From contig CAXXOU010000004.1 in assembly GCA_963677495.2 (NCBI GenBank), positions 1,280,001 to 1,344,000 of the forward strand: a DNA stretch of 64,000 nt. The letters are read 5' to 3'. Shown here piece after piece: positions 1-64,000 of this stretch (the first letter of the stretch is position 1; each line of letters starts with the position of its first letter). A program made the translations under genes and the position numbers. The stretch is from Candidatus Cloacimonadales bacterium (lineage in GTDB: Bacteria > Cloacimonadota > Cloacimonadia > Cloacimonadales > JAFGVF01). A model generated the notes under the pieces. The model did not search any database, was not told where the DNA came from, and saw nothing but the letters and a program-made list of their open reading frames with translations.

Positions 1-45
1 GAAACAGTGGGTTGGCAGTGGGTTCACAGTGCGTGCACAGTGCGT
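1..45. repeat. Right arm of 11-bp-phased CAGTG array (cut by window edge)
   Basis: CAGTG at 5, 16, 27, 38. Bases 1-120 closely resemble 27271-27400. Confidence 0.85.
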
Positions 46-190
46 TGATGGATAGAGCAGTTAAAGGGTGTAAAAAGGGCAGGAAATGTAGCTAAGTGAT
101 TACAAATGGCACTGTGTATGTCCATTTCGGACTTGCGTTGCAGCGATAGCGTGACGCGAGAACGAAATCAGGGACATGCGACTTCGGAGT

Positions 191-241
191 GCATTTTAGG
201 AAGTCCGTTGCCTTATCAGGCTGACAAACTCCCTGAAATGC
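191..241. repeat. 51-bp palindromic dispersed repeat (GCATTT..AGG.AG...CTCCCTGAAATGC)
   Basis: Imperfect terminal inverted repeats. Other copies at 27426-27476, 27518-27568 and 54989-55039 (reverse). Confidence 0.8.
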
Positions 242-270
242 GGTAAGTTATTGCAAATGGCACTGTGTAT

Positions 271-473
271 GTCACCCTGAGCGGAGCTGAATGCAGTGAA
301 ACGAAATGAACGGAGTCGAACGGGTCGCTCGGATGACTTTAGTTGATTTCCATTATTAGTACTCACTTATCTTTAGTTTTCATCCAAGAATAAGCTCTTC
401 CTTAGCTAGGAAACTAAAGTTATCAGAGAGTTCCTTCAACTGCGTTCGCAAAACTCACTCCGTTCAGGATGAC
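271..473. repeat. MITE/REPIN-like element with terminal inverted repeats, copy 1
   Basis: Starts GTCACCCTGAGCGGAG and ends CTCCGTTCAGGATGAC (reverse complement GTCATCCTGAACGGAG). The first ~160 bp are repeated at 516-679. Confidence 0.75.
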
Positions 474-515
474 CTGTTTGGCTCTCGAACTTGCCAAAGC
501 AAATTCCATTATCAA

Positions 516-764
516 GTCACCCTGAGCGGAGCTGAATGCAGTGAAACGAAATGAACAGAATTGAACGGGTCGCTCCGGTGGCTTTAGCTGATTTCCATTA
601 TTAGTACTGACTTATCCTTAGTTTTCTCCCCAAGAATAAGCTCTTCTTTAGCTGGGAGACTAAAGCTATCGGAGAGGTTAATAGTTGCTTGCAATGGCAA
701 GCGAGCTCCTTCCGTTGGTCGTCGATTCGACTACGTTCGCAAGACTCACTTCGCTCAGCATGAT
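516..764. repeat. MITE/REPIN-like element, copy 2
   Basis: Same start as copy 1; ends CTTCGCTCAGCATGAT. Confidence 0.7.
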
Positions 765-1756
765 ATGGTGGGTACTCGGATTTGCTGTTGCAAATCCCTT
801 TAGCTGTCATCCGGCTTGGAGTTGAGCAATCACGAGAAAAAGTAACATTACACCACTATGACTCCAACTTGCAAACTCGCTTTGACTCCTATGATGTAAG
901 TTATAAAAAAAGTTTAAGTATTCATAATTTTTTTCTGGACAGAAAGATAGGATACTCATATTATCGGATTATATATGTGAGAATAATTAAATTGTGGGTG
1001 TAAACCCTCTGTTTAAGTATTCTCATCCGGAATTAATTATTTTGGGTGAGATTTTTCTATCTACACTTTCCAATATATTATTGGGACTCTCAAAATAATT
1101 CATTCCTATGATCTTTTATTGATTTGCTAATCACATTATTAGATTAGTATATATGTAATGAATTTTACAGCCCCAGATAAAGAATGGTGACTTTCATTGC
1201 CTGAAGTGTAACGTCCACTATGTTTCATACTGTGAAAGTCACTGTTTCAACTCTACACCAAATTAGTAAAACATCCCCCTACAAACTAAATTCATGATTC
1301 ATGTAAACAAAGTTACTTTATTGACATCGAACGATTCTCTAATATTTGGGACTAGTTACCCACCCTTACAAACATATCTTTAACTTAATATGTCCCAGTG
1401 CATTACATAACTTTAAAATGGTTCAATCCCCCGTAAACACATATAGAACAGCTATGAGATATAAAGAGAAAATACTCATACTTTTACTTTACACTATTCC
1501 ACTAACACATAGGTTTTGGCACAAAATATCTTATATTGATCGAAAAAAATCAGATTTGATTGAAAAGATAGTCGATGTTATTGAAACTAGCAAATCCTAT
1601 AAATATTATGTTAATTCTAATAATAATCGAAAGTGCATTGATTCTCAGTGGGAAAGCCCATTAAATCAAGGCGAACTGCATTGGAATGCATATTGCATAT
1701 GTCATAGACAATATAATGATAAAAGCAAAAACCCAAAAAAAGAGGTAACAAGAACT

Positions 1757-4700
1757 ATGAAAAAGAATCAAATTCTTTTACTCTTGGCAGTATTGTTATT
1801 TGTAGCATTACCATTAATGGCAAGCAACAATATTGAGAATGCGACAGTAAAAAACTTTGATGTATTGGAATCAACCAGTACATCAACAACCCTCCATTTC
1901 AATCTTCCTGAGTTCAAAGTAGCAACTCAAGAATTGAATGGAATGACTTTCAATAAGATTGAAACTGAATGTGACGGCTTTGTCCCTGAACTGGGAAAAC
2001 CGGAATTACCACTTTACTCAACTATGGTTGCTATACCATATAGTGGCTCAGTATCTTTAGAAGTTGTTAACAAAACCTCTTACCAGATAGACAATTTCAC
2101 AGCAGTTCCTGCACAGGACTATACTGTGGAAAACGAAATGGAAAGATCATTTGCTATCAATGAAGATTTCTACAACTCAAATGTAGATTATCCTGAAGTT
2201 GCTGAAAGAGTTTCAGAACCAATGATTTTCAGAGATTTCCGTATCGTTACTTTGACTTTCAGTCCTTTCACTTATAATGCATCAACTAGAAGTTTGACTG
2301 TAAATGAAGATGTTACATACAGACTGCATTATAATGATACTCCAGGTGCAAATGAAATGGAAGCTCCTACCATGTACTCACCTAGTTTCCAGCCAATCTA
2401 TAGAGATTTGATTGCGAACTATGACCTTGTAATGGATAGAAACATTCCAACTCATAACATGAGACTTCTCATTGTTCATGGTGGATCTAATGATGCTAGT
2501 TTCAATGCTAAACTTGATGAGTATGTAAAATGGAAGAAGCAGAAAGGTTATAAAGTTACAATTCAGTCAACAGACGTAATCGGTTCATCAACAAATGATG
2601 TGAAAGCATATATCCAGAGTAAGTATAACAATATTTACACAAGACCTGAATATGTTAATCTCATTGGTGATGTTGGTGGTGCTTTTGATATTAGCTGTTA
2701 CACTGTTCATGGTGGAGCATCAGACTATCCTTATACCTACCTTGCTGGTGATGATATAATGGGTGACGTTTTTATTGGTCGTATGCCAATTGAAAATGTT
2801 GATGACTTCCTGACAATGGCTAATAAAGTGTTTATTTTTGAAAGAGACCCAATTCCGGTACCTCCAACATGGTACAATCATATGTTGCTTGTTGGTTACA
2901 CAAACTCAGCGGGTCAGTCCTCAATGTATGTAAATAAGTTCATGAAAGATTCAGGATTAAAAATCAACCCTGATTACACATTCACAGAGCTTTATGGAAC
3001 ACCAAGTTCTACTACAATGCAGCAGACAATCAACCAAGGTGCAGCCTTCTTTATGTATAGAGGTTGGATTGGTATGAATGGTTGGGACACACCATCTGAA
3101 AGTGAGTTCAATAATGGAAACAAAATGACTCACTGCATTATTAATACATGTAGCACAGGTAACTTCAACAGTTCAGATGCTACTGACAAAATAGTTAGAT
3201 ATGGCTCCCCTGCAGCTCCTAAAGGTGCTATTACAGCTATCGGTATGGCTACTTCAGGAACTCATACACTAATGAACAACGTGCTTTCTTCACAGACTGT
3301 TAATGGTATTTTCAGTCTTGGTTATAGAAACATGAGTGCTCCACTTCTAAGTTCAAAGATACTACTTTATATGGTTTATCATGATTTCATAGCTGACTAT
3401 GCTGAGAAGTTCCCAGGCTGGTGTAATCTTATGGGTGACCCAACAGTTGAAGTATGGGTTAGCCCTCCTGATGCACTTAATGCTGAATACCCAACAGAAG
3501 TATTCCCTGGTCAGACATGCTATCCAGTTTATGTTGAAGATGCTAGTGGAAACCCAATTGAAGGTGCAATTGTAACTATTGTTAATGATAGCATGCATCT
3601 CATTATGGAAACTGATGAAAATGGTAATGCTGTATTTGAATTACCAAATGATTTAACTGAGAATACAACATTCACAGTAACAGCATCTCAGCATGATTAT
3701 ATCCCTCAATATGAAGACGTAACTGTGCATGGTGCTAATGGTATCCACGTAGCCAGCTTCGAGATTCTTGATGCTGATGGTGGAAATGGTGACGGCACAC
3801 CGGATGCAAGTGAAACATTCTTATTAAATGTTACACTTACAAACCCTGGTGATACTGAAATTAATGCAGCAAACGTTGAAATCAGTGCTAACGACCCTTA
3901 CATTAATATCATGCAAAACACTTCTGCTTATGGAACAATAGCACCAGGAGCAAGTGTAACAAATGCTACTCCTTATGAAATGCATATTTATGGTAGTACT
4001 CCACAAGAATATATGGCTTCACTTAAGCTTGAAGTTATTGGAGAAGATTATGAAACATTCTTAGGTTTAGATGTTCGCAATGGTAATATGGATGTTGCTT
4101 CTTATCAGATATACGATGATAATGGCATCCTTGAACCTGGTGAAACAGCTTGGATGAGTCTTAGTCTTGTTAATAATGGCGACCACATGATTGAAGGTCT
4201 TCATGCTGAGCTTTCAAGCACAAGTAACCTCGTGTTCTTCGATGATAACGAAGCTTATTATGGTTATGCAACACCTGGTACTGTGATTACAAATATTACA
4301 GACGGTCTTTATGTTACTGCAAGAAGTCAGCTTCTTACAGGAACAGACATTGTTATCGACCTTTACTTATATAATGATGATGGTTATGAAGAGTATGATA
4401 AACTCTATATTTCAACAGGTTCACAAGGACTAGGTCATCCATCAGGTCCAGACGCATTCGGTCACTATATCTACCATATGGATGATACTGACTGGGCAGA
4501 TGCACCAACATACAACTGGATTGAGATAGCTCCATCAGAAGGTGGACCTGGTACTGAATTTACAGGTCATAGTGATACCGGTACTGATGGTGGTGATGGT
4601 GACATCACAATGTCAGATACAATTGACAACACTAACTTACCATTTACATTTACATGGTACGGTGTAGACTATGATGAAGTTTATATCTGTACTAATGGAT

Positions 4701-6703
4701 TCTTCTCATTTGCACCAACAGAAGTAGGAACATTCAGAAACTACCCAATTCCAGGTACTATGACACCTCAACCTGTTATTGCTCCTTTCTGGGATGATAT
4801 GTTCTATACTGGTAACCAAGGTGTATTCCATTATTACGACACAACAAACAACTACTTTATAATCGAATGGTGGGGAACCAATGGTTTCACTGGCTCACAT
4901 CAAGAAAGATTCCAGGTAATCTTATATGATCCAGCTTACTACCCAACTTCTAACGGTGATGGTATGGTTAAGATTCAGTATCATACTCATAATGATGTTG
5001 ATACTGGTGACACATCAGCTTATCCACCAAGAGCAGGTCAATATTCAACTGTTGGTTTCTGTGACCACCATGGTGTAGACGGTCTTCAATATGTATTCGA
5101 TCAAGATTACATTTCTACAGGTCAGCCTATCTCTGATGGTACAGCACTCCTAATAACAGGTGAACCATATATTAATGCTGAGCCAAACCTTGAACTTGAT
5201 GGCTTAACAATTGAAGAAGCTAATGGTAACGGTTACGTTGAACCGGGTGAATCAATAGAGATTTTTGCCAGTATTATGAATAGTGGTATTGATGAAGCTG
5301 AAGATGTAGTTGCTACAATTAGTTCAACAGACCCAAATATTGCCTTTATCATAGATACTACAAACTATGAAGAGATTCCTGGTAGTGATGGTGTTGCTGT
5401 AAATCCAACTCCTTTCACAGCTATGATTTCTCCTACTGCTACAGAAGGTCTAGAGATTCCTGTTAATATCATGCTTGCAACTCAAGATGATTCATGGCAG
5501 ATTGATGGAACTATTACAGTTGCTTCTCCTCAGATTGGACTTACAAGCGCTATGCTTTGTGATTTCGAAGCTGGTAACAGTAATGGAATCGCTGATCAGG
5601 ATGAGAACGTAACATTAGTTCTTAACCTTCACAATCCAAGTCTTGCAGATATTGATAATGTTCAAGTAAACGTTTCAACTACTAACCCTAATGTAGCGGT
5701 TAATGGTGAAACTACTCTTGCTATGATTCCAGCAGAAGGAAATATGCAAGCACTTTGGGGATTGAATATCCTTACAGCAGTACCAACCGGAACAACTATA
5801 GATTTTGAGGTTGAAATCCAATCTGCTTCTTCTGTAACAACTAACGAAACAGTATCAGTTATCGTCGGACAATCAAGTCTTCAGGCTTGTGGTGTAATTG
5901 TTGGAACAGTAAGCGTAGATACTGGTGATGTTAACCTTGAAGATATCTATGTAACTGCCGGTGATTATGCGAGATTTGCATTAGCTGACGGTGAGTTCAG
6001 AGTTTATCCTCCAATCGGAATGTATGAAGTTGAAGCTTCTCTTGAATACTATGCTTCCGGTATCATGGCAGACGTTGCTATCTCTAATGGTAGTGAAGTA
6101 GCAACAGGTGTTAGCTTAGACCTTGAGTACTTAGCTCCAGCAACCGGTTTAGATGGTTCATGGGACGATTGGGATTACACACTTACATGGACTGCACCGG
6201 CATCAGATCAATCAATAGACCATTATGCTATTTATCGTAGTCATAATGAAGGTGAGTACATGTTAGTAGGTACATCAGACAATGAAGAGTATGAAGATGA
6301 ACTTGAAGAACATGGTCTTTATAATTATTTTGTTGTAGTTGAATATGATGCAGGCTATAGTGAAAACTCAAACGAGCATATATTTAACACTGCGACAGAC
6401 TTAGAAGAAGATGTAAATACTCCACACGTAACAGCTCTTTATGGTAACTATCCAAACCCATTTAACCCTGTTACTAACATCTCATTCTCACTTGCAAAAG
6501 ATCAAAATGTTAAGATTAATATCTATAACATCCGTGGTCAGCTTGTAAGAAACCTTACAAACGAAGTACATAAAGCCGGTAGAAATACTATCCAATGGGA
6601 TGGTATGGACAATGACAACAAAGGTTGTTCAACAGGTCTTTACATGTATCGTTTCGAAACAAAAGGTATGAACACAGTTAAGAAAGCGATGCTTCTTAAA
6701 TAA
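1757..6703 (+). CDS. Secreted C25 (gingipain-family) protein: propeptide, C25 domain, Ig-like repeats, C-terminal FlgD/T9SS-type domain
   Basis: Start moved to ATG 1757 (GAGGT RBS, signal peptide MKKNQILLLL). Motifs WKKQKGY, LIGD, GRMP, NLMGDP and C-terminal NYPNPFNP...KKAMLLK. Confidence 0.88.
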   Translation: MKKNQILLLLAVLLFVALPLMASNNIENATVKNFDVLESTSTSTTLHFNLPEFKVATQELNGMTFNKIETECDGFVPELGKPELPLYSTMVAIPYSGSVSLEVVNKTSYQIDNFTAVPAQDYTVENEMERSFAINEDFYNSNVDYPEVAERVSEPMIFRDFRIVTLTFSPFTYNASTRSLTVNEDVTYRLHYNDTPGANEMEAPTMYSPSFQPIYRDLIANYDLVMDRNIPTHNMRLLIVHGGSNDASFNAKLDEYVKWKKQKGYKVTIQSTDVIGSSTNDVKAYIQSKYNNIYTRPEYVNLIGDVGGAFDISCYTVHGGASDYPYTYLAGDDIMGDVFIGRMPIENVDDFLTMANKVFIFERDPIPVPPTWYNHMLLVGYTNSAGQSSMYVNKFMKDSGLKINPDYTFTELYGTPSSTTMQQTINQGAAFFMYRGWIGMNGWDTPSESEFNNGNKMTHCIINTCSTGNFNSSDATDKIVRYGSPAAPKGAITAIGMATSGTHTLMNNVLSSQTVNGIFSLGYRNMSAPLLSSKILLYMVYHDFIADYAEKFPGWCNLMGDPTVEVWVSPPDALNAEYPTEVFPGQTCYPVYVEDASGNPIEGAIVTIVNDSMHLIMETDENGNAVFELPNDLTENTTFTVTASQHDYIPQYEDVTVHGANGIHVASFEILDADGGNGDGTPDASETFLLNVTLTNPGDTEINAANVEISANDPYINIMQNTSAYGTIAPGASVTNATPYEMHIYGSTPQEYMASLKLEVIGEDYETFLGLDVRNGNMDVASYQIYDDNGILEPGETAWMSLSLVNNGDHMIEGLHAELSSTSNLVFFDDNEAYYGYATPGTVITNITDGLYVTARSQLLTGTDIVIDLYLYNDDGYEEYDKLYISTGSQGLGHPSGPDAFGHYIYHMDDTDWADAPTYNWIEIAPSEGGPGTEFTGHSDTGTDGGDGDITMSDTIDNTNLPFTFTWYGVDYDEVYICTNGFFSFAPTEVGTFRNYPIPGTMTPQPVIAPFWDDMFYTGNQGVFHYYDTTNNYFIIEWWGTNGFTGSHQERFQVILYDPAYYPTSNGDGMVKIQYHTHNDVDTGDTSAYPPRAGQYSTVGFCDHHGVDGLQYVFDQDYISTGQPISDGTALLITGEPYINAEPNLELDGLTIEEANGNGYVEPGESIEIFASIMNSGIDEAEDVVATISSTDPNIAFIIDTTNYEEIPGSDGVAVNPTPFTAMISPTATEGLEIPVNIMLATQDDSWQIDGTITVASPQIGLTSAMLCDFEAGNSNGIADQDENVTLVLNLHNPSLADIDNVQVNVSTTNPNVAVNGETTLAMIPAEGNMQALWGLNILTAVPTGTTIDFEVEIQSASSVTTNETVSVIVGQSSLQACGVIVGTVSVDTGDVNLEDIYVTAGDYARFALADGEFRVYPPIGMYEVEASLEYYASGIMADVAISNGSEVATGVSLDLEYLAPATGLDGSWDDWDYTLTWTAPASDQSIDHYAIYRSHNEGEYMLVGTSDNEEYEDELEEHGLYNYFVVVEYDAGYSENSNEHIFNTATDLEEDVNTPHVTALYGNYPNPFNPVTNISFSLAKDQNVKINIYNIRGQLVRNLTNEVHKAGRNTIQWDGMDNDNKGCSTGLYMYRFETKGMNTVKKAMLLK

Positions 6704-6721
6704 GTTCTTACATATAATATT

Positions 6722-6749
6722 AGAGGTCGCTGAATCATCAGCGACCTCT
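6722..6749. terminator. Intrinsic terminator hairpin between convergent genes
   Basis: AGAGGTCGCTGA-ATCA-TCAGCGACCTCT, perfect 12-bp stem. Confidence 0.8.
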
Positions 6750-6774
6750 TCCCTTTTTACAACTAATAAAGAAT

Positions 6775-7788
6775 CTACTTATTGTTAAGACCATCCTCTA
6801 GATTGATACCTGCCTTAATCAACTCTCTAACAGCTGTCTTAGTAACATCACTTTTGAGTTTGAACTCAGCTCTTACATCATAGACATAAGCTTTAATCTT
6901 CATATGAATTAATGATTTGTCTTCAAACATTTCATTAGCAAAGACTACTCCGATAGGTTTCTTAAGATATATATATCTTGAAACTGCAGCAGCTTTATAG
7001 CCAATCTCGAATGCTTTTTCTAAATCTGCATCAATGGGAAGATATATGTCTGATACAACCTGGCAGTTGTTCTCTCCAAAATTGGCATTCGAAACCATCT
7101 TGTTTGTAACTTCACTATTAGGTACAGAAACTACATTATCATCAGGTGTAACAATCCTAATAGATCTGAGTCCAATACTGGTTACTTCTCCGTAAAATCC
7201 ACCTACATCTATCTTATCCCCTACCTGGAAAGGTCTATCAAACAAAATCATGATTCCACTAAAGATATTCTTCAAAATATCTTGAGAGGCAAAACCAACT
7301 GCAACACCGGCTGATGTAACAACAGCAAAGAGAGTTTCAACCGGTGGGGCAATGACAACCTGTATAACAAAGTAGATTGCGAAAGTCCAACTTCCTATTC
7401 GAAAGATGGGAATAATCCTCTTTATTATAAGCCTCCAGTTATCACGTCTTTCTGAAATGGTATTCAAAATGTTACTAAAAAACTTGATTAACAAACCAAC
7501 CAAGAGTAGTAAAATTATTGAAGTAAATATCTTACCAAAAGAAAGCCTAAACGTTTCAGTAGTTTTTGGCATATTGGCAGGTTTAAGCTTCTTAATACCC
7601 AGATTACTCATTGTTTTATCAAGTGTACTCTGTTTCTCTGTTACAATTGCTGAATCTTTAGCTGTTATAGTAAGTGTAGTAGTATCAATAGTAGCTTTAT
7701 TCAATATGGGTTCAATATGCAATGAATCTTCAGATATAAGGGTCAGAATTGGAACTAACATTATCAGAAATACTATGAATCTTTTCAT
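6775..7788 (-). CDS. mscS: Small-conductance mechanosensitive channel (MscS family)
   Basis: GVAVGFASQDILKNIFSG, DRPFQVGDKI, IGLRS and VPNS motifs after TM helices. Confidence 0.9.
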   Translation of the reverse strand: MKRFIVFLIMLVPILTLISEDSLHIEPILNKATIDTTTLTITAKDSAIVTEKQSTLDKTMSNLGIKKLKPANMPKTTETFRLSFGKIFTSIILLLLVGLLIKFFSNILNTISERRDNWRLIIKRIIPIFRIGSWTFAIYFVIQVVIAPPVETLFAVVTSAGVAVGFASQDILKNIFSGIMILFDRPFQVGDKIDVGGFYGEVTSIGLRSIRIVTPDDNVVSVPNSEVTNKMVSNANFGENNCQVVSDIYLPIDADLEKAFEIGYKAAAVSRYIYLKKPIGVVFANEMFEDKSLIHMKIKAYVYDVRAEFKLKSDVTKTAVRELIKAGINLEDGLNNK

Positions 7789-7796
7789 CTTTCACC

Positions 7797-10700
7797 TCAC
7801 ATTAATAGATTCTTATTGGTTAAAACTTGAACTACAGGCCTAAACAGATAAGGATGAATCTTGTAGTGACCCTCATTCTCCAGTATTATGCTCTTATCAC
7901 AAAGGCTGTTCATAATCAGAGTAGCATTATCTAGTTTCATATTGAATATCGTAGCTGTTTGCTTAATGGATAGCACTCCATGTTGCAAGAGTGCTGTTAA
8001 TACATAAAAACTCTCTTCAGATAATGCATTTAGGAAGGATGAGTCAACTTTCACATCTGCATTTACAATAAGATAATCCTTTTCAACCTTCTCAATTGCC
8101 TGTAATGATAATTGCATTGCCACCATTAAATTACCACCGGATGCAGTCGCCAACCTGGAAAAGAATTTCTTAGCAAGAAACTTCTGTTTATCTTTAGGTG
8201 TCTTACATTTCTTAAAAGCCTTCATCTCTTTATCAGCCAGTGAAGGACGATACTTAACTTGATAGCCACTAATTCGTTGACGCTTTGTTATAACATTCTC
8301 AATCTCCTCAGCGTTCAGGTTACCAAGGTCAATTACTCGTGTAAAATGGGGTTTTATCTCTGCAACTACCTGCAAGTAATCCCAGCTATACTTGTTTCCG
8401 GTTACAATCCAGAAAATCTTCTTCTGCGTTTGATTCATTAATAGTAAAAAGTCGTTTAGTAATCCAAACCCTCCAACAGTCCTTAAGTAAAGATTGTGGA
8501 AGTTTTCACATATCAACACAACAGGTTCTTGAAGTTTATTCAAATGCTTTGCTAGTTCCGATGTATTCGAAACGTTCTCAATCTCAAAAGCTTGTGAAAT
8601 AATACTTACTAGCTCACTTGTAGTAGTTATTGTTTTATCAATGGTGATATCAATAACCCGTTCTTTCTTAAGGATATTGTTTCTCATAAAATTCAATAAA
8701 CTAGTCTTACCACTTCCTGTTTCTCCGTAAATCATTACCTTCGCTGCATGAGAATCCTTAAAATTCCTATACTGCTTATTGATACTCTCAATCTCTTTTT
8801 TCCTCATAACAAACAGTCTATTATCAGCAACAGGCTTATTTTCGTAGAGCTTCTGAAAGATATGTGGCAACTTCTCGAACAGAAGTTCGCTCTCGCGGAG
8901 AATATGTGCAATATGCTCTGTTACATCCTCTGATACTGTCTCAATTCCGGCCATCTCTTTGATTTTATGATACCTGCCAAGTAACATGGAGAAGATTCGA
9001 AGGATAAACTTCCAGACAATCTGTACATATTTCGAAAGGAAGGTTAAACCTGAAAATAGTACTTTTCTAAATTGCTCCCTCGCCATAGCTTTAGTTATTC
9101 TGTTACGGATACTGCTAACAGTCTCAGGATCCAAGAATGAAGTTAAACTTGTTCCACTGACTTGTGCCAGCTTCTTCATACTCTCTGTAACCTCATTCAC
9201 AAGCGCTGTATCATTCTTTTCTGACTCATTTAGTAATGTTATCACGCGCTGAATAGCTTCTACAATCATGTTTATTGCTTTGAGTTGTTCCTCTTTATCA
9301 TCGCTTTTCTGAAGGTGCTCAATTGCCATTTCGGAGTTATAAACAAGAATGTTATCCAACTCTGATATATTTCTTATTGTTTTGTTTTGCTTCCGTGTGA
9401 TTCGCTCTTTAATTAGTTCTACATCTTTCTTCAGGTCTTGAAGAATCTCCTCTTTTATTATTCGTTTTAAAGCTAAGTTAGCAGTAACTGAGTTAGGTAC
9501 TTCCTGTGACAGGTCAAATTGCAAAAGTATAGAGTAGTTTTGCGGTAATGCTTCTACATCCTTGTTCAGCTCTTCCCAGAAATTCTGGATAGCAGTTAAC
9601 AAATCGTTATGTATGAGCTGCTGCAGTATATCTGTGATAAGCTCTTCTCTCAGTTTCTTTCTAAAAACTGAAGTCTGTGAGTTTAACTCACTAGCAGAGA
9701 TAGATGAATCCTTGAATTGATTTACACCCTGAGAGAACCCTTCGATTGCTTCTCGTATCGCACTATATTTCTTTAGTGCATTGCTTTCAAACCTGTTCTG
9801 TATCTGTTCTAGCAAAGTGTTCTTACTTCTTCTCAATACAGCTACGGTTTTACTCATATCCAAGTCTTTAAGCCATTCACCTTTCTCCCCTATGAAGATT
9901 TGAGTCCAAACTTTTAATGCCTTCTCTATCTGCTGATCTAGTAGTTTCTCTTTTATATGAAGTATTCTACCTGTATACAACTTGGATGGAAGCAGGAAAG
10001 TTCCAGCATTCATAAAGACAATCTCCAGGATTTCACTAATCCCCGGGAATATTTTATCCTTACTTTCGATTATTTTTGCTTCTGATGCCTTAAAATCAGC
10101 TAATTTAGCTTCAAACTCTGTTTTCATAATAGATAATAGATCTTTAAGTTTGTTTAGCTCCTCAATGCTCTCTTCATCATCTTTCAGTCGAAAGCATCTT
10201 ACTGTCAGGTTCATGATTTCATGATTTAGATGAATGAGATATGCGTAAACCCGAATAAACTCGGGTATCTCATCAAATAGGAAGTTCCTAATCGGGATGA
10301 ATAGAAAGAAGTGCAAAAGCTCATGTTGGTCAAATGAGCGTGAATTATTTGCCTTCTCCACAATCTGTTCCTCAGACCAAGCCCTATTCTTTAGTTTCAG
10401 CATATTCCTACGCGATTTCCAAAGGAATCTTTGATTACTCTTCCAGACTCTCACTTTAAACCTGTCAGTTGGTAACTTCTTGTAGAACTCGTAAGGTAGG
10501 GAATATTCCGCAGTTTGTGGAATTCTGGAAATCATATCACCATAGGATGCTTGCCAGACTCTTTCAAGCTCTTCATCTCTTAGATTATCGAAAAAATTGA
10601 ATCCGGTGTTTAAGAATTTTCGATTCAGACTCAAAATCATCTCAAGATCTGTTAACTCAATCTGCGAATCATCTTTTGGATAGGATTGGTAAAGTCTTTC

Positions 10701-10805
10701 TAAACTCTTAACGTTTCTACGAAGTAACTCAAGCCAAGCCTTAATCTGATTTGATATACCTGTGTTGCATTTCAGAAGCAGTTCATTGATTTGTATTGGA
10801 TTCAT
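7797..10805 (-). CDS. Large coiled-coil protein with central hydrophobic segment and C-terminal P-loop (AAA-like) NTPase
   Basis: Walker A GETGSGKTS, Walker-B-like VLICENFH, and a possible winged helix at the C-terminus. Ends 8 bp upstream of mscS. Confidence 0.7.
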   Translation of the reverse strand: MNPIQINELLLKCNTGISNQIKAWLELLRRNVKSLERLYQSYPKDDSQIELTDLEMILSLNRKFLNTGFNFFDNLRDEELERVWQASYGDMISRIPQTAEYSLPYEFYKKLPTDRFKVRVWKSNQRFLWKSRRNMLKLKNRAWSEEQIVEKANNSRSFDQHELLHFFLFIPIRNFLFDEIPEFIRVYAYLIHLNHEIMNLTVRCFRLKDDEESIEELNKLKDLLSIMKTEFEAKLADFKASEAKIIESKDKIFPGISEILEIVFMNAGTFLLPSKLYTGRILHIKEKLLDQQIEKALKVWTQIFIGEKGEWLKDLDMSKTVAVLRRSKNTLLEQIQNRFESNALKKYSAIREAIEGFSQGVNQFKDSSISASELNSQTSVFRKKLREELITDILQQLIHNDLLTAIQNFWEELNKDVEALPQNYSILLQFDLSQEVPNSVTANLALKRIIKEEILQDLKKDVELIKERITRKQNKTIRNISELDNILVYNSEMAIEHLQKSDDKEEQLKAINMIVEAIQRVITLLNESEKNDTALVNEVTESMKKLAQVSGTSLTSFLDPETVSSIRNRITKAMAREQFRKVLFSGLTFLSKYVQIVWKFILRIFSMLLGRYHKIKEMAGIETVSEDVTEHIAHILRESELLFEKLPHIFQKLYENKPVADNRLFVMRKKEIESINKQYRNFKDSHAAKVMIYGETGSGKTSLLNFMRNNILKKERVIDITIDKTITTTSELVSIISQAFEIENVSNTSELAKHLNKLQEPVVLICENFHNLYLRTVGGFGLLNDFLLLMNQTQKKIFWIVTGNKYSWDYLQVVAEIKPHFTRVIDLGNLNAEEIENVITKRQRISGYQVKYRPSLADKEMKAFKKCKTPKDKQKFLAKKFFSRLATASGGNLMVAMQLSLQAIEKVEKDYLIVNADVKVDSSFLNALSEESFYVLTALLQHGVLSIKQTATIFNMKLDNATLIMNSLCDKSIILENEGHYKIHPYLFRPVVQVLTNKNLLM

Positions 10806-11116
10806 AATCAGCCATCTCTTTACTAAAATTTGAGATAAGATACGTTATTTTATATATTATGTCACGCAAAAAACAAAAAAAATACTATAAAGTGTTAAAT
10901 TTCTCAAGAATGCTAAAGTTGTTAATCCGAATTTATTCCTGATTTCTTGCCTACAAAATTTGATAATTACGTAGAATAATCACCATTATTTTATAAGATT
11001 TGCCTAAATACTTACTGCTTTTTCATAATGTTTTACATGAAATTCAAATCAAAGAGGTTGGACTAGTTTTGAGGGTTAACGCCCAGTTTCTTCAAAAAAA
11101 GTATTATTGGAAGGGA

Positions 11117-12373
11117 TTAGCTATATATTTTACCTTTTCGAATCACACTCTTTATACTATTCAAAGCTTCAATGCCCTGATAAGGATTAAACAGATTAGT
11201 TCGTTCTTTTAGCTCATAACCATGATCAATATCTACTAAAATGAGATCAGCAAAGTATCCGGATTGAATTAAACCCTTATTATGTGATTCTCCGATGATA
11301 CGAGCCGGATTGGTGGATAGTAATCTGCATAGATGCATTAAGTTGTTATCATGCAAATCATGAATAACATTAAAAGCAAGGGGGATAAGATAATCAATAC
11401 CGCATAAACCGTTGGGTATCTTCATCAGTTCAGATTTATACTGCGTTTTATCAGAGATGCTAAATGGGCAATGATCTGTAGAAAGTAACTCAATAGCTCC
11501 TAACTGCACTAAACATATTAGGTTCTGTCTGTTTATAGCATCTCCGAAATAGGGACTACACAGATAGTTGTACCCATCACTTTTTTTGTAAACTTCATCT
11601 GTAAAAATCAGATATTGAGGACAAGTCTCATAAGTTACATATTCTGATTCAATATAGCTAACTGCATTGGATAGATGGACGACATGAAAATGTACCTTAG
11701 TTCTTTCAGCAATCTCCACTATTCTGTGAACAGCATATCTCTCGGCTCTTTGAGAATAGCTTGAATCAATATCTTCAACTTTTACGAACTGCTTTTCCTG
11801 TAATATCTCATCGTCCTGACAATGCACCATGATTGTAATCTCTTTATTTGAGAAACGCTTAGCAAAAGATTCTATCTGTTCATATGTTGAGAAGAGTCCG
11901 TTCTTTTTGTAGGTAGTATAGAACTTGAACGTATTCCAACCATTATCAATCAGTTCTTCAATATCTCTTAAGTCATTAGGAGAGAATGAAGTCGGAGTTA
12001 AGTGCCAATGAATATCTGTAGTAATTATGGATTTATACTTATTAACAGTGTCCTCTATCGTTTGTTTCAAAGTCATTCCCTTTTTTTGGGTAATGAAGCT
12101 ACAAATAGTAGTAATACCTGATTGCAACGCTACTTTAGAACCTTTCTCATACGTATCTGCTATATAATATTCTCCAATCTTATCTTGCAGATGAACATGA
12201 AAGTCAATAAATCCGGGAAAGAGGTGTAAACCTTTTGCATCAATTACTTGCACATCTTCGGCTAAGATATCAGGTTTTACTTGTTCAATCATATCCCCTG
12301 ATATTAAAACATCAGCATCAGTAACATGATTCGGATTAACAACTTTAGCATTCTTGATCAGTAATTTAGACAT
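11117..12373 (-). CDS. Dihydropyrimidinase/hydantoinase (cyclic amidohydrolase, HydA/HyuA-like)
   Basis: PGFIDFHVH, FKFY (carbamylated Lys), VHCQD, HVVHLS, ETCPQYL, TDHCPF. Start moved to MSKLL at 12373. Confidence 0.8.
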   Translation of the reverse strand: MSKLLIKNAKVVNPNHVTDADVLISGDMIEQVKPDILAEDVQVIDAKGLHLFPGFIDFHVHLQDKIGEYYIADTYEKGSKVALQSGITTICSFITQKKGMTLKQTIEDTVNKYKSIITTDIHWHLTPTSFSPNDLRDIEELIDNGWNTFKFYTTYKKNGLFSTYEQIESFAKRFSNKEITIMVHCQDDEILQEKQFVKVEDIDSSYSQRAERYAVHRIVEIAERTKVHFHVVHLSNAVSYIESEYVTYETCPQYLIFTDEVYKKSDGYNYLCSPYFGDAINRQNLICLVQLGAIELLSTDHCPFSISDKTQYKSELMKIPNGLCGIDYLIPLAFNVIHDLHDNNLMHLCRLLSTNPARIIGESHNKGLIQSGYFADLILVDIDHGYELKERTNLFNPYQGIEALNSIKSVIRKGKIYS

Positions 12374-13517
12374 TCTTTTTTGCACTCTCTATATCTTTTA
12401 GTCCATGTCCCGTAACTAATAGGACAACTTGCTCATCTGCTTTTACTACACCTTTAAGACTATCTAAAGCTGAATATGTAACTGCAGCTGCAGGTTCTGC
12501 GAAAATACCTGATTTCCTGAAAAGGGCTTTTTGAGCTTTAAGTATCTCCTCTTCAGGTACATTAACTGTTATACCATTGAATTGTTTTACATAATCTGAC
12601 GCCATATAGACGTTCGAAGGAGCCTTAACACTGATTGAATCAGCAATTGTATTAGGGTTTATTGCATCTCTATAAACCCCTGTTTCAATACAATTATTGA
12701 TAGCATCAGAGGTAGCTGTTTGCACAGAAACCAGTCTTGGTAGTTTGTTAATAAAACCAACCGTATATAAATCCTCAAAGCCTTTTGCGACTCCGGAAAG
12801 AATAACACCATCACCTACAGGAATTACAATATAATCGGGGACTTTGAATCCATTCTGCTCATAAATTTCAAAAGCTACTGTTTTCTTTCCCTCAATAGTT
12901 AGAGGATGATATGCAGTGTTTCTGTTAAGCGTTCCATTAGTAATTGTATCATCAATTGATACTTTAAAAGCATCATCATAAGTTCCTTCTACTTCAATAA
13001 CTTCAGCACCGCTAAGTTTCATCTGTATCAGCTTTGCTTCAGGAGCAGAAGCAGGCACATATATCTTTGCTTTTATATCAGTTGAAGCACAGATTGTAGC
13101 TAAGGCAGATGCTGCATTTCCGGTCGAAGCACAAACAACCTCTTTCCTATTCAGTCTGTTTGCTTCCGCGACAACTAAAAATGAAGCTCTGTCCTTTAAA
13201 GAACCGCTTGGATTGCAACCATCAAACTTAATAGATACATTGAAGCCAAACTCATCACTTAACTTGTCAGATCTGAAGAAAGGAGTATTACCTATACTTA
13301 TTGGTGGGAAATACTTGCTATTCACAGGCGAAAAGAGATTCCAGTCAGGTTGTTTGAAATTAAACTCACGCTTAATCTTCTCGTAATCAAGCACAGTCTT
13401 CAAGACCCCTTTTAATGGAGTACCGGGAGTCCAATCTTTCCCACACACATCACATAAATAATGAATCTCTTCAGTTGAGTACTTCTTCCCGCACTCTATG
13501 CACTCATAGTACTGCAT
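12366..13517 (-). CDS. Threonine synthase-like fold-type II PLP enzyme
   Basis: N-terminal CxxC..CxxC, NPSGSLKDR (PLP Lys), ASTGNAA, PVGDG, EPAAA, TGHGLKD. Confidence 0.85.
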   Translation of the reverse strand: MQYYECIECGKKYSTEEIHYLCDVCGKDWTPGTPLKGVLKTVLDYEKIKREFNFKQPDWNLFSPVNSKYFPPISIGNTPFFRSDKLSDEFGFNVSIKFDGCNPSGSLKDRASFLVVAEANRLNRKEVVCASTGNAASALATICASTDIKAKIYVPASAPEAKLIQMKLSGAEVIEVEGTYDDAFKVSIDDTITNGTLNRNTAYHPLTIEGKKTVAFEIYEQNGFKVPDYIVIPVGDGVILSGVAKGFEDLYTVGFINKLPRLVSVQTATSDAINNCIETGVYRDAINPNTIADSISVKAPSNVYMASDYVKQFNGITVNVPEEEILKAQKALFRKSGIFAEPAAAVTYSALDSLKGVVKADEQVVLLVTGHGLKDIESAKKNV

Positions 13518-13518
13518 T

Positions 13519-14721
13519 CTACTTACCGTTCAATTGTGCAACCAATCCGGCATAGAAAGCTGTAGCATCGCTTAAATCAGATACTCTTATTCTTTCATTC
13601 GGTGCATGAGCTTGATCTTCGTCACCGGGACCGAATCCCATACATTTAATTTCTGGATGTTTCCCCATTATGAAAACACAGTTTGTTGAGAAAGTCCATT
13701 TATCGATAAGTGGTTTCTTGTTAAATATATTAATAAAAGCTGATTCTGCTGTTTTAAGGTAGGGTGAATCCTTTTCTAAAACCCAGGTTGGATAATATTT
13801 TTCAACAGGATATACTTTTCCAGTATAGGCTTTTTCTTCGTAAGTAAGAACCTTAATGTTTGCTTCCACACCTGCTTTTTCTGCACATTCATTCAACTGC
13901 TTTACAGCAAGTTCCTTCGTTTCTCCATCGGTCAGTCTTCTATCAACTTGGAGATATGCATAATCAGCTACAGCACATTGAGAAGGGCTATCGGATTTGA
14001 ATACTGAAGTTGTAATTGTCCCTTTTCCAAGAAAATCATCATGCATGAGATTATCGTTCAGTTTTTCAATCTCTAATGCTATGCGAGCCATTTTGTAGAT
14101 AGCATTGTCCCCTCTTTCCGGAGCTGAACCATGACAAGAAATCCCTTTTACTTCAGCTGATATTTCCATTCTACCGCGTTGTCCACGATAGATATTAAGG
14201 GAAGTCGGTTCAGTGCTGACAACAAGCTCAGGTCTTATATTATCTTCCTTAATCATGTGTTCCCAGGCAATTCCATCGCAATCCTCTTCCATCACAGTCC
14301 CTGTAAAGAGGATAGTAAACTCATTATTCAAATCTAATTCTTTAATCAGTTTGGCAGCATAAACCATAGATGCTAAACCGCCTTTTTGATCAGAAGTACC
14401 TCTTCCCCACAGATACCCGTCAGCAATGTGTCCGCTAAACGGTTCAAAATCCCAATTCTCTCTGTTGCCGGGATATACTGTATCGATATGAGCATCGAAA
14501 GCTATGAGTCTTTTACCACTACCTATTCTGCCAATAATAGAGCCTAAAGCATCGATTTTAATCTCATCAAATTCAAGCTTTTCCATTTCTTTCTTGATTA
14601 CTTCTACTACATCTTTCTCTTTCATCGAAAATGAAGGAGTCTGAACTAAACGGGAAAGAAAGTCTGCTATCTCGGGTTCAATTTCTTTTGCTCTATCTAA
14701 AATCTTCTTATACATTTCCAT
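13519..14721 (-). CDS. ygeY: YgeY-family M20 metallohydrolase
   Basis: FDAHIDTV, GRGTSDQKGG, TVMEEDCDG, TEPT, RGQRGRMEI, CHGSAPERG, WTFSTN, AHAPNE. Confidence 0.88.
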   Translation of the reverse strand: MEMYKKILDRAKEIEPEIADFLSRLVQTPSFSMKEKDVVEVIKKEMEKLEFDEIKIDALGSIIGRIGSGKRLIAFDAHIDTVYPGNRENWDFEPFSGHIADGYLWGRGTSDQKGGLASMVYAAKLIKELDLNNEFTILFTGTVMEEDCDGIAWEHMIKEDNIRPELVVSTEPTSLNIYRGQRGRMEISAEVKGISCHGSAPERGDNAIYKMARIALEIEKLNDNLMHDDFLGKGTITTSVFKSDSPSQCAVADYAYLQVDRRLTDGETKELAVKQLNECAEKAGVEANIKVLTYEEKAYTGKVYPVEKYYPTWVLEKDSPYLKTAESAFINIFNKKPLIDKWTFSTNCVFIMGKHPEIKCMGFGPGDEDQAHAPNERIRVSDLSDATAFYAGLVAQLNGK

Positions 14722-14730
14722 TAATATCTC

Positions 14731-16059
14731 CTAAAATCTCTTCCATAATTCTTTTGATAACGCTCTTGACCTTTTATTTATCTCAACTTCATCTAAATCA
14801 AGAGTAAGTAACTTGTTTTCCATAAGGATTCTACCATTACAGATGGTCGTATCAACCGGGGTAGCACTTATCCCATATATTAAATGTCCAAGGGCAGTTG
14901 AACTGCTTAGTTCGGTTGGTGCAAGGTAGTCACATAGTATAACATCAGCTTTATAGCCTTTATTGATTTGACCTGTTTGCAGGCCATTAAACAGACGATT
15001 AACTATCAGGGCATTGTTCTTGTACAAAGTATTTGCAACTTGCATAAATGCAGCGGTAGGATTCTCTTGTTTAAGATGTTGAGCCCACATTGCTACTCGC
15101 ACTTCCTGAGCCATATCAACAGTCATAGCATCAGTACCTAATCCGGTTAGAATACCATGATTATTGAGCTTCACAAGATCAGCTATACCAACAGCATTAT
15201 TCATGTTTGATTGAGGGTTATGCACGATAATCGTATCTGTACTTCCCAGTATATCATACTCTTCTTCATTAAGATGTACACCATGGGCACAGATTGTTTT
15301 TTGTCCGAGTACCCCTGCTTTATGAAGTCTTTCAACGACACGCAAACCTGTCATTTTAATAGTTTCCTGCTGGTCACTTTCAGCTTCTGCACAATGAATA
15401 TGAAAGCCTGTGTCAAAGCCATTATTGGCATCAACAGCCTTTTGCATCGTCTTATCTGAGATTGTGAATGATGCATGCATTCCGAACATACCTGAGAGCA
15501 TATCACTATTCCGTTTTTTAGTATGCTTTATGAACTCAATATTCTCCTGAATACCTTCTTCCATTATCTTAGCACCATCCCTGTCGGAAAGCTCATAACA
15601 TAAGCTTCCTCTCAATCCCGTTTGGACAAAACCCTTCTCTATCTCGGAAAGTGAGCCTAACACAGCATAAGGGCTTGCATGATGGTCTATAAGAGTAGTG
15701 CAACCTTTTTTGATTGCTTCTATTTGCATGATTAATGCACTGTAATGTACATCTTCAAGCATCAGCTTTCTATCCAGACGCCACCATAGATTTTTAAGAA
15801 CTTCACTGAAGTCAGCTGATGGTTCAGCTTTCCCGAGACCTCGAACCATAGTGGAATAGAAATGCATATGAGCATTTATGTATCCCGGCATGATAACTTT
15901 TCCGGTTGCATCTATTTCTTTATCGAAAGAGCCATCTGCTGTACCTTTAGGATAGAATCCTTCTATCAATTCATCTTGAATCACCAGATCATGGTTGTAT
16001 AAAACATCCTGCTTAGTATTCAGGGTTATAATAATCCCATTCTTTATTCTAATTCGCAT
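14731..16059 (-). CDS. ssnA: SsnA-family amidohydrolase
   Basis: NAHMHFYS, LWWRLD, DHHASP, GMHASFT, HIHCAE, HNPQSNMNNAVG, GTD. Confidence 0.88.
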   Translation of the reverse strand: MRIRIKNGIIITLNTKQDVLYNHDLVIQDELIEGFYPKGTADGSFDKEIDATGKVIMPGYINAHMHFYSTMVRGLGKAEPSADFSEVLKNLWWRLDRKLMLEDVHYSALIMQIEAIKKGCTTLIDHHASPYAVLGSLSEIEKGFVQTGLRGSLCYELSDRDGAKIMEEGIQENIEFIKHTKKRNSDMLSGMFGMHASFTISDKTMQKAVDANNGFDTGFHIHCAEAESDQQETIKMTGLRVVERLHKAGVLGQKTICAHGVHLNEEEYDILGSTDTIIVHNPQSNMNNAVGIADLVKLNNHGILTGLGTDAMTVDMAQEVRVAMWAQHLKQENPTAAFMQVANTLYKNNALIVNRLFNGLQTGQINKGYKADVILCDYLAPTELSSSTALGHLIYGISATPVDTTICNGRILMENKLLTLDLDEVEINKRSRALSKELWKRF

Positions 16060-16068
16060 AATAAATCC

Positions 16069-18531
16069 TTATTCCTTCAAAGCTTCCGATTCTTCTTGAG
16101 TGCGCTCACGCATAAACATAGCTCCGGTAAAGCACTTTTGCACACAAATACTACATCCTATACACTTTTCAGGATTTGTTTCTGGAATACCCTCTTTATT
16201 CAATTCAATTGCCATATATGGACAACGAGCACAGTTTCCACACGATAAACATAACTCTGCATTTACATCTGAAATCTTCTTAACAGAGTTCAGGTCCAAG
16301 AAATCAGTAACAGGATTAGGTAATGCAACCCCTCGAAGTTCAGCAACACTTTTGAGCCCTTTCTCCTGCAAATAATATGATAATCCTTCATGCAAATCAG
16401 TTATATAATTAACACCATACTTAGTTGGTGCTGTACAGAACTGAACAGTTCCCGCACCCAAAGCTAAGAAATCTGCAGCAGCTTTGTAGTTCATCGGCCC
16501 ACCATTACCGGAGATATATAAACCTTCATTTGATGCATTAGCGAGTGTAAGATTAGAGATATTTCTAACCCCTTCCCCACTCAAACCAACGATAATACCT
16601 TCGTCCCACTCAGCTTTGCCAGTATCTCTAAATTCAAGAGATGGGAACGAATTAGCTAAAGTAACTCCTGCTTTTTTATTCGGATATTTATCCATTACGG
16701 CTTTTATGGCTCTAAGAATTGGCACGACAGATGTAACCGCGCCGGTGAGTTTAAATAGTTTAGGAACCGCAGGATTAGATACTTCCATGATCCACTCTAC
16801 AATCTTGCCTGTAAGCTTTGCGTTCTGAGAAACAATATCACCTTCAGTTCCATCTCCACCTTGAGGGCATGATAGCGAATACTCTACTCCATGCACTCCT
16901 GCAGCTTCAAGTTTCTTCGTATTTGATTGCCAAACTGCTTTATCCTCTTCATCATTACCAGTCACAGGTCCACCCGTAGATACCATTATCAGTCTATCAG
17001 GGTATTCCTCAACCAGTTGGGCTGCTTCCTTTGCTGCTCTTTCTAAAGGGTGACCTGAAACATTATCGCAATTTGCATAAGTATCATTTGTTATTTTAAA
17101 CATATACTCACCGGGGATATGGATATCAAGACCATCAAAGACAGTCTTCATTACTCCGCCTGCCCATCCGGCATCTAGGGCTTTCTTCATCTGCTCATAA
17201 CCATCAGATGGTGGGGCTGCTGAAAGAATAAAAGGAGATTGTAAAGTCTTACCAAAGAAATCACAGCTAATATCAATCGGGTGCTTAATAGTCCCATGTA
17301 ACTCAATATCTGAATGTAAATCATTCTCAGTCTTTGATATCACTATATTATTAATTGATGCATCAACTCGTTTTGCACAATTTTTACCTGATGCAACAGC
17401 TTCAACAACAGTGGATGCTCCATTCTTGTAATCACCTGCAAAGAACACATCTTTATGTTCTTCAAAATTGGTTTCTTGTCTTGAGCCTATCGCCCAGACT
17501 ATGTAATCATAGTTATTTATAAAATGCTCTGAACCTTTTATCGCTTTAATTCCCTGCAATGAAAACATTTCGCTTTCCAGTTTTACTCTTTCACCTGCTA
17601 CACTGAAATGCGTTGAGTTTGTTTTAGTGATAGCTGTAACACGCGTACGATAAATGGTATTAACATTGTTTTCTCTCAGTTCTTCTCGCTCTTTTTCTGA
17701 TAGTAGCATCTCAGAAGTGTTCTCAAGCATTATCATATCAACTAAAGCAGCTTCAGCTTTCTGGGCTGTCACTGCACAATCAAGAGCAATAGCTCCACCA
17801 CCAATCACGGCTATTGATTTACCGGAAAGGTCATCATCCAGCTTTAAAAACTTATCCCACCCGATTCCATATTCTTTACCGGGAACAGGTAAACTCATCA
17901 CATCCCAAAGACCTGTTGCTATAATCACTGCTTCATAGTCAGCTCTTAACTTATTTAAATCAGTAATCTCAGTATCGGGGAAGAACTGAATCCTATCCTC
18001 ATTCATAAAGTATTCGATATCCTCTCTCAGGATTGAATTATCAAGTCTATGGTCAGGTATATAAAGTATTGCCCCACCTATTTCTATCTCTCTATCATAA
18101 AGATCGATATTGTATCCCAATTGAGCTAACACTACTGTTGCACCCCATCCTGCCGGACCTGCACCCAGGATTGCTATAGTTTTATTGTTCCACTCAGGAA
18201 GCCTAAATTCAGGCATCGCATCCAATTCTCTTGCTTTTGCCATTATTGTAGCTTGGCAGTCAGGTATGTTAATAGCTCCATCAAAGAGTTTATGGGAACA
18301 TGCATCCATACAATGCTTATCAGGGCAGACATTCCCGCATACTGAACCAAGTGGATTCATAGAGAGTATCTTACTTGCAGCTCTTCTAAAACCACTCTTC
18401 TCCCCCATTTTTACTGCCATAAGAAAGTCTGCCGGACTACATCCGACCGGACAGGCAGTCATACAGGGTTTCTCTTCACAATAAGCACATCTTTCTATCT
18501 CGCTCTTTAATTGTGCATCAGTTAGTCGCAT
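16069..18531 (-). CDS. Fused dihydropyrimidine dehydrogenase-like flavo-Fe-S protein (PreT-like N-half, PreA-like FMN barrel, ferredoxin domain)
   Basis: CAYCEEKPCMTACP, CGNVCP..C...C, GAGPAG, GGGAIA; then SAAPP, KT, LSCPQG, KLT, GLSG; C-terminal Cys clusters including CIGCSICVQKC. Confidence 0.82.
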   Translation of the reverse strand: MRLTDAQLKSEIERCAYCEEKPCMTACPVGCSPADFLMAVKMGEKSGFRRAASKILSMNPLGSVCGNVCPDKHCMDACSHKLFDGAINIPDCQATIMAKARELDAMPEFRLPEWNNKTIAILGAGPAGWGATVVLAQLGYNIDLYDREIEIGGAILYIPDHRLDNSILREDIEYFMNEDRIQFFPDTEITDLNKLRADYEAVIIATGLWDVMSLPVPGKEYGIGWDKFLKLDDDLSGKSIAVIGGGAIALDCAVTAQKAEAALVDMIMLENTSEMLLSEKEREELRENNVNTIYRTRVTAITKTNSTHFSVAGERVKLESEMFSLQGIKAIKGSEHFINNYDYIVWAIGSRQETNFEEHKDVFFAGDYKNGASTVVEAVASGKNCAKRVDASINNIVISKTENDLHSDIELHGTIKHPIDISCDFFGKTLQSPFILSAAPPSDGYEQMKKALDAGWAGGVMKTVFDGLDIHIPGEYMFKITNDTYANCDNVSGHPLERAAKEAAQLVEEYPDRLIMVSTGGPVTGNDEEDKAVWQSNTKKLEAAGVHGVEYSLSCPQGGDGTEGDIVSQNAKLTGKIVEWIMEVSNPAVPKLFKLTGAVTSVVPILRAIKAVMDKYPNKKAGVTLANSFPSLEFRDTGKAEWDEGIIVGLSGEGVRNISNLTLANASNEGLYISGNGGPMNYKAAADFLALGAGTVQFCTAPTKYGVNYITDLHEGLSYYLQEKGLKSVAELRGVALPNPVTDFLDLNSVKKISDVNAELCLSCGNCARCPYMAIELNKEGIPETNPEKCIGCSICVQKCFTGAMFMRERTQEESEALKE

Positions 18532-20816
18532 CTCTTCTCCTCTTTTTTAGAAATAGCCATTAATACAGCTTCCGGAGTTGCCGGAAACTTCAAATTGTCA
18601 TTATTCGGATTACTCCTTTTCAAGACATCAAAAAGAGCTAACCACACTGATAGTCCATATATTAGCGGAGGTTCACCCACAGCTTTACTACCCATAACAC
18701 TTGCATGTTCACGCTCTACTGTTACCATTTCTACATTAAAATCATCAGGGATATCCATAATGCATGGAATCTTATAGGTTGAAGGATTTACTGCTAAATA
18801 GCGGCCTTTCCCGTCATAAGGCAGTTCCTCCATTGTACACAGTCCGAACCCTTGAGTAAAAGCTCCATAGATTTGCCCTTTATCAACTTCAGTGTTTATT
18901 GGCGAGGAGCTATCATGCACAATTGCAACCTTTTTGAGAGAGTATTCACCTGTATATAAATCAACTTCTACTACTGATAAAGCAGCCCCATAAACGAAGT
19001 AAGCAAAAGGTCTACCTTTTCCTTTATCATGGTCAAACTTAATTCCGGGTGTGTGATAAAAGCCATGAGCACCTAGATCAACACAATTGAAGTAGGCATA
19101 ATGAACCATTTCTGCAAATTGTACGACTGTAGTACCTGACACGAAACAATCATCTTCGATTCTAATCTCATCTACCCGATTAAGGCCTTTCTCATCCCAA
19201 TAGTTCCCTGCTATCTTCATTAATCTTTCTTTAAGTATCAAAGCAGCATTTCGGGCAGCATACCCATTAATATCACTACCGGTAGATGCAGCTGTTGGAG
19301 AGGCATTACCTACTCGTTTAGTATTAGCTGATTCGATTCTAATTCTATCCATACCAACACCAAGCGTCTCCGCAACAACCTGACAGACTTTAGTGTTAAC
19401 CTGTTGTCCCATCTCGATTCCACCATGTGATACAGAGATGGTTCCATCAGCATAAACCCAGATTAAGGAGGAACCCTGATTAAGAAATCCGGCAGTAAAA
19501 GATATACCAAACTTACCCGGAACAACTCCTATTCCCTGTTTAGTGTGAGAATGCTCTGAGTTGAAATTATCAACTTCCTCTTTGAGTTTATTGTACTGAA
19601 CATTATCCTTCAACACTTCCAGCATTTCACCACCCACAGGTTCAAACACTTCCATTCCATAAGGTGTGGTCTGATTCTCTTTGTAGCAGTTTATGCGTCT
19701 AATCTCTAAAGCATCTATTCCCAGTTTTTGTGCTGCGATATCAAGAGCATACTCGATACTCATGATACCCTGAGGTGCACCAAAACCTCTAAATGCTGTG
19801 TTTGGAGGTAGATTTGTCCTGCATGGATAACCAACAAACGATGAGTTCGGGATATAATAAGCATGGTCTGAGTGATACAACCCTCTTTCCAGTATTGCTA
19901 TTGATAGGTCTGTGTAAGCACCACCATTTGAATAGAGAATATTCTCAAAAGCTGTTATAGTTCCATCATTCTTAATACCAAGCTTAAACTTATTTTTAAA
20001 AGGGTGTCTTTTCCCCGTAGATTGCATATCAGTTGGTCTTCTCAATTGTAGTAGTACAGGCTTCTTTGATACATATGCTCCTAGAGCTGACAATGCTCCC
20101 CAAAGTGTGGCTTGTGATTCTTTTCCGCCAAATGCTCCACCTAACCTTTTCACATCAACAGTAATCTGATTAGATGTTAAACCTAAGACCTTAGCAGTTA
20201 CTTCCTGAGTCTCGGAAGTTGATTGTGTTGATGAATACAGAGTAAAACTTCCATTATCTTCAGGAATACTCAAACAGCGTTGGGTCTCTAAGTAGAAATG
20301 CTCCTGAGCCCCGGTTTCAATTGTCTTTTCAATAATCAGATCAGCTTCTTCGAAACCTTTTAACAGGTCGCCCCTCTTAATCATTCTGGGGTTTATATAG
20401 TATTCACTCGCTTCAACTGCATCATCTATTGATAGAATAGGTTTCAGTTCCTTAATCTCAAGTTTCACTTTACTTGCTGCGTATTCAGCGGTCCAGGCAT
20501 CATTTGCTAAAACAATGGCAATCGGTTGTCCATAATACTTAACTATCTTTTCTGGCAATAAAGGCTGATTATCCCCATTCCCATGGGCAATGTTATTCTC
20601 TCCCGGAATATCTTTAGCTGTAACTACTCTAATATTCCCTTCAATCTGCTTCAATTCGGAAGTATCAATTGATACAATCTCCCCATGAGCAATCTCTGAA
20701 GTGACAACATGGGCATAAAGCATTCCTTGCGGTATATTCTCCTCCCCTATGAACCTCGAAGTACCACAGACATGGAGTTTCCCGCTTAAATGTTTACTTT
20801 CTTTAACTTTATTCAT
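18522..20816 (-). CDS. xdhB: Xanthine dehydrogenase molybdopterin-binding subunit
   Basis: QEHFYLETQ, STQ, GGAFGGKES, AFRGFG, HGGIEMGQ, SPTAAS, SKAVGEPP. Confidence 0.9.
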   Translation of the reverse strand: MNKVKESKHLSGKLHVCGTSRFIGEENIPQGMLYAHVVTSEIAHGEIVSIDTSELKQIEGNIRVVTAKDIPGENNIAHGNGDNQPLLPEKIVKYYGQPIAIVLANDAWTAEYAASKVKLEIKELKPILSIDDAVEASEYYINPRMIKRGDLLKGFEEADLIIEKTIETGAQEHFYLETQRCLSIPEDNGSFTLYSSTQSTSETQEVTAKVLGLTSNQITVDVKRLGGAFGGKESQATLWGALSALGAYVSKKPVLLQLRRPTDMQSTGKRHPFKNKFKLGIKNDGTITAFENILYSNGGAYTDLSIAILERGLYHSDHAYYIPNSSFVGYPCRTNLPPNTAFRGFGAPQGIMSIEYALDIAAQKLGIDALEIRRINCYKENQTTPYGMEVFEPVGGEMLEVLKDNVQYNKLKEEVDNFNSEHSHTKQGIGVVPGKFGISFTAGFLNQGSSLIWVYADGTISVSHGGIEMGQQVNTKVCQVVAETLGVGMDRIRIESANTKRVGNASPTAASTGSDINGYAARNAALILKERLMKIAGNYWDEKGLNRVDEIRIEDDCFVSGTTVVQFAEMVHYAYFNCVDLGAHGFYHTPGIKFDHDKGKGRPFAYFVYGAALSVVEVDLYTGEYSLKKVAIVHDSSSPINTEVDKGQIYGAFTQGFGLCTMEELPYDGKGRYLAVNPSTYKIPCIMDIPDDFNVEMVTVEREHASVMGSKAVGEPPLIYGLSVWLALFDVLKRSNPNNDNLKFPATPEAVLMAISKKEEKRCD

Positions 20817-22273
20817 ATACGATTCCTAACTCTTTCAAAATGTTTCTTAATATGGTTCTTAATCAGTGTTGATCGATATTCGTCACTTCCCCTAACATCA
20901 CTGATAGGAGTGAACTCTTCAGCTGCAATCTCGGCAGCCTTCTCAATCACCTCATCTGTCAATGGCTTGAAGTTAAGGTACTCCATTGTTTTGTTTGCTA
21001 AGGCAGGATGCTCTTTCACGCCACCAAATGCTATTGTTACTCCTAAGATATCTCCCTCATCTATATACACAGACATGGCTGAGTTAACAGAAGATATATC
21101 CACGTTCTTTCGTTTGGAGCTTTTGATAAATCCGGAGTATGTATAGTTCTTTTTCGGCACTACAATAGCCTCAATATACTCACAATCATCTAAATCTATA
21201 TCTTTATATCCCTTATAGAACTCGCTCAGAGTAATGAACCGATCACCACATCCACCATCAAGTAGAAGCTTCGCTTCCAGTCCTAATAGCATAGATGCAC
21301 CATCAGCTACAGGACTTGCATTGCTGATGTTACCACCTAATGTGGCAACATTGCGGATTTGAGTGGAGGACATTATCTTGATTGTATCAACTAAGGCAGG
21401 GAAATACTTCTGTATAACTGCATTGTTCATTATGTCAGTAAGAGTTGCAGTTGAGCCTATCTTCACAACTCCGTCTAATTCATCTATATAGGTAAGCTCT
21501 ATCACCTCTGAAATATCTAAATACTCTTTACTGAATTCACGTCGTATGTTCGATTCGACATTCAAATCTGTGGCTCCGGCGATAAACTTATATCCACCTC
21601 TGCTAGTTAGCATATATAGTTCATCAAGATCCTTTGGCATTAAGTAACAATCAACCGGATAGTGATCTTCAACCTGCATCGGGAAGTTTTTTATCTCTTT
21701 CGGGATTGCCTCTAAATCTTTAATAATAGCTTCTTTGGATTCAGGCAGGATATCATTCTTATTGATCAGCTTGTTATGCATACTTTTGATCAGCTCTTCC
21801 CCGGCTTTGACAATATGTTTGTATCCTGTACATCTGCAAAGATTACCCTCTAAAGCAGTCTTAAAATCCGCCAAGGATGGGTTCCCATTTTCCATAAGCA
21901 AAGCGAATACACTCATAACAATACCCGGCGTGCAGAAGCCGCACTGGGTTCCATGATTGTCAAACAACACTTTCTGGATGAAGTGCATTTTATCAGGTGT
22001 ACCCAATCCTTCAGTTGTCACTACATGCTTGCCATGAAGCTTTGTCGCAGGATAGATACATGATGTAATTGATTTATAACGTAGCTTTGATTCCCAAATC
22101 TCTCCGATTGCGATAGTACATGCCCCACAATCACCTTCCGAGCAGACCTCTTTCACACTCTGCATACCAAATCTATGCAACAACTCCAACGCTGTCTCAG
22201 CCGGCTTACATTCTGTCTGCACCAACCACCCGTTCAATCTGAACTCAATTCTGTTAACCCTTATAGTTTTCAT
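20813..22273 (-). CDS. xdhA: Xanthine dehydrogenase small subunit (2x[2Fe-2S] + FAD, fused)
   Basis: CSEGDCGAC, QCGFCTPG, GNLCRCTGY, AGATDL, QIRNVATLGGNI, PISDVR. Confidence 0.9.
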   Translation of the reverse strand: MKTIRVNRIEFRLNGWLVQTECKPAETALELLHRFGMQSVKEVCSEGDCGACTIAIGEIWESKLRYKSITSCIYPATKLHGKHVVTTEGLGTPDKMHFIQKVLFDNHGTQCGFCTPGIVMSVFALLMENGNPSLADFKTALEGNLCRCTGYKHIVKAGEELIKSMHNKLINKNDILPESKEAIIKDLEAIPKEIKNFPMQVEDHYPVDCYLMPKDLDELYMLTSRGGYKFIAGATDLNVESNIRREFSKEYLDISEVIELTYIDELDGVVKIGSTATLTDIMNNAVIQKYFPALVDTIKIMSSTQIRNVATLGGNISNASPVADGASMLLGLEAKLLLDGGCGDRFITLSEFYKGYKDIDLDDCEYIEAIVVPKKNYTYSGFIKSSKRKNVDISSVNSAMSVYIDEGDILGVTIAFGGVKEHPALANKTMEYLNFKPLTDEVIEKAAEIAAEEFTPISDVRGSDEYRSTLIKNHIKKHFERVRNRI

Positions 22274-22512
22274 AATCTCTACCTCGTTTGATAGCTTAAG
22301 TTATCTGTTTTTGACCAACTGCCAATTATCAGGATACTTTTTTAGTTGTAAAGTAGAAAGTGGGGATTAACAATTAAAGAGCTATATTGTTACTCAGCTA
22401 GCGTCCATAGGAACTTGTGAGTACGACGCTAAGCGAAAGATATCAAGCAATTCTTCAGTAAGTTGTTCAATTCCTGTCATATATCCAATCATAGGACTAA
22501 TATTATTTAATG

Positions 22513-22656
22513 CATGTCAATACTAGTTTCAGAGCACGATTTGCTTCCCGGTTATAGCTCTATCGAGCTATGTGCAAGTGGGGACACTCGCACTACAAAT
22601 GTACTGCGACTCTCCTGAGTTGCTGTGCCGACAAAGTCGGCAATTTCCACTGACCG
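22513..22656. repeat. Composite hairpin element: GTAG-type REP-like unit plus one 64-bp-array unit
   Basis: Matches 44076-44177 and 43659-43774. Contains ATAGCTC-TATC-GAGCTAT, GTGCAAGTG-GGGA-CACTCGCAC-TAC and TGCCGAC-AAA-GTCGGCA. Confidence 0.85.
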
Positions 22657-22757
22657 AGACTTTGAAATCAATTACTCATGGAGAGGAAATCCTTATCAGT
22701 CGTATGGACTCGTGCTTTTTTGATTGTTTGTAGAATGCAAAATGTTAGATGAACAAT

Positions 22758-22963
22758 CATCTGTACCTTCGTAATGGTCGTAGACCTTCCGAATGGTACA
22801 CTTCGAAGGGACTGACTCGGACTTTCGTTGCGATGATAATGTGACGCGAGAACGGATCAGGTTTAGAGAACCGGAATTAGCAAACCAAGAACATATTCGA
22901 CCCACTTTGGGGTCGTGGATTCTAATGGGTCATTCAACCATGCATTTCATGCATGGCTACTCA
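22758..22963 (+). repeat. ~205-bp direct repeat, copy 1
   Basis: Aligns by eye with 24344-24555. A sub-part also resembles 128-170. Confidence 0.9.
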
Positions 22964-23077
22964 TATTTAATCACTCTGTGATTATTCCTGCTTCAGTAGA
23001 TATATTCAGTACCTTTTGCAATGACTTACGATAATTCCGGTCACCTGTGTGAGTTTAAGATCATGGGGAACCGACTG

Positions 23078-23200
23078 AAAGGAGCTTGCTTGAGAAACGA
23101 AAGCAACTCATTTTCAAAGGAGCTTGCTTGAGAAACGAAAGCAACTCATTTTCAAAGGAGTTTGCTTGAGAAACGAAAGCAACTCATTTTCAAAGGAGCT
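23078..23200. repeat. 38-bp tandem repeat, 3 full copies plus a partial
   Basis: AAAGGAGCTTGCTTGAGAAACGAAAGCAACTCATTTTC at 23078, 23116 and 23154 (one substitution); partial copy at 23192. Confidence 0.95.
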
Positions 23201-23400
23201 CGTGAGACAGTTGTCGAACAACTTCTTGGAATTATACTTCGAAGTACGCAATTCCCAGAACTCCCGATGGTCGTAATAGTGACCGCTACTGTGCGATCCT
23301 ATGGTTAGATTATACTAAAATACTGACCCTGAAGGGGTAGTAGATTCTCGGTACGGGAAAATCGACCAAGGGTGGTTCGATTTACATCACAAGAGCACCA

Positions 23401-23428
23401 TTGAGAAGGTCTTAAGACCATTCTCAAG
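23401..23428 (-). terminator. Probable terminator hairpin
   Basis: TTGAGAAGGTCTTAAGACCATTCTCAA palindrome just past the stop of the 270-aa gene. Confidence 0.5.
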
Positions 23429-23437
23429 GTAGTTATT

Positions 23438-24250
23438 CTAAAACCTATAACTAACCCCAACAACTAAATAGTGGAACAGTGAGAAGGTATAGACTTCATC
23501 ATTATCAGCCCCACCTTCGAGGATACGATAGCCGGCTCGGAATCCGAGTTTTTTCTTGAGGTTATAATTCAAACTAAGGGCTACATCTTCAGCTCTGCCT
23601 TGTGGGGCAGCAAGTGCATCACCATCCAGGATTAAACTTAAATCATTGTTCAGTCTCCAATTCAATCTGAACTTTATGATTGGGACAAATCCCACATTCT
23701 TCTTCTCTGCTTTCTTCGCATCGTCTTCGAGGGTGATATACGCATCTCTAATCTTTGCTGTAAACCCAACCCCGAAAGTCAAATTATCTCTTCTTACAAA
23801 GTCATAGCGATATGAGATACGATATGAGTTAAACTGGTAAACCGACTCTAAATCACTGTTTGCAACGAATGTTTTACCCTGATAGATTATATCTCTATCG
23901 ACCTTACCGGTAGCTGTAACTGAAAGAGGAGCATATAGCATGGATATGTGATGTTTAGGATTGAAATGATAGATTAGCTTAGCTCTGAAATAGGGCTCAA
24001 CATCAGTTTCCAAATCATCTTTTAAAGAGAACTTAGTCCCTTCATCACCTGGAATCCTCACATCATTGTACCCTGTAAATAATGCCCCACTTTCCAAATC
24101 TAATTCGAACTTAGTCTTGTTATGTTTGGGCATATTCGCAGGTCCATATTCGGATAACCAACCACTATTATTTGAATCTACTTTATATTCACCCCACAAG
24201 CATACAGTTAAAACCATCAGCATAATCAAAGCTATAATTCTTCTTGTCAT
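23438..24250 (-). CDS. Putative outer-membrane beta-barrel protein
   Basis: Signal peptide, alternating amphipathic strands, C-terminal VGVSYRF ending in Phe. Confidence 0.7.
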   Translation of the reverse strand: MTRRIIALIMLMVLTVCLWGEYKVDSNNSGWLSEYGPANMPKHNKTKFELDLESGALFTGYNDVRIPGDEGTKFSLKDDLETDVEPYFRAKLIYHFNPKHHISMLYAPLSVTATGKVDRDIIYQGKTFVANSDLESVYQFNSYRISYRYDFVRRDNLTFGVGFTAKIRDAYITLEDDAKKAEKKNVGFVPIIKFRLNWRLNNDLSLILDGDALAAPQGRAEDVALSLNYNLKKKLGFRAGYRILEGGADNDEVYTFSLFHYLVVGVSYRF

Positions 24251-24343
24251 CTTCAGCCTCCTGTGTCCTTTAATCTACATTTCTATTATCAACCGACTAT
24301 TTATAATCCTTCTATTTCACTTGTAAAGAAAAAAAACGATGGA

Positions 24344-24555
24344 CATCTGTACCTTCGTAATGGTCGCAGACCTTCCGAATGGTGCATTTCGGAGGGACTA
24401 ACCCGGACTTTCGTTGCGATGATAATGTGACGCGAGAACGAAAGTAGCTTAGAGAACCGGAATTAGCGAATCAAGAACATATTCGACCCACTTTGGGGTC
24501 GTGGATTCTAATAGGGACATACGTCCATGCATTTCATACAGTACATGGCTACTCA
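24344..24555 (+). repeat. ~210-bp direct repeat, copy 2
   Basis: Aligns with 22758-22963. Confidence 0.9.
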
Positions 24556-24740
24556 CATTTTATCCCGCTGGGATAATGACTACTAACAAAATCGAATCTA
24601 TTTTGATAAACTATTAACATAGATCTTACAACATAATGGGTATTTACTAACTCTGAAAGAGTTACATATGAGTAGCTCCGAATGCAATTCTGGGTAATGT
24701 ATTCTCCAAAAATTACACAACCCCGAATGGGTTTGAATAT
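24479..24740. repeat. REPIN-like inverted pair
   Basis: ATATTCGACCC..GGGGTCG...GGCTACTCA (24479-24555) faces its diverged reverse complement at 24666-24740. Confidence 0.6.
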
Positions 24741-24749
24741 TGACGGTAT

Positions 24750-24816
24750 ACCACGAACCACACGAAAAACACTAAATAATTCTGTCTCTTTTCGTGCTAT
24801 TTGTGCCTTTTGTGGT
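24750..24816. repeat. 9-bp-phased palindrome (CACGAA-like x3 / TTYGTG x3)
   Basis: CACGAA/CACTAA at 24752, 24761, 24770; TTCGTG/TTTGTG at 24791, 24800, 24809. Confidence 0.7.
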
Positions 24817-24860
24817 TTGATTATTTGCACTCAAACTAATCCTTCAATCAAAACATAGTC

Positions 24861-24910
24861 ATCCCACTGTTTTCCCACTGTGCACGCACTGTGCACCCAG
24901 TGAAACAGTG
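24861..24910. repeat. Left arm of 11-bp-phased CACTG/CAGTG palindromic array, interrupted by IS
   Basis: CACTG at 24865, 24876, 24887; CAGTG at 24898, 24906. Confidence 0.85.
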
Positions 24911-24963
24911 TGTCAATGGCATTTTAAATTGGTACAGTTTGGCATTTAAAAATGGTACAGTCT

Positions 24964-25695
24964 TCATTTTTGAAAATTCCTTAGTCTAAAGCTGTCTCCG
25001 AGCATTGTAATTGGTTGTGAGTGATGGAGTAATCTATCAAGAATAGCAGTTGCTATCACATTGTCGTTAAAAATAGCTCCCCATTCATTAAACAACCTAT
25101 TCGATGTTATGATTACTGATCTAAATTCGTATAAGAGATGGATGAGTCTAAAGAACAGATTAGCTGCCTTTGTCTGGAGAGGAAGATACCCCATCTCATC
25201 TATAACTATCAGATCATTCTTGGCTATATTGCTTAGATATTTATCTATGTTGTTATCTGCTTCAGCTAGTACAAGTTCTTCGATAAGGTTGTTCAGATTA
25301 TAAAACACCACCTTATATCCTGCCTTTATTGCTTCATAACTGAGTGCTGTTGCAACATGAGTCTTACCTACTCCCGGAGGTCCCATTAAAATTATATTCC
25401 TCCTCTGCTCCAGCCAGACAAAGTTCTTCCACTCCTTTACTTGTCTTTTGGTTATTACTTGTTGATAAGCATAGTCGAACTCATCAAAGGTCTTTATTAC
25501 CGGGATGTGAGCCTGTTTAAGTCTTCTGTTGATATTGGTTTGATTCCTTCCTGAGTTCTCTTTTTCAAATAGATAATGTACGAACTCCAGATAAGTCATA
25601 TTCTGTTTCTCTGCTTCTAAAACTGCACTTTCAAGAGTATTCAAAATATGAGTACAACGAGCCCTTTTGATGTATGTTTTAGTTATCTCTATCAT
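24964..25695 (-). CDS. istB: IS21 helper ATPase IstB
   Basis: GPPGVGKTH, IDEMGY, ITSN, ATAILDRLLHH, GDSFR. Confidence 0.95.
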   Translation of the reverse strand: MIEITKTYIKRARCTHILNTLESAVLEAEKQNMTYLEFVHYLFEKENSGRNQTNINRRLKQAHIPVIKTFDEFDYAYQQVITKRQVKEWKNFVWLEQRRNIILMGPPGVGKTHVATALSYEAIKAGYKVVFYNLNNLIEELVLAEADNNIDKYLSNIAKNDLIVIDEMGYLPLQTKAANLFFRLIHLLYEFRSVIITSNRLFNEWGAIFNDNVIATAILDRLLHHSQPITMLGDSFRLRNFQK

Positions 25696-25696
25696 C

Positions 25697-27172
25697 TTAT
25701 AACACCTTCATGTAGTCATCTAATGAGCGCTCTATTAATGAACTCTCTGAGTCTTGTTGTGGTTCTGATTCTGATAATTCATTTAGCTTCATTTGTCTTA
25801 CTTTTGCATTCAGAAGCTTCTCTATGGCTGTTGCCTTTACATGCGAAAGAGTCATTACCTCAGGAAGCACTGACTCCCATACATCTGTTTCATAGTTACG
25901 CTTAAACTTGCTTAAGGCTCTCAACTGATCCCTTGCTATTTTAGGGTTATCATTAACAAGCCTCTGGATTAGTTCTTCTCCTTGGATATATTCACTCATC
26001 TCATCCTTTACTCGCTCAATAAGCTCTTGTAGCACTACCGTAAAATCCCGATAATGATTAGTGTTTTTGATGATTTTGCCTTTTTCTGTGCATAGCTCAT
26101 GTTGGCAGATTTCCTTTCTTGTATAAATATCCATCACCACTAAAGTGCTCTTTTCTTTTTGCACATATACCTGTTTTCGCTGATACTCTAATGGAACAGA
26201 GTACTTATTACCCTCATACGAGATTAAGCCTGTTTTATCTGCATTACGAACTTCTAAAGTGAAGATAAACTCTGGAATATCTTTTAGCTTTAACCTCTCT
26301 TCTTGCCATACTTCTGATGGTACTTTACGGGTTGTGCCATGGGTTCTGCCGTTAAAGTGTAAAAGCCACTCAAGTCCGCGTGAACGCAGGTCTGCCAGGT
26401 CTTTGAACTCTTTGCCATACATAAAGCCATGCTTTACTTCTGAGACATTACGCTCTACTTTACCCTTGCTTTGTGGATCATAGCCTTCGCATACATGAGG
26501 ATGAAAGCCCGTTTTTGCTGCAAACTGATGGAACTGATTATTTAAGATTACTTCCCGATAGCGTTCCTGTATTACTACAAGCTTTGTCTGGTCGTAAACA
26601 CACTCTGAAGGGATACCTTCAAAATAGATAAAAGCTTCACGATGAGCTTCAATAAACCTTGATGTGTTATATGGTGTTGTGCTCCAATGGACATAGCTTT
26701 GACGCGAGTGGGAAAGCACAAAAACTATAAAATAAACTCTTTGACGTTTATTACCCAAAACTACTTTCATCTCACCTGGATCAACTTGAACCTGAACACC
26801 GGGAGCCGTCTCGATTACTGCATAATTACGGTATTTATCGACAGGATAAGTCTGCTTTAGCTTACGAACAAAATCTCGGAAAGCTCTGTCTTTTGCTTTT
26901 ATCTCAGGGAACTTTTTCTTAACTTCTAAATATAGTACACTAGCTCTTAATCGTGGATATTTGCTAAGCCTTTCGCGGACATATTGCTCACATATGGCAA
27001 AACTGCTTTCACGAATGCTATTGTTTATTAGTTCCATGAACTCATCAAGTGTCATATTTATGTATTTACCTACTGTTGTCTTTGATAGAGACAACTCCTC
27101 TGCGATCTTACGCTGACTATGCCCTTGCTTATGCATAGTTTTTATTGAATGATACACTTCTACTCCAATCAT
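25697..27172 (-). CDS. istA: IS21 DDE transposase IstA
   Basis: N-terminal HTH, ETAPGVQVQVD, YDQTK, PQSKGKVER, YSVP. Start moved to MIGVEVY (GGAG RBS). Confidence 0.95.
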   Translation of the reverse strand: MIGVEVYHSIKTMHKQGHSQRKIAEELSLSKTTVGKYINMTLDEFMELINNSIRESSFAICEQYVRERLSKYPRLRASVLYLEVKKKFPEIKAKDRAFRDFVRKLKQTYPVDKYRNYAVIETAPGVQVQVDPGEMKVVLGNKRQRVYFIVFVLSHSRQSYVHWSTTPYNTSRFIEAHREAFIYFEGIPSECVYDQTKLVVIQERYREVILNNQFHQFAAKTGFHPHVCEGYDPQSKGKVERNVSEVKHGFMYGKEFKDLADLRSRGLEWLLHFNGRTHGTTRKVPSEVWQEERLKLKDIPEFIFTLEVRNADKTGLISYEGNKYSVPLEYQRKQVYVQKEKSTLVVMDIYTRKEICQHELCTEKGKIIKNTNHYRDFTVVLQELIERVKDEMSEYIQGEELIQRLVNDNPKIARDQLRALSKFKRNYETDVWESVLPEVMTLSHVKATAIEKLLNAKVRQMKLNELSESEPQQDSESSLIERSLDDYMKVL

Positions 27173-27270
27173 ACCTACTCCAAACTGTCTTGAAGTAGTC
27201 ATTTTTAAAGGTTGGCAGTTTTGTACCACTTTTCACTGCCATCGTGTACCATTTCTCACTGCCATTGACA

Positions 27271-27325
27271 AACAGTGGGTTGGCAGTGCCTTCACAGTGG
27301 GATCACAGTGCGTGCACAGTGCGTT
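27271..27325. repeat. Right arm of 11-bp-phased CAGTG array
   Basis: CAGTG at 27273, 27284, 27295, 27306, 27317. Confidence 0.88.
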
Positions 27326-27425
27326 GGTGGATAGAGTAGTGAAAGGGAGCAAAAAGGACAATAAATACAACTAAGTGATTGGAAATTGCACTGAGTATGT
27401 TGCTTTCAGATGACTCCTCCGAAGT

Positions 27426-27568
27426 GCATTTAAGGAAGTCCGTTCTCCTTTCAGTCTGACAAACTCCCTGAAATGCTGTAAGTCATTGCAAATTGCACTG
27501 TGTTGCGACTCCGGAGTGCATATTAGGAACTCCGTTTCCTTATCAGGCCGACAAACTCCCTGAAATGC
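27426..27568. repeat. Two copies of the 51-bp palindromic repeat
   Basis: 27426-27476 and 27518-27568 match 191-241. Confidence 0.8.
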
Positions 27569-27602
27569 TGTAGTTTAATAAAATACTTGTGTATAAAGTA
27601 AA

Positions 27603-27626
27603 AGGCTGATGCAATTACATCAGCCT
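27603..27626 (-). terminator. Intrinsic terminator of the PEGA operon
   Basis: AGGCTGATG-CAATTA-CATCAGCCT followed by a short T-run on the minus strand. Confidence 0.75.
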
Positions 27627-27648
27627 ATGTTCATATAATGTTAAACTT

Positions 27649-30375
27649 CTACCATAGTCTCCAAGACAACTCAGCTTTTAAACCGAATATGTTCTGTTCA
27701 ACAAATTGCTTCCAATCTCCATTATAATCATCTTCATAAGAATCTCCATACACATTCCTTTGATGAATAAATGCACATAGGACATTAAAGAAGAGCTTGT
27801 GTGTATTGTTATTAACTAGCTTAAACTCAGCTCCAAGATCAGTCTCATAAATAGCAGCACCATTACAAAAGATTGCTCCATTATACCAGTATGGACTAAA
27901 GTTTTTACTAAAAACCGGTTTAAAGTTTGCGTAAACCATATAGTAGATAGACTCTTCTGATATCGGAGCCCATGCAATAACATAATCACTGGGATTTTCA
28001 TTAGCATTATCAATGCTATCAGATAAGGGGTTAGTATCAAGTTTCAAGAAATGGAATCCATTCAGATATGAAGCCAAGGCATTCTTAACAAAGCTTGAGC
28101 TATAATAATCAAGATCCTCATCCTCCTCAACTTCCCAGACTCCGAGAGAGCAACCAAGTTCTACAAATCCATCCTCCCCTTTTCGTTCTCCACCTTCAAG
28201 AATTCCAATATCGACTAAATAGGCAGTCTGCTCATCTTCAACTGAGCCATATCCCAATCTAGCCCGAAAAGCATTTATCCCATACTCGAAGTTCACTAGT
28301 GCTTTCGTACCTTCCTCATTCGTAATACCATCTATGAGATAATAATACTTCTTATCTATCTTATGTTTGAAAGAAAAAGAGATATGAGGATTCTCGTGAG
28401 TATCAAAATTTGTGAGATCACTTGTTTCTTCACTATAGCCAAGAGCAACTGGTCTGGATGCATACATAGCTTTCAGATCAATTACGTCTGATCTCAGTCT
28501 AAACTGGTATCCTATACCACCCCAACGTTCAATATAAGCATATCTGTTTATAGATCTTAATCTTCCATAATGAGCTGAAAGCATAACATCTTTCGTATCA
28601 ACAAACAGTTGCCCCTCTAAACGTTCTGCACCATACATGATTTCATCTTCATACTCTTTTATGGAACTATTTGGAAAATGAGTTTTACTCTTTCGGTAAA
28701 TCTTTGCTCCAATATTAGCATCAGCTTGTAAACCAACTATACCATATTTGAAACGGGAGTGGGCATAAATATCATCGTAGATAATCTGAGTGTTGCCTTC
28801 AACATTCTCTGTATCGAATATTTCTGAATACTCATATTCATCTTCATAGTCTCTTCCTATATGCTGAACACCACCCAAATAGAAGAACCTGGTAGTTAGA
28901 GTATTGTTTAATCGTGCTCTAAAGCCACGTTCTTGGAGTTTAAAGTTTACGGTATGCTTTTTATTCTTTTTAATCGTAATGATTTCACTCTTTTTAGTAT
29001 AACCCTTAGCAGTTGCTTGAACTTTATATTTACCAACTGGTAAATCCTCAAGTTTCTTGCCCGGTACTGCTTTGTAGGTCTTTTTATTCTTCAAATTTGT
29101 AACGACAAGCTTTGCATGTGAAGGCTTAATATTTAGAGATAAATCACCTTCACCTTCAAGCTCTTTAAGTTTACATTCATGAATTTCCATACCATCTTCG
29201 GTCATTGTTCCGGTAACTCTGTAGTCTTCATAATCTTCTCTTGAACATACAATAGTGTAATCTCCAATACAGATATTATCAAAACTAACAAGACCGGTAT
29301 CTTCATGCCTTTTTCCCAAAGCGTCTGTTAAAACAATCTTAGTATTATGACTAGGGAATGCTTTAATATCTACAGTTCCTGATTTAATCTCAGGCTTGTA
29401 TGTCCTATCGATGGTTTTTAGGTCGTTTGTTACTTCAAATCCATCCATAATATCTTCACCTACTGGATTCATGATTCTAAGACTATATGTACCGGGTTTT
29501 AATTCAATTCCAAGTCCGCTCGAATAACTTCTCCCATCAATGTACAGTTTACAATAATCAGGAATATCAATATTTACTTTTGCTACATCTTTAACAAGTG
29601 TGAAATGTAACTGCTGTTTATCTTCGATGTTGATTATGCGTGTCTGCTCCTTATAATTGACTTTTTCAACTACAACTTCATGTCTACCGGAATGAAGTAG
29701 ATCAGCACAAGGAGTTTGCCCTATAAGCTTACCATCAACTCTTACAGTTGCTTTTTCAGGTGATGACGAAAACTCTACTTTATACTTTTTAGCATGTTTT
29801 AGACGAAATTCTAAAGATGTATCTTTTTGAATATCAATCTCAGCTACATCAGATACGAATCCTACTTTACTTATTTCAAAAGTATGTTTCCCTTTCACTA
29901 GTTTAACAAAATCTTGCTCAACAATCACTCCATCAATCAAGACTTTAGACCCAACAGGTTTAACGTCTAAGATAACTGTAAGAAGATCCTCTTGTTTAAT
30001 AGCTTCACCGTGTGATTTAAGCTTTAAAGTGTATGCTTTTTTCCCTTCCAGGTTGAATGGAAACGGGTAGCTCATAGGCATATAGTTTTCTGCTGTTATC
30101 TTAATTTCCTGCTCCCTAAAAGAGATGTAAAAATAGAAAACACCGGGAGATTTCTTAACTTTCTTAGCTACCTCTACATTTACAAAATGGATTTCTGATG
30201 TAACATCTGTTTCGACTTTAATGATTGCACAATCATCACCATTTGAATCAAAGACTGACTCAACTGTTGCAGTAAAATCCAAATTATCTTGCTTGAAATC
30301 TTCAACGATGAATTCAAGTGCTATCAATGACATTACATTAATAATGAGAAATATAAACACATAATATTTCTTCAT
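27649..30375 (-). CDS. Secreted multi-PEGA-domain protein with possible C-terminal beta-barrel region
   Basis: Signal peptide from MKKYY at 30375. PEGA repeats (SSPEKATVRVDGKLIGQTP, GRHEVVVEKVNY). Aromatic-rich C-terminus. Confidence 0.75.
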   Translation of the reverse strand: MKKYYVFIFLIINVMSLIALEFIVEDFKQDNLDFTATVESVFDSNGDDCAIIKVETDVTSEIHFVNVEVAKKVKKSPGVFYFYISFREQEIKITAENYMPMSYPFPFNLEGKKAYTLKLKSHGEAIKQEDLLTVILDVKPVGSKVLIDGVIVEQDFVKLVKGKHTFEISKVGFVSDVAEIDIQKDTSLEFRLKHAKKYKVEFSSSPEKATVRVDGKLIGQTPCADLLHSGRHEVVVEKVNYKEQTRIINIEDKQQLHFTLVKDVAKVNIDIPDYCKLYIDGRSYSSGLGIELKPGTYSLRIMNPVGEDIMDGFEVTNDLKTIDRTYKPEIKSGTVDIKAFPSHNTKIVLTDALGKRHEDTGLVSFDNICIGDYTIVCSREDYEDYRVTGTMTEDGMEIHECKLKELEGEGDLSLNIKPSHAKLVVTNLKNKKTYKAVPGKKLEDLPVGKYKVQATAKGYTKKSEIITIKKNKKHTVNFKLQERGFRARLNNTLTTRFFYLGGVQHIGRDYEDEYEYSEIFDTENVEGNTQIIYDDIYAHSRFKYGIVGLQADANIGAKIYRKSKTHFPNSSIKEYEDEIMYGAERLEGQLFVDTKDVMLSAHYGRLRSINRYAYIERWGGIGYQFRLRSDVIDLKAMYASRPVALGYSEETSDLTNFDTHENPHISFSFKHKIDKKYYYLIDGITNEEGTKALVNFEYGINAFRARLGYGSVEDEQTAYLVDIGILEGGERKGEDGFVELGCSLGVWEVEEDEDLDYYSSSFVKNALASYLNGFHFLKLDTNPLSDSIDNANENPSDYVIAWAPISEESIYYMVYANFKPVFSKNFSPYWYNGAIFCNGAAIYETDLGAEFKLVNNNTHKLFFNVLCAFIHQRNVYGDSYEDDYNGDWKQFVEQNIFGLKAELSWRLW

Positions 30376-30402
30376 ACTTACCCCCTGCAATTATTTATTA
30401 AT

Positions 30403-32229
30403 CTAAAACTTTATGTCCCCCGGTACTATACCTCTAAGGGCTTCCTCTCCTATATGCTCCTGTTGCCAATATCTAAAGAAGATTTTGGGTTCTCCTTCTT
30501 GAGTAAAATCAATATAAAGCATTAGGTACCCTTCGTCTGAATAGTTTGTTGAATAATACAACTGATGTAATTGAATAGCATAAATTGGACGTCTAGAAGA
30601 ACGTCTGATTATCTCATGGTCAGTGAACTGAATATTTACACAGTCATTTTCTTTAAACACTTTGTCTTTTAATCGTGTTATGTAATCAGATTTGGATACT
30701 CTTTTCACTACTGTTTTACTACCAATTTGCAAATCAATTGCATCTTTAAGGTTTTCTGAAACTTCCTCTGTATCACTTACGTACCCGATGAATATAGCTG
30801 CACTATCGGCAAAGATTTGTTCTATTTTAACATCATCTTTCATTGCGAAGATTGTCTTATAATACTCTAAGAAGCTAATACATTGTAACCTTTCTTTCGC
30901 ATCCTTAGCTCTTTCAGCTTGTTTAAATGCAGCATCAAGATAAGAATCATCAAGAGCAAAGTTAACCCAAGTTACTTTACCATCTTCGTACGTAAATGAA
31001 AGCTTATCAATTAAAGTTTTCTTCCTTCTGTCATTAAGAGTAACAATAATGGGAACTGCCCTTATCTGAACTCGGTGCCCTAAGTTGTAGTAGTTTATTT
31101 GAAAATCTTTTTCTAAAACTCCAACTTCTCCATAGTTCATCATTTTTAGAAACTGATTGAATCCAATGTCTGAGAAATGATGTTGAACTGAGTGATAGTT
31201 CTTATTTTTAATAGAAGTAATAATCTCCGATACAATACTATTCAGTTTTCGTTTACTAACAGTATTGTCTGAAAAATTAACAAGCTTAGAAGAGATACTC
31301 TGTTGCTTATCGTCTTTAGGTGTAGTTTCTTTTCGCAGATACTTCAAGTTAGAAAACTTACCACCATTGATGATTTTAATAAGTTCCTTAATCTCCTCAT
31401 CGAAACCATCGGTTTCTACAAGATCTAAATACTTATAATCAATAGTAATCCTAAATCTATCTGTAGCAGCATAATATGACTTAGGGATATTAACAATCCC
31501 CTCGCCATCAAGTATATTCCCCCTAATCTGATCATCACCATTAAAATATGTGTAGCTTAAATCATTGATTACTGTATCATCAAAATATGCTTCAAAATAT
31601 AGAGATTGCGCATTAGAGAGTTCTTGTTTTTTTACTAGCTCAAATGAGATTCCGGTCAGAATCAGCTCAATTTTCTTTTGAAGATATAGCTTTAGACTAA
31701 CTTCACTTCCCTCATCATCAGTGATTTTGAAACTATCATACATGGGAATGCTTTTCAATAGTATTAAACCCCAATAGAAATCTCTGATTGCCCAACCTAC
31801 GTTCATCTCCTCTAAATGAGAGTTTCCTCTTTTGGCGTAGTCATAAACTTTCTTTTTCCTTATCTCAAATATCTTCTCTTTTTCTGTTTTCAAGAGATAT
31901 TTATAGATGATATATCCATCATCTGTCTCAATGACTTTCTTCTCTGTATTATCTAAATATGCAGTAGAAAATGTTTTTACAATTGACCTGGAATACTCAT
32001 TTAGATTGCCATTACTCTCTTTTACATCATCAACAAAACTAGAGCTAATCATTACTGAAATTTGCTCAGATAAATTTGCTAGAGCCTCAATTTCTGCTTC
32101 CCTAAAATTAACGTTCTCCCCTCTTCCATAAATATATAAATCAGTATTCTTAATCTGCTCCTCTGTTATAGAACTTAACGAAAAATTAACAAAAATCATA
32201 AAGACACAAAGAACTAACTTGAAATTCAA
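30403..32229 (-). CDS. Exported LPP20-like domain protein with NTF2-like C-terminus
   Basis: YIYGRGE..EAEIEALANLSEQISV pattern; C-terminal YSDEGYLMLYIDF..PKIFFRYWQ. TTG start with AGGAGG RBS. Confidence 0.6.
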   Translation of the reverse strand: MNFKLVLCVFMIFVNFSLSSITEEQIKNTDLYIYGRGENVNFREAEIEALANLSEQISVMISSSFVDDVKESNGNLNEYSRSIVKTFSTAYLDNTEKKVIETDDGYIIYKYLLKTEKEKIFEIRKKKVYDYAKRGNSHLEEMNVGWAIRDFYWGLILLKSIPMYDSFKITDDEGSEVSLKLYLQKKIELILTGISFELVKKQELSNAQSLYFEAYFDDTVINDLSYTYFNGDDQIRGNILDGEGIVNIPKSYYAATDRFRITIDYKYLDLVETDGFDEEIKELIKIINGGKFSNLKYLRKETTPKDDKQQSISSKLVNFSDNTVSKRKLNSIVSEIITSIKNKNYHSVQHHFSDIGFNQFLKMMNYGEVGVLEKDFQINYYNLGHRVQIRAVPIIVTLNDRRKKTLIDKLSFTYEDGKVTWVNFALDDSYLDAAFKQAERAKDAKERLQCISFLEYYKTIFAMKDDVKIEQIFADSAAIFIGYVSDTEEVSENLKDAIDLQIGSKTVVKRVSKSDYITRLKDKVFKENDCVNIQFTDHEIIRRSSRRPIYAIQLHQLYYSTNYSDEGYLMLYIDFTQEGEPKIFFRYWQQEHIGEEALRGIVPGDIKF

Positions 32230-32247
32230 AAACCCTCCTAAATTAAA

Positions 32248-32961
32248 CTATTGAGTACTCAAAACGTACAATATTCCTACAATGCTAGCAGTTAAGAGTA
32301 TCCTTCCTCCCCAAGGCATTGTTTTATAATCATGTGTAATTGTTCGTTCAACAAGTTCAGTAACTGTTTTATATGTTGTCCCTGTCACAACCTCTTCTTC
32401 GTAATATACAGGGATTTCTTGTTGAAGAAAAAAGAACCTTAAATCATTTAGAAATGAGGAGTCATATGAATTTCTAAACTTAATTGAAGCAGCTGATTCG
32501 TTATGCAATAAGTCTACAATATTGAGAGTGAAACGATCGCCTAGTGGTCCAATATCTGAGATATACATTACGTAATCCATTTGGTTCTTTTTCAAGACTT
32601 TCAGATCATTTTCAATAGTAACATCGATGGAATTTAGATTTAACAATTGTTTGAGAGTATTGGAATCATAAATCACAAACTTGTCATTCAAGTCAGGTAC
32701 AGTTGTCAGATGATCAAATATCTGACTGACTATTGCATCAGTATTAGTACTAAATTCTTTAGTCTTAACTAAAGCAATTTCCACTGTTCCAGGTTTTTGA
32801 CCGAAAAGATTCTGCTGTTCATACTTGACCTTTGTGACAGTTTCAACAATAGGAACTTCTACTTGTTTCTCCACAGGTACTTTCGAGATATATTCTTTGG
32901 ATACTGTCACACAACCGGTGACAAAAAACAGTATACATAGTAAGAAAGCACTTACTCTCAT
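32248..32961 (-). CDS. Hypothetical lipoprotein with C-terminal hydrophobic helix
   Basis: Lipobox FVTG-C. ATGA overlap with the upstream gene. Confidence 0.65.
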   Translation of the reverse strand: MRVSAFLLCILFFVTGCVTVSKEYISKVPVEKQVEVPIVETVTKVKYEQQNLFGQKPGTVEIALVKTKEFSTNTDAIVSQIFDHLTTVPDLNDKFVIYDSNTLKQLLNLNSIDVTIENDLKVLKKNQMDYVMYISDIGPLGDRFTLNIVDLLHNESAASIKFRNSYDSSFLNDLRFFFLQQEIPVYYEEEVVTGTTYKTVTELVERTITHDYKTMPWGGRILLTASIVGILYVLSTQ

Positions 32962-34427
32962 CGGACATTCTCTCCCTTACCAACAACTAAATTTACACTA
33001 TCATTTTCGTAAACAAAGGTTCCTGCAGGTGGATATGTTTTCAAAATTCTATCTGTCTTATCCTGACTTGTCCAAATGTATGAGACATTTCCAACTCTTA
33101 ACTTACGCCTAGTGAAATCTGTTTTTACAGACTTATAGAAATTGTTTTCATAATCAGGCATAGTGAAGCCTTTCTGAGTAAAGGTCAGAATAATTGATTT
33201 ATTCTCTTTATTGTAGATATAATCAAGTAATTTATGATGATCATTTCTACCCTTTCGCTCATAATTAATCTTCTTAATATAGATTCCATAACCTTTTAGT
33301 TTGTGGGTTACTGTGTCTATATCACTATCAATAAGCTTATCAAGTGTCTTCGTATTAACATACGACTTTTTTTGTTGCTGAATCACTTTAGTAGTATTTG
33401 GAGTTACAGAATCTTTGCTTAATGATTCTGTTGCAACCTTATCTTTTAAGCGATACTCTATTTTTTGTTCCGTTTTGGGATCGCTTAAACGTATTACTAC
33501 ATAGGAAATTCCACCAATAACTATCAATACAATCAAAATATCAAGAACGATTTTAATAACTAGTTTACTTTTAAAATCTTCTGAAGCAAACTGTTCTTCT
33601 CTAGGGTCAAATTCATTATGATAGAGGAATCCTTGATTGATATCATCAATTATGGAAAGTTGCTCCTCAAAGCTTTTAACTCGCTTTTCCGGGTCTACAG
33701 ATAAGTTTTTTTGTATCGCATTTCTTATTGATGAATTCATGCTTACATTGTAATAGTTAGGTCGAATATAGGTACCATTATTTATCTCGTTTAAAATGAC
33801 ATCTTTATCAACTGATGAAAATGGAATTCGTCCATCCGTGAAGATTTGATAGAGCATCATAGAATACTTATATAGCAAAGATTGCTCGGTCGCTACGCGC
33901 CCCTTCAACTCCTCAGGTGATCTATAAATCAAGAAATCATTAACTCCAAAAATCTCCTCAGGCTCAGTGAATATATGGCATATCACATCATTGATTGTAC
34001 AATATTGAAGCTTATGTGTCACAGTATTTACAAATAACAACTTATAGTGTGTATAATTGAAATTAAACTCTTCACCATTATGACATAAAACTTCCGTCAT
34101 TTCAAACAATGAAGGTATTAATCTGTTTCCAGAAATTAGTGATTCTTTCCTAGCTACTTCAAATAATGGAATCAAATCCTCAGCATCAATCACAAAGAAA
34201 GCTGTATTGTTTTCATTTCTATGATCAAGTAAGCTCATTCCACCCAATAAAGCTTGTACTCTATTATATCGTTTAACTAAATTAGTTATATTATGTCCAA
34301 TCTTATGATGAGTTATTTTTACGCCTAATTTCTGTTCACCCTTCTTCGATATAAAATAGTACTCAGCATTTTCAAACTTAAGGAATGAATCCTCAAAACC
34401 ATACTTTTGCATTAATGTATTTATCAT
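32958..34427 (-). CDS. Degenerate Hanks-type Ser/Thr kinase-like domain + TM + PASTA domain(s)
   Basis: YRSPEE, LYQIFTDGRIPF, LSVDPEKR; TM LVIKIVLDILIVLIVIGGISYVVI; PASTA-like MPDYEN...ILKTYPPAGT..VNLVV. Confidence 0.7.
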   Translation of the reverse strand: MINTLMQKYGFEDSFLKFENAEYYFISKKGEQKLGVKITHHKIGHNITNLVKRYNRVQALLGGMSLLDHRNENNTAFFVIDAEDLIPLFEVARKESLISGNRLIPSLFEMTEVLCHNGEEFNFNYTHYKLLFVNTVTHKLQYCTINDVICHIFTEPEEIFGVNDFLIYRSPEELKGRVATEQSLLYKYSMMLYQIFTDGRIPFSSVDKDVILNEINNGTYIRPNYYNVSMNSSIRNAIQKNLSVDPEKRVKSFEEQLSIIDDINQGFLYHNEFDPREEQFASEDFKSKLVIKIVLDILIVLIVIGGISYVVIRLSDPKTEQKIEYRLKDKVATESLSKDSVTPNTTKVIQQQKKSYVNTKTLDKLIDSDIDTVTHKLKGYGIYIKKINYERKGRNDHHKLLDYIYNKENKSIILTFTQKGFTMPDYENNFYKSVKTDFTRRKLRVGNVSYIWTSQDKTDRILKTYPPAGTFVYENDSVNLVVGKGENVR

Positions 34428-34493
34428 AATAATTCCCTGAAATACTCCTTTAGAACATATTACTTACATAAACGATATTCGTAAAGAAATATG

Positions 34494-35603
34494 TTATTTC
34501 CATTTATAATTTCCAAATGTCCCTTTCAAACCAAACCACAAAAAGTGGATGACATAATAGATACCGAGAATCGGGTAAGTTTTTATTAAACCCGTCCTAC
34601 CAATCAGTTTTAAATAATTGGTAATGAACAATAACTCACCAATACTTTTTATTATTATAATCCTAAACCATACATCAAAATCCATAACTCCTAGTGCAAA
34701 AAGAATCGTATCAATCAACAGTAATATAAAAAATAAGAATACTAACCCACTTGTGACCTGTAAATAACGAGGATGATATCTAAGCTTAGAATATCTACGT
34801 GTCTCTAGATTAACTTGATCATTTATTGCAGATCTATCTTTGGAAGGAACTATTCCCTCTTCCCCAAGTAAATACGAGTAGTTCCTGATATAGGGAGCTA
34901 ATTTAAACATCATTAAATCATCATCACCTGAACGGATCGTACCTATTCCACTGTATCCATTTACCTTTTCAAACAAACTCTTCCTGTAAGCCATATTGCG
35001 TCCGGTTACTGTTAATGGTAGGTTCAATCCAAAACTTCCTGCTGAAATTCCAAAAAAGAAAGCTCGCTCTAGATTCTTAATGTTTTGATTGAACTTGTTA
35101 TCAAGAATCAATGGTGAATATCCACCTACAAAATCTACATCTCCAGTAAATGCTTTATTCATTTCACTAAGCCATTCGCTATCAGGAGTACAATCAGCAT
35201 CAGTAAATACTAGAATATCATGCTTAGAAATCGCAATTGCTTCTGTTAATGCATTCTTCTTGCCTATAAGATTTGGTTTCTGAGACTCAACTGTCACATA
35301 TCTAACTAGTTCAGGATATTTGATAGAATACTCTTCCAAAATAGTAGCAGTGGTATCAGTCGATCTATCATTTGCAATAACAACTTCATAGCTTTCATTT
35401 GAGTAGTTTTGAGAGATTAATGCTTGTAGTAAAGATTCAATATTATCTTCTTCATTCCTAGCAGCTATTATCACGGATAACTTCTGTGGCTCTCCACTAT
35501 ACCTTTTCTTAGTTACTATCTTTACTAAGCCATACAATAGTACTAGATAAAACACGGCATAACTTATTGATAAAACATATGATATTACAGTCAAGGTTAT
35601 CAT
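34494..35603 (-). CDS. Membrane glycosyltransferase, family 2
   Basis: SVIIAARNEE, NDRSTD, GKKNAL, FTDADC, SGDDD, TM helices. Confidence 0.9.
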   Translation of the reverse strand: MITLTVISYVLSISYAVFYLVLLYGLVKIVTKKRYSGEPQKLSVIIAARNEEDNIESLLQALISQNYSNESYEVVIANDRSTDTTATILEEYSIKYPELVRYVTVESQKPNLIGKKNALTEAIAISKHDILVFTDADCTPDSEWLSEMNKAFTGDVDFVGGYSPLILDNKFNQNIKNLERAFFFGISAGSFGLNLPLTVTGRNMAYRKSLFEKVNGYSGIGTIRSGDDDLMMFKLAPYIRNYSYLLGEEGIVPSKDRSAINDQVNLETRRYSKLRYHPRYLQVTSGLVFLFFILLLIDTILFALGVMDFDVWFRIIIIKSIGELLFITNYLKLIGRTGLIKTYPILGIYYVIHFLWFGLKGTFGNYKWK

Positions 35604-37219
35604 AATTGTTTAACCACCGAGTTTGTCTTTTTTACAAAACCTGCCAACTTAGGAGATTTGGTTTCTAGAGATCCCATATCAAACTTCTGAGATTCACTTT
35701 TCTTCTCTACTACTTGTATATTTACTGTTTTCAAATCTGAGTTAAACCTGTTATTGATTATTAAAAGTAGTTCCTTCTCAAAACCTTTTATTCGGTCACC
35801 TATCATTTTATTGTCAGTATAAAGCTCTAAGGCAGTAACACTTAAAGACACTATTCTTACATCTTGAAGATAATTTCCGGTAAAAGCACTCTTCTTTTTT
35901 GCTACTTCGACAACATCTCCCCAGTGCATTTTTAGCTCTTCAGTACTAAGCACTTTATCTACTTGAGGAGCAACTTCTTCAACATCATTGTGATTCGTGG
36001 TCATCTCCTGAATAACAGGAGCAGGGGATTCCTCCTTACTAAATGATGGATACTCAGGTATATTATGATTGCTTACCTGAGTAGTTTCCTGAAAAGGGGA
36101 GTTATTCATCCTTTCAACTAAATCTGAGACTCCAATCATCTCCTCTGCTTTACTGAGTTTCAATAACGCAATTTCCGTAAGCATTACAGAATTGGAACCC
36201 GATTTAATATCTTCTTTTAGCTTCATAAGCATTGAGATATAGTAGAGTAGTGTATTTTCTTCAAAAGCTGTTGCTACCTTCTGGAACATCGAGAGCATAG
36301 ACTCAGGAACATCAGTAAGTTTTACCCCAATCTTCATCAATAGAAGCTTGCGGATAAACTCCATAAGTCCATTCAAGAACTCTTGCAGATCTTTTCCCGC
36401 TTCAACCACACCATGAAAGTTGACTAAAAGCTCTTTATAAGCACCTGTCTTAATGTTTCTCATTATCTCAATGAATAGGTCATAAGGTAATATACCAAAA
36501 ATGTCCTGCACTTTTTCATAAGTAATATCATCATTACAATATGATATTACCTGATCGAAGAGTGACAATGCGTCTCTCATTCCCCCATCAGCTTTTTGTG
36601 CCACTATATAGAGTGATTCCTCATCTGTCTTAATCTGCTCTTTTTCTGCAATATCTTTAAGTCTTTGCACAATAGCATCAACAGGAATACTCTTGAAATC
36701 GAAGCGTTGACACCTTGAAATAATCGTAGGCAACACTTTATGGGGTTCTGTAGTGGCAAAGATAAATATTACTTTATCAGGTGGTTCTTCAAGTGTTTTT
36801 AGAAGTGCATTAAAGGCACTTTTGGAGAGCATGTGAACTTCATCAATAATATATATCTTATAGTCAGATGTTGCCGACATGTAAATAAGATCTTTCTGAA
36901 GATCTCTAACATCATCAACACTAGTATTTGATGCACCATCAATTTCAACCACATCCTGTGAAGTTCCGTTTGTAATCTGGACACAGTTAGAACACTTGTT
37001 ACAAGGATGAGCAGATGTACCCACTTCGCAATTGAGACTTTTCGCCAGAATCCTGGCCATTGATGTTTTTCCAACACCACGTGGTCCTGCAAAAAGGTAT
37101 GCCTGAGCGACTCTATTCATCTCAATGGCATTAATTAATATTCGTGTTATATGATCCTGGGCATATACTTCTTCAAATGTTTGAGGTCGGTACTTTCTAG
37201 CTAAAACTGTATAAGACAT
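35600..37219 (-). CDS. dnaX: DNA polymerase III subunit gamma/tau
   Basis: LARKYRP, GPRGVGKTS, Zn cysteines, IDEVHML, SRCQRF, GGMRDALS. Confidence 0.97.
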   Translation of the reverse strand: MSYTVLARKYRPQTFEEVYAQDHITRILINAIEMNRVAQAYLFAGPRGVGKTSMARILAKSLNCEVGTSAHPCNKCSNCVQITNGTSQDVVEIDGASNTSVDDVRDLQKDLIYMSATSDYKIYIIDEVHMLSKSAFNALLKTLEEPPDKVIFIFATTEPHKVLPTIISRCQRFDFKSIPVDAIVQRLKDIAEKEQIKTDEESLYIVAQKADGGMRDALSLFDQVISYCNDDITYEKVQDIFGILPYDLFIEIMRNIKTGAYKELLVNFHGVVEAGKDLQEFLNGLMEFIRKLLLMKIGVKLTDVPESMLSMFQKVATAFEENTLLYYISMLMKLKEDIKSGSNSVMLTEIALLKLSKAEEMIGVSDLVERMNNSPFQETTQVSNHNIPEYPSFSKEESPAPVIQEMTTNHNDVEEVAPQVDKVLSTEELKMHWGDVVEVAKKKSAFTGNYLQDVRIVSLSVTALELYTDNKMIGDRIKGFEKELLLIINNRFNSDLKTVNIQVVEKKSESQKFDMGSLETKSPKLAGFVKKTNSVVKQL

Positions 37220-37395
37220 CTACTCTCCACACACTTTTTTCGATTATTCAGTATAGGATGAGATTAGTCTATTCTTGTCAAGTGACATTTCCATTCTCAT
37301 TTTTACTACTTCAGATATTAGACCCAGTCTGTTTCAAAGTGCAAAAAAGTCCGAACAAAAAATCTATAATTAAGCTTTTATTTCACCCTCTGTTC

Positions 37396-37491
37396 CCTGC
37401 AGTAATTCTTAGCAAATCCTTGGTCAACACTTGGCAAACCCTTGGCCAATTCTTGGCCTAATTACTAAGAAATTGCTAAGTTAATACCAAG
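37396..37491. repeat. 11-bp-phased CTTGG/CCAAG palindromic array
   Basis: CTTRG at 37408, 37419, 37430, 37441, 37452; CYAAG at 37465, 37476, 37487. Homologous to the reverse complement of 54874-54957. Confidence 0.85.
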
Positions 37492-37707
37492 ATATCGCTA
37501 TCCCATTACAAAGAATTACTGCTGAGACTAGAATGAGAATTTCAGCTAATAGCTTACATTATAACTTTGTACTCTACGGTTAAGATCAGCCAAGAACTGA
37601 AGGGAAAACAGTAAGTTGTTTCTTAATTATTTTAAGCGTATTTCGTTAAATCAATATCTACTTTAGTGCTTGACAAAACAAAACGTTCTAAGTCACTTAA
37701 ATGTAGT

Positions 37708-37784
37708 CGGGATGTAGCGCAGTTTGGTAGCGCGTTCGGTTCGGGACCGAGAGGCCGCTGGTTCAAATCCAGTCATCCCGACCA
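37708..37784 (+). tRNA. tRNA-Pro (anticodon CGG)
   Basis: Acceptor stem CGGGATG/CATCCCG, anticodon loop TTCGGGA, GGTTCAAATCC T-arm, encoded CCA. TTGACA at 37670. Confidence 0.97.
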
Positions 37785-37963
37785 AACTTAAAATAAATCA
37801 GCCATAAATAATATTAATAATCTCCGTATCCCCAATATATTATGTTGCGTGAACAATGAGTAAAAAGTTATGTAGCTATATCATTCCTTTTGCTATGTTA
37901 GTTTTTGATTGACAAGCAGACAGATAAAAGATTTCTTCTCAAAAAAATCCTTGGGAGGTATAT

Positions 37964-38914
37964 GTGAAAAAGATTTTTGTTCTTGGAGCTGCCGGACAGA
38001 TAGGTTCAGAGCTCGTTACATATCTTCGTAACATCTACGGAAACAGCAATGTTATAGCTGCTGATATTCATGATAATTGTCCACAAGAAGTAAAAGAAGA
38101 TGGACCTTTTGAAATACTTAACGCTCTTGATGGAGAGAAGTTCCGCAAACTGATTATTGATAATAATGTTGATACTATTTATAATCTTGTTGCTATGCTT
38201 TCAGCTAAAGGTGAAGCAAATCCAAAAGCTGCTTGGGATCTCAATATGGGCGCTCTCTTCAACTCACTTGAGATTGCTAAAGAGATTAAAGGTGCTGTTT
38301 TCACTCCAAGTTCAATCGGTGCTTTTGGTGCCAGCACACCTATGGACAACACTCCTCAGGACACCCTAATGCGTCCTAACACTGTTTATGGTATATCTAA
38401 GGTTGCAGGTGAATTACTAAGTGACTACTATTATGAGAAGTTTGGTGTTGATGCCCGTGGTGTAAGATATCCTGGTATTATCTCAAACGTTACTCTCCCC
38501 GGTGGTGGTACAACTGATTACGCAGTAGAGATCTATTATGATGCTATAAAGAAGAAAGAGTATACCTGTAATCTTCCTGCAGGCGCATTCCTTGATATGA
38601 TGTATATGCCTGATGCACTTGATGCAGCTGTTAAGCTTATGGAAGCTGATTCTTGCAGACTCAAACATAGAAATTGCTTCAACGTTACTGCCATGAGCTT
38701 TGACCCTGAGCGTATCGCTGCTGAGATTAAGAAACATATCCCAGAGTTCAAAATGAACTATGACGTTGACCCAGTGAAAGAGAAGATAGCCGCTACATGG
38801 CCTAACTCAATGGACGATACTGCTGCTCGTGAAGAGTGGGACTGGAATCCTAAATATGACTTGGCAGGTATGACTAAAGACATGCTTGATGTCTTGAGCA
38901 AGAAACTTAAATAA
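37964..38914 (+). CDS. L-threonine 3-dehydrogenase (NAD-dependent epimerase/SDR type)
   Basis: GAAGQIG, LSAKGE, PSSIGAFG, YGISK, PGGGTTDYAV, MMYMPD. Confidence 0.88.
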   Translation: MKKIFVLGAAGQIGSELVTYLRNIYGNSNVIAADIHDNCPQEVKEDGPFEILNALDGEKFRKLIIDNNVDTIYNLVAMLSAKGEANPKAAWDLNMGALFNSLEIAKEIKGAVFTPSSIGAFGASTPMDNTPQDTLMRPNTVYGISKVAGELLSDYYYEKFGVDARGVRYPGIISNVTLPGGGTTDYAVEIYYDAIKKKEYTCNLPAGAFLDMMYMPDALDAAVKLMEADSCRLKHRNCFNVTAMSFDPERIAAEIKKHIPEFKMNYDVDPVKEKIAATWPNSMDDTAAREEWDWNPKYDLAGMTKDMLDVLSKKLK

Positions 38915-38922
38915 ATCTTTGT

Positions 38923-38962
38923 CGGGAAAGGCTTAATCAATCCTTTCCCGCTCTCTTTTTTA
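38923..38962 (+). terminator. Intrinsic terminator
   Basis: CGGGAAAGG...CCTTTCCCG followed by a T-rich tract. Confidence 0.7.
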
Positions 38963-38964
38963 TT

Positions 38965-39378
38965 ATGCCATATTTTGATAGACTTGAGTTTCCTAGAAAC
39001 CATAATATTTCAACTACGATTAAGTTCGTTCTCTTCATCATAGTTATTTTAGCTATAATTGGCAGGAGTGTGTGGATAAATCATCGGAAGAAATCGTTGA
39101 TTATCACTAATGTTGAAGTTATAGAGAGTTCTCGTACAACTATTGATGTTGGTTTCATGGTGACAAATGCTAAAGATTACTCTCAGAAGCGAGAGTTCTT
39201 GATTAAAGTTTATGATGATGATAAAAAAGAGATCGGGAGCCGTATGATACGTCTCGATAATCCGGCTAATAGTACTAAACGATATAGGAAAGTACTCTCA
39301 AAATTCAAGCGTCCGCTTGGTGAGAATGAGAAGTTCACCAATGCAGAAGTGACGCTCTATGAACCATCGATATTTTAA
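38965..39378 (+). CDS. Hypothetical single-TM protein with Ig-like exported domain
   Basis: N-terminal hydrophobic helix; lies between two same-strand genes. Confidence 0.65.
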   Translation: MPYFDRLEFPRNHNISTTIKFVLFIIVILAIIGRSVWINHRKKSLIITNVEVIESSRTTIDVGFMVTNAKDYSQKREFLIKVYDDDKKEIGSRMIRLDNPANSTKRYRKVLSKFKRPLGENEKFTNAEVTLYEPSIF

Positions 39379-39401
39379 AATAAAGATATAAAGGAAAAAT
39401 T

Positions 39402-40601
39402 ATGAAGTTCAACAACATGTTTTCTGAAAAGACAAAGGGCATGGGCGCATCCATGATTCGTGAATTAGTTGCAACAACTAAAGGTATTCCGGGACTCATC
39501 TCTCTTGCGGGTGGTTTCCCTTCACCTGATAGCTTCAACAAAGAAGAGATTGCTGAATGCTACAAAGAAGTTGTGATTGAGTTTGGTGAAGATATTCTTC
39601 AATATGGTGCCAGTGAAGGTGATGCTGTACTCAAAAATGAGCTCAAGAAATGGGAAAAGTATGAGAATATTACTGATGATGAGATGCTTATTACAGTTGG
39701 CTCAACAAATGCAATATATTACTTTACAAAGACATTCATAAATCAAGGTGATGTAATCATTTGTGAAGCCCCAAGTTTCTTAGGATCATTGGTCTCTTTC
39801 GAAGCTGAAGGTGCTGAATTAGTATCTGTTGAAATGGACTTTGAGGGTATTGACCTTGTAGAACTCAAGAAAGCTTTGGATAAGTGCAAAGAGGAAGGAA
39901 AGAATGTTAAGTTCTTATACACTATTCCTAACTTCCAAAACCCAACTGGTATCACAATGTCTCTTCAACGTAGAAAGGACCTCTTAGAGCTTATGGCTCA
40001 GTATCAGACTCCTATCTTAGAAGATGACCCATACGGTTCTCTCAGATATACAGGTGAACATGTTCCTTCATTGTTCAACCTTGCTGAAGATATCAACAAA
40101 CGTGGACTTGTAACCCTTGTTAAATCATTCTCAAAGATACTCGGACCGGGACTCAGAATCGCTTATGCTGTATCCAGTGAAGAGATTATCGGTAAGATGT
40201 GCTCTTGGCAACAGAAGGTAAATGTGACTCCAGGTTGTGTTACTGAAAGAATGGTTGGCCGTTATATGGAAAAAGGACTTCTTACGAAGCAAATTGATAA
40301 GATTAATGAACTTTACACACCGTATTGGGAAGCCATGCTTGAAGCATTAGAAGAGTTTATGCCTTCACATATCACATGGACAAAACCGGAAGGCGGAATG
40401 TTCATCTGGCTTACTTTACCTGAAGATATGGACGCTGATGAGCTGTTTGTTAAAGCACGTGAACAGAAAGTTGCTTTCATTCCCGGTAGTAAGTTCTTCC
40501 CTAAAGGACAAGAGCAATCAAATTGCTTAAGACTGAACTACAGTTACGCTAAACCTGAAGTTATCAGAGAAGGTGTTAAACGTCTTGCTTCAATAATGTA
40601 A
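39402..40601 (+). CDS. PLP-dependent aminotransferase, class I (2-aminoadipate/aromatic type)
   Basis: ISLAGGFP, PNFQNPTG, EDDPY, SFSK..PGLR, PEGGMFIW. Confidence 0.92.
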   Translation: MKFNNMFSEKTKGMGASMIRELVATTKGIPGLISLAGGFPSPDSFNKEEIAECYKEVVIEFGEDILQYGASEGDAVLKNELKKWEKYENITDDEMLITVGSTNAIYYFTKTFINQGDVIICEAPSFLGSLVSFEAEGAELVSVEMDFEGIDLVELKKALDKCKEEGKNVKFLYTIPNFQNPTGITMSLQRRKDLLELMAQYQTPILEDDPYGSLRYTGEHVPSLFNLAEDINKRGLVTLVKSFSKILGPGLRIAYAVSSEEIIGKMCSWQQKVNVTPGCVTERMVGRYMEKGLLTKQIDKINELYTPYWEAMLEALEEFMPSHITWTKPEGGMFIWLTLPEDMDADELFVKAREQKVAFIPGSKFFPKGQEQSNCLRLNYSYAKPEVIREGVKRLASIM

Positions 40602-40623
40602 TGATAGTTTTATAGATATTACA

Positions 40624-40646
40624 AAGGCTACCGATTCGGTAGCCTT
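40624..40646. terminator. Terminator hairpin between convergent genes
   Basis: AAGGCTACCG-ATT-CGGTAGCCTT. Confidence 0.8.
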
Positions 40647-40652
40647 ATTTCT

Positions 40653-41861
40653 TTATTGCTTCTCCCCTTTCCGAAGAGATTCAATTAAATCAAGATTCTT
40701 CTGCGCAAACTCAAAGTTCGGTTGATGTTTAAGGCATCTTCGAAGATACTTCTCTGCTTCATCGTAATCATTACGAGCAAGCGCAATAATAGCAAGATTG
40801 TTAAGGGTTTTGATCTCCTTAGGATTATACTTCAGAATCTCGAGATACACTTCTTTAGCTGAATCAAGATCGTTCTCAGCTTGTAGAATAAACCCATAGT
40901 TGTATCTTGCATTTACAAAGGTCTTATCAATCGTAATTGCCTTTAAGAAGAAATCTTTAGCCTTAGCATTCATAGCACTGAGTGTATAATATAGTCCCCA
41001 ATAATACATTACATCTGCTGAGTCAGGATATGTAGTTCTATACTTTTTCAGGTACTCATAAGCATTTCCAAGTTGTTCTTGTGTCATATGGGTAGCAATG
41101 AATCTTATAGTATCAGATTCGGCATAGACTAGTTTCATCTCACCTAATATGCGAGCTTTAACATACCATACTCCATTCTTAATCATGAGATGAATAGTAA
41201 AGTCTGTCTTATGATTAACATCAAACTGTACTAAGGCTTCATTTTGATTCTCACTTAAAGCTGAAGATACTATTCTGAATGTTTTGAATTTAGACATTGG
41301 CTTATTGATTTTAATATGTTCAACAAACTCATTATTAAAATCATACTCTAAAGATTGGAGTGTTAATGGATATAACTCCTCCCACTCCTCAGCTATGAAA
41401 GCATTCAAGTATTTAGTTGCAACAATCTCATAGTCATTACGCTCAGGAAACTCTTTAGTTGAATCTATAGCAAGCTTTTTGAAAAGGTATCTAATTGGCA
41501 TATATGTCGGCACTTTTGTAGTTGGGAATAGAGCTTCGATTTCATGTCTTCCTTCCTCAGTTTTGGCTAATTCAGACGGGATTCTTCCCTTTAGCTCTTC
41601 TGCTTCCATATATATCCATCTATCCATCTGCTTCTTAAGGAAGTTTTCCTGTTCAGTTATGGAATCAACTTTATTCTTTGAGAACTGCATGAAACCGCTT
41701 TCTCTTTTGAAGTTGTACTCACACTCATCAGGACAGTTGTTATCCATCTTTTGGTCGAGACAGCAGTTCCAACAAATTGTTTTGCCTACTCTCAGGCAAT
41801 ATCTATGCTCTCTGTTATTTCGGCATACGTGACATCTATTGTTCTTAAATAAACTTAACAA
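40653..41861 (-). CDS. TPR-repeat protein with Cys-rich N-terminus
   Basis: CHVC..C..CWNCC..C..C at the N-terminus; TPR-like ARYNYG and TLNNLA repeats at the C-terminus. Confidence 0.75.
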   Translation of the reverse strand: MLSLFKNNRCHVCRNNREHRYCLRVGKTICWNCCLDQKMDNNCPDECEYNFKRESGFMQFSKNKVDSITEQENFLKKQMDRWIYMEAEELKGRIPSELAKTEEGRHEIEALFPTTKVPTYMPIRYLFKKLAIDSTKEFPERNDYEIVATKYLNAFIAEEWEELYPLTLQSLEYDFNNEFVEHIKINKPMSKFKTFRIVSSALSENQNEALVQFDVNHKTDFTIHLMIKNGVWYVKARILGEMKLVYAESDTIRFIATHMTQEQLGNAYEYLKKYRTTYPDSADVMYYWGLYYTLSAMNAKAKDFFLKAITIDKTFVNARYNYGFILQAENDLDSAKEVYLEILKYNPKEIKTLNNLAIIALARNDYDEAEKYLRRCLKHQPNFEFAQKNLDLIESLRKGEKQ

Positions 41862-41864
41862 ATT

Positions 41865-42629
41865 TTACTCCGGTGTTGGTGGCATTCTTCTTTTAAATGC
41901 TGAAATTCTATATAGTTTCATGACTTTCTTAACATCTTCATCTTTAAAACCTTCAGCAACAATATTTTCTGCCTTCATTTCGAGGTTGTACAATCTATAG
42001 AGGATTTCATCAAGTGTACTATATGAGATTCCAAGCTCATCTTCATCTGTTTGGGCATCCCATAAGTCTGCTGTAGGGGCTTTATTAATAATCTGTTCCG
42101 GTATACCAAGTATACGAGACATTTCCCATACTTCTGTCTTGTACAGGTTACCAATAGGCTCAAAAGCACAGGCAGAATCACCATATTGAGTACAGTACCC
42201 TACTTCTAACTCTGTTCTATTACCTGTACCGACAACAAGAGCACGATATTTTGATGAAAGGTCGTACAAAACACACATTCTGCTACGAGCCATCCAATTA
42301 CCTCTTCTAAGCTTATCAGCATCCTGCTCAAATATCTGGAAGTATGGATCAGCAAAGCTTGTAATCTCGATAACTTCTGATTGAATATCAAGCCATTTTG
42401 CGAGAGTCCTTGCATCATCTAAAGAGTGAGAGCTACTATCTTTATATGGAAGCATCACACCGTAAACATTCTCCTTACCAATAGCTTTCACAGCTAATGT
42501 TGCCGATAATGAAGAATCAATACCACCAGATAACCCAATAATTAGTTTTTCAAATCCGTTAGCTTCTGTAAAAGTTCTGATGTATTCTACAAGCTTATCT
42601 ATCTCTGCCTGATAATTCAACTGTCTCAT
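41865..42629 (-). CDS. nadE: NH3-dependent NAD+ synthetase
   Basis: GLSGGIDS, ARSRM, GTGN..E..GYCTQYGD, KAPTADLW, QTDE. Confidence 0.95.
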   Translation of the reverse strand: MRQLNYQAEIDKLVEYIRTFTEANGFEKLIIGLSGGIDSSLSATLAVKAIGKENVYGVMLPYKDSSSHSLDDARTLAKWLDIQSEVIEITSFADPYFQIFEQDADKLRRGNWMARSRMCVLYDLSSKYRALVVGTGNRTELEVGYCTQYGDSACAFEPIGNLYKTEVWEMSRILGIPEQIINKAPTADLWDAQTDEDELGISYSTLDEILYRLYNLEMKAENIVAEGFKDEDVKKVMKLYRISAFKRRMPPTPE

Positions 42630-42720
42630 AATTACTCCTTTAGATGAAGATATCTGAGTTACAACTCATACGTTAGAATCCAATCTGTATTTGATCTAAA
42701 GATTGTCAAACAACAAAAAA

Positions 42721-42745
42721 AGGTTCAGGCTATTTGCCTGAACCT
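42721..42745 (-). terminator. Intrinsic terminator after the nifU-like gene
   Basis: AGGTTCAGGC-TATTT-GCCTGAACCT with a T-run on the minus strand. Confidence 0.8.
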
Positions 42746-42762
42746 GAAACTGAGTAGGTATG

Positions 42763-42990
42763 TTATCCGCGGATAACTTCTTTAACCTCAGGAATCTCCT
42801 GTTTGAGAACTCTTTCGATACCGGCTTTCAATGTCAATGTCGCCATTGGGCAACTTCCGCAAGCACCTGTAAGTTTCACAACAACTGTATTGTCTTCGCG
42901 TACTTCCACGAGTTCAACGTCTCCGCCATCTGCTTGAATTGAAGGTCTAACCTTATCGAGAACTTCTTCAACTTTAACTTTATCGAGCAT
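42763..42990 (-). CDS. NifU/NfuA C-terminal-domain Fe-S carrier
   Basis: VRPSIQADGGD, GACGSCP. Start moved to MLDKV (GGAGG RBS). Confidence 0.92.
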   Translation of the reverse strand: MLDKVKVEEVLDKVRPSIQADGGDVELVEVREDNTVVVKLTGACGSCPMATLTLKAGIERVLKQEIPEVKEVIRG

Positions 42991-43328
42991 AATAGCCTCC
43001 ATTTTCATATTTAAATCAGAAATTAATCCGTTATAGTATATGTCAAAGTATTTATTTGCCTAAAACTTTTTCGAAACAGGGACACTGCTAATATATTGTA
43101 GAGGTTTAACATCTTAAGCTCTCAGATGTCTCCACATTATACGGAAAACATCCGTTCAACTGACATATAATCATTAAACAAGGGCACAGATTGTTGTATC
43201 ACTACGTCGTTTGAGAGACATCATTTTCTTTGTCAAGACTTAGTCGTTTGTAGTCAAAATTTAGAAAGGAATAGTTAAAATGAGTCTGTTCAATGTCAAC
43301 CGGAAGTGAAGTATCCACACGAGCTCCA

Positions 43329-43402
43329 CCCCCGGACCACTCGGGGACCTCCCCCGCCTACCCCCGAGAGGCTCCCCGAGAGGAGCGGGTGAAAAGCAGG
43401 GG
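43329..43402. repeat. GC-rich, roughly 11-bp-phased CCCCG/CGGG array (degenerate)
   Basis: CCCCG ending at 43334, 43356, 43366, 43378; then CGGG at 43386 and CAGG at 43397. Confidence 0.5.
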
Positions 43403-43710
43403 TGGATTTCAGACTTTCAACAGAGTTCTATCAGAGTAAAAATAGAAACCTTTTAAGGGCATATCAACATCATGAAACCGTCACTGCTCTGCTACAATTA
43501 TCATCCATCTCGAATAAGGCACCTGTTGAATCCCTATTGAAATGTAGTTATTATTTAACTGGCTTTAGACTCGAATTGGATAGGATTGCAATATCTAACG
43601 AATAATAATTATAGCAGAGGAGTGAGAGCGAAATAGCTGTGAAAACTGATAGCAAATACTTCCCGGCTATAGCTCTAGCGAGCTATGTGCAAGTGAGGAC
43701 ACTCGCACTA

Positions 43711-44030
43711 CGATTGTACTGCGACTCTCCCGAGTTGCTGTGCCGACAAAGTCGGCAACTTCCACTGACCGGAACGATTGTACTGCGACTCTCCTGAGTT
43801 GCTGTGCCGACAAAGTCGGCAACTGCCACTGACCGGAACGATTGTACTGCGACTCTCCTGAGTTGCTGTGCCGACAAAGTCGGCAACTGCCACTGACCGG
43901 AACGATTGTACTGCGACTCTCCTGAGTTGCTGTGCCGACAAAGTCGGCAACTGCCACTGACCGGAACGATTGTACTGCGACTCTCCTGAGTTGCTGTGCC
44001 GACAAAGTCGGCAACTGCCACTGACCGGAA
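43711..44030. repeat. 64-bp tandem repeat x5 with internal hairpins
   Basis: CGATTGTACTGCGACTCTCCTGAGTTGCTGTGCCGACAAAGTCGGCAACTGCCACTGACCGGAA at 43711, 43775, 43839, 43903, 43967. Copy 1 has 2 substitutions. Confidence 0.97.
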
Positions 44031-44134
44031 CTTGGAAATCATACGTTCGAACGTAGAACTTAGCTTATAATCATACATGTCAATACTAGTTTCTGAACAC
44101 GATTCGCTTCACGGCTATAGCTCTATCGAGCTAT

Positions 44135-44159
44135 GTGCAAGTGGGGACACTTGCACTAC
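44135..44159 (-). repeat. GTAG-type REP-like hairpin
   Basis: Minus strand reads GTAGTGCAAGTG-TCCC-CACTTGCAC. Variants at 22572-22596 and 43687-43711. Confidence 0.75.
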
Positions 44160-44253
44160 GATTGTACTGCAACTCTCAGGACTTTTTCAAGAATCTTGCA
44201 AATAGTACAATTCGATTTAATCAAGAGCTGTCACCAGTACGTATGAAATGGGA

Positions 44254-47157
44254 TTATTTCATAAGAATCATCTTTGCAGTCGATTCATTGTTACCAGCTT
44301 TCAGCCTATAAAAGTATATTCCGGTAGCACATGATTTACCATGTCTATCTTCCCCATACCAGCGGAACCGGTGTTTACCTTTAGCCAAATCACCCTTATG
44401 AAGCGTAATGACTTTTTGTCCTTTAACATTGTAGACTGATAACTCAGCTTTTTCAACTCTATTCTTTATTTTAAACTCGATTGTTGTTTCAGGATTGAAA
44501 GGATTTGGGTAATTACATAGATCGGTAATTGGTTTAACTACCTGATTGTTGTTATTCACAGGGTCATGGTATGTAATATCGCAGGTTGTATAGCTCAAAG
44601 ATAACATATTATCTTGAGCTGTACTACTACTCAATCTTAACCAGTAATAATCATTAGGATACATCATTGTATAACCTTGTTCTTCTACCCAATCTTTCCA
44701 TAAAATTAGATGGATATCATCAAAATAGGCGATAGATTCAGTATCAGTTCCTTCTCGAACAAGTCTTATCCCAAAATACTCGTGGGCATTACTCTGAGGA
44801 ATTTCCACACTTACTTCTGTCCAATCGGTGGTTCCACTCACTGAGTTAGATGAGTATGTTGAATTAGGGTACAAACCAGTATGACTACTATAAAAATCAA
44901 CTTCAATGTGAGCATCTGTACAGTTATCAGTCTTAATATAACCAACTAGTGTTTTATCTCCAGGTCTAATTGGCATTAACTCATCGGTTTCAGTTTCTTC
45001 CCATGGATGAGCTAAACTATTCGAAGTAGAACCGCTATGAACTTCATTTGTTTCGTTTGGAAAGTTATTCCAATATGATACACCCTCAAACTCCATGTTG
45101 CCCATTGGAAATGCCTCATTTCCAATTCTCCAAATATGCTCAGTCCCACCGGTTATTGAGTTCATACTTAGTGGAACTCCTTCGAATCTAATAGGTTTTG
45201 AAACAAAATAATCATCAATGCTACTCACAGGAACATTTTGTTGATGATTGAACTCATGAAAATTGTAGTCTAAAGAATCTATTATTACTTCTCCCCTATT
45301 CCTTTCATTATTAACATGAACAATTGTGTCCAGTTCTCTTGATTTCATGGCAATATAACGAAGAAGGTGAGTCCCAAGCTCACCAAAAATGACTTTTGGT
45401 TTATATTCATCAAGATAGATTGGAGTAATAGTGAAATTCTTAAATCCGTCTCTATCAGCCTCAGTATTCAGTATCATTGAAGGAAAGCACTCAGGGTAGT
45501 TTAAATCAAAAACAAAGTTTCCTAAAGAATGAGCAACAACCTTTCCGTTATAAACTTCAACTCCTTGTACTTTATGAGGATGATGCACTACCACTAAGTC
45601 GGTTCCTGAATCAATCGCATGATGCCTTATCTCTCTATCCCACATATGTGGAATATCTATTCTAGGATTAAAGTCTTCATCCTCTTCTGTCTCAAGTGTT
45701 TTATCATAATCAGAACCCGGGGAAGTAGAGTATTCACTACCGGCATGCATCATAACAACATTCAAGTCAGCTATACCTTCAACACTCTCAATCTGCTCAG
45801 AAATGTAATATGGCGTCATGTAACCAAAGCCAGCTTTATCATATCCGGCATTCAGATATGGAATCGCATTATTGTACTGCCCTGTTCTGTCTGAGCTACC
45901 AAGAAACGCAAAGATAAGACCTTTTTTATGTATATATGCAGGTTTATAAGCATCGATAGAGTTCATGCCTGCACCACAATGGAGTATGTTTGATGCTTCA
46001 AGTACATCCATAGTTTGTTGCAATGCAGGATTCATATAGTCCCAGGAATGATTATTAGCTAAAGATACAAGGTCGATTCCACCATTTTCCAAAGCAACAA
46101 CAGTTGAAGGATCTGACCTGAACGCAACAGATTTCGTTGGATGTCTGGTACCCATATCTGATAAGGGAGTTTCCAAGTTCGCTACAGATATATCTGCTCC
46201 TTGTCCAAAAACAGAGTCTACTTCGGTGAAGATGTTGGGAACATTCGAAGAGTTCATCCTTCTTGCAAACATTACATCACCTACAAAATTGAGAGTAACC
46301 GGTAATGAACTATCCCCAACATCAACTGCAACTTGTTCAACGTGTCGGCCAATTGCACCCTGATTGTCTGTTACTTCAAGTAATACAGAATATGGATGGT
46401 CATCAACAACTTCAAAAGTATGATTTATTCTTGAGAAAGTTGCTGTTTCAATTGTGCCATCACCAAAGTACCATCTGAAATCACTTATAATATCACCTTC
46501 AGGATCAGTGACTTCCGCTTGAAACTGATAAGTAACATTTCTTAACTGTGAACCATCTGAGTTATAGCCCATCAACCGATATGAAAAGGAACATTCAGGC
46601 TCTTGATTGATATCTTCTGTAACATCAATAATGTTATCAAAAAACACGCTATCACTGGATACTGTTATGAATTCTAATCCGTTTATCACAGGAATATAGT
46701 CATACCAAGCCTGCCAATCATCAGCTACAGGAAGTTTAAATTCTATCCATTGTTCTGCTTCTTTTGCACCCTGATAACATGTAACAAACTCTTCAATATC
46801 TTGTTCTTGTGAACCATACAAAGAGTATCTAAGTGAGTTTATTGAATCTTTTACACCAACAGCTACAAGCCCTGCTGAATCATCAAGTTTCACTGAAAAC
46901 TGAATAACAGATCTTTCAGTTATCAGTTGTGGATTAATTGCTAACCGCTTACCGGTATTCCCAAAAAGACGTAAGCATTGTCCTTCTTGTCCGTTTGGGG
47001 ATATCTGCCAGCTACCCTGATCTCCATCATAATCATCAATACTTTGAAACAGAGTGCCTGAACTCTCGAAATCTTCAAGCATTACAAATCTATCTTCGCT
47101 GAATAAAGAAGTTACAAACACCATTAATACAAGCAAAATACATATTGTTCTTAACAT
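44254..47157 (-). CDS. Secreted CapA/PGA_cap-family metallophosphoesterase with PKD domain and C-terminal FlgD/T9SS-type domain
   Basis: VGDVM, NLE, LANNH..D, MHAG.E, HHPH, HSLGNF; PKD motif WYFGDG; NYPNPFNP. Start moved to MLRTI at 47157. Confidence 0.85.
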   Translation of the reverse strand: MLRTICILLVLMVFVTSLFSEDRFVMLEDFESSGTLFQSIDDYDGDQGSWQISPNGQEGQCLRLFGNTGKRLAINPQLITERSVIQFSVKLDDSAGLVAVGVKDSINSLRYSLYGSQEQDIEEFVTCYQGAKEAEQWIEFKLPVADDWQAWYDYIPVINGLEFITVSSDSVFFDNIIDVTEDINQEPECSFSYRLMGYNSDGSQLRNVTYQFQAEVTDPEGDIISDFRWYFGDGTIETATFSRINHTFEVVDDHPYSVLLEVTDNQGAIGRHVEQVAVDVGDSSLPVTLNFVGDVMFARRMNSSNVPNIFTEVDSVFGQGADISVANLETPLSDMGTRHPTKSVAFRSDPSTVVALENGGIDLVSLANNHSWDYMNPALQQTMDVLEASNILHCGAGMNSIDAYKPAYIHKKGLIFAFLGSSDRTGQYNNAIPYLNAGYDKAGFGYMTPYYISEQIESVEGIADLNVVMMHAGSEYSTSPGSDYDKTLETEEDEDFNPRIDIPHMWDREIRHHAIDSGTDLVVVHHPHKVQGVEVYNGKVVAHSLGNFVFDLNYPECFPSMILNTEADRDGFKNFTITPIYLDEYKPKVIFGELGTHLLRYIAMKSRELDTIVHVNNERNRGEVIIDSLDYNFHEFNHQQNVPVSSIDDYFVSKPIRFEGVPLSMNSITGGTEHIWRIGNEAFPMGNMEFEGVSYWNNFPNETNEVHSGSTSNSLAHPWEETETDELMPIRPGDKTLVGYIKTDNCTDAHIEVDFYSSHTGLYPNSTYSSNSVSGTTDWTEVSVEIPQSNAHEYFGIRLVREGTDTESIAYFDDIHLILWKDWVEEQGYTMMYPNDYYWLRLSSSTAQDNMLSLSYTTCDITYHDPVNNNNQVVKPITDLCNYPNPFNPETTIEFKIKNRVEKAELSVYNVKGQKVITLHKGDLAKGKHRFRWYGEDRHGKSCATGIYFYRLKAGNNESTAKMILMK

Positions 47158-47352
47158 GATTTCCTCCTTTGTTAAGTTGTCATACGAAAACACTACAACT
47201 TTAAAATGTCAACAAGTTTTCCTGAATAACTCAATTTATTGAATTTAACTCATTTGTGATTTATCCTCTTCAATTTAGTCAATGCTGTTTTAATCCTTGA
47301 CAGTTTGTTAATTACTATAAGAATTTATTCAAATTTAGGAAAGAAGGGTTTT

Positions 47353-47697
47353 ATGGAGAAAAGCAGTAATATTAGAGTGTTAAACCCTGATGATTTGTTT
47401 GAAGTAAGCGAGAACTACAAGCAAAACATGAAACAGATGGGTATGATACCTTTTGAAAAAGACGGCAAGTTGAAATGGGGAAACAAATCTCAAGTTGCCT
47501 TCTTGAAAAGTTTAGAAACTGAGGATAGTAAAAAGTTGGTTAAATCAATAAGTAATAATCAACTTCCTCCATCATTAAGAAAAGATCGAGGTAAACTATC
47601 AAAGTCTTTAGCTAAAGTGCCAGTTCAGTACTTTATTGTGATTGTATTGAGTGTTTTACTGGGATTTTTGTACTTGTATTTAAATTATATAAATTAA
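47353..47697 (+). CDS. Hypothetical protein with C-terminal TM helix
   Basis: ATG at 47353 after GAAGGG; ends 8 bp before surE. Confidence 0.6.
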   Translation: MEKSSNIRVLNPDDLFEVSENYKQNMKQMGMIPFEKDGKLKWGNKSQVAFLKSLETEDSKKLVKSISNNQLPPSLRKDRGKLSKSLAKVPVQYFIVIVLSVLLGFLYLYLNYIN

Positions 47698-47705
47698 GAG
47701 GTTAG

Positions 47706-49001
47706 ATGAAAATACTTTTAACCAACGATGATGGGATTAACGCTCCCGGAATCGTAATTTTAGCAGAACATTTAAAATCTGCCGGGCATGAGATTGTTCT
47801 TGTGGCACCTTCTGAACAAAGAAGTGCATCTTCTCATTCGATAACACTTTTTAAAGATATAGTTCTTAACAAAATTGAATCTAATCGCTGGTCCGTTTCC
47901 GGCACTCCTGCAGATTGTATGGTTGTAGCAGCCCAATATGTACTTGATAGTTCGTTTGATTTAGTTATTTCCGGGATTAACGGTGGTCAGAATATGGGAG
48001 AAGATATCTTCTATTCTGGCACTGTCGCAGCTGCAGCAGAAGCAGCGTTTCAAGGTTATAAAGCAATCGCAATCTCTATTGATACCTATGAAAATCAGAA
48101 GTACGAGACTGCAGCTAAAATCATGGTAGACCTGTTAAACAATTGTATTCTGGATATGATCTCAGACAATCGAGTTTTGAATGTAAATGTTCCAAATATT
48201 GATTACTCTGAGATTAGAGGAATTAAGATAACAAAAAGCGGGAACAGAAGTTATTCCAATTTTATGAGAGTTCAATCCCAGACTGATACAAAAATGGTTT
48301 ATCAAGTAGGAGGCGACTATCCTGATTGGTGTTTACAACCAAGAACAGACTCTCTTGCAATAAAAAGTAATTATGTTTCTATAACTCCATTAAAGTTTGA
48401 TTTAAATGAATACAGTTTTCATCATGAATTAAAGGATTGGAAGTATCGATTCAATGAGATGTACACTGAACACATTCCCATTATTGAACCAGGTAAAAAG
48501 CTGAATGTAAAACAGACAGCACAGAACATTAAAGAGAAAGTTAAATCAATTGCAATAGAGACTGAGGAAGAGAAAAAACTTAGAAAGATTCCTTTTTTTG
48601 CAAAACTCACTACAACACAAATCAAGAAACTTTATACCTATTGTCATGTGAGACATTACAAAACAGGAGAGATAATTTTCAAAGATAATTATCCTATTGT
48701 AGCATTATACATTATTCAAGAAGGTGAAGTTGCTATTTTTAATGCTGAAGACATGGATAAAGCAGAAAATATTTACACTAAAAACCAAACCCTAGGTGTT
48801 GTAGAGATGTTCAGTGGCGTTAAACGTATGAACACAGCTGTAGCAAACAGTAATTGTACGCTGTTATCAATTTCGAAAAGCGATTTCAATGAATTCCTTA
48901 ACAGGGATCCAAGAGCCGGATCAAAGATTCTTTACGGCATTACCAAATCATTTAGTAAATTCATTGTTAATAACAATTTTTTCTTCTTGAGAGAGGACTA
49001 A
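47706..49001 (+). CDS. surE: 5'/3'-nucleotidase SurE fused to a C-terminal cyclic-nucleotide-binding-like domain
   Basis: LLTNDDG, GTPADC, SGINGGQN, YSGTV, LNVN, SITPL; then LRKIPFF..GEIIF..LYIIQEGEV..KRMNTAVA. Confidence 0.85.
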   Translation: MKILLTNDDGINAPGIVILAEHLKSAGHEIVLVAPSEQRSASSHSITLFKDIVLNKIESNRWSVSGTPADCMVVAAQYVLDSSFDLVISGINGGQNMGEDIFYSGTVAAAAEAAFQGYKAIAISIDTYENQKYETAAKIMVDLLNNCILDMISDNRVLNVNVPNIDYSEIRGIKITKSGNRSYSNFMRVQSQTDTKMVYQVGGDYPDWCLQPRTDSLAIKSNYVSITPLKFDLNEYSFHHELKDWKYRFNEMYTEHIPIIEPGKKLNVKQTAQNIKEKVKSIAIETEEEKKLRKIPFFAKLTTTQIKKLYTYCHVRHYKTGEIIFKDNYPIVALYIIQEGEVAIFNAEDMDKAENIYTKNQTLGVVEMFSGVKRMNTAVANSNCTLLSISKSDFNEFLNRDPRAGSKILYGITKSFSKFIVNNNFFFLRED

Positions 49002-50062
49002 TGAAAGTAGCCAGGATTATATTTTATATCCTTATCGCTATTCTAATTGTAGCCGGATTCTTCTTTTATCAGACAGTTATCCGCTACATTGTAGCTGCTA
49101 CTATTTTTGCTTATATTTTAAATCCGGTAGTACTTTTCTTAGAAGGTCGGGGACTTAGTAGAGTTAAGTCTATAGTCTGTGTTTACATAGCGTTAGGAAT
49201 GATAATATTTTGGAGTATCTATTTCCTCATTCCTGTTTTAATAGATCAGGCTCTAAGTGTTATTGATGTTATTAGAGGTACATCTGAGACCGGCGGGTTT
49301 GACTTTAACAATATCCCTATCATAATTAAGTTAGAAGAATCAATAAACAACTTACAAGAAATGGTTCCTATGCTTAATCTAGATCCTTTCTTAGAGCAGA
49401 TTGGTAATCTTTTAAAGAAGTTTTTCCTTAATGCTCCCCAATTATTGATTGATTATTCTGCTAGCGTGATCAAAGCCTTTTCTTTTATTGCAACCATGCC
49501 AATTATGGGATTTTTTCTGCTTAAAGACTGGCATAAGTTCAAGAAATCTATTTTTACAATTATTCCAAATAAATATTTAGAATTAACCATGCACCTTTTC
49601 ACAAAAACTGATCAGATTGTTGGTCGCTACCTGAGAGCTCTTCTTGTGGAAATTGCAATAATCGCAATGCTTGCATCTGTAGTATTATCAATTATCGGGG
49701 TTAAATACTCTGTTCTCATTGGTACTTTAGCCGGTATTGCTAACGTCATCCCATATCTTGGACCATGGATGGGAATCATATTTGCAGTTTTATCAGTTGT
49801 TATTACCGGTAAAGAGGCAATATTCATACTTATAACAGTTTTAGGAATGTGGTTCGTACAAATCATTGATAATAACTTTGTTTACCCAATTGTTATTGGT
49901 AAAAATACTGAGATGCATCCACTTGTTATACTACTAACTGTTATGGCCGGTGGTTGGGCTTTTGGCTTGACAGGAATGTTATTCTCAGTTCCTGTAGTTT
50001 ACTTAATTTATGGTATCGTAAAAGAATTACAAAAGCAATTAAAAGAATTCGAAATTATATAA
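49001..50062 (+). CDS. AI-2E/PerM family transporter
   Basis: AYILNP, NVIPYLGP, QIIDNNFVYP, MHP, FGLTGMLFSVP. Confidence 0.9.
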   Translation: MKVARIIFYILIAILIVAGFFFYQTVIRYIVAATIFAYILNPVVLFLEGRGLSRVKSIVCVYIALGMIIFWSIYFLIPVLIDQALSVIDVIRGTSETGGFDFNNIPIIIKLEESINNLQEMVPMLNLDPFLEQIGNLLKKFFLNAPQLLIDYSASVIKAFSFIATMPIMGFFLLKDWHKFKKSIFTIIPNKYLELTMHLFTKTDQIVGRYLRALLVEIAIIAMLASVVLSIIGVKYSVLIGTLAGIANVIPYLGPWMGIIFAVLSVVITGKEAIFILITVLGMWFVQIIDNNFVYPIVIGKNTEMHPLVILLTVMAGGWAFGLTGMLFSVPVVYLIYGIVKELQKQLKEFEII

Positions 50063-50075
50063 AGGTTGTTATTTT

Positions 50076-51254
50076 ATGGCTTTATTTGACAAATGCAATC
50101 AATTTACTGCTGCGAAAGAGTTAATTTCAGCAGGTTTTTATCCCTATTTCAGAGAAATCTCTTCTGAGCAAGACACTGAAGTAATATGTAATGGAAAAAA
50201 GATGTTAATGCTAGGTTCCAATAGTTACTTAGGATTAACAAACCACCCTAAAGTCAAAGAAGCTTCTATCGAAGCAGTAAAGAAATATGGCACTGGTTGT
50301 GCCGGTTCTAGATTTTTAAATGGTACTTTAGACATTCATCTTGAATTAGAAGAGGAATTAGCTAAATATGTTGGCAAAGAAGCTGCTCTTGCTTATCCAA
50401 CAGGATATCAATCGAATGTAGGTTGTATATCAGCTCTTGTCGGTAAAGGGGATTACGTTATAACCGACAAATATGACCATGCTTCCATTATTGATGGTTG
50501 TCGTTTATCTTATGGTAAAATGGAAAGATTTACCCATAATGATATGAACAGTCTCAAAACGGTTTTAAAAAAGATTGAAGGGCGTAATTCACTCATTGTT
50601 GTCGATGGTATCTTCTCGATGGAGGGAGATATTGCTGATGTAAAAGAGATAGTGAAACTTGCTAAAGCTAACAATGCTGAAGTTATGGTTGATGAAGCGC
50701 ACTCTTTAGGTGTTTTAGGACATCTTGGTGCCGGAGCTGCTGATGCAAGTGGTGTAAAAGATGATGTTGCTATCCTTATGGGAACCTTTAGTAAATCATT
50801 AGCCTCTATTGGTGGTTTTATTGCTGCTGATAAAGAAACTATCCATTATCTTAAGCATCATTCAAGAGCACTTATCTTCAGTGCCTCACTTCCCCCAGCT
50901 TCTGCTGCAAGTGTGCTGGCTGCTTTAAAGATTATTCAAGCTGAACCTGAACGCATTGAGAAACTCTGGGAAAATACACATCATATGATGAAAAGCTTTA
51001 AAGCAATGGGATATAACACCGGTGATTCTTGTACACCTGTTATTCCTTTACACATTGGTGATGCGATGAAAACAATGGAAATGTGGAAATACCTGGCAGA
51101 GGAAGGTGTATTCATTAACCCTATTCTACCTCCAGCTGTGCCGCCTACTCAATGTATCATTAGAACCAGCTTCATGGCTACACACTCAATCGAGCAACTT
51201 GACTTTGCCCTAGACAAATTTGAGAAGATTGGTAAGAAATTAAATATAATATAG
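50076..51254 (+). CDS. Alpha-oxoamine synthase, serine palmitoyltransferase-like
   Basis: YPYFR.I.SEQDTEV, GSNSYLGL, GCAGSRFLNGT, DEAHS, GTFSKS (PLP Lys), IFSAS. Confidence 0.8.
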   Translation: MALFDKCNQFTAAKELISAGFYPYFREISSEQDTEVICNGKKMLMLGSNSYLGLTNHPKVKEASIEAVKKYGTGCAGSRFLNGTLDIHLELEEELAKYVGKEAALAYPTGYQSNVGCISALVGKGDYVITDKYDHASIIDGCRLSYGKMERFTHNDMNSLKTVLKKIEGRNSLIVVDGIFSMEGDIADVKEIVKLAKANNAEVMVDEAHSLGVLGHLGAGAADASGVKDDVAILMGTFSKSLASIGGFIAADKETIHYLKHHSRALIFSASLPPASAASVLAALKIIQAEPERIEKLWENTHHMMKSFKAMGYNTGDSCTPVIPLHIGDAMKTMEMWKYLAEEGVFINPILPPAVPPTQCIIRTSFMATHSIEQLDFALDKFEKIGKKLNII

Positions 51255-51279
51255 CTGCTAGAGAAAGGATTATTTTATT

Positions 51280-51309
51280 GGAGTCTGTCACTTGATAGAC
51301 TCCTTTTTT
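51280..51309 (+). terminator. Intrinsic terminator
   Basis: GGAGTCTGTCA-CT-TGATAGACTCC followed by TTTTTT. Confidence 0.8.
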
Positions 51310-51421
51310 ATATATATGGAATTAACCGACTAAGTCTGCTTTTAATGCAAGACTTGCTTAACTCTAAAAATTTGCAGTATAGACACATAGCTTATATTGT
51401 TACTTCAATCTAACATTTCAG

Positions 51422-51463
51422 TTGACAAAAAAAATAGTCTTAGTATTGTTAGTAAAAACTAAC
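51422..51463 (+). promoter_or_regulatory. Sigma70-like promoter with overlapping palindromic operator (putative DtxR/MntR-type box)
   Basis: TTGACA at 51422, TATTGT at 51444, and perfect palindrome GTTAGT-AAAA-ACTAAC at 51448-51463 before the AGGAG RBS. Confidence 0.65.
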
Positions 51464-51475
51464 TTAGGAGTTTCG

Positions 51476-52183
51476 ATGCGAGCGAACCTGAATGCTTTAG
51501 GTGAAAGTTTAGAAGATTATCTTGAAACTATCATGTTAGCTCATAAAGAGCTTAGACGTGTGAGAGTTACTGATGTTGCTGACAGATTGAATGTTAAAAA
51601 ATCTTCAGTAAATTCAGCAATAAAGAAACTGGTTGCTGCCGGATATATAAATCATGAAAGATATGGAGATATTGAACTCACAGACTCGGGCTTCAAACTA
51701 GCTGAGCAGATTTATCAACGCCATAAATCACTTACAGAGTTTTTAACAAACATTTTAGGTGTTAATGAAAGAACAGCTTCCTTAAATGCATGTGCAATTG
51801 AACATCATTTGAATGAGGAAACATATCTTAGATTTATGTATCTTTCTGAGTTTCTTCAAGAAGGTGAAAAGAATGATAAGCTGCTAACCAGATTGCATGA
51901 ATATATTGAGACTAAAAGGCATATCCTCATGGCATCACGTGATATGACAACTATTAAAGACCTTCGAATTGGTGATGTTGCAATCATTAAGAATTATGCT
52001 GAAGATACAGATAAAGAATACAAAGCTAAACTCCTTAGAATGGGTTTGATTAAGAATACTAAACTAAAAGTAGTTAGAGTAGCACCATTAGGTGACCCAA
52101 TCGAGGTATCTATCAATAACTATCACATTATGCTAAGAAAAGATGAAGCTAATTGCGTAGAAGTTGAGGTAATAGATGAATAA
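51476..52183 (+). CDS. DtxR/MntR-family metal-dependent repressor with C-terminal FeoA domain
   Basis: SLEDYLE, HTH, RH, ACAIEH; FeoA motifs LLRMGL..VVRVAPLGDPIEV..LRKDEA. Start moved to 51476. Confidence 0.9.
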   Translation: MRANLNALGESLEDYLETIMLAHKELRRVRVTDVADRLNVKKSSVNSAIKKLVAAGYINHERYGDIELTDSGFKLAEQIYQRHKSLTEFLTNILGVNERTASLNACAIEHHLNEETYLRFMYLSEFLQEGEKNDKLLTRLHEYIETKRHILMASRDMTTIKDLRIGDVAIIKNYAEDTDKEYKAKLLRMGLIKNTKLKVVRVAPLGDPIEVSINNYHIMLRKDEANCVEVEVIDE

Positions 52184-54581
52184 TAAAGAGATAAAAGTTG
52201 CACTTACAGGTAATCCCAACTGCGGAAAAACTACTATATTCAATGCTTTAACCGGAGCACAACAAACTGTTGGTAACTGGCCAGGGGTCACTGTAGAACA
52301 CAAAGAAGGCTATTTTGAGTATAAAGACACAAAGATAACTGTTATTGATTTACCCGGAACATACTCTTTTTCTGCCCTTTCCGAAGATGAACAGATAGCA
52401 AACAACTTTGTTCAAAGCGGACAAGCAGATCTTATTATCAATGTGTTAGATGCATCTAATCTAGAGAGACATCTATACTTAACTACTCAGTTGATAGAGA
52501 TGAAAGTGCCTATGCTTGTTGTACTAAACATGATGGATGTCGCTAAAACAAATAGCATTAAGATAGATATTGAGCACCTAGCAAAGCACTTGGACTGTCC
52601 CGTAGTAACAACTATTGCGAATAGACGTTCTGATGGTTTGAATTCTCTGAAAGAAGCAATTATTTCAACTGATAAAGGTCATGTTTCATCAACAGAGATT
52701 GGATATGACACGTTCTTTGAGACTCACTTAAAGCATGTAACCGAAGAGTTATTAAAGAAAGATCTACCTGCGAATATTGATCCACGCTGGTTAGCTCTTA
52801 AGATGTTTGAAGATAACTATCAGTACTGTCGACATCAGCACTGCGGCAGACACGGACATGGACAGCATCGTGGGCATGGACATGGAAAGCATGATGGAAG
52901 TGGGATACGACAAGGATTCATGCGTCATAGAAAACTTCGAAAGCGAATGCATGAAGCTATGCAAAATGAATCTCTTAAATTCTATCTTGATGAAAACTTC
53001 TCTGCGAAGCTTAATGAGATAAACGACAAAGTTAGAAAACATACTAGAGATGAAATAGATGTTGTTATAGCAGATGGACGCTATGGATTTATCAGAGGTT
53101 TAGCTAAAGATGTTATTCACAGAAGTACCTTACGTAGAAATGTGACTGAGCTCATAGACAATGTAGTTCTAAACAGATTTCTTGGAATACCTAGTTTCTT
53201 TATTGTATTGTTCTTAGTTTTCTATATGACTATCAATGTTGGTACACCATTTATAGATTTCTTTGATTCACTCATGGGTGCTATCTTTGTTGATGGATTT
53301 GCATCATTACTTGAGAGTCTACACTCTCCCCTATGGTTAATCAACATCTTAGCTTATAGCATAGGTGGTGGTATACAGACAGTTTCAACTTTCATTCCGC
53401 CTATCTTCTTCATCTTTGTCTCACTGGCTATACTTGAAGATTCAGGTTATATGTCCAGAGCTGCCTTTGTAATGGATAGATTCTTAAGATTCTTAGGATT
53501 ACCGGGTAAGGCGTTTATTCCATTAATGGTGGGATTTGGCTGTACAGTACCTGCTATTTTGGCAACAAGAACTTTAGAGAATAAACGGGAAAGACTGATT
53601 GCCATAATGATGACACCATTTATGTCGTGTGGTGCCAGGTTCCCGGTTTATGCTCTCTTCATCTCATTATTCTTTGCGAAATCCGGTAGTTTAGTGCTCT
53701 TTGGTATCTATTTACTTGGTATTTTCTTGGCTATTGTGACAGGTCTTCTTTTCAAGAAAACAATATTCCAAGGAGATACTTCAACCTTTGTAATGGAATT
53801 ACCTCCATACCATATCCCAACCCTCCGTGGAGTGATGACTCATACTTGGTTTAGGCTAAAATCTTTTATTATGAAAGCCGGTATAATGATTCTGGTCTTA
53901 GTTATTATCCTCAATGTGTTTGGTAACATTGGATTAGATGGTAAGTTTGGTGAAAACAGCAATAGTGACTCCATCCTAACAGGTTTTGGGAAGCTCGTTA
54001 CCCCTATATTCCATCCAATGGGTATTGATTCAGATAACTGGGAAGCATCTGTAGGTCTTATCACAGGCTTGTTTGCCAAAGAAGCTGTAATTGGCACACT
54101 TAGCGTATTATATAAAGATCAAGTTGCAGACGAGGAATTAGCTGTAGAGGATACTGAAGAATTTAAGCTCCTACCTGCAATCGGCTCATCGTTTGTAGTA
54201 TTGTGGGAAGGTTTCTTTGGTTCCGATGATGCTGAAGAAGAGGGTGAAGACAACTCACTCCGACCTATCATGAAGCGGAAGTTTAAATCCAAAGCTAATG
54301 TGCTGGCATATCTAATATTTATTCTAATTTATGCTCCATGTGTTGCTGCAATCGGTACAATATTTAATGAAACTAACGGTAAATGGACATGGATAATTGT
54401 AGGCTACCTCACCGGTCTTGCCTGGATAGTTTCAATGCTATTCTACCAGTTTGCAACCTTCTTTACTCATCCTGGCTCTTCTCTATTGTGGATTAGTTCC
54501 GGATTAACAGTAATAATTGCTTTCTACTTATTCTTAAAACATCAGGGAAATCGATTGCAAGGCAAAGTAAACTATTGGTAA
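52176..54581 (+). CDS. feoB: Ferrous iron transporter FeoB
   Basis: GNPNCGKT, GNWPGVT, DLPGTYS, NMMD, EDSGY, GFGC, FVMELPPY, KEAV. Confidence 0.95.
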   Translation: MNNKEIKVALTGNPNCGKTTIFNALTGAQQTVGNWPGVTVEHKEGYFEYKDTKITVIDLPGTYSFSALSEDEQIANNFVQSGQADLIINVLDASNLERHLYLTTQLIEMKVPMLVVLNMMDVAKTNSIKIDIEHLAKHLDCPVVTTIANRRSDGLNSLKEAIISTDKGHVSSTEIGYDTFFETHLKHVTEELLKKDLPANIDPRWLALKMFEDNYQYCRHQHCGRHGHGQHRGHGHGKHDGSGIRQGFMRHRKLRKRMHEAMQNESLKFYLDENFSAKLNEINDKVRKHTRDEIDVVIADGRYGFIRGLAKDVIHRSTLRRNVTELIDNVVLNRFLGIPSFFIVLFLVFYMTINVGTPFIDFFDSLMGAIFVDGFASLLESLHSPLWLINILAYSIGGGIQTVSTFIPPIFFIFVSLAILEDSGYMSRAAFVMDRFLRFLGLPGKAFIPLMVGFGCTVPAILATRTLENKRERLIAIMMTPFMSCGARFPVYALFISLFFAKSGSLVLFGIYLLGIFLAIVTGLLFKKTIFQGDTSTFVMELPPYHIPTLRGVMTHTWFRLKSFIMKAGIMILVLVIILNVFGNIGLDGKFGENSNSDSILTGFGKLVTPIFHPMGIDSDNWEASVGLITGLFAKEAVIGTLSVLYKDQVADEELAVEDTEEFKLLPAIGSSFVVLWEGFFGSDDAEEEGEDNSLRPIMKRKFKSKANVLAYLIFILIYAPCVAAIGTIFNETNGKWTWIIVGYLTGLAWIVSMLFYQFATFFTHPGSSLLWISSGLTVIIAFYLFLKHQGNRLQGKVNYW

Positions 54582-54589
54582 TATATTAA

Positions 54590-54615
54590 GGGAACCGATA
54601 TCGGTTCCCCTTTTT
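54590..54615 (+). terminator. Intrinsic terminator
   Basis: GGGAACCGA-TA-TCGGTTCCC followed by CTTTTT. Confidence 0.8.
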
Positions 54616-54873
54616 CTGATTTATACTGTCTATTATCTCAAAAATTTATCAAAAATTAGGCTGGTAGAAGTCAGTATAAATTGTTCATCTCTCGCCTAAT
54701 CCTACCGTGAGTATCCCCTGCCCCAGTCCCGTACAGTCACGGGAAGAGCATGGCTGGAGCTGGGATTATGCAAGCGTGACCTTACTACTTCTTCCAGACT
54801 TCTTTCAGACTAATTCTCCTATCATACATCTCTTTATTCTCTGCAGTAATCAGTAATAGCAAACAGGTTTTAA

Positions 54874-54957
54874 CTTGGTGATAGCTTGGTGAATTCTTGG
54901 CAATTAGGCCAAGGATAGGCCAAGGGTTTACCAAGTGTTTACCAAGTGTCTGGCAGG
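54874..54957. repeat. 11-bp-phased CTTGG/CCAAG palindromic array
   Basis: CTTGG at 54874, 54885, 54896; CCAAG at 54909, 54920, 54931, 54942. Confidence 0.9.
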
Positions 54958-54988
54958 TATTACTGCCGGGAGATTAAGGATTAGTACT

Positions 54989-55039
54989 GCATTTCAGGGA
55001 GTTTGTCGGACTGATAAGGCAATGGACTGCCTGAAATGC
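54989..55039. repeat. 51-bp palindromic repeat (reverse orientation)
   Basis: GCATTTCAGGGAG...CTGCCTGAAATGC matches the reverse complement of 191-241. Confidence 0.8.
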
Positions 55040-55244
55040 GATCAATTCCTCTGAAGTGCACTATTTGCAAGGTCTGCGACCATTCCAAAGGTACAGATTA
55101 CAGATGCTTACAAGGAGTTCTTTAGAGTAATGTCTTCCATCATTAGTGTCAATGGCAGTGAGAAATGGTACACGATGGCAGTGAAAAGTGGTACAAAACT
55201 GCCAACCTTTAAAAATGACTACTTCAAGACAGTTTGGAGTAGGT

Positions 55245-56720
55245 ATGATTGGAGTAGAAGTGTATCATTCAATAAAAACTATGCATAAGCAAGGGCATAG
55301 TCAGCGTAAGATCGCAGAGGAGTTGTCTCTATCAAAGACAACAGTAGGTAAATACATAAATATGACACTTGATGAGTTCATGGAACTAATAAACAATAGC
55401 ATTCGTGAAAGCAGTTTTGCCATATGTGAGCAATATGTCCGCGAAAGGCTTAGCAAATATCCACGATTAAGAGCTAGTGTACTATATTTAGAAGTTAAGA
55501 AAAAGTTCCCTGAGATAAAAGCAAAAGACAGAGCTTTCCGAGATTTTGTTCGTAAGCTAAAGCAGACTTATCCTGTCGATAAATACCGTAATTATGCAGT
55601 TATCGAGACGGCTCCCGGTGTTCAGGTTCAAGTTGATCCAGGTGAGATGAAAGTAGTTTTGGGTAATAAACGTCAAAGAGTTTATTTTATAGTTTTTGTG
55701 CTTTCCCACTCGCGTCAAAGCTATGTCCATTGGAGCACAACACCATATAACACATCAAGGTTTATTGAAGCTCATCGTGAAGCTTTTATCTATTTTGAAG
55801 GTATCCCTTCAGAGTGTGTTTACGACCAGACAAAGCTTGTAGTAATACAGGAACGCTATCGGGAAGTAATCTTAAATAATCAGTTCCATCAGTTTGCAGC
55901 AAAAACGGGCTTTCATCCTCATGTATGCGAAGGCTATGATCCACAAAGCAAGGGTAAAGTAGAGCGTAATGTCTCAGAAGTAAAGCATGGCTTTATGTAT
56001 GGCAAAGAGTTCAAAGACCTGGCAGACCTGCGTTCACGCGGACTTGAGTGGCTTTTACACTTTAACGGCAGAACCCATGGCACAACCCGTAAAGTACCAT
56101 CAGAAGTATGGCAAGAAGAGAGGTTAAAGCTAAAAGATATTCCAGAGTTTATCTTCACTTTAGAAGTTCGTAATGCAGATAAAACAGGCTTAATCTCGTA
56201 TGAGGGTAATAAGTACTCTGTTCCATTAGAGTATCAGCGAAAACAGGTATATGTGCAAAAAGAAAAGAGCACTTTAGTGGTGATGGATATTTATACAAGA
56301 AAGGAAATCTGCCAACATGAGCTATGCACAGAAAAAGGCAAAATCATCAAAAACACTAATCATTATCGGGATTTTACGGTAGTGCTACAAGAGCTTATTG
56401 AGCGAGTAAAGGATGAGATGAGTGAATATATCCAAGGAGAAGAACTAATCCAGAGGCTTGTTAATGATAACCCTAAAATAGCAAGGGATCAGTTGAGAGC
56501 CTTAAGCAAGTTTAAGCGTAACTATGAAACAGATGTATGGGAGTCAGTGCTTCCTGAGGTAATGACTCTTTCGCATGTAAAGGCAACAGCCATAGAGAAG
56601 CTTCTGAATGCAAAAGTAAGACAAATGAAGCTAAATGAATTATCAGAATCAGAACCACAACAAGACTCAGAGAGTTCATTAATAGAGCGCTCATTAGATG
56701 ACTACATGAAGGTGTTATAA
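55245..56720 (+). CDS. istA: IS21 transposase IstA
   Basis: Protein identical to copy 1. Confidence 0.95.
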   Translation: MIGVEVYHSIKTMHKQGHSQRKIAEELSLSKTTVGKYINMTLDEFMELINNSIRESSFAICEQYVRERLSKYPRLRASVLYLEVKKKFPEIKAKDRAFRDFVRKLKQTYPVDKYRNYAVIETAPGVQVQVDPGEMKVVLGNKRQRVYFIVFVLSHSRQSYVHWSTTPYNTSRFIEAHREAFIYFEGIPSECVYDQTKLVVIQERYREVILNNQFHQFAAKTGFHPHVCEGYDPQSKGKVERNVSEVKHGFMYGKEFKDLADLRSRGLEWLLHFNGRTHGTTRKVPSEVWQEERLKLKDIPEFIFTLEVRNADKTGLISYEGNKYSVPLEYQRKQVYVQKEKSTLVVMDIYTRKEICQHELCTEKGKIIKNTNHYRDFTVVLQELIERVKDEMSEYIQGEELIQRLVNDNPKIARDQLRALSKFKRNYETDVWESVLPEVMTLSHVKATAIEKLLNAKVRQMKLNELSESEPQQDSESSLIERSLDDYMKVL

Positions 56721-56721
56721 G

Positions 56722-57453
56722 ATGATAGAGATAACTAAAACATACATCAAAAGGGCTCGTTGTACTCATATTTTGAATACTCTTGAAAGTGCAGTTTTAG
56801 AAGCAGAGAAACAGAATATGACTTATCTGGAGTTCGTACATTATCTATTTGAAAAAGAGAACTCAGGAAGGAATCAAACCAATATCAACAGAAGACTTAA
56901 ACAGGCTCACATCCCGATAATAAAGACCTTTGATGAGTTCGACTATGCTTATCAACAAGTAATAACCAAAAGACAAGTAAAGGAGTGGAAGAACTTTGTC
57001 TGGCTGGAGCAGAGGAGGAATATAATTTTAATGGGACCTCCGGGAGTAGGTAAGACTCATGTTGCAACAGCACTCAGTTATGAAGCAATAAAGGCAGGCT
57101 ATAAGGTGGTGTTTTATAATCTGAACAACCTTATCGAAGAACTTGTACTAGCTGAAGCAGATAACAACATAGATAAATATCTAAGCAATATAGCCAAGAA
57201 TGATCTGATAGTTATAGATGAGATGGGGTATCTTCCTCTCCAGACAAAGGCAGCTAATCTGTTCTTTAGACTCATCCATCTCTTATACGAATTTAGATCA
57301 GTAATCATAACATCGAATAGGTTGTTTAATGAATGGGGAGCTATTTTTAACGACAATGTGATAGCAACTGCTATTCTTGATAGATTACTCCATCACTCAC
57401 AACCAATTACAATGCTCGGAGATAGCTTTAGACTAAGGAATTTTCAAAAATGA
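56722..57453 (+). CDS. istB: IS21 helper ATPase IstB
   Basis: Differs from copy 1 by one V/I substitution. Confidence 0.95.
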   Translation: MIEITKTYIKRARCTHILNTLESAVLEAEKQNMTYLEFVHYLFEKENSGRNQTNINRRLKQAHIPIIKTFDEFDYAYQQVITKRQVKEWKNFVWLEQRRNIILMGPPGVGKTHVATALSYEAIKAGYKVVFYNLNNLIEELVLAEADNNIDKYLSNIAKNDLIVIDEMGYLPLQTKAANLFFRLIHLLYEFRSVIITSNRLFNEWGAIFNDNVIATAILDRLLHHSQPITMLGDSFRLRNFQK

Positions 57454-57613
57454 AGACTGTACCATTTTTAAATGCCAAACTGTACCAATTTAAAATGCCA
57501 TTGACAATCATTAGTATTCGTTTAATTCAACAATAACTTGACTTGATAAGCTCTGCTTGACAGATTGAGCATCTCTAAAATTTTGAGAAAAAGTAAGTTA
57601 TAGGAAATATAGA

Positions 57614-58957
57614 ATGAGAAAACAGATAGTAGCAATAGTGGGACGCCCAAACGTTGGTAAGTCCACGCTCTTTAATAGATTATGCAAAAAACGTAAAGCA
57701 ATTATAGACTTTGAGCCCGGTATAACCAGGGATCGCAAGTATGAAGATGTTGTCTGGAACGGGAAGAAATTCACAATCATTGATACTGGTGGAATTGTAG
57801 CAGATTCAGATGAGCCAATGGATAAACATATCCAGCATCAGGCTGACATTGCGATTGAAGAAGCTGACTGGATACTATTCGTAGTCGAAGCGAAGACAGG
57901 TGTCACTGACCTTGATATGATGCTTGCTCAACGCCTTATGCCGTTCAGAGATAAGGTTATGCTTGTTGCTAACAAGGTAGATAATGATAAAGATGAGCTA
58001 GAGATCTATGAGTTCATGCAGTTAGGTTTTGGAGAAGCTTTCCCAATCGCAGCAAATGCTGGTAGAAATACAGGTAACTTCCTTGATGAACTGCTTGAGC
58101 TTATGCCTGAAACTATCGATGATGACTATGTTGTTCATGATGATCGAATTCAGATAGCTATCGTTGGAAAACCAAATGTGGGCAAAAGCTCTATTACAAA
58201 TTGCTTACTTGGCGAACAACAGCTTATAGTTTCAGATATTCCCGGTACAACTCGTGATTCAATTGACTCAGTTATCAAGTATTATGGTAAAGAGTATGTG
58301 CTTGTTGATACAGCCGGATTACGACGTAAATCTAAAGTTAAATATGGTGTTGAATACTTCAGCTCAATGAGAACAATTGATTCGATTGACAGAGCTGATG
58401 TAGTTGTCCTTGTGATTTCTGCTGATGAAGAGATTTCTAATCAAGAACAGAGGATCTCCTCTTATGTTAGAAGAAAGTATAAAGACCTTATTGTCGTGGT
58501 TAATAAATGGGATCTTCCAGAGAAAGACAATGCAACGACAGGTAAGTTCATCAAGAAGATTAGAGAAGAACTCTCATTCATCGACTATGCTCCAATATTA
58601 TTCGTATCTGCCAAGACAACACAAAGAATCCATAAAATTATGGAGACAGTTGTTTCTGTGAGTGATGAATCCAATAAGCGTGTTACTACATCAATGCTTA
58701 ATAACTTCTTGGAAAAAGTTGTATATAGACATCAGCCTTCACATAAGACAGGTAAAAGAATTAAGTTTTTCTATATCACACAAGCAGGTGTTCATCCACC
58801 AACATTCATATTCTTCTGTAATGATGCAACCTTAATCAAAGAGGAATACAAGCGTTACCTTCACAACCAGATTAGACGAGAATTCGGATTTGAAGGTGCA
58901 ACAATCAAACTCATTTTCAAAGGACGTAAAGAAGATGATTTTTCTACTGAGTATTAG
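57614..58957 (+). CDS. der: Ribosome biogenesis GTPase Der (EngA)
   Basis: Two G-domains (GRPNVGKS/DTGG/NKVD and GKPNVGKS/DTAG/NKWD) plus a KH-like C-terminus. Confidence 0.97.
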   Translation: MRKQIVAIVGRPNVGKSTLFNRLCKKRKAIIDFEPGITRDRKYEDVVWNGKKFTIIDTGGIVADSDEPMDKHIQHQADIAIEEADWILFVVEAKTGVTDLDMMLAQRLMPFRDKVMLVANKVDNDKDELEIYEFMQLGFGEAFPIAANAGRNTGNFLDELLELMPETIDDDYVVHDDRIQIAIVGKPNVGKSSITNCLLGEQQLIVSDIPGTTRDSIDSVIKYYGKEYVLVDTAGLRRKSKVKYGVEYFSSMRTIDSIDRADVVVLVISADEEISNQEQRISSYVRRKYKDLIVVVNKWDLPEKDNATTGKFIKKIREELSFIDYAPILFVSAKTTQRIHKIMETVVSVSDESNKRVTTSMLNNFLEKVVYRHQPSHKTGKRIKFFYITQAGVHPPTFIFFCNDATLIKEEYKRYLHNQIRREFGFEGATIKLIFKGRKEDDFSTEY

Positions 58958-59573
58958 TATTGCATATATCCTTGGGAGTATCCCGTTTAGCTTTTTAGCA
59001 GGAAAGATTCTTAGAGGAATCGATATTAGAGAGCATGGTAGTGGCAATGCCGGTGCGACAAACACTCTTAGAGTATTGGGGACAGTACCTGGCGTAGTAG
59101 TACTATTACTGGATATGGCAAAAGGTATAGTTGCTGTTCTGATTGCTAAAGCTTTGATTAATGAGTGTAACGCTTTATATTATGAGCTACAGATAGTAGG
59201 TTGTGGTGTAATGGCTATTATTGGGCATATATTACCCGTTTTCCTTAAGTTTAAGGGCGGTAAAGGAGTTGCTACAACAGCAGGAGTATTCATGAGTTTA
59301 AGTACTGCACCTATCTTACTTGCATTACTTGTTTTTGTATTGACAGTAGCAATCTCGAAATATGTATCATTAGGTTCAATTCTAGCTGCTATCACAGCAT
59401 TCAGTATTGAGCTTTATAGAAACATTCAGGGTGAGTTTAATCATCTCCCTACTCTTATCCTATTGGGAATAATGGTAATCTTTATAATCTATCGTCACAA
59501 GAGTAATATTAAGAGACTTCTGAACGGCAATGAAAATAAGATTAACTTTACTAAAAAAGGTAAAACTACCTAA
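58935..59573 (+). CDS. plsY: Glycerol-3-phosphate acyltransferase PlsY
   Basis: YILGSIP, GSGNAGATN, GH..P, FKGGKGVAT, RHKSNIKRL. Start moved to 58935. Confidence 0.95.
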   Translation: MIFLLSISIAYILGSIPFSFLAGKILRGIDIREHGSGNAGATNTLRVLGTVPGVVVLLLDMAKGIVAVLIAKALINECNALYYELQIVGCGVMAIIGHILPVFLKFKGGKGVATTAGVFMSLSTAPILLALLVFVLTVAISKYVSLGSILAAITAFSIELYRNIQGEFNHLPTLILLGIMVIFIIYRHKSNIKRLLNGNENKINFTKKGKTT

Positions 59574-59997
59574 TCATAGTTAGATTGAGCTGTAACCAAT
59601 AGTTACTAATAGATGCTAAACTATTGAAGAAGTTTTCTACTTCTATATCTTTTAGTACATAGCTGTTTGCACCTAATTGATAACAACGCTTTACATCAGA
59701 TTTTTCATCTGAAGATGATAGTATAACAACTGGAATACTTTCAGTTACTTCGTTCTGTTTAAGGTATGTCAATACTTCAATTCCATTGATCTTTGGAAGT
59801 TTCAAATCGAGAATTATTAGTTTAGGATATTGAAACTTTTTGATAACCATCCTTTCTAGAAACTCTATTGCCTCTTCACCATCAGTCATAATCTCAACAT
59901 TAATATCCGGATTATCTTTCTTTAAAGCTCTAATTATTAACTCTGCATCATAAAGGCTATCTTCAATAATTAGTATATCCATTGTAGCATATTTCAT
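59566..59997 (-). CDS. Single-domain response regulator (Rcp1-like)
   Basis: IIEDS, LIILDLKLPK, LSSS, GANSYVLK. Confidence 0.92.
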   Translation of the reverse strand: MKYATMDILIIEDSLYDAELIIRALKKDNPDINVEIMTDGEEAIEFLERMVIKKFQYPKLIILDLKLPKINGIEVLTYLKQNEVTESIPVVILSSSDEKSDVKRCYQLGANSYVLKDIEVENFFNSLASISNYWLQLNLTMIR

Positions 59998-62852
59998 TTT
60001 ACCTCCTTCGGTATAGAAAAATAGAATCTTGAGCCTTCTCCAAGTTTACTATGTGCCCAAACATCTCCGTAATGCTTATTTACGATATTCTTAACAATTG
60101 CAAGTCCAACTCCTGTACCCTCAAACTCTGAAGACTTATGCAATCTTTTAAAAACACCGAAGAGTTTATCTTTATATCTTTCATCGAATCCAACACCATT
60201 GTCTTCAATACAAAATTCGTACCTATCAACTAAATCTTTACCTTCAATTTTTATTATTGGTTTATCAACTGGAGCTGAGTACTTGATTGCATTGGATATT
60301 AGGTTTGACCAAACATGTTTAAACAATGCCGCATCACATTGAGTTTCAGGTAGATCATCGATCAATATTGTATATTTATCAATATTCTCATCACTATAAT
60401 TACTGATTAGAACTGATTCAATAATCTGTTTATGATTTGTTTGGTTAAATTTAACTTCTTCACGAGCAATTTGAGTTAACGATAGTAAATCTTTAATCAA
60501 GCAATCCATTTGACTGGAACTACTCTTTATGACATTAAGTAACCGAATTCCCTCCTCATCAAGATTTGTGGAATAGTCATTAATTAAGAATTGAGCAAAG
60601 CCATTTACAGCCCTTAGAGGAGTTCTAAGGTCATGTGCTACTGAATAAGCAAATGCTTCAAGTTCTTGATTAGCTAGCTTTAATTCTTTAGTTCTGTCTT
60701 CAACACGCTGCTCTAATTCATAGTTCAGAGACTGTATTTTTCTTTCAATATCCTTTCTCTGTGTTATGTCCATAGCTGTGAAGGTTATTTCCCCGTCTAT
60801 CTTGTTTAAAACTAGTGGTGTAGAGCTTAAAATAATATCAAGGACTTTTCCATCTTTTCTTATCATGTGAGTTTCAACAGTACCAGTTCCATTTTGTTTA
60901 ATTTGTTCATATTTCTCATTTCCAACAAATTCAAAATCTTCATAAGTCGGATATAAGATAGATGCATTTTTCCCAACCAACTCTTCATTCGTATAGCCTA
61001 ACATTTTACAGAAAGTTGGATTAACACTTTTCAAAATACGATTTTCAACAACACCAATTCCAACCGGAGACGCAGTAAAGATACTTTTCAAATGAGCTTC
61101 ACTATGTTCTAACTCTTTTAAAGCCTCTGCTCTTGTCGTAACATCATCATATAGAGCTACAATCTGGCCTGTTGGTATTTTAAATACTCTATTCTCATAC
61201 CAGTTTGCATAATTGTCATCATTATATACTTTAGCTGGATAAAACTTAGAGATACCGCTTTTAAACACTTCCTTAAATATGGGAATCAATCCAAATTCAT
61301 CAATATTAGGACGAAGTTCTTTCAGAGTTTTCCCCATAACTTCATCAAGAGTTTTTTTCTCAAGTTTAAGACTCATTTCATTAAAATATTCAACGACATA
61401 ATCATCCCCCGAAGAACCATCTCGCAGGACTTTATATATAGCCATTCCACTTGTCATGTTATCAAACAAACCTCTAAGCATTGCTTCTTGAGCTTTAAGT
61501 TCTCTTAGAGCTACCTTCTGAGCTGTAATCTCTGTAATGAATCCTTCGATCTTGAATTCACCGTTGTCTTCCATAAAACTGATCTTTGCATTCATACTCA
61601 GCCAGATTTTTTCTCTAGTTTTTGTGTAAGCTTCAAATTCAAAATGCCTTACTTCACCGACTCTTTTCATTTCCGAGAGAAACTCATCTCTTCTTTGTTT
61701 TTTGACATAAAGATGCTCTGATAGATTTTTAAAATGATCTAATAAATCTTTTTCACTTTCACAATGCATCATCTCAACTAATGCAGCATTTACAGATATG
61801 ACATATCCTTTAGAGCTAGTTTTAAAAATACCTACCGGTGCTTCATTAAAGAGCTTAGTATATGCTCTTTCTACTATACGTTTATTTAACTCAGCTTGAA
61901 TCTCCACTGTCTCGTCTTTGAAAGTACTGTGTGTGTGAGTAAACAGATTATTCTCATCATAAATCTTCCTGGATGAGTACAATACATAACAATATGTTCC
62001 ATTCTTTCTTAACAATCTCAACTTATAACTAACTGCGCTAGTACTATCTGTAATGTTATCTAATTCGCTCAATAGTTTCTTTTGGTCATCTTTGTGAACA
62101 TAATCTAAAAAACTTTTTCCTACTACTTCATTCTCATTGTAACCAAGTGCAGAAAGCCATGAGTGATTAACAGATATTATTTCCAAGTTTGGAGTCAAAG
62201 ACTCATACGCAAATGGAGCATTCCAGAAAAGTGAACGATACTGTTTTTCTTGTGTTTTAACCTGATCTTCTTTATGAGCTCTACTCTTTTGATTTTCAGC
62301 TATTGCTGATAGCAATATTGTTAGAGCAGGGAAAACTATAATTATCGTTAAATAAAGGGTTTTTATGACAGGAATACGTAACTGCTCAGGTAGCAGGAAT
62401 AATAAACCAAGCATTACTATGTGTGTTATCAAACTCACTGCAACAATCTTTATTACAGTATTTGTTAAATCCTTTTTGTTTTTAAAAATCAAGGAAGCAA
62501 TGTAACCAATAGATGCAGGACTAAGGATCATGAGTATACCAACAAATGTCCCAGTGCCACCAATTATTACTCTATATACAATGGTCATTACACAAGCAAT
62601 GATGGTTGGTATTAAGCCAAAATACAATCCTGAAACAGTAAGTAGGATTGTTCGAGTATCAAATCTTACACCTTCTTGATAACTCCAAGGTAATGACATC
62701 AGAGCAATACCAATTATACCTATAATTAAACCACTAACAAATTTTTGGGAAAGCAAAGTAGTTTTTATTCTACCTGCCAGTATATCATATAATAATCCAA
62801 CAGTTAATAACAACGATGCGTTTGCCAATAAGACTGATAGTGATACTTCCAT
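59994..62852 (-). CDS. Sensor histidine kinase: LytS-type membrane domain, multiple PAS domains, HisKA, HATPase
   Basis: RFDTR in TM region, PAS repeats, YSVAHDLRTPL, NLISNAIKY, DNGVGF, GTGVGLAI. Confidence 0.92.
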   Translation of the reverse strand: MEVSLSVLLANASLLLTVGLLYDILAGRIKTTLLSQKFVSGLIIGIIGIALMSLPWSYQEGVRFDTRTILLTVSGLYFGLIPTIIACVMTIVYRVIIGGTGTFVGILMILSPASIGYIASLIFKNKKDLTNTVIKIVAVSLITHIVMLGLLFLLPEQLRIPVIKTLYLTIIIVFPALTILLSAIAENQKSRAHKEDQVKTQEKQYRSLFWNAPFAYESLTPNLEIISVNHSWLSALGYNENEVVGKSFLDYVHKDDQKKLLSELDNITDSTSAVSYKLRLLRKNGTYCYVLYSSRKIYDENNLFTHTHSTFKDETVEIQAELNKRIVERAYTKLFNEAPVGIFKTSSKGYVISVNAALVEMMHCESEKDLLDHFKNLSEHLYVKKQRRDEFLSEMKRVGEVRHFEFEAYTKTREKIWLSMNAKISFMEDNGEFKIEGFITEITAQKVALRELKAQEAMLRGLFDNMTSGMAIYKVLRDGSSGDDYVVEYFNEMSLKLEKKTLDEVMGKTLKELRPNIDEFGLIPIFKEVFKSGISKFYPAKVYNDDNYANWYENRVFKIPTGQIVALYDDVTTRAEALKELEHSEAHLKSIFTASPVGIGVVENRILKSVNPTFCKMLGYTNEELVGKNASILYPTYEDFEFVGNEKYEQIKQNGTGTVETHMIRKDGKVLDIILSSTPLVLNKIDGEITFTAMDITQRKDIERKIQSLNYELEQRVEDRTKELKLANQELEAFAYSVAHDLRTPLRAVNGFAQFLINDYSTNLDEEGIRLLNVIKSSSSQMDCLIKDLLSLTQIAREEVKFNQTNHKQIIESVLISNYSDENIDKYTILIDDLPETQCDAALFKHVWSNLISNAIKYSAPVDKPIIKIEGKDLVDRYEFCIEDNGVGFDERYKDKLFGVFKRLHKSSEFEGTGVGLAIVKNIVNKHYGDVWAHSKLGEGSRFYFSIPKEVK

Positions 62853-63209
62853 TAGTTTTCCCCATTAATAATCATTATTCATAAAATATTCATAGAAGAA
62901 TAGATAGTCAAGCTTTTGTTATCGATAATTTGCATTTTATTGCACAATCTACTTAAAACACTTTCAAGTAGGTAGGAAATCTGTTTCTTTGTTTGCTCTT
63001 AAAATCCACTATCTTCCGAATCTAAAAACTTTGAATAATCATAATAGTACTATTTTATATTAGCATCTTCATTGTATAATTTACACGTTTTCTTACAATT
63101 TGCACTTCACTTCCATTTGAATCCATCTATTAACTAAGCTTGACTAAGATTAAGAAATATTGATTGACATTACTAAATATATTACTATCCTATAAGTTAG
63201 GGAGGATAT

Positions 63210-64000
63210 ATGAGACTCTTATTAGTTGTTTGTTTATTAAGTTCATTAGCTATACTGAACTCAATTAGTTTTGAGAATAGTATGTTGCAAATCATCGAAG
63301 ATGGTGAATTATCTCGAATTGAAGTAAAAGATGATTTGACGATATATGATTATTCGACTAACTATACCCCGGCTATACCGTTAAAGACCATTCACTTTCT
63401 TATTCCTAATGGGAAGAAGCTTAGCGATGTATCTGTCAAAGTTACTGATTATGAAATAATAGAGCTGGATATACCCTTAATGTGTGCTCCAGAACCAGTT
63501 ATAAACTCCACTAAAAGTATAGATGTTATAAATACTCCTTTCTTGGGTAATACTAATAACATACTGGTTAACTATTTTACAAATCAGGCAGGAGCAAACA
63601 GATTTGGATCTGTTACAGTGACCTCTGCTTTGTATGATTATATTGCTAAAAGGCTGAAAGTTCCCCAAACTTTTGAGGTCGAATACACTTTAGAAAGCAG
63701 TAGCTTTTCTCCTAATCCTCAAACGTTTAGTTCTAATCTAATTGCCCGTGAACTGAAGTTGTCAGATTCAAGAAACGATGAACCTGGGACCATTCTTTAT
63801 ATCGGGACTCAAGCAATTCTAAATGAAATGAGTGATCTCTTTGATTTTAGAAACTCACAAGGTTTTCAAGTTAGATTTGAATCATTAGCTAATATTTTGG
63901 CTATGAGTTCAGGTGTAGATGATGCTGCGAAGTTAAAAGAGTTTATCCGGACTGAATACTTAGTCTACAATATTGATCAAGTTACTCTTTTAGGTGATTA
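63210..64000 (+). CDS. Second C25-family protein, N-terminal part (runs off the window; absent from the ORF track)
   Basis: GGAGG RBS and ATG at 63210. Manual translation MRLLLVVCLL...PAIPLKTIHFLIP...FRNSQGFQV..GVDDAAKLKEFIR..VTLLGD stays open to the window end. Confidence 0.75.
   Translation, partial: MRLLLVVCLLSSLAILNSISFENSMLQIIEDGELSRIEVKDDLTIYDYSTNYTPAIPLKTIHFLIPNGKKLSDVSVKVTDYEIIELDIPLMCAPEPVINSTKSIDVINTPFLGNTNNILVNYFTNQAGANRFGSVTVTSALYDYIAKRLKVPQTFEVEYTLESSSFSPNPQTFSSNLIARELKLSDSRNDEPGTILYIGTQAILNEMSDLFDFRNSQGFQVRFESLANILAMSSGVDDAAKLKEFIRTEYLVYNIDQVTLLGD

Follow-up and report, generated by a model that had tools for sequence, protein, structure and literature searches.

A tightly packed run of seven minus-strand open reading frames at positions 11117-22273 of the window (the whole 64,000-nucleotide stretch of Candidatus Cloacimonadales DNA that was analysed) is probably the first part of a variant reductive urate (2,8-dioxopurine) pathway whose genes lie at three separate loci. 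Homology and synteny point to a widespread environmental version of oxygen-free uric-acid breakdown, here in an uncultured anaerobe, that lacks the customary final enzyme and instead conserves two unstudied vitamin-B6 enzymes, which databases name threonine synthase and cysteine synthase. The reductive urate pathway and variants of it were published in 2025 (PMC12507026; preprint by Liu et al., 10.1101/2025.04.24.650524).

Gene content of the operon

The seven ORFs of the initial annotation are present at the positions it gave (Table 1). Other phyla show the same gene order, again on a single strand, which excludes a chance arrangement. From XdhA to the cyclic amidohydrolase, the first two junctions are overlaps of 4 and 10 nt, the next three are gaps of 9, 9 and 1 nt, and the last is an overlap of 20 nt. 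With an alternative start for the amidohydrolase (ATG 12373, 418 aa), which is a better match to the usual N-terminus, this final overlap shrinks to 8 nt. The assignment of the operon to the anaerobic urate/purine cluster type is borne out by two genes that exceed their equivalog cut-offs. SsnA, of which the genome has one copy over cut-off, scores 521 bits with NF005540 (cut-off 444) and 490 bits with TIGR03314 (455.5) and is 36% identical to E. coli SsnA, while YgeY scores 553 bits with NF009555 (cut-off 321) and is 52% identical to E. coli YgeY.

Table 1. Features of the operon and its upstream region, in window coordinates.
Feature	Position	Strand	Length
XdhA-type small subunit (2Fe-2S + FAD)	20813..22273	-	486 aa
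XdhB-type molybdopterin (Moco) subunit	18522..20816	-	764 aa
Single-chain DPD-like reductase (PreT-like + PreA-like)	16069..18531	-	820 aa
SsnA amidohydrolase, pathway marker	14731..16059	-	442 aa
YgeY M20 hydrolase	13519..14721	-	400 aa
ThrCL, ThrC-like fold-type-II PLP enzyme	12366..13517	-	383 aa
Cyclic amidohydrolase, hydantoinase/dihydropyrimidinase/allantoinase group	11117..12385	-	422 aa
Non-coding stretch upstream of the operon	22274..23437	-	1.16 kb

The first two genes combine the two-subunit architecture of an R. capsulatus-type xanthine dehydrogenase with purine-site residues, and their scores are just below the equivalog cut-offs. XdhA contains Fer2_2, FAD_binding_5 and CO_deh_flav_C domains (Pfam) and scores 389 bits with TIGR02963 (cut-off 467); XdhB scores 795 bits with TIGR02965 (849.5). 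When XdhB is aligned with rat XOR (6adj), all seven positions considered (Q767, E802, R880, F914, F1009/T1010 and E1261) are retained. In XOR these positions belong to the xanthine site. XdhAB is a probable hypoxanthine/xanthine-to-urate dehydrogenase, and the cyclic amidohydrolase is probably the HyuA counterpart. The latter is 26% identical to E. coli HyuA and scores 223 bits with the D-hydantoinase model TIGR02033, below the cut-off of 393. An amidohydrolase occupies this operon position in 45 of the best 80 related loci, with at least 40% identity to the window copy in only 3, and Verrucomicrobial clusters have no hydantoinase within the cluster.

In the place of YgfK the operon carries a PreT-PreA-type fusion, as initially described: an 820-aa reductase with a PreT-like FeS/FAD-NAD(P)H half, a PreA-like FMN half and a 4Fe-4S dicluster at the C-terminus (Pfam Fer4_20, Pyr_redox_2, DHO_dh and Fer4). 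It scores 28 bits with DHO_dh (PF01180, cut-off 27), 202 bits with the PreA model NF006183 (cut-off 335) and 122 bits with the YgfK model (cut-off 835). The four-module architecture and active-site Cys are common to this enzyme, pig DPD (1gt8) and E. coli PreT/PreA, and four segments align with pig DPD, including a Cys at Cys671; however, pig DPD is longer (1025 aa), the score to it is only 147 bits, and the reductase sits in a purine, not a pyrimidine, genomic context. E. coli YgfK aligns with 26% identity over the FAD module only. No YgfK over cut-off was found in the whole genome, where the top score of 330 bits belongs to an unrelated fusion protein of 1110 aa. Our best reading of these comparisons is that the DPD-like single-chain enzyme stands in for YgfK/UacX. 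According to Li et al. 2025 (PMC12507026), YgfK is replaced in C. difficile by UacX, a PydA/DPD homologue that is described there as lacking an FAD/NAD(P)H domain. Both systems would then have a DHO_dh/PydA-type FMN enzyme in YgfK's place, with the difference that here the FAD/NAD(P)H module is fused on, as in the mammalian-DPD-like single chain. The initial annotation allowed that the arrangement might already be characterised; this is so for the replacement of YgfK by UacX in that publication, whereas no paper was found on the pair of PLP enzymes considered below.

Upstream of the operon, a 38-nt unit is present in 3.2 copies (23078-23200) and a sigma-70-like site lies at 22352-22325, with promoter-like sites numbering 41 against 39.8 by chance, which is no excess. 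The only Rfam match in the window is one tRNA.

Two further loci and the candidate pathway

As first described, ygfK, ygeX and ygeW are missing from the operon, and YgfK and YgeX are also below cut-off genome-wide. The prospect that the canonical genes lie elsewhere holds for ygeW, which this genome carries at a distance of 411 kb from the operon (C4:876538-877725; 638 bits against a cut-off of 500; 66% identity to E. coli YgeW), and fails for the other two. The neighbours of ygeW are a second Mo-hydroxylase with a 2Fe-2S subunit (C4:873835-876541), a 486-aa CysK/CBS-like enzyme that we refer to as PALP486, and genes of the MocA-like and XdhC-like types. With E. coli XdhD the second Moco subunit shares 27% identity, and it is under all equivalog cut-offs; relative to rat XOR, it has D for E802 and a changed F1009/T1010 position, with the Arg and the catalytic Glu retained. 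Based on synteny, the second Mo-hydroxylase is a candidate urate-reducing enzyme (XdhD/DOPDH-like). A carbamate kinase is encoded at a third locus (C4:235480-236424), with 402 bits against a cut-off of 358 and 46% identity to E. coli YqeA. A comparison of the regions upstream of the operon and the ygeW module for a shared motif gave nothing convincing, the best being one 12-mer at about chance level. The initial annotation had suggested looking for xdhC and selD, and both were found: the XdhC-like gene near ygeW, and SelD with an in-frame TGA. The selenium-cofactor markers YqeB and YqeC have no match in this genome, which is 99.5% complete.

In the proposed pathway, each step of which is assigned from homology and synteny, XdhAB from the window would oxidise hypoxanthine or xanthine to urate, and the second Mo-hydroxylase (Moco plus 2Fe-2S subunit) would act like XdhD/DOPDH and reduce urate to 2,8-dioxopurine. 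The DPD-like flavoenzyme of the window, replacing YgfK/UacX, would dearomatise 2,8-dioxopurine with NAD(P)H, SsnA would open the reduced pyrimidine ring, and the cyclic amidohydrolase would turn the resulting hydantoin into 2,3-diureidopropionate. One ureido group would be phosphorolysed by YgeW, from the second locus, and the carbamoyl phosphate used to make ATP by the carbamate kinase of the third; the other ureido group would be hydrolysed by YgeY. Since YgeX is absent, the final step, from 2,3-diaminopropionate or albizziin (a beta-substituted alanine) to pyruvate and ammonia, would fall to ThrCL in the window and PALP486 at the second locus.

Compared with the published urate pathway, four proteins look like orthologues here, namely SsnA, YgeY, YgeW and carbamate kinase (36-66% identity, over cut-offs). 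The other general enzyme types are represented by a Mo-hydroxylase, a reductase with flavin and FeS groups, a cyclic amidohydrolase and, for the putative end step, PLP enzymes of fold type II. The differences are that YgfK and YgeX are absent, with the DPD-like fusion and ThrCL plus PALP486 as probable stand-ins, that the xanthine dehydrogenase is of the XdhAB (FAD-containing) type, and that three loci share the genes between them. In the Liu et al. preprint (10.1101/2025.04.24.650524), C. sporogenes has two Mo-hydroxylases, one of them XDH-like, as here, and YqeB/YqeC are reported in all cluster-bearing gut strains, where this genome has XdhC-like and MocA-like genes instead. The C. difficile cluster has a pathway Mo-hydroxylase without its own FAD subunit, and the second module here likewise has only Moco and 2Fe-2S subunits. 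C. difficile has UacY, in contrast to the YgeW and carbamate kinase retained here, and it retains YgeX, unlike this genome. E. coli K-12 is without ThrCL and PALP486, with best profile matches of 89 and 53 bits, respectively.

Distribution of the cluster and alternative pathways

Relatives of ThrCL are encoded in 575 species-level genomes. A survey of synteny, which the initial annotation had proposed, found the cluster across about ten phylum-level names, where the majority arrangement is a single cluster, DPD-SsnA-YgeY-ThrCL-(Hyd)-Moco-FeS-YgeW-PALP486, that includes the ygeW module; in one Cloacimonadota locus (L030) all twelve genes stand in a single row. The split into two modules is a derived rearrangement in this lineage; most other taxa have one contiguous cluster. 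Counting proteins with at least 40% identity to those of this genome, the best 80 loci contain SsnA in 53, YgeY in 53, the DPD-like reductase in 40, the second Moco subunit in 45, the FeS subunit of the second Mo-hydroxylase in 46, YgeW in 50 and PALP486 in 43. Among the 43 well-flanked loci (at least 6 kb upstream and at least 8 kb downstream), the same proteins are found in 36, 34, 28, 30, 31, 31 and 31, respectively. Genome-wide, PALP486 is present at E<=1e-30 in 42 of 43 genomes, and SsnA is over cut-off in 37 and scores at least 440 bits in 41. Absences in these counts are soft because many of the surveyed genomes are incomplete MAGs. A Holophagaceae locus (L040) has a canonical YgfK (903 bits against 835) and a Se-type XDH (874 against 830) together with ThrCL, YgeW, PALP486 and SsnA, which suggests that the PLP pair accompanies the pathway whichever reductase is used.

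The initial annotation had suggested that the seven genes could be a self-contained, purely hydrolytic pathway with no carbamoyl-phosphate step. Although the operon is without ygeW, ygeX and ygfK, and a hydrolytic variant with UacY, a D-aminoacylase, for YgeW and YqeA is known from C. difficile (PMC12507026), this is highly improbable: the genome has a canonical YgeW and a carbamate kinase at other loci, 31 of the 43 well-flanked loci contain YgeW in the ThrCL cluster, and carbamate kinase is near the locus in 12 of the 80. We also think it very unlikely that the genes serve to break down pyrimidines reductively, from uracil/thymine to beta-alanine, with xanthine dehydrogenase merely adjacent. 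DPD, dihydropyrimidinase-like and M20 enzymes are the matching domain content and the catalytic Cys of DPD is retained, but the M20 and TRZ/ATZ-type genes are over the YgeY and SsnA equivalog cut-offs, the PreA model gives just 202 bits, and the cluster is accompanied by YgeW, a Mo-hydroxylase and, in Holophagaceae, canonical YgfK. A third idea keeps the enzyme logic and changes the N-heterocyclic substrate (xanthine directly, another oxopurine or a pteridine-like ring), with intermediates unlike those of E. coli. In its favour are the scores under all equivalog cut-offs of the reductase, the amidohydrolase and the two Mo-hydroxylases, the two altered positions in the second Moco subunit, the presence of two PLP enzymes in place of one and the missing YqeB/YqeC. 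However, SsnA, YgeY and YgeW are near characterised enzymes, and because their substrates are the C3 ureido compounds further down the pathway, a large part of the route is set; a different substrate is unlikely.

The two PLP enzymes

Within the reductive urate reading, the role of ThrCL has to be weighed against its family name. As initially noted the enzyme is ThrC-like, scoring 176 bits with TIGR00260 (cut-off 167) as the genome's only ThrC-family match, and its relatives are called threonine synthase by public sources. Its predicted model (pLDDT 90.9) has ThrC structures as top Foldseek matches, sharing the fold of threonine synthases 2zsj, 6cgq, 2d1f and 1uim (TM 0.82-0.86 on target), and it retains the PLP lysine at ~30-33% identity. 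ThrCL differs from them in an additional N-terminal Cys4 ribbon, invariant in a strongly conserved subfamily, and in three motifs: STGNT, NPYR(I/L)EGQKT and VGNAGN of solved ThrC proteins become STGNA, HPLTIEGKKT and VGDGVI, replacements that are invariant within the subfamily. In ThrC, the replaced residues form the phosphate site for O-phosphohomoserine. The genome has 0 matches to homoserine dehydrogenase (PF00742; controls 14/14) and no ThrB over cut-off, searched with the ThrB model only (best match 37 bits against 168). The lack of homoserine dehydrogenase and the altered motifs together argue that ThrCL is not the housekeeping threonine synthase. In addition, the ThrCL gene directly follows ygeY in 42 related loci, a position kept across phyla, and a second, better-scoring ThrC is found in 28 of 43 other ThrCL-bearing genomes. 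That ThrCL is the organism's threonine synthase, lying inside the operon by chance, is barely credible.

PALP486 is the second conserved PLP enzyme of the system, of which the initial annotation saw only half. Its model is nearest to CBS, CysK and beta-cyanoalanine synthase (TM 0.76-0.81 on target), enzymes whose substrates are beta-substituted alanines. The core superposes on CysK/CBS, with the lysine and Asn-loop aligned, whereas PALP486 is extended by about 70 residues at the N-terminus and about 150 at the C-terminus, and the best solved member, a CysK, gives only ~81 bits. PALP486 is a separate family, invariant and strongly conserved (mean column identity 75%), and its gene always adjoins ygeW. 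YgeX is absent from the genome, where TIGR03528 (cut-off 532) reaches no more than 24 bits, with ThrCL itself; in 43 other ThrCL-bearing genomes, YgeX is over cut-off in 0. In alignments, neither ThrCL nor PALP486 has a counterpart of YgeX Asp120. The best reading of these sequences is that the ThrCL/PALP486 pair stands in YgeX's place.

More tentatively, ThrCL and PALP486 could be two new PLP activities, not mere stand-ins for YgeX, operating with a selenium-independent, XdhC-matured urate reductase. For example, the CysK/CBS-type enzyme may split ammonia or urea off diaminopropionate or albizziin, and the ThrC scaffold may handle the other stereoisomer or regio-isomer, or divert the C3 unit to serine/cysteine. 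If this possibility is true, it would be chiefly by this route that Cloacimonadota, Ignavibacteria, Verrucomicrobiota, Acidobacteriota and others mineralise purines anaerobically in the environment. The assignment of the PLP enzymes is not clean, as seen in a sample of 38 SsnA-bearing genomes of the phylum Acidobacteriota, where PALP486 is present in 31 and ThrCL in only 22, and in the cases with a YgeX-like gene. One genome carries such a gene (40% identity to E. coli YgeX) beside SsnA and PALP486 and without ThrCL, and in two genomes the YgeX-like gene, ThrCL and PALP486 all occur together.

Gene content of the operon and of the source genome

The operon lies on the minus strand from 22273 to 11117, where its ORFs overlap by 4, 10 and 20 nt at three junctions and are separated by gaps of 9, 9 and 1 nt at the others; with ATG 12373 as the start codon of the amidohydrolase, the last overlap would shrink to 8 nt. 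Each ORF was assigned to a family with Pfam and NCBIfam profiles (see the table), and since these assignments, together with the ORFs and their spacing, agree with the initial annotation, its description of the seven genes is correct. The 820-aa reductase scored 202 bits against 335 with the PreA model and 122 against 835 with the YgfK model.

That annotation noted that ygfK, ygeX and ygeW were missing from the operon and proposed a search for them, and for xdhC and selD, in the rest of the genome (3.41 Mb, 4 contigs, 37% G+C). Genome-wide, neither YgfK nor YgeX was found over its profile cut-off, the top YgeX match being the operon's own ThrC-like PLP enzyme (ThrCL) at 24 bits against 532. 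The best match to the YgfK model (330 bits) was rejected, as it is a GltD/NuoG-like fusion beside NuoE/NuoF-like genes; the gene group around it (L009) also includes NADP-glutamate dehydrogenase and has the appearance of an electron-bifurcating complex of hydrogenase- or Nfn-like type. A canonical YgeW (638 bits, cut-off 500) does occur 411 kb from the operon, in a second module (C4:873835-880506), and carbamate kinase (402 bits, cut-off 358) is encoded at a third place, outside any arginine-deiminase cluster. The earlier suggestion that the pathway might have no carbamoyl-phosphate step was therefore wrong. SsnA is present in one copy. As for the remaining two genes, an XdhC-like protein is encoded in the second module and SelD is present, with one in-frame TGA that probably encodes selenocysteine. 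Neither YqeB nor YqeC, both markers of the selenium cofactor, had a match in this 99.5% complete genome.

Coordinates and assignments of the features discussed (positions without a contig prefix are those of the window)
Feature	Coordinates	Strand	Description
Gene 1, XdhA-type subunit		-	2Fe-2S + FAD; TIGR02963 389 bits, cut-off 467
Gene 2, XdhB-type Moco subunit		-	TIGR02965 795 bits, cut-off 849.5
Gene 3, 820-aa reductase		-	Fer4_20, Pyr_redox_2, DHO_dh, C-terminal 4Fe-4S dicluster
Gene 4, SsnA		-	521 bits, cut-off 444
Gene 5, YgeY		-	553 bits, cut-off 321
Gene 6, PALP enzyme (ThrCL)	12366..13517	-	ThrC model narrowly passed, 176 bits, cut-off 167
Gene 7, cyclic amidohydrolase		-	D-hydantoinase model 223 bits, below cut-off of 393
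Second module, Mo-hydroxylase	C4:873835-876541		Moco subunit 746 aa, 2Fe-2S subunit 157 aa
Second module, YgeW	C4:876538-877725		
Second module, other genes			PALP486 (486 aa), MocA-like fragment, XdhC-like protein
SelD	C1:618556-619476	-	
GltD/NuoG-like fusion	C4:1155088-1158420		1110 aa
L009 gene group	C4:1155088-1160670		Fusion adjoining NuoF-like and NuoE-like genes
Repeat	23078-23200		38-nt unit x3.2 (97% matches)
IS21-family elements	24911-27270; 55147-57506		2360 nt each; istA 510 aa, istB 243 aa
NTPase protein	7797-10805	-	1002 aa; STAND/AAA_22/AAA_16 region, weak BrxC/D-like match
C25 (gingipain-type) peptidase	1346-6703	+	Secreted, 1785 aa
PGA_cap-domain protein	44254-47193	-	Secreted, 979 aa
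YgeX-like cluster, L106	G168:C19 6947-13117		Acidobacteriota-type
YgeX-like cluster, L110	G036:C162		Acidobacteriota-type

A search of the whole window with Rfam at gathering thresholds returned one tRNA only and no riboswitch 5′ of the operon. Promoter-like sites (41 seen, 39.8 expected) and terminator-like sites (4 seen, 7.0 expected) in 10700-23500 were uninformative, and the sequences 5′ of the operon and of the second module share one 12-mer and some 9-10-mers, about the chance level. The repeat matches no Rfam family and lies within a 1.16-kb non-coding stretch 5′ of the operon, while directly downstream is the NTPase protein, which may be a defence or signalling ATPase. The peptidase and the PGA_cap-domain protein both carry type-IX-secretion C-terminal sorting domains, and type-IX-secretion features are present in the genome.

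Conservation of the cluster across taxa

As the initial annotation had proposed, synteny was surveyed across taxa. Relatives of ThrCL were sought in one genome per species; 575 were found, and the best 80 of the 575 loci were analysed. The record titles of these 80 name Cloacimonadota, Ignavibacteria, Verrucomicrobiota, Acidobacteriota/Holophagaceae, Bacteroidota and Planctomycetota, and further Myxococcota, KSB1, LCP-89, Fidelibacterota, Spirochaetota and Bdellovibrio. When their ORFs were compared by BLASTP with the proteins of the source genome, one recurrent same-strand order emerged: DPD-like reductase, SsnA, YgeY, ThrCL, (amidohydrolase), Moco subunit, FeS subunit, YgeW, PALP486 (the CysK/CBS-like PLP enzyme of the second module) and (XdhC-like protein). 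Counting proteins at least 40% identical to those of the source genome, in the best 80 loci and then in the 43 of these with ample flanks, SsnA was found at 53 and 36 loci, YgeY at 53 and 34, YgeW at 50 and 31, FeS at 46 and 31, the second Moco subunit at 45 and 30, PALP486 at 43 and 31 and the DPD-like reductase at 40 and 28. XdhB occurs in a minority of clusters only (7/80 and 7/43). An amidohydrolase is present in 45/80 loci, with just 3 reaching at least 40% identity to that of the window, and near the best 80 loci carbamate kinase was found at 12 and a MocA-like gene at 10.

In one Cloacimonadota MAG (L030), twelve of twelve genes are contiguous. The nearest public locus, on a 'Candidatus Cloacimonadales' MAG chromosome (L025), has the same seven genes as the window at 68-92% protein identity, and the source organism was taken to be a Cloacimonadota-like anaerobe. 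ThrCL is ~207 kb from PALP486 in the nearest relative. From the comparison of loci we conclude that the split into separate modules is derived in this lineage and that the operon in the window makes up half of a larger system that is conserved. The earlier reading of a pathway built by non-orthologous replacement covered only that half; it is partly right, and the system as a whole is a predicted variant purine pathway with such replacements.

Other arrangements were also seen. A Holophagaceae locus combines ThrCL, YgeW, PALP486 and SsnA with a Se-type XDH and a canonical YgfK. Verrucomicrobiota/Opitutaceae clusters (L038, L039, L044, L061, L072, L076, L079, L083, L090, L099 and L100) lack a hydantoinase-like gene in the interval from ThrCL to the Moco subunit, and their hydantoin opening may be encoded elsewhere or done differently. 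In the window, the two IS21-family elements are 100% identical, inverted and 27.9 kb apart, with one copy ~2.6 kb from the operon on its upstream side; the division of the purine cluster seen in this lineage may have to do with recent IS activity.

The two PLP enzymes

Thousands of ThrCL relatives, at 55-60% identity, go under the name threonine synthase in public sources. ThrCL is the sole match to the ThrC model in the source genome, and its predicted structure (pLDDT 90.9) most resembles those of ThrC, followed by threonine deaminases and serine racemases. A housekeeping threonine synthase was nevertheless rejected. The source genome has no match to homoserine dehydrogenase (controls 14/14) and no ThrB over cut-off, and 28 of the 43 other genomes encode a second, better-scoring ThrC besides ThrCL. 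Relative to solved ThrCs, the ThrCL subfamily has STGNA for STGNT, HPLTIEGKKT for NPYR(I/L)EGQKT and VGDGVI for VGNAGN, at what we take to be the phosphate-binding positions of ThrC; an N-terminal Cys4 and several motifs are invariant among 30 aligned relatives. Given the two missing functions and the completeness of the genome, auxotrophy for threonine (and methionine) is probable in the source organism.

Across 35 sequences of the PALP486 family the mean column identity is 75%, and the structures nearest to the PALP486 model (pLDDT 85.5) are those of CBS, CysK and beta-cyanoalanine synthase, which convert beta-substituted alanines to aminoacrylate. Since diaminopropionate and albizziin belong to this class of compound, CBS/CysK-type chemistry would fit the missing last step, the putative role of PALP486. 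In E. coli or C. sporogenes, loss of ygeX leads to a build-up of diaminopropionate. The gene after ygeW is PALP486 here and ygeX in E. coli. Asp120 of YgeX, which we assume to have a role in that enzyme, has no counterpart in ThrCL or PALP486.

Among the 43 genomes behind the well-flanked loci, PALP486 is present in 42 (41 full length, 53-90% identity) and SsnA is over cut-off in 37 (at least 440 bits in 41); YgeX is over cut-off in none, the best score being 250 bits in one genome. We also used a one-phylum sample of 301 genomes, called Acidobacteriota-type because it has genomes in common with the Acidobacteriota loci. Its 38 SsnA-positive genomes (E<=1e-100) include 22 with ThrCL, 31 with PALP486 and none with YgeX over cut-off, against 0/12 and 1/12 for ThrCL and PALP486 in SsnA-negative controls. 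PALP486 accompanies SsnA more constantly than ThrCL does, and in 11 of the sampled genomes it occurs without ThrCL. Three genomes carry a weaker match to YgeX, with 35-40% identity to the E. coli protein and a score below the family cut-off: in two this YgeX-like gene coexists with ThrCL and PALP486, and in one it lies next to SsnA, with PALP486 and no ThrCL. Strict exclusivity, with ThrCL replacing YgeX, is therefore too simple. In L106 and L110 the YgeX-like gene is inside the cluster, and such clusters are natural controls for separating the roles of the three PLP enzymes. The reciprocal test, whether YgeX bearers lack both enzymes, covered E. coli K-12, which has neither (best profile matches 89 and 53 bits).

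The published pathway and the redox enzymes

How urate is broken down anaerobically was worked out only in 2025, with gut bacteria (PMC12507026; 10.1101/2025.04.24.650524), and the texts of Li et al. (PMC12507026) and the Liu et al. preprint define roles for XdhD/DOPDH, YgfK, SsnA, HyuA, YgeW, YqeA, YgeY and YgeX. As described in the text of Li et al., 'YgeX' in genome neighbourhoods was scored by PF00291, which also covers ThrCL and PALP486, so this survey would not tell them from YgeX. The terms 'threonine' and 'cysteine synthase' are absent from both texts, supplements aside, and within the same scope a literature search found nothing relevant beyond these two, a commentary (PMC12990295) and a review (PMC13416482).

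The version described here appears common to uncultured anaerobes of sediment, groundwater, peat and digesters, in at least 575 species-level genomes, and its end steps would rest on two very conserved enzymes, ThrCL and PALP486, in their proposed role. Public labels of threonine or cysteine synthase distort predictions of auxotrophy and sulfur metabolism for these groups and hide a purine-fermentation trait. Of interest are the roles of the two PLP enzymes and whether this version runs without the selenium cofactor; the apparent lack of the system for this cofactor is also relevant to the mechanism of urate-reducing Mo-hydroxylases.

Aligned to rat XOR, XdhB keeps Q767, E802, R880, F914, F1009/T1010 and E1261, and the enzyme is best read as a feeder xanthine dehydrogenase, similar to the separate XDH of C. 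sporogenes in the text of Liu et al. (10.1101/2025.04.24.650524). In the second Moco subunit the Arg and the catalytic Glu are conserved, E802 is replaced by Asp and the F1009/T1010 position is changed; as the cluster's constant Mo-hydroxylase, this protein is the candidate for the urate/2,8-dioxopurine step. Four segments of the 820-aa reductase can be aligned with pig DPD, and the catalytic Cys is conserved; its alignment with E. coli YgfK is confined to the FAD module. The C. difficile PydA homologue UacX, which stands in YgfK's place, lacks an FAD domain according to the text of PMC12507026, whereas the 820-aa reductase has one fused.
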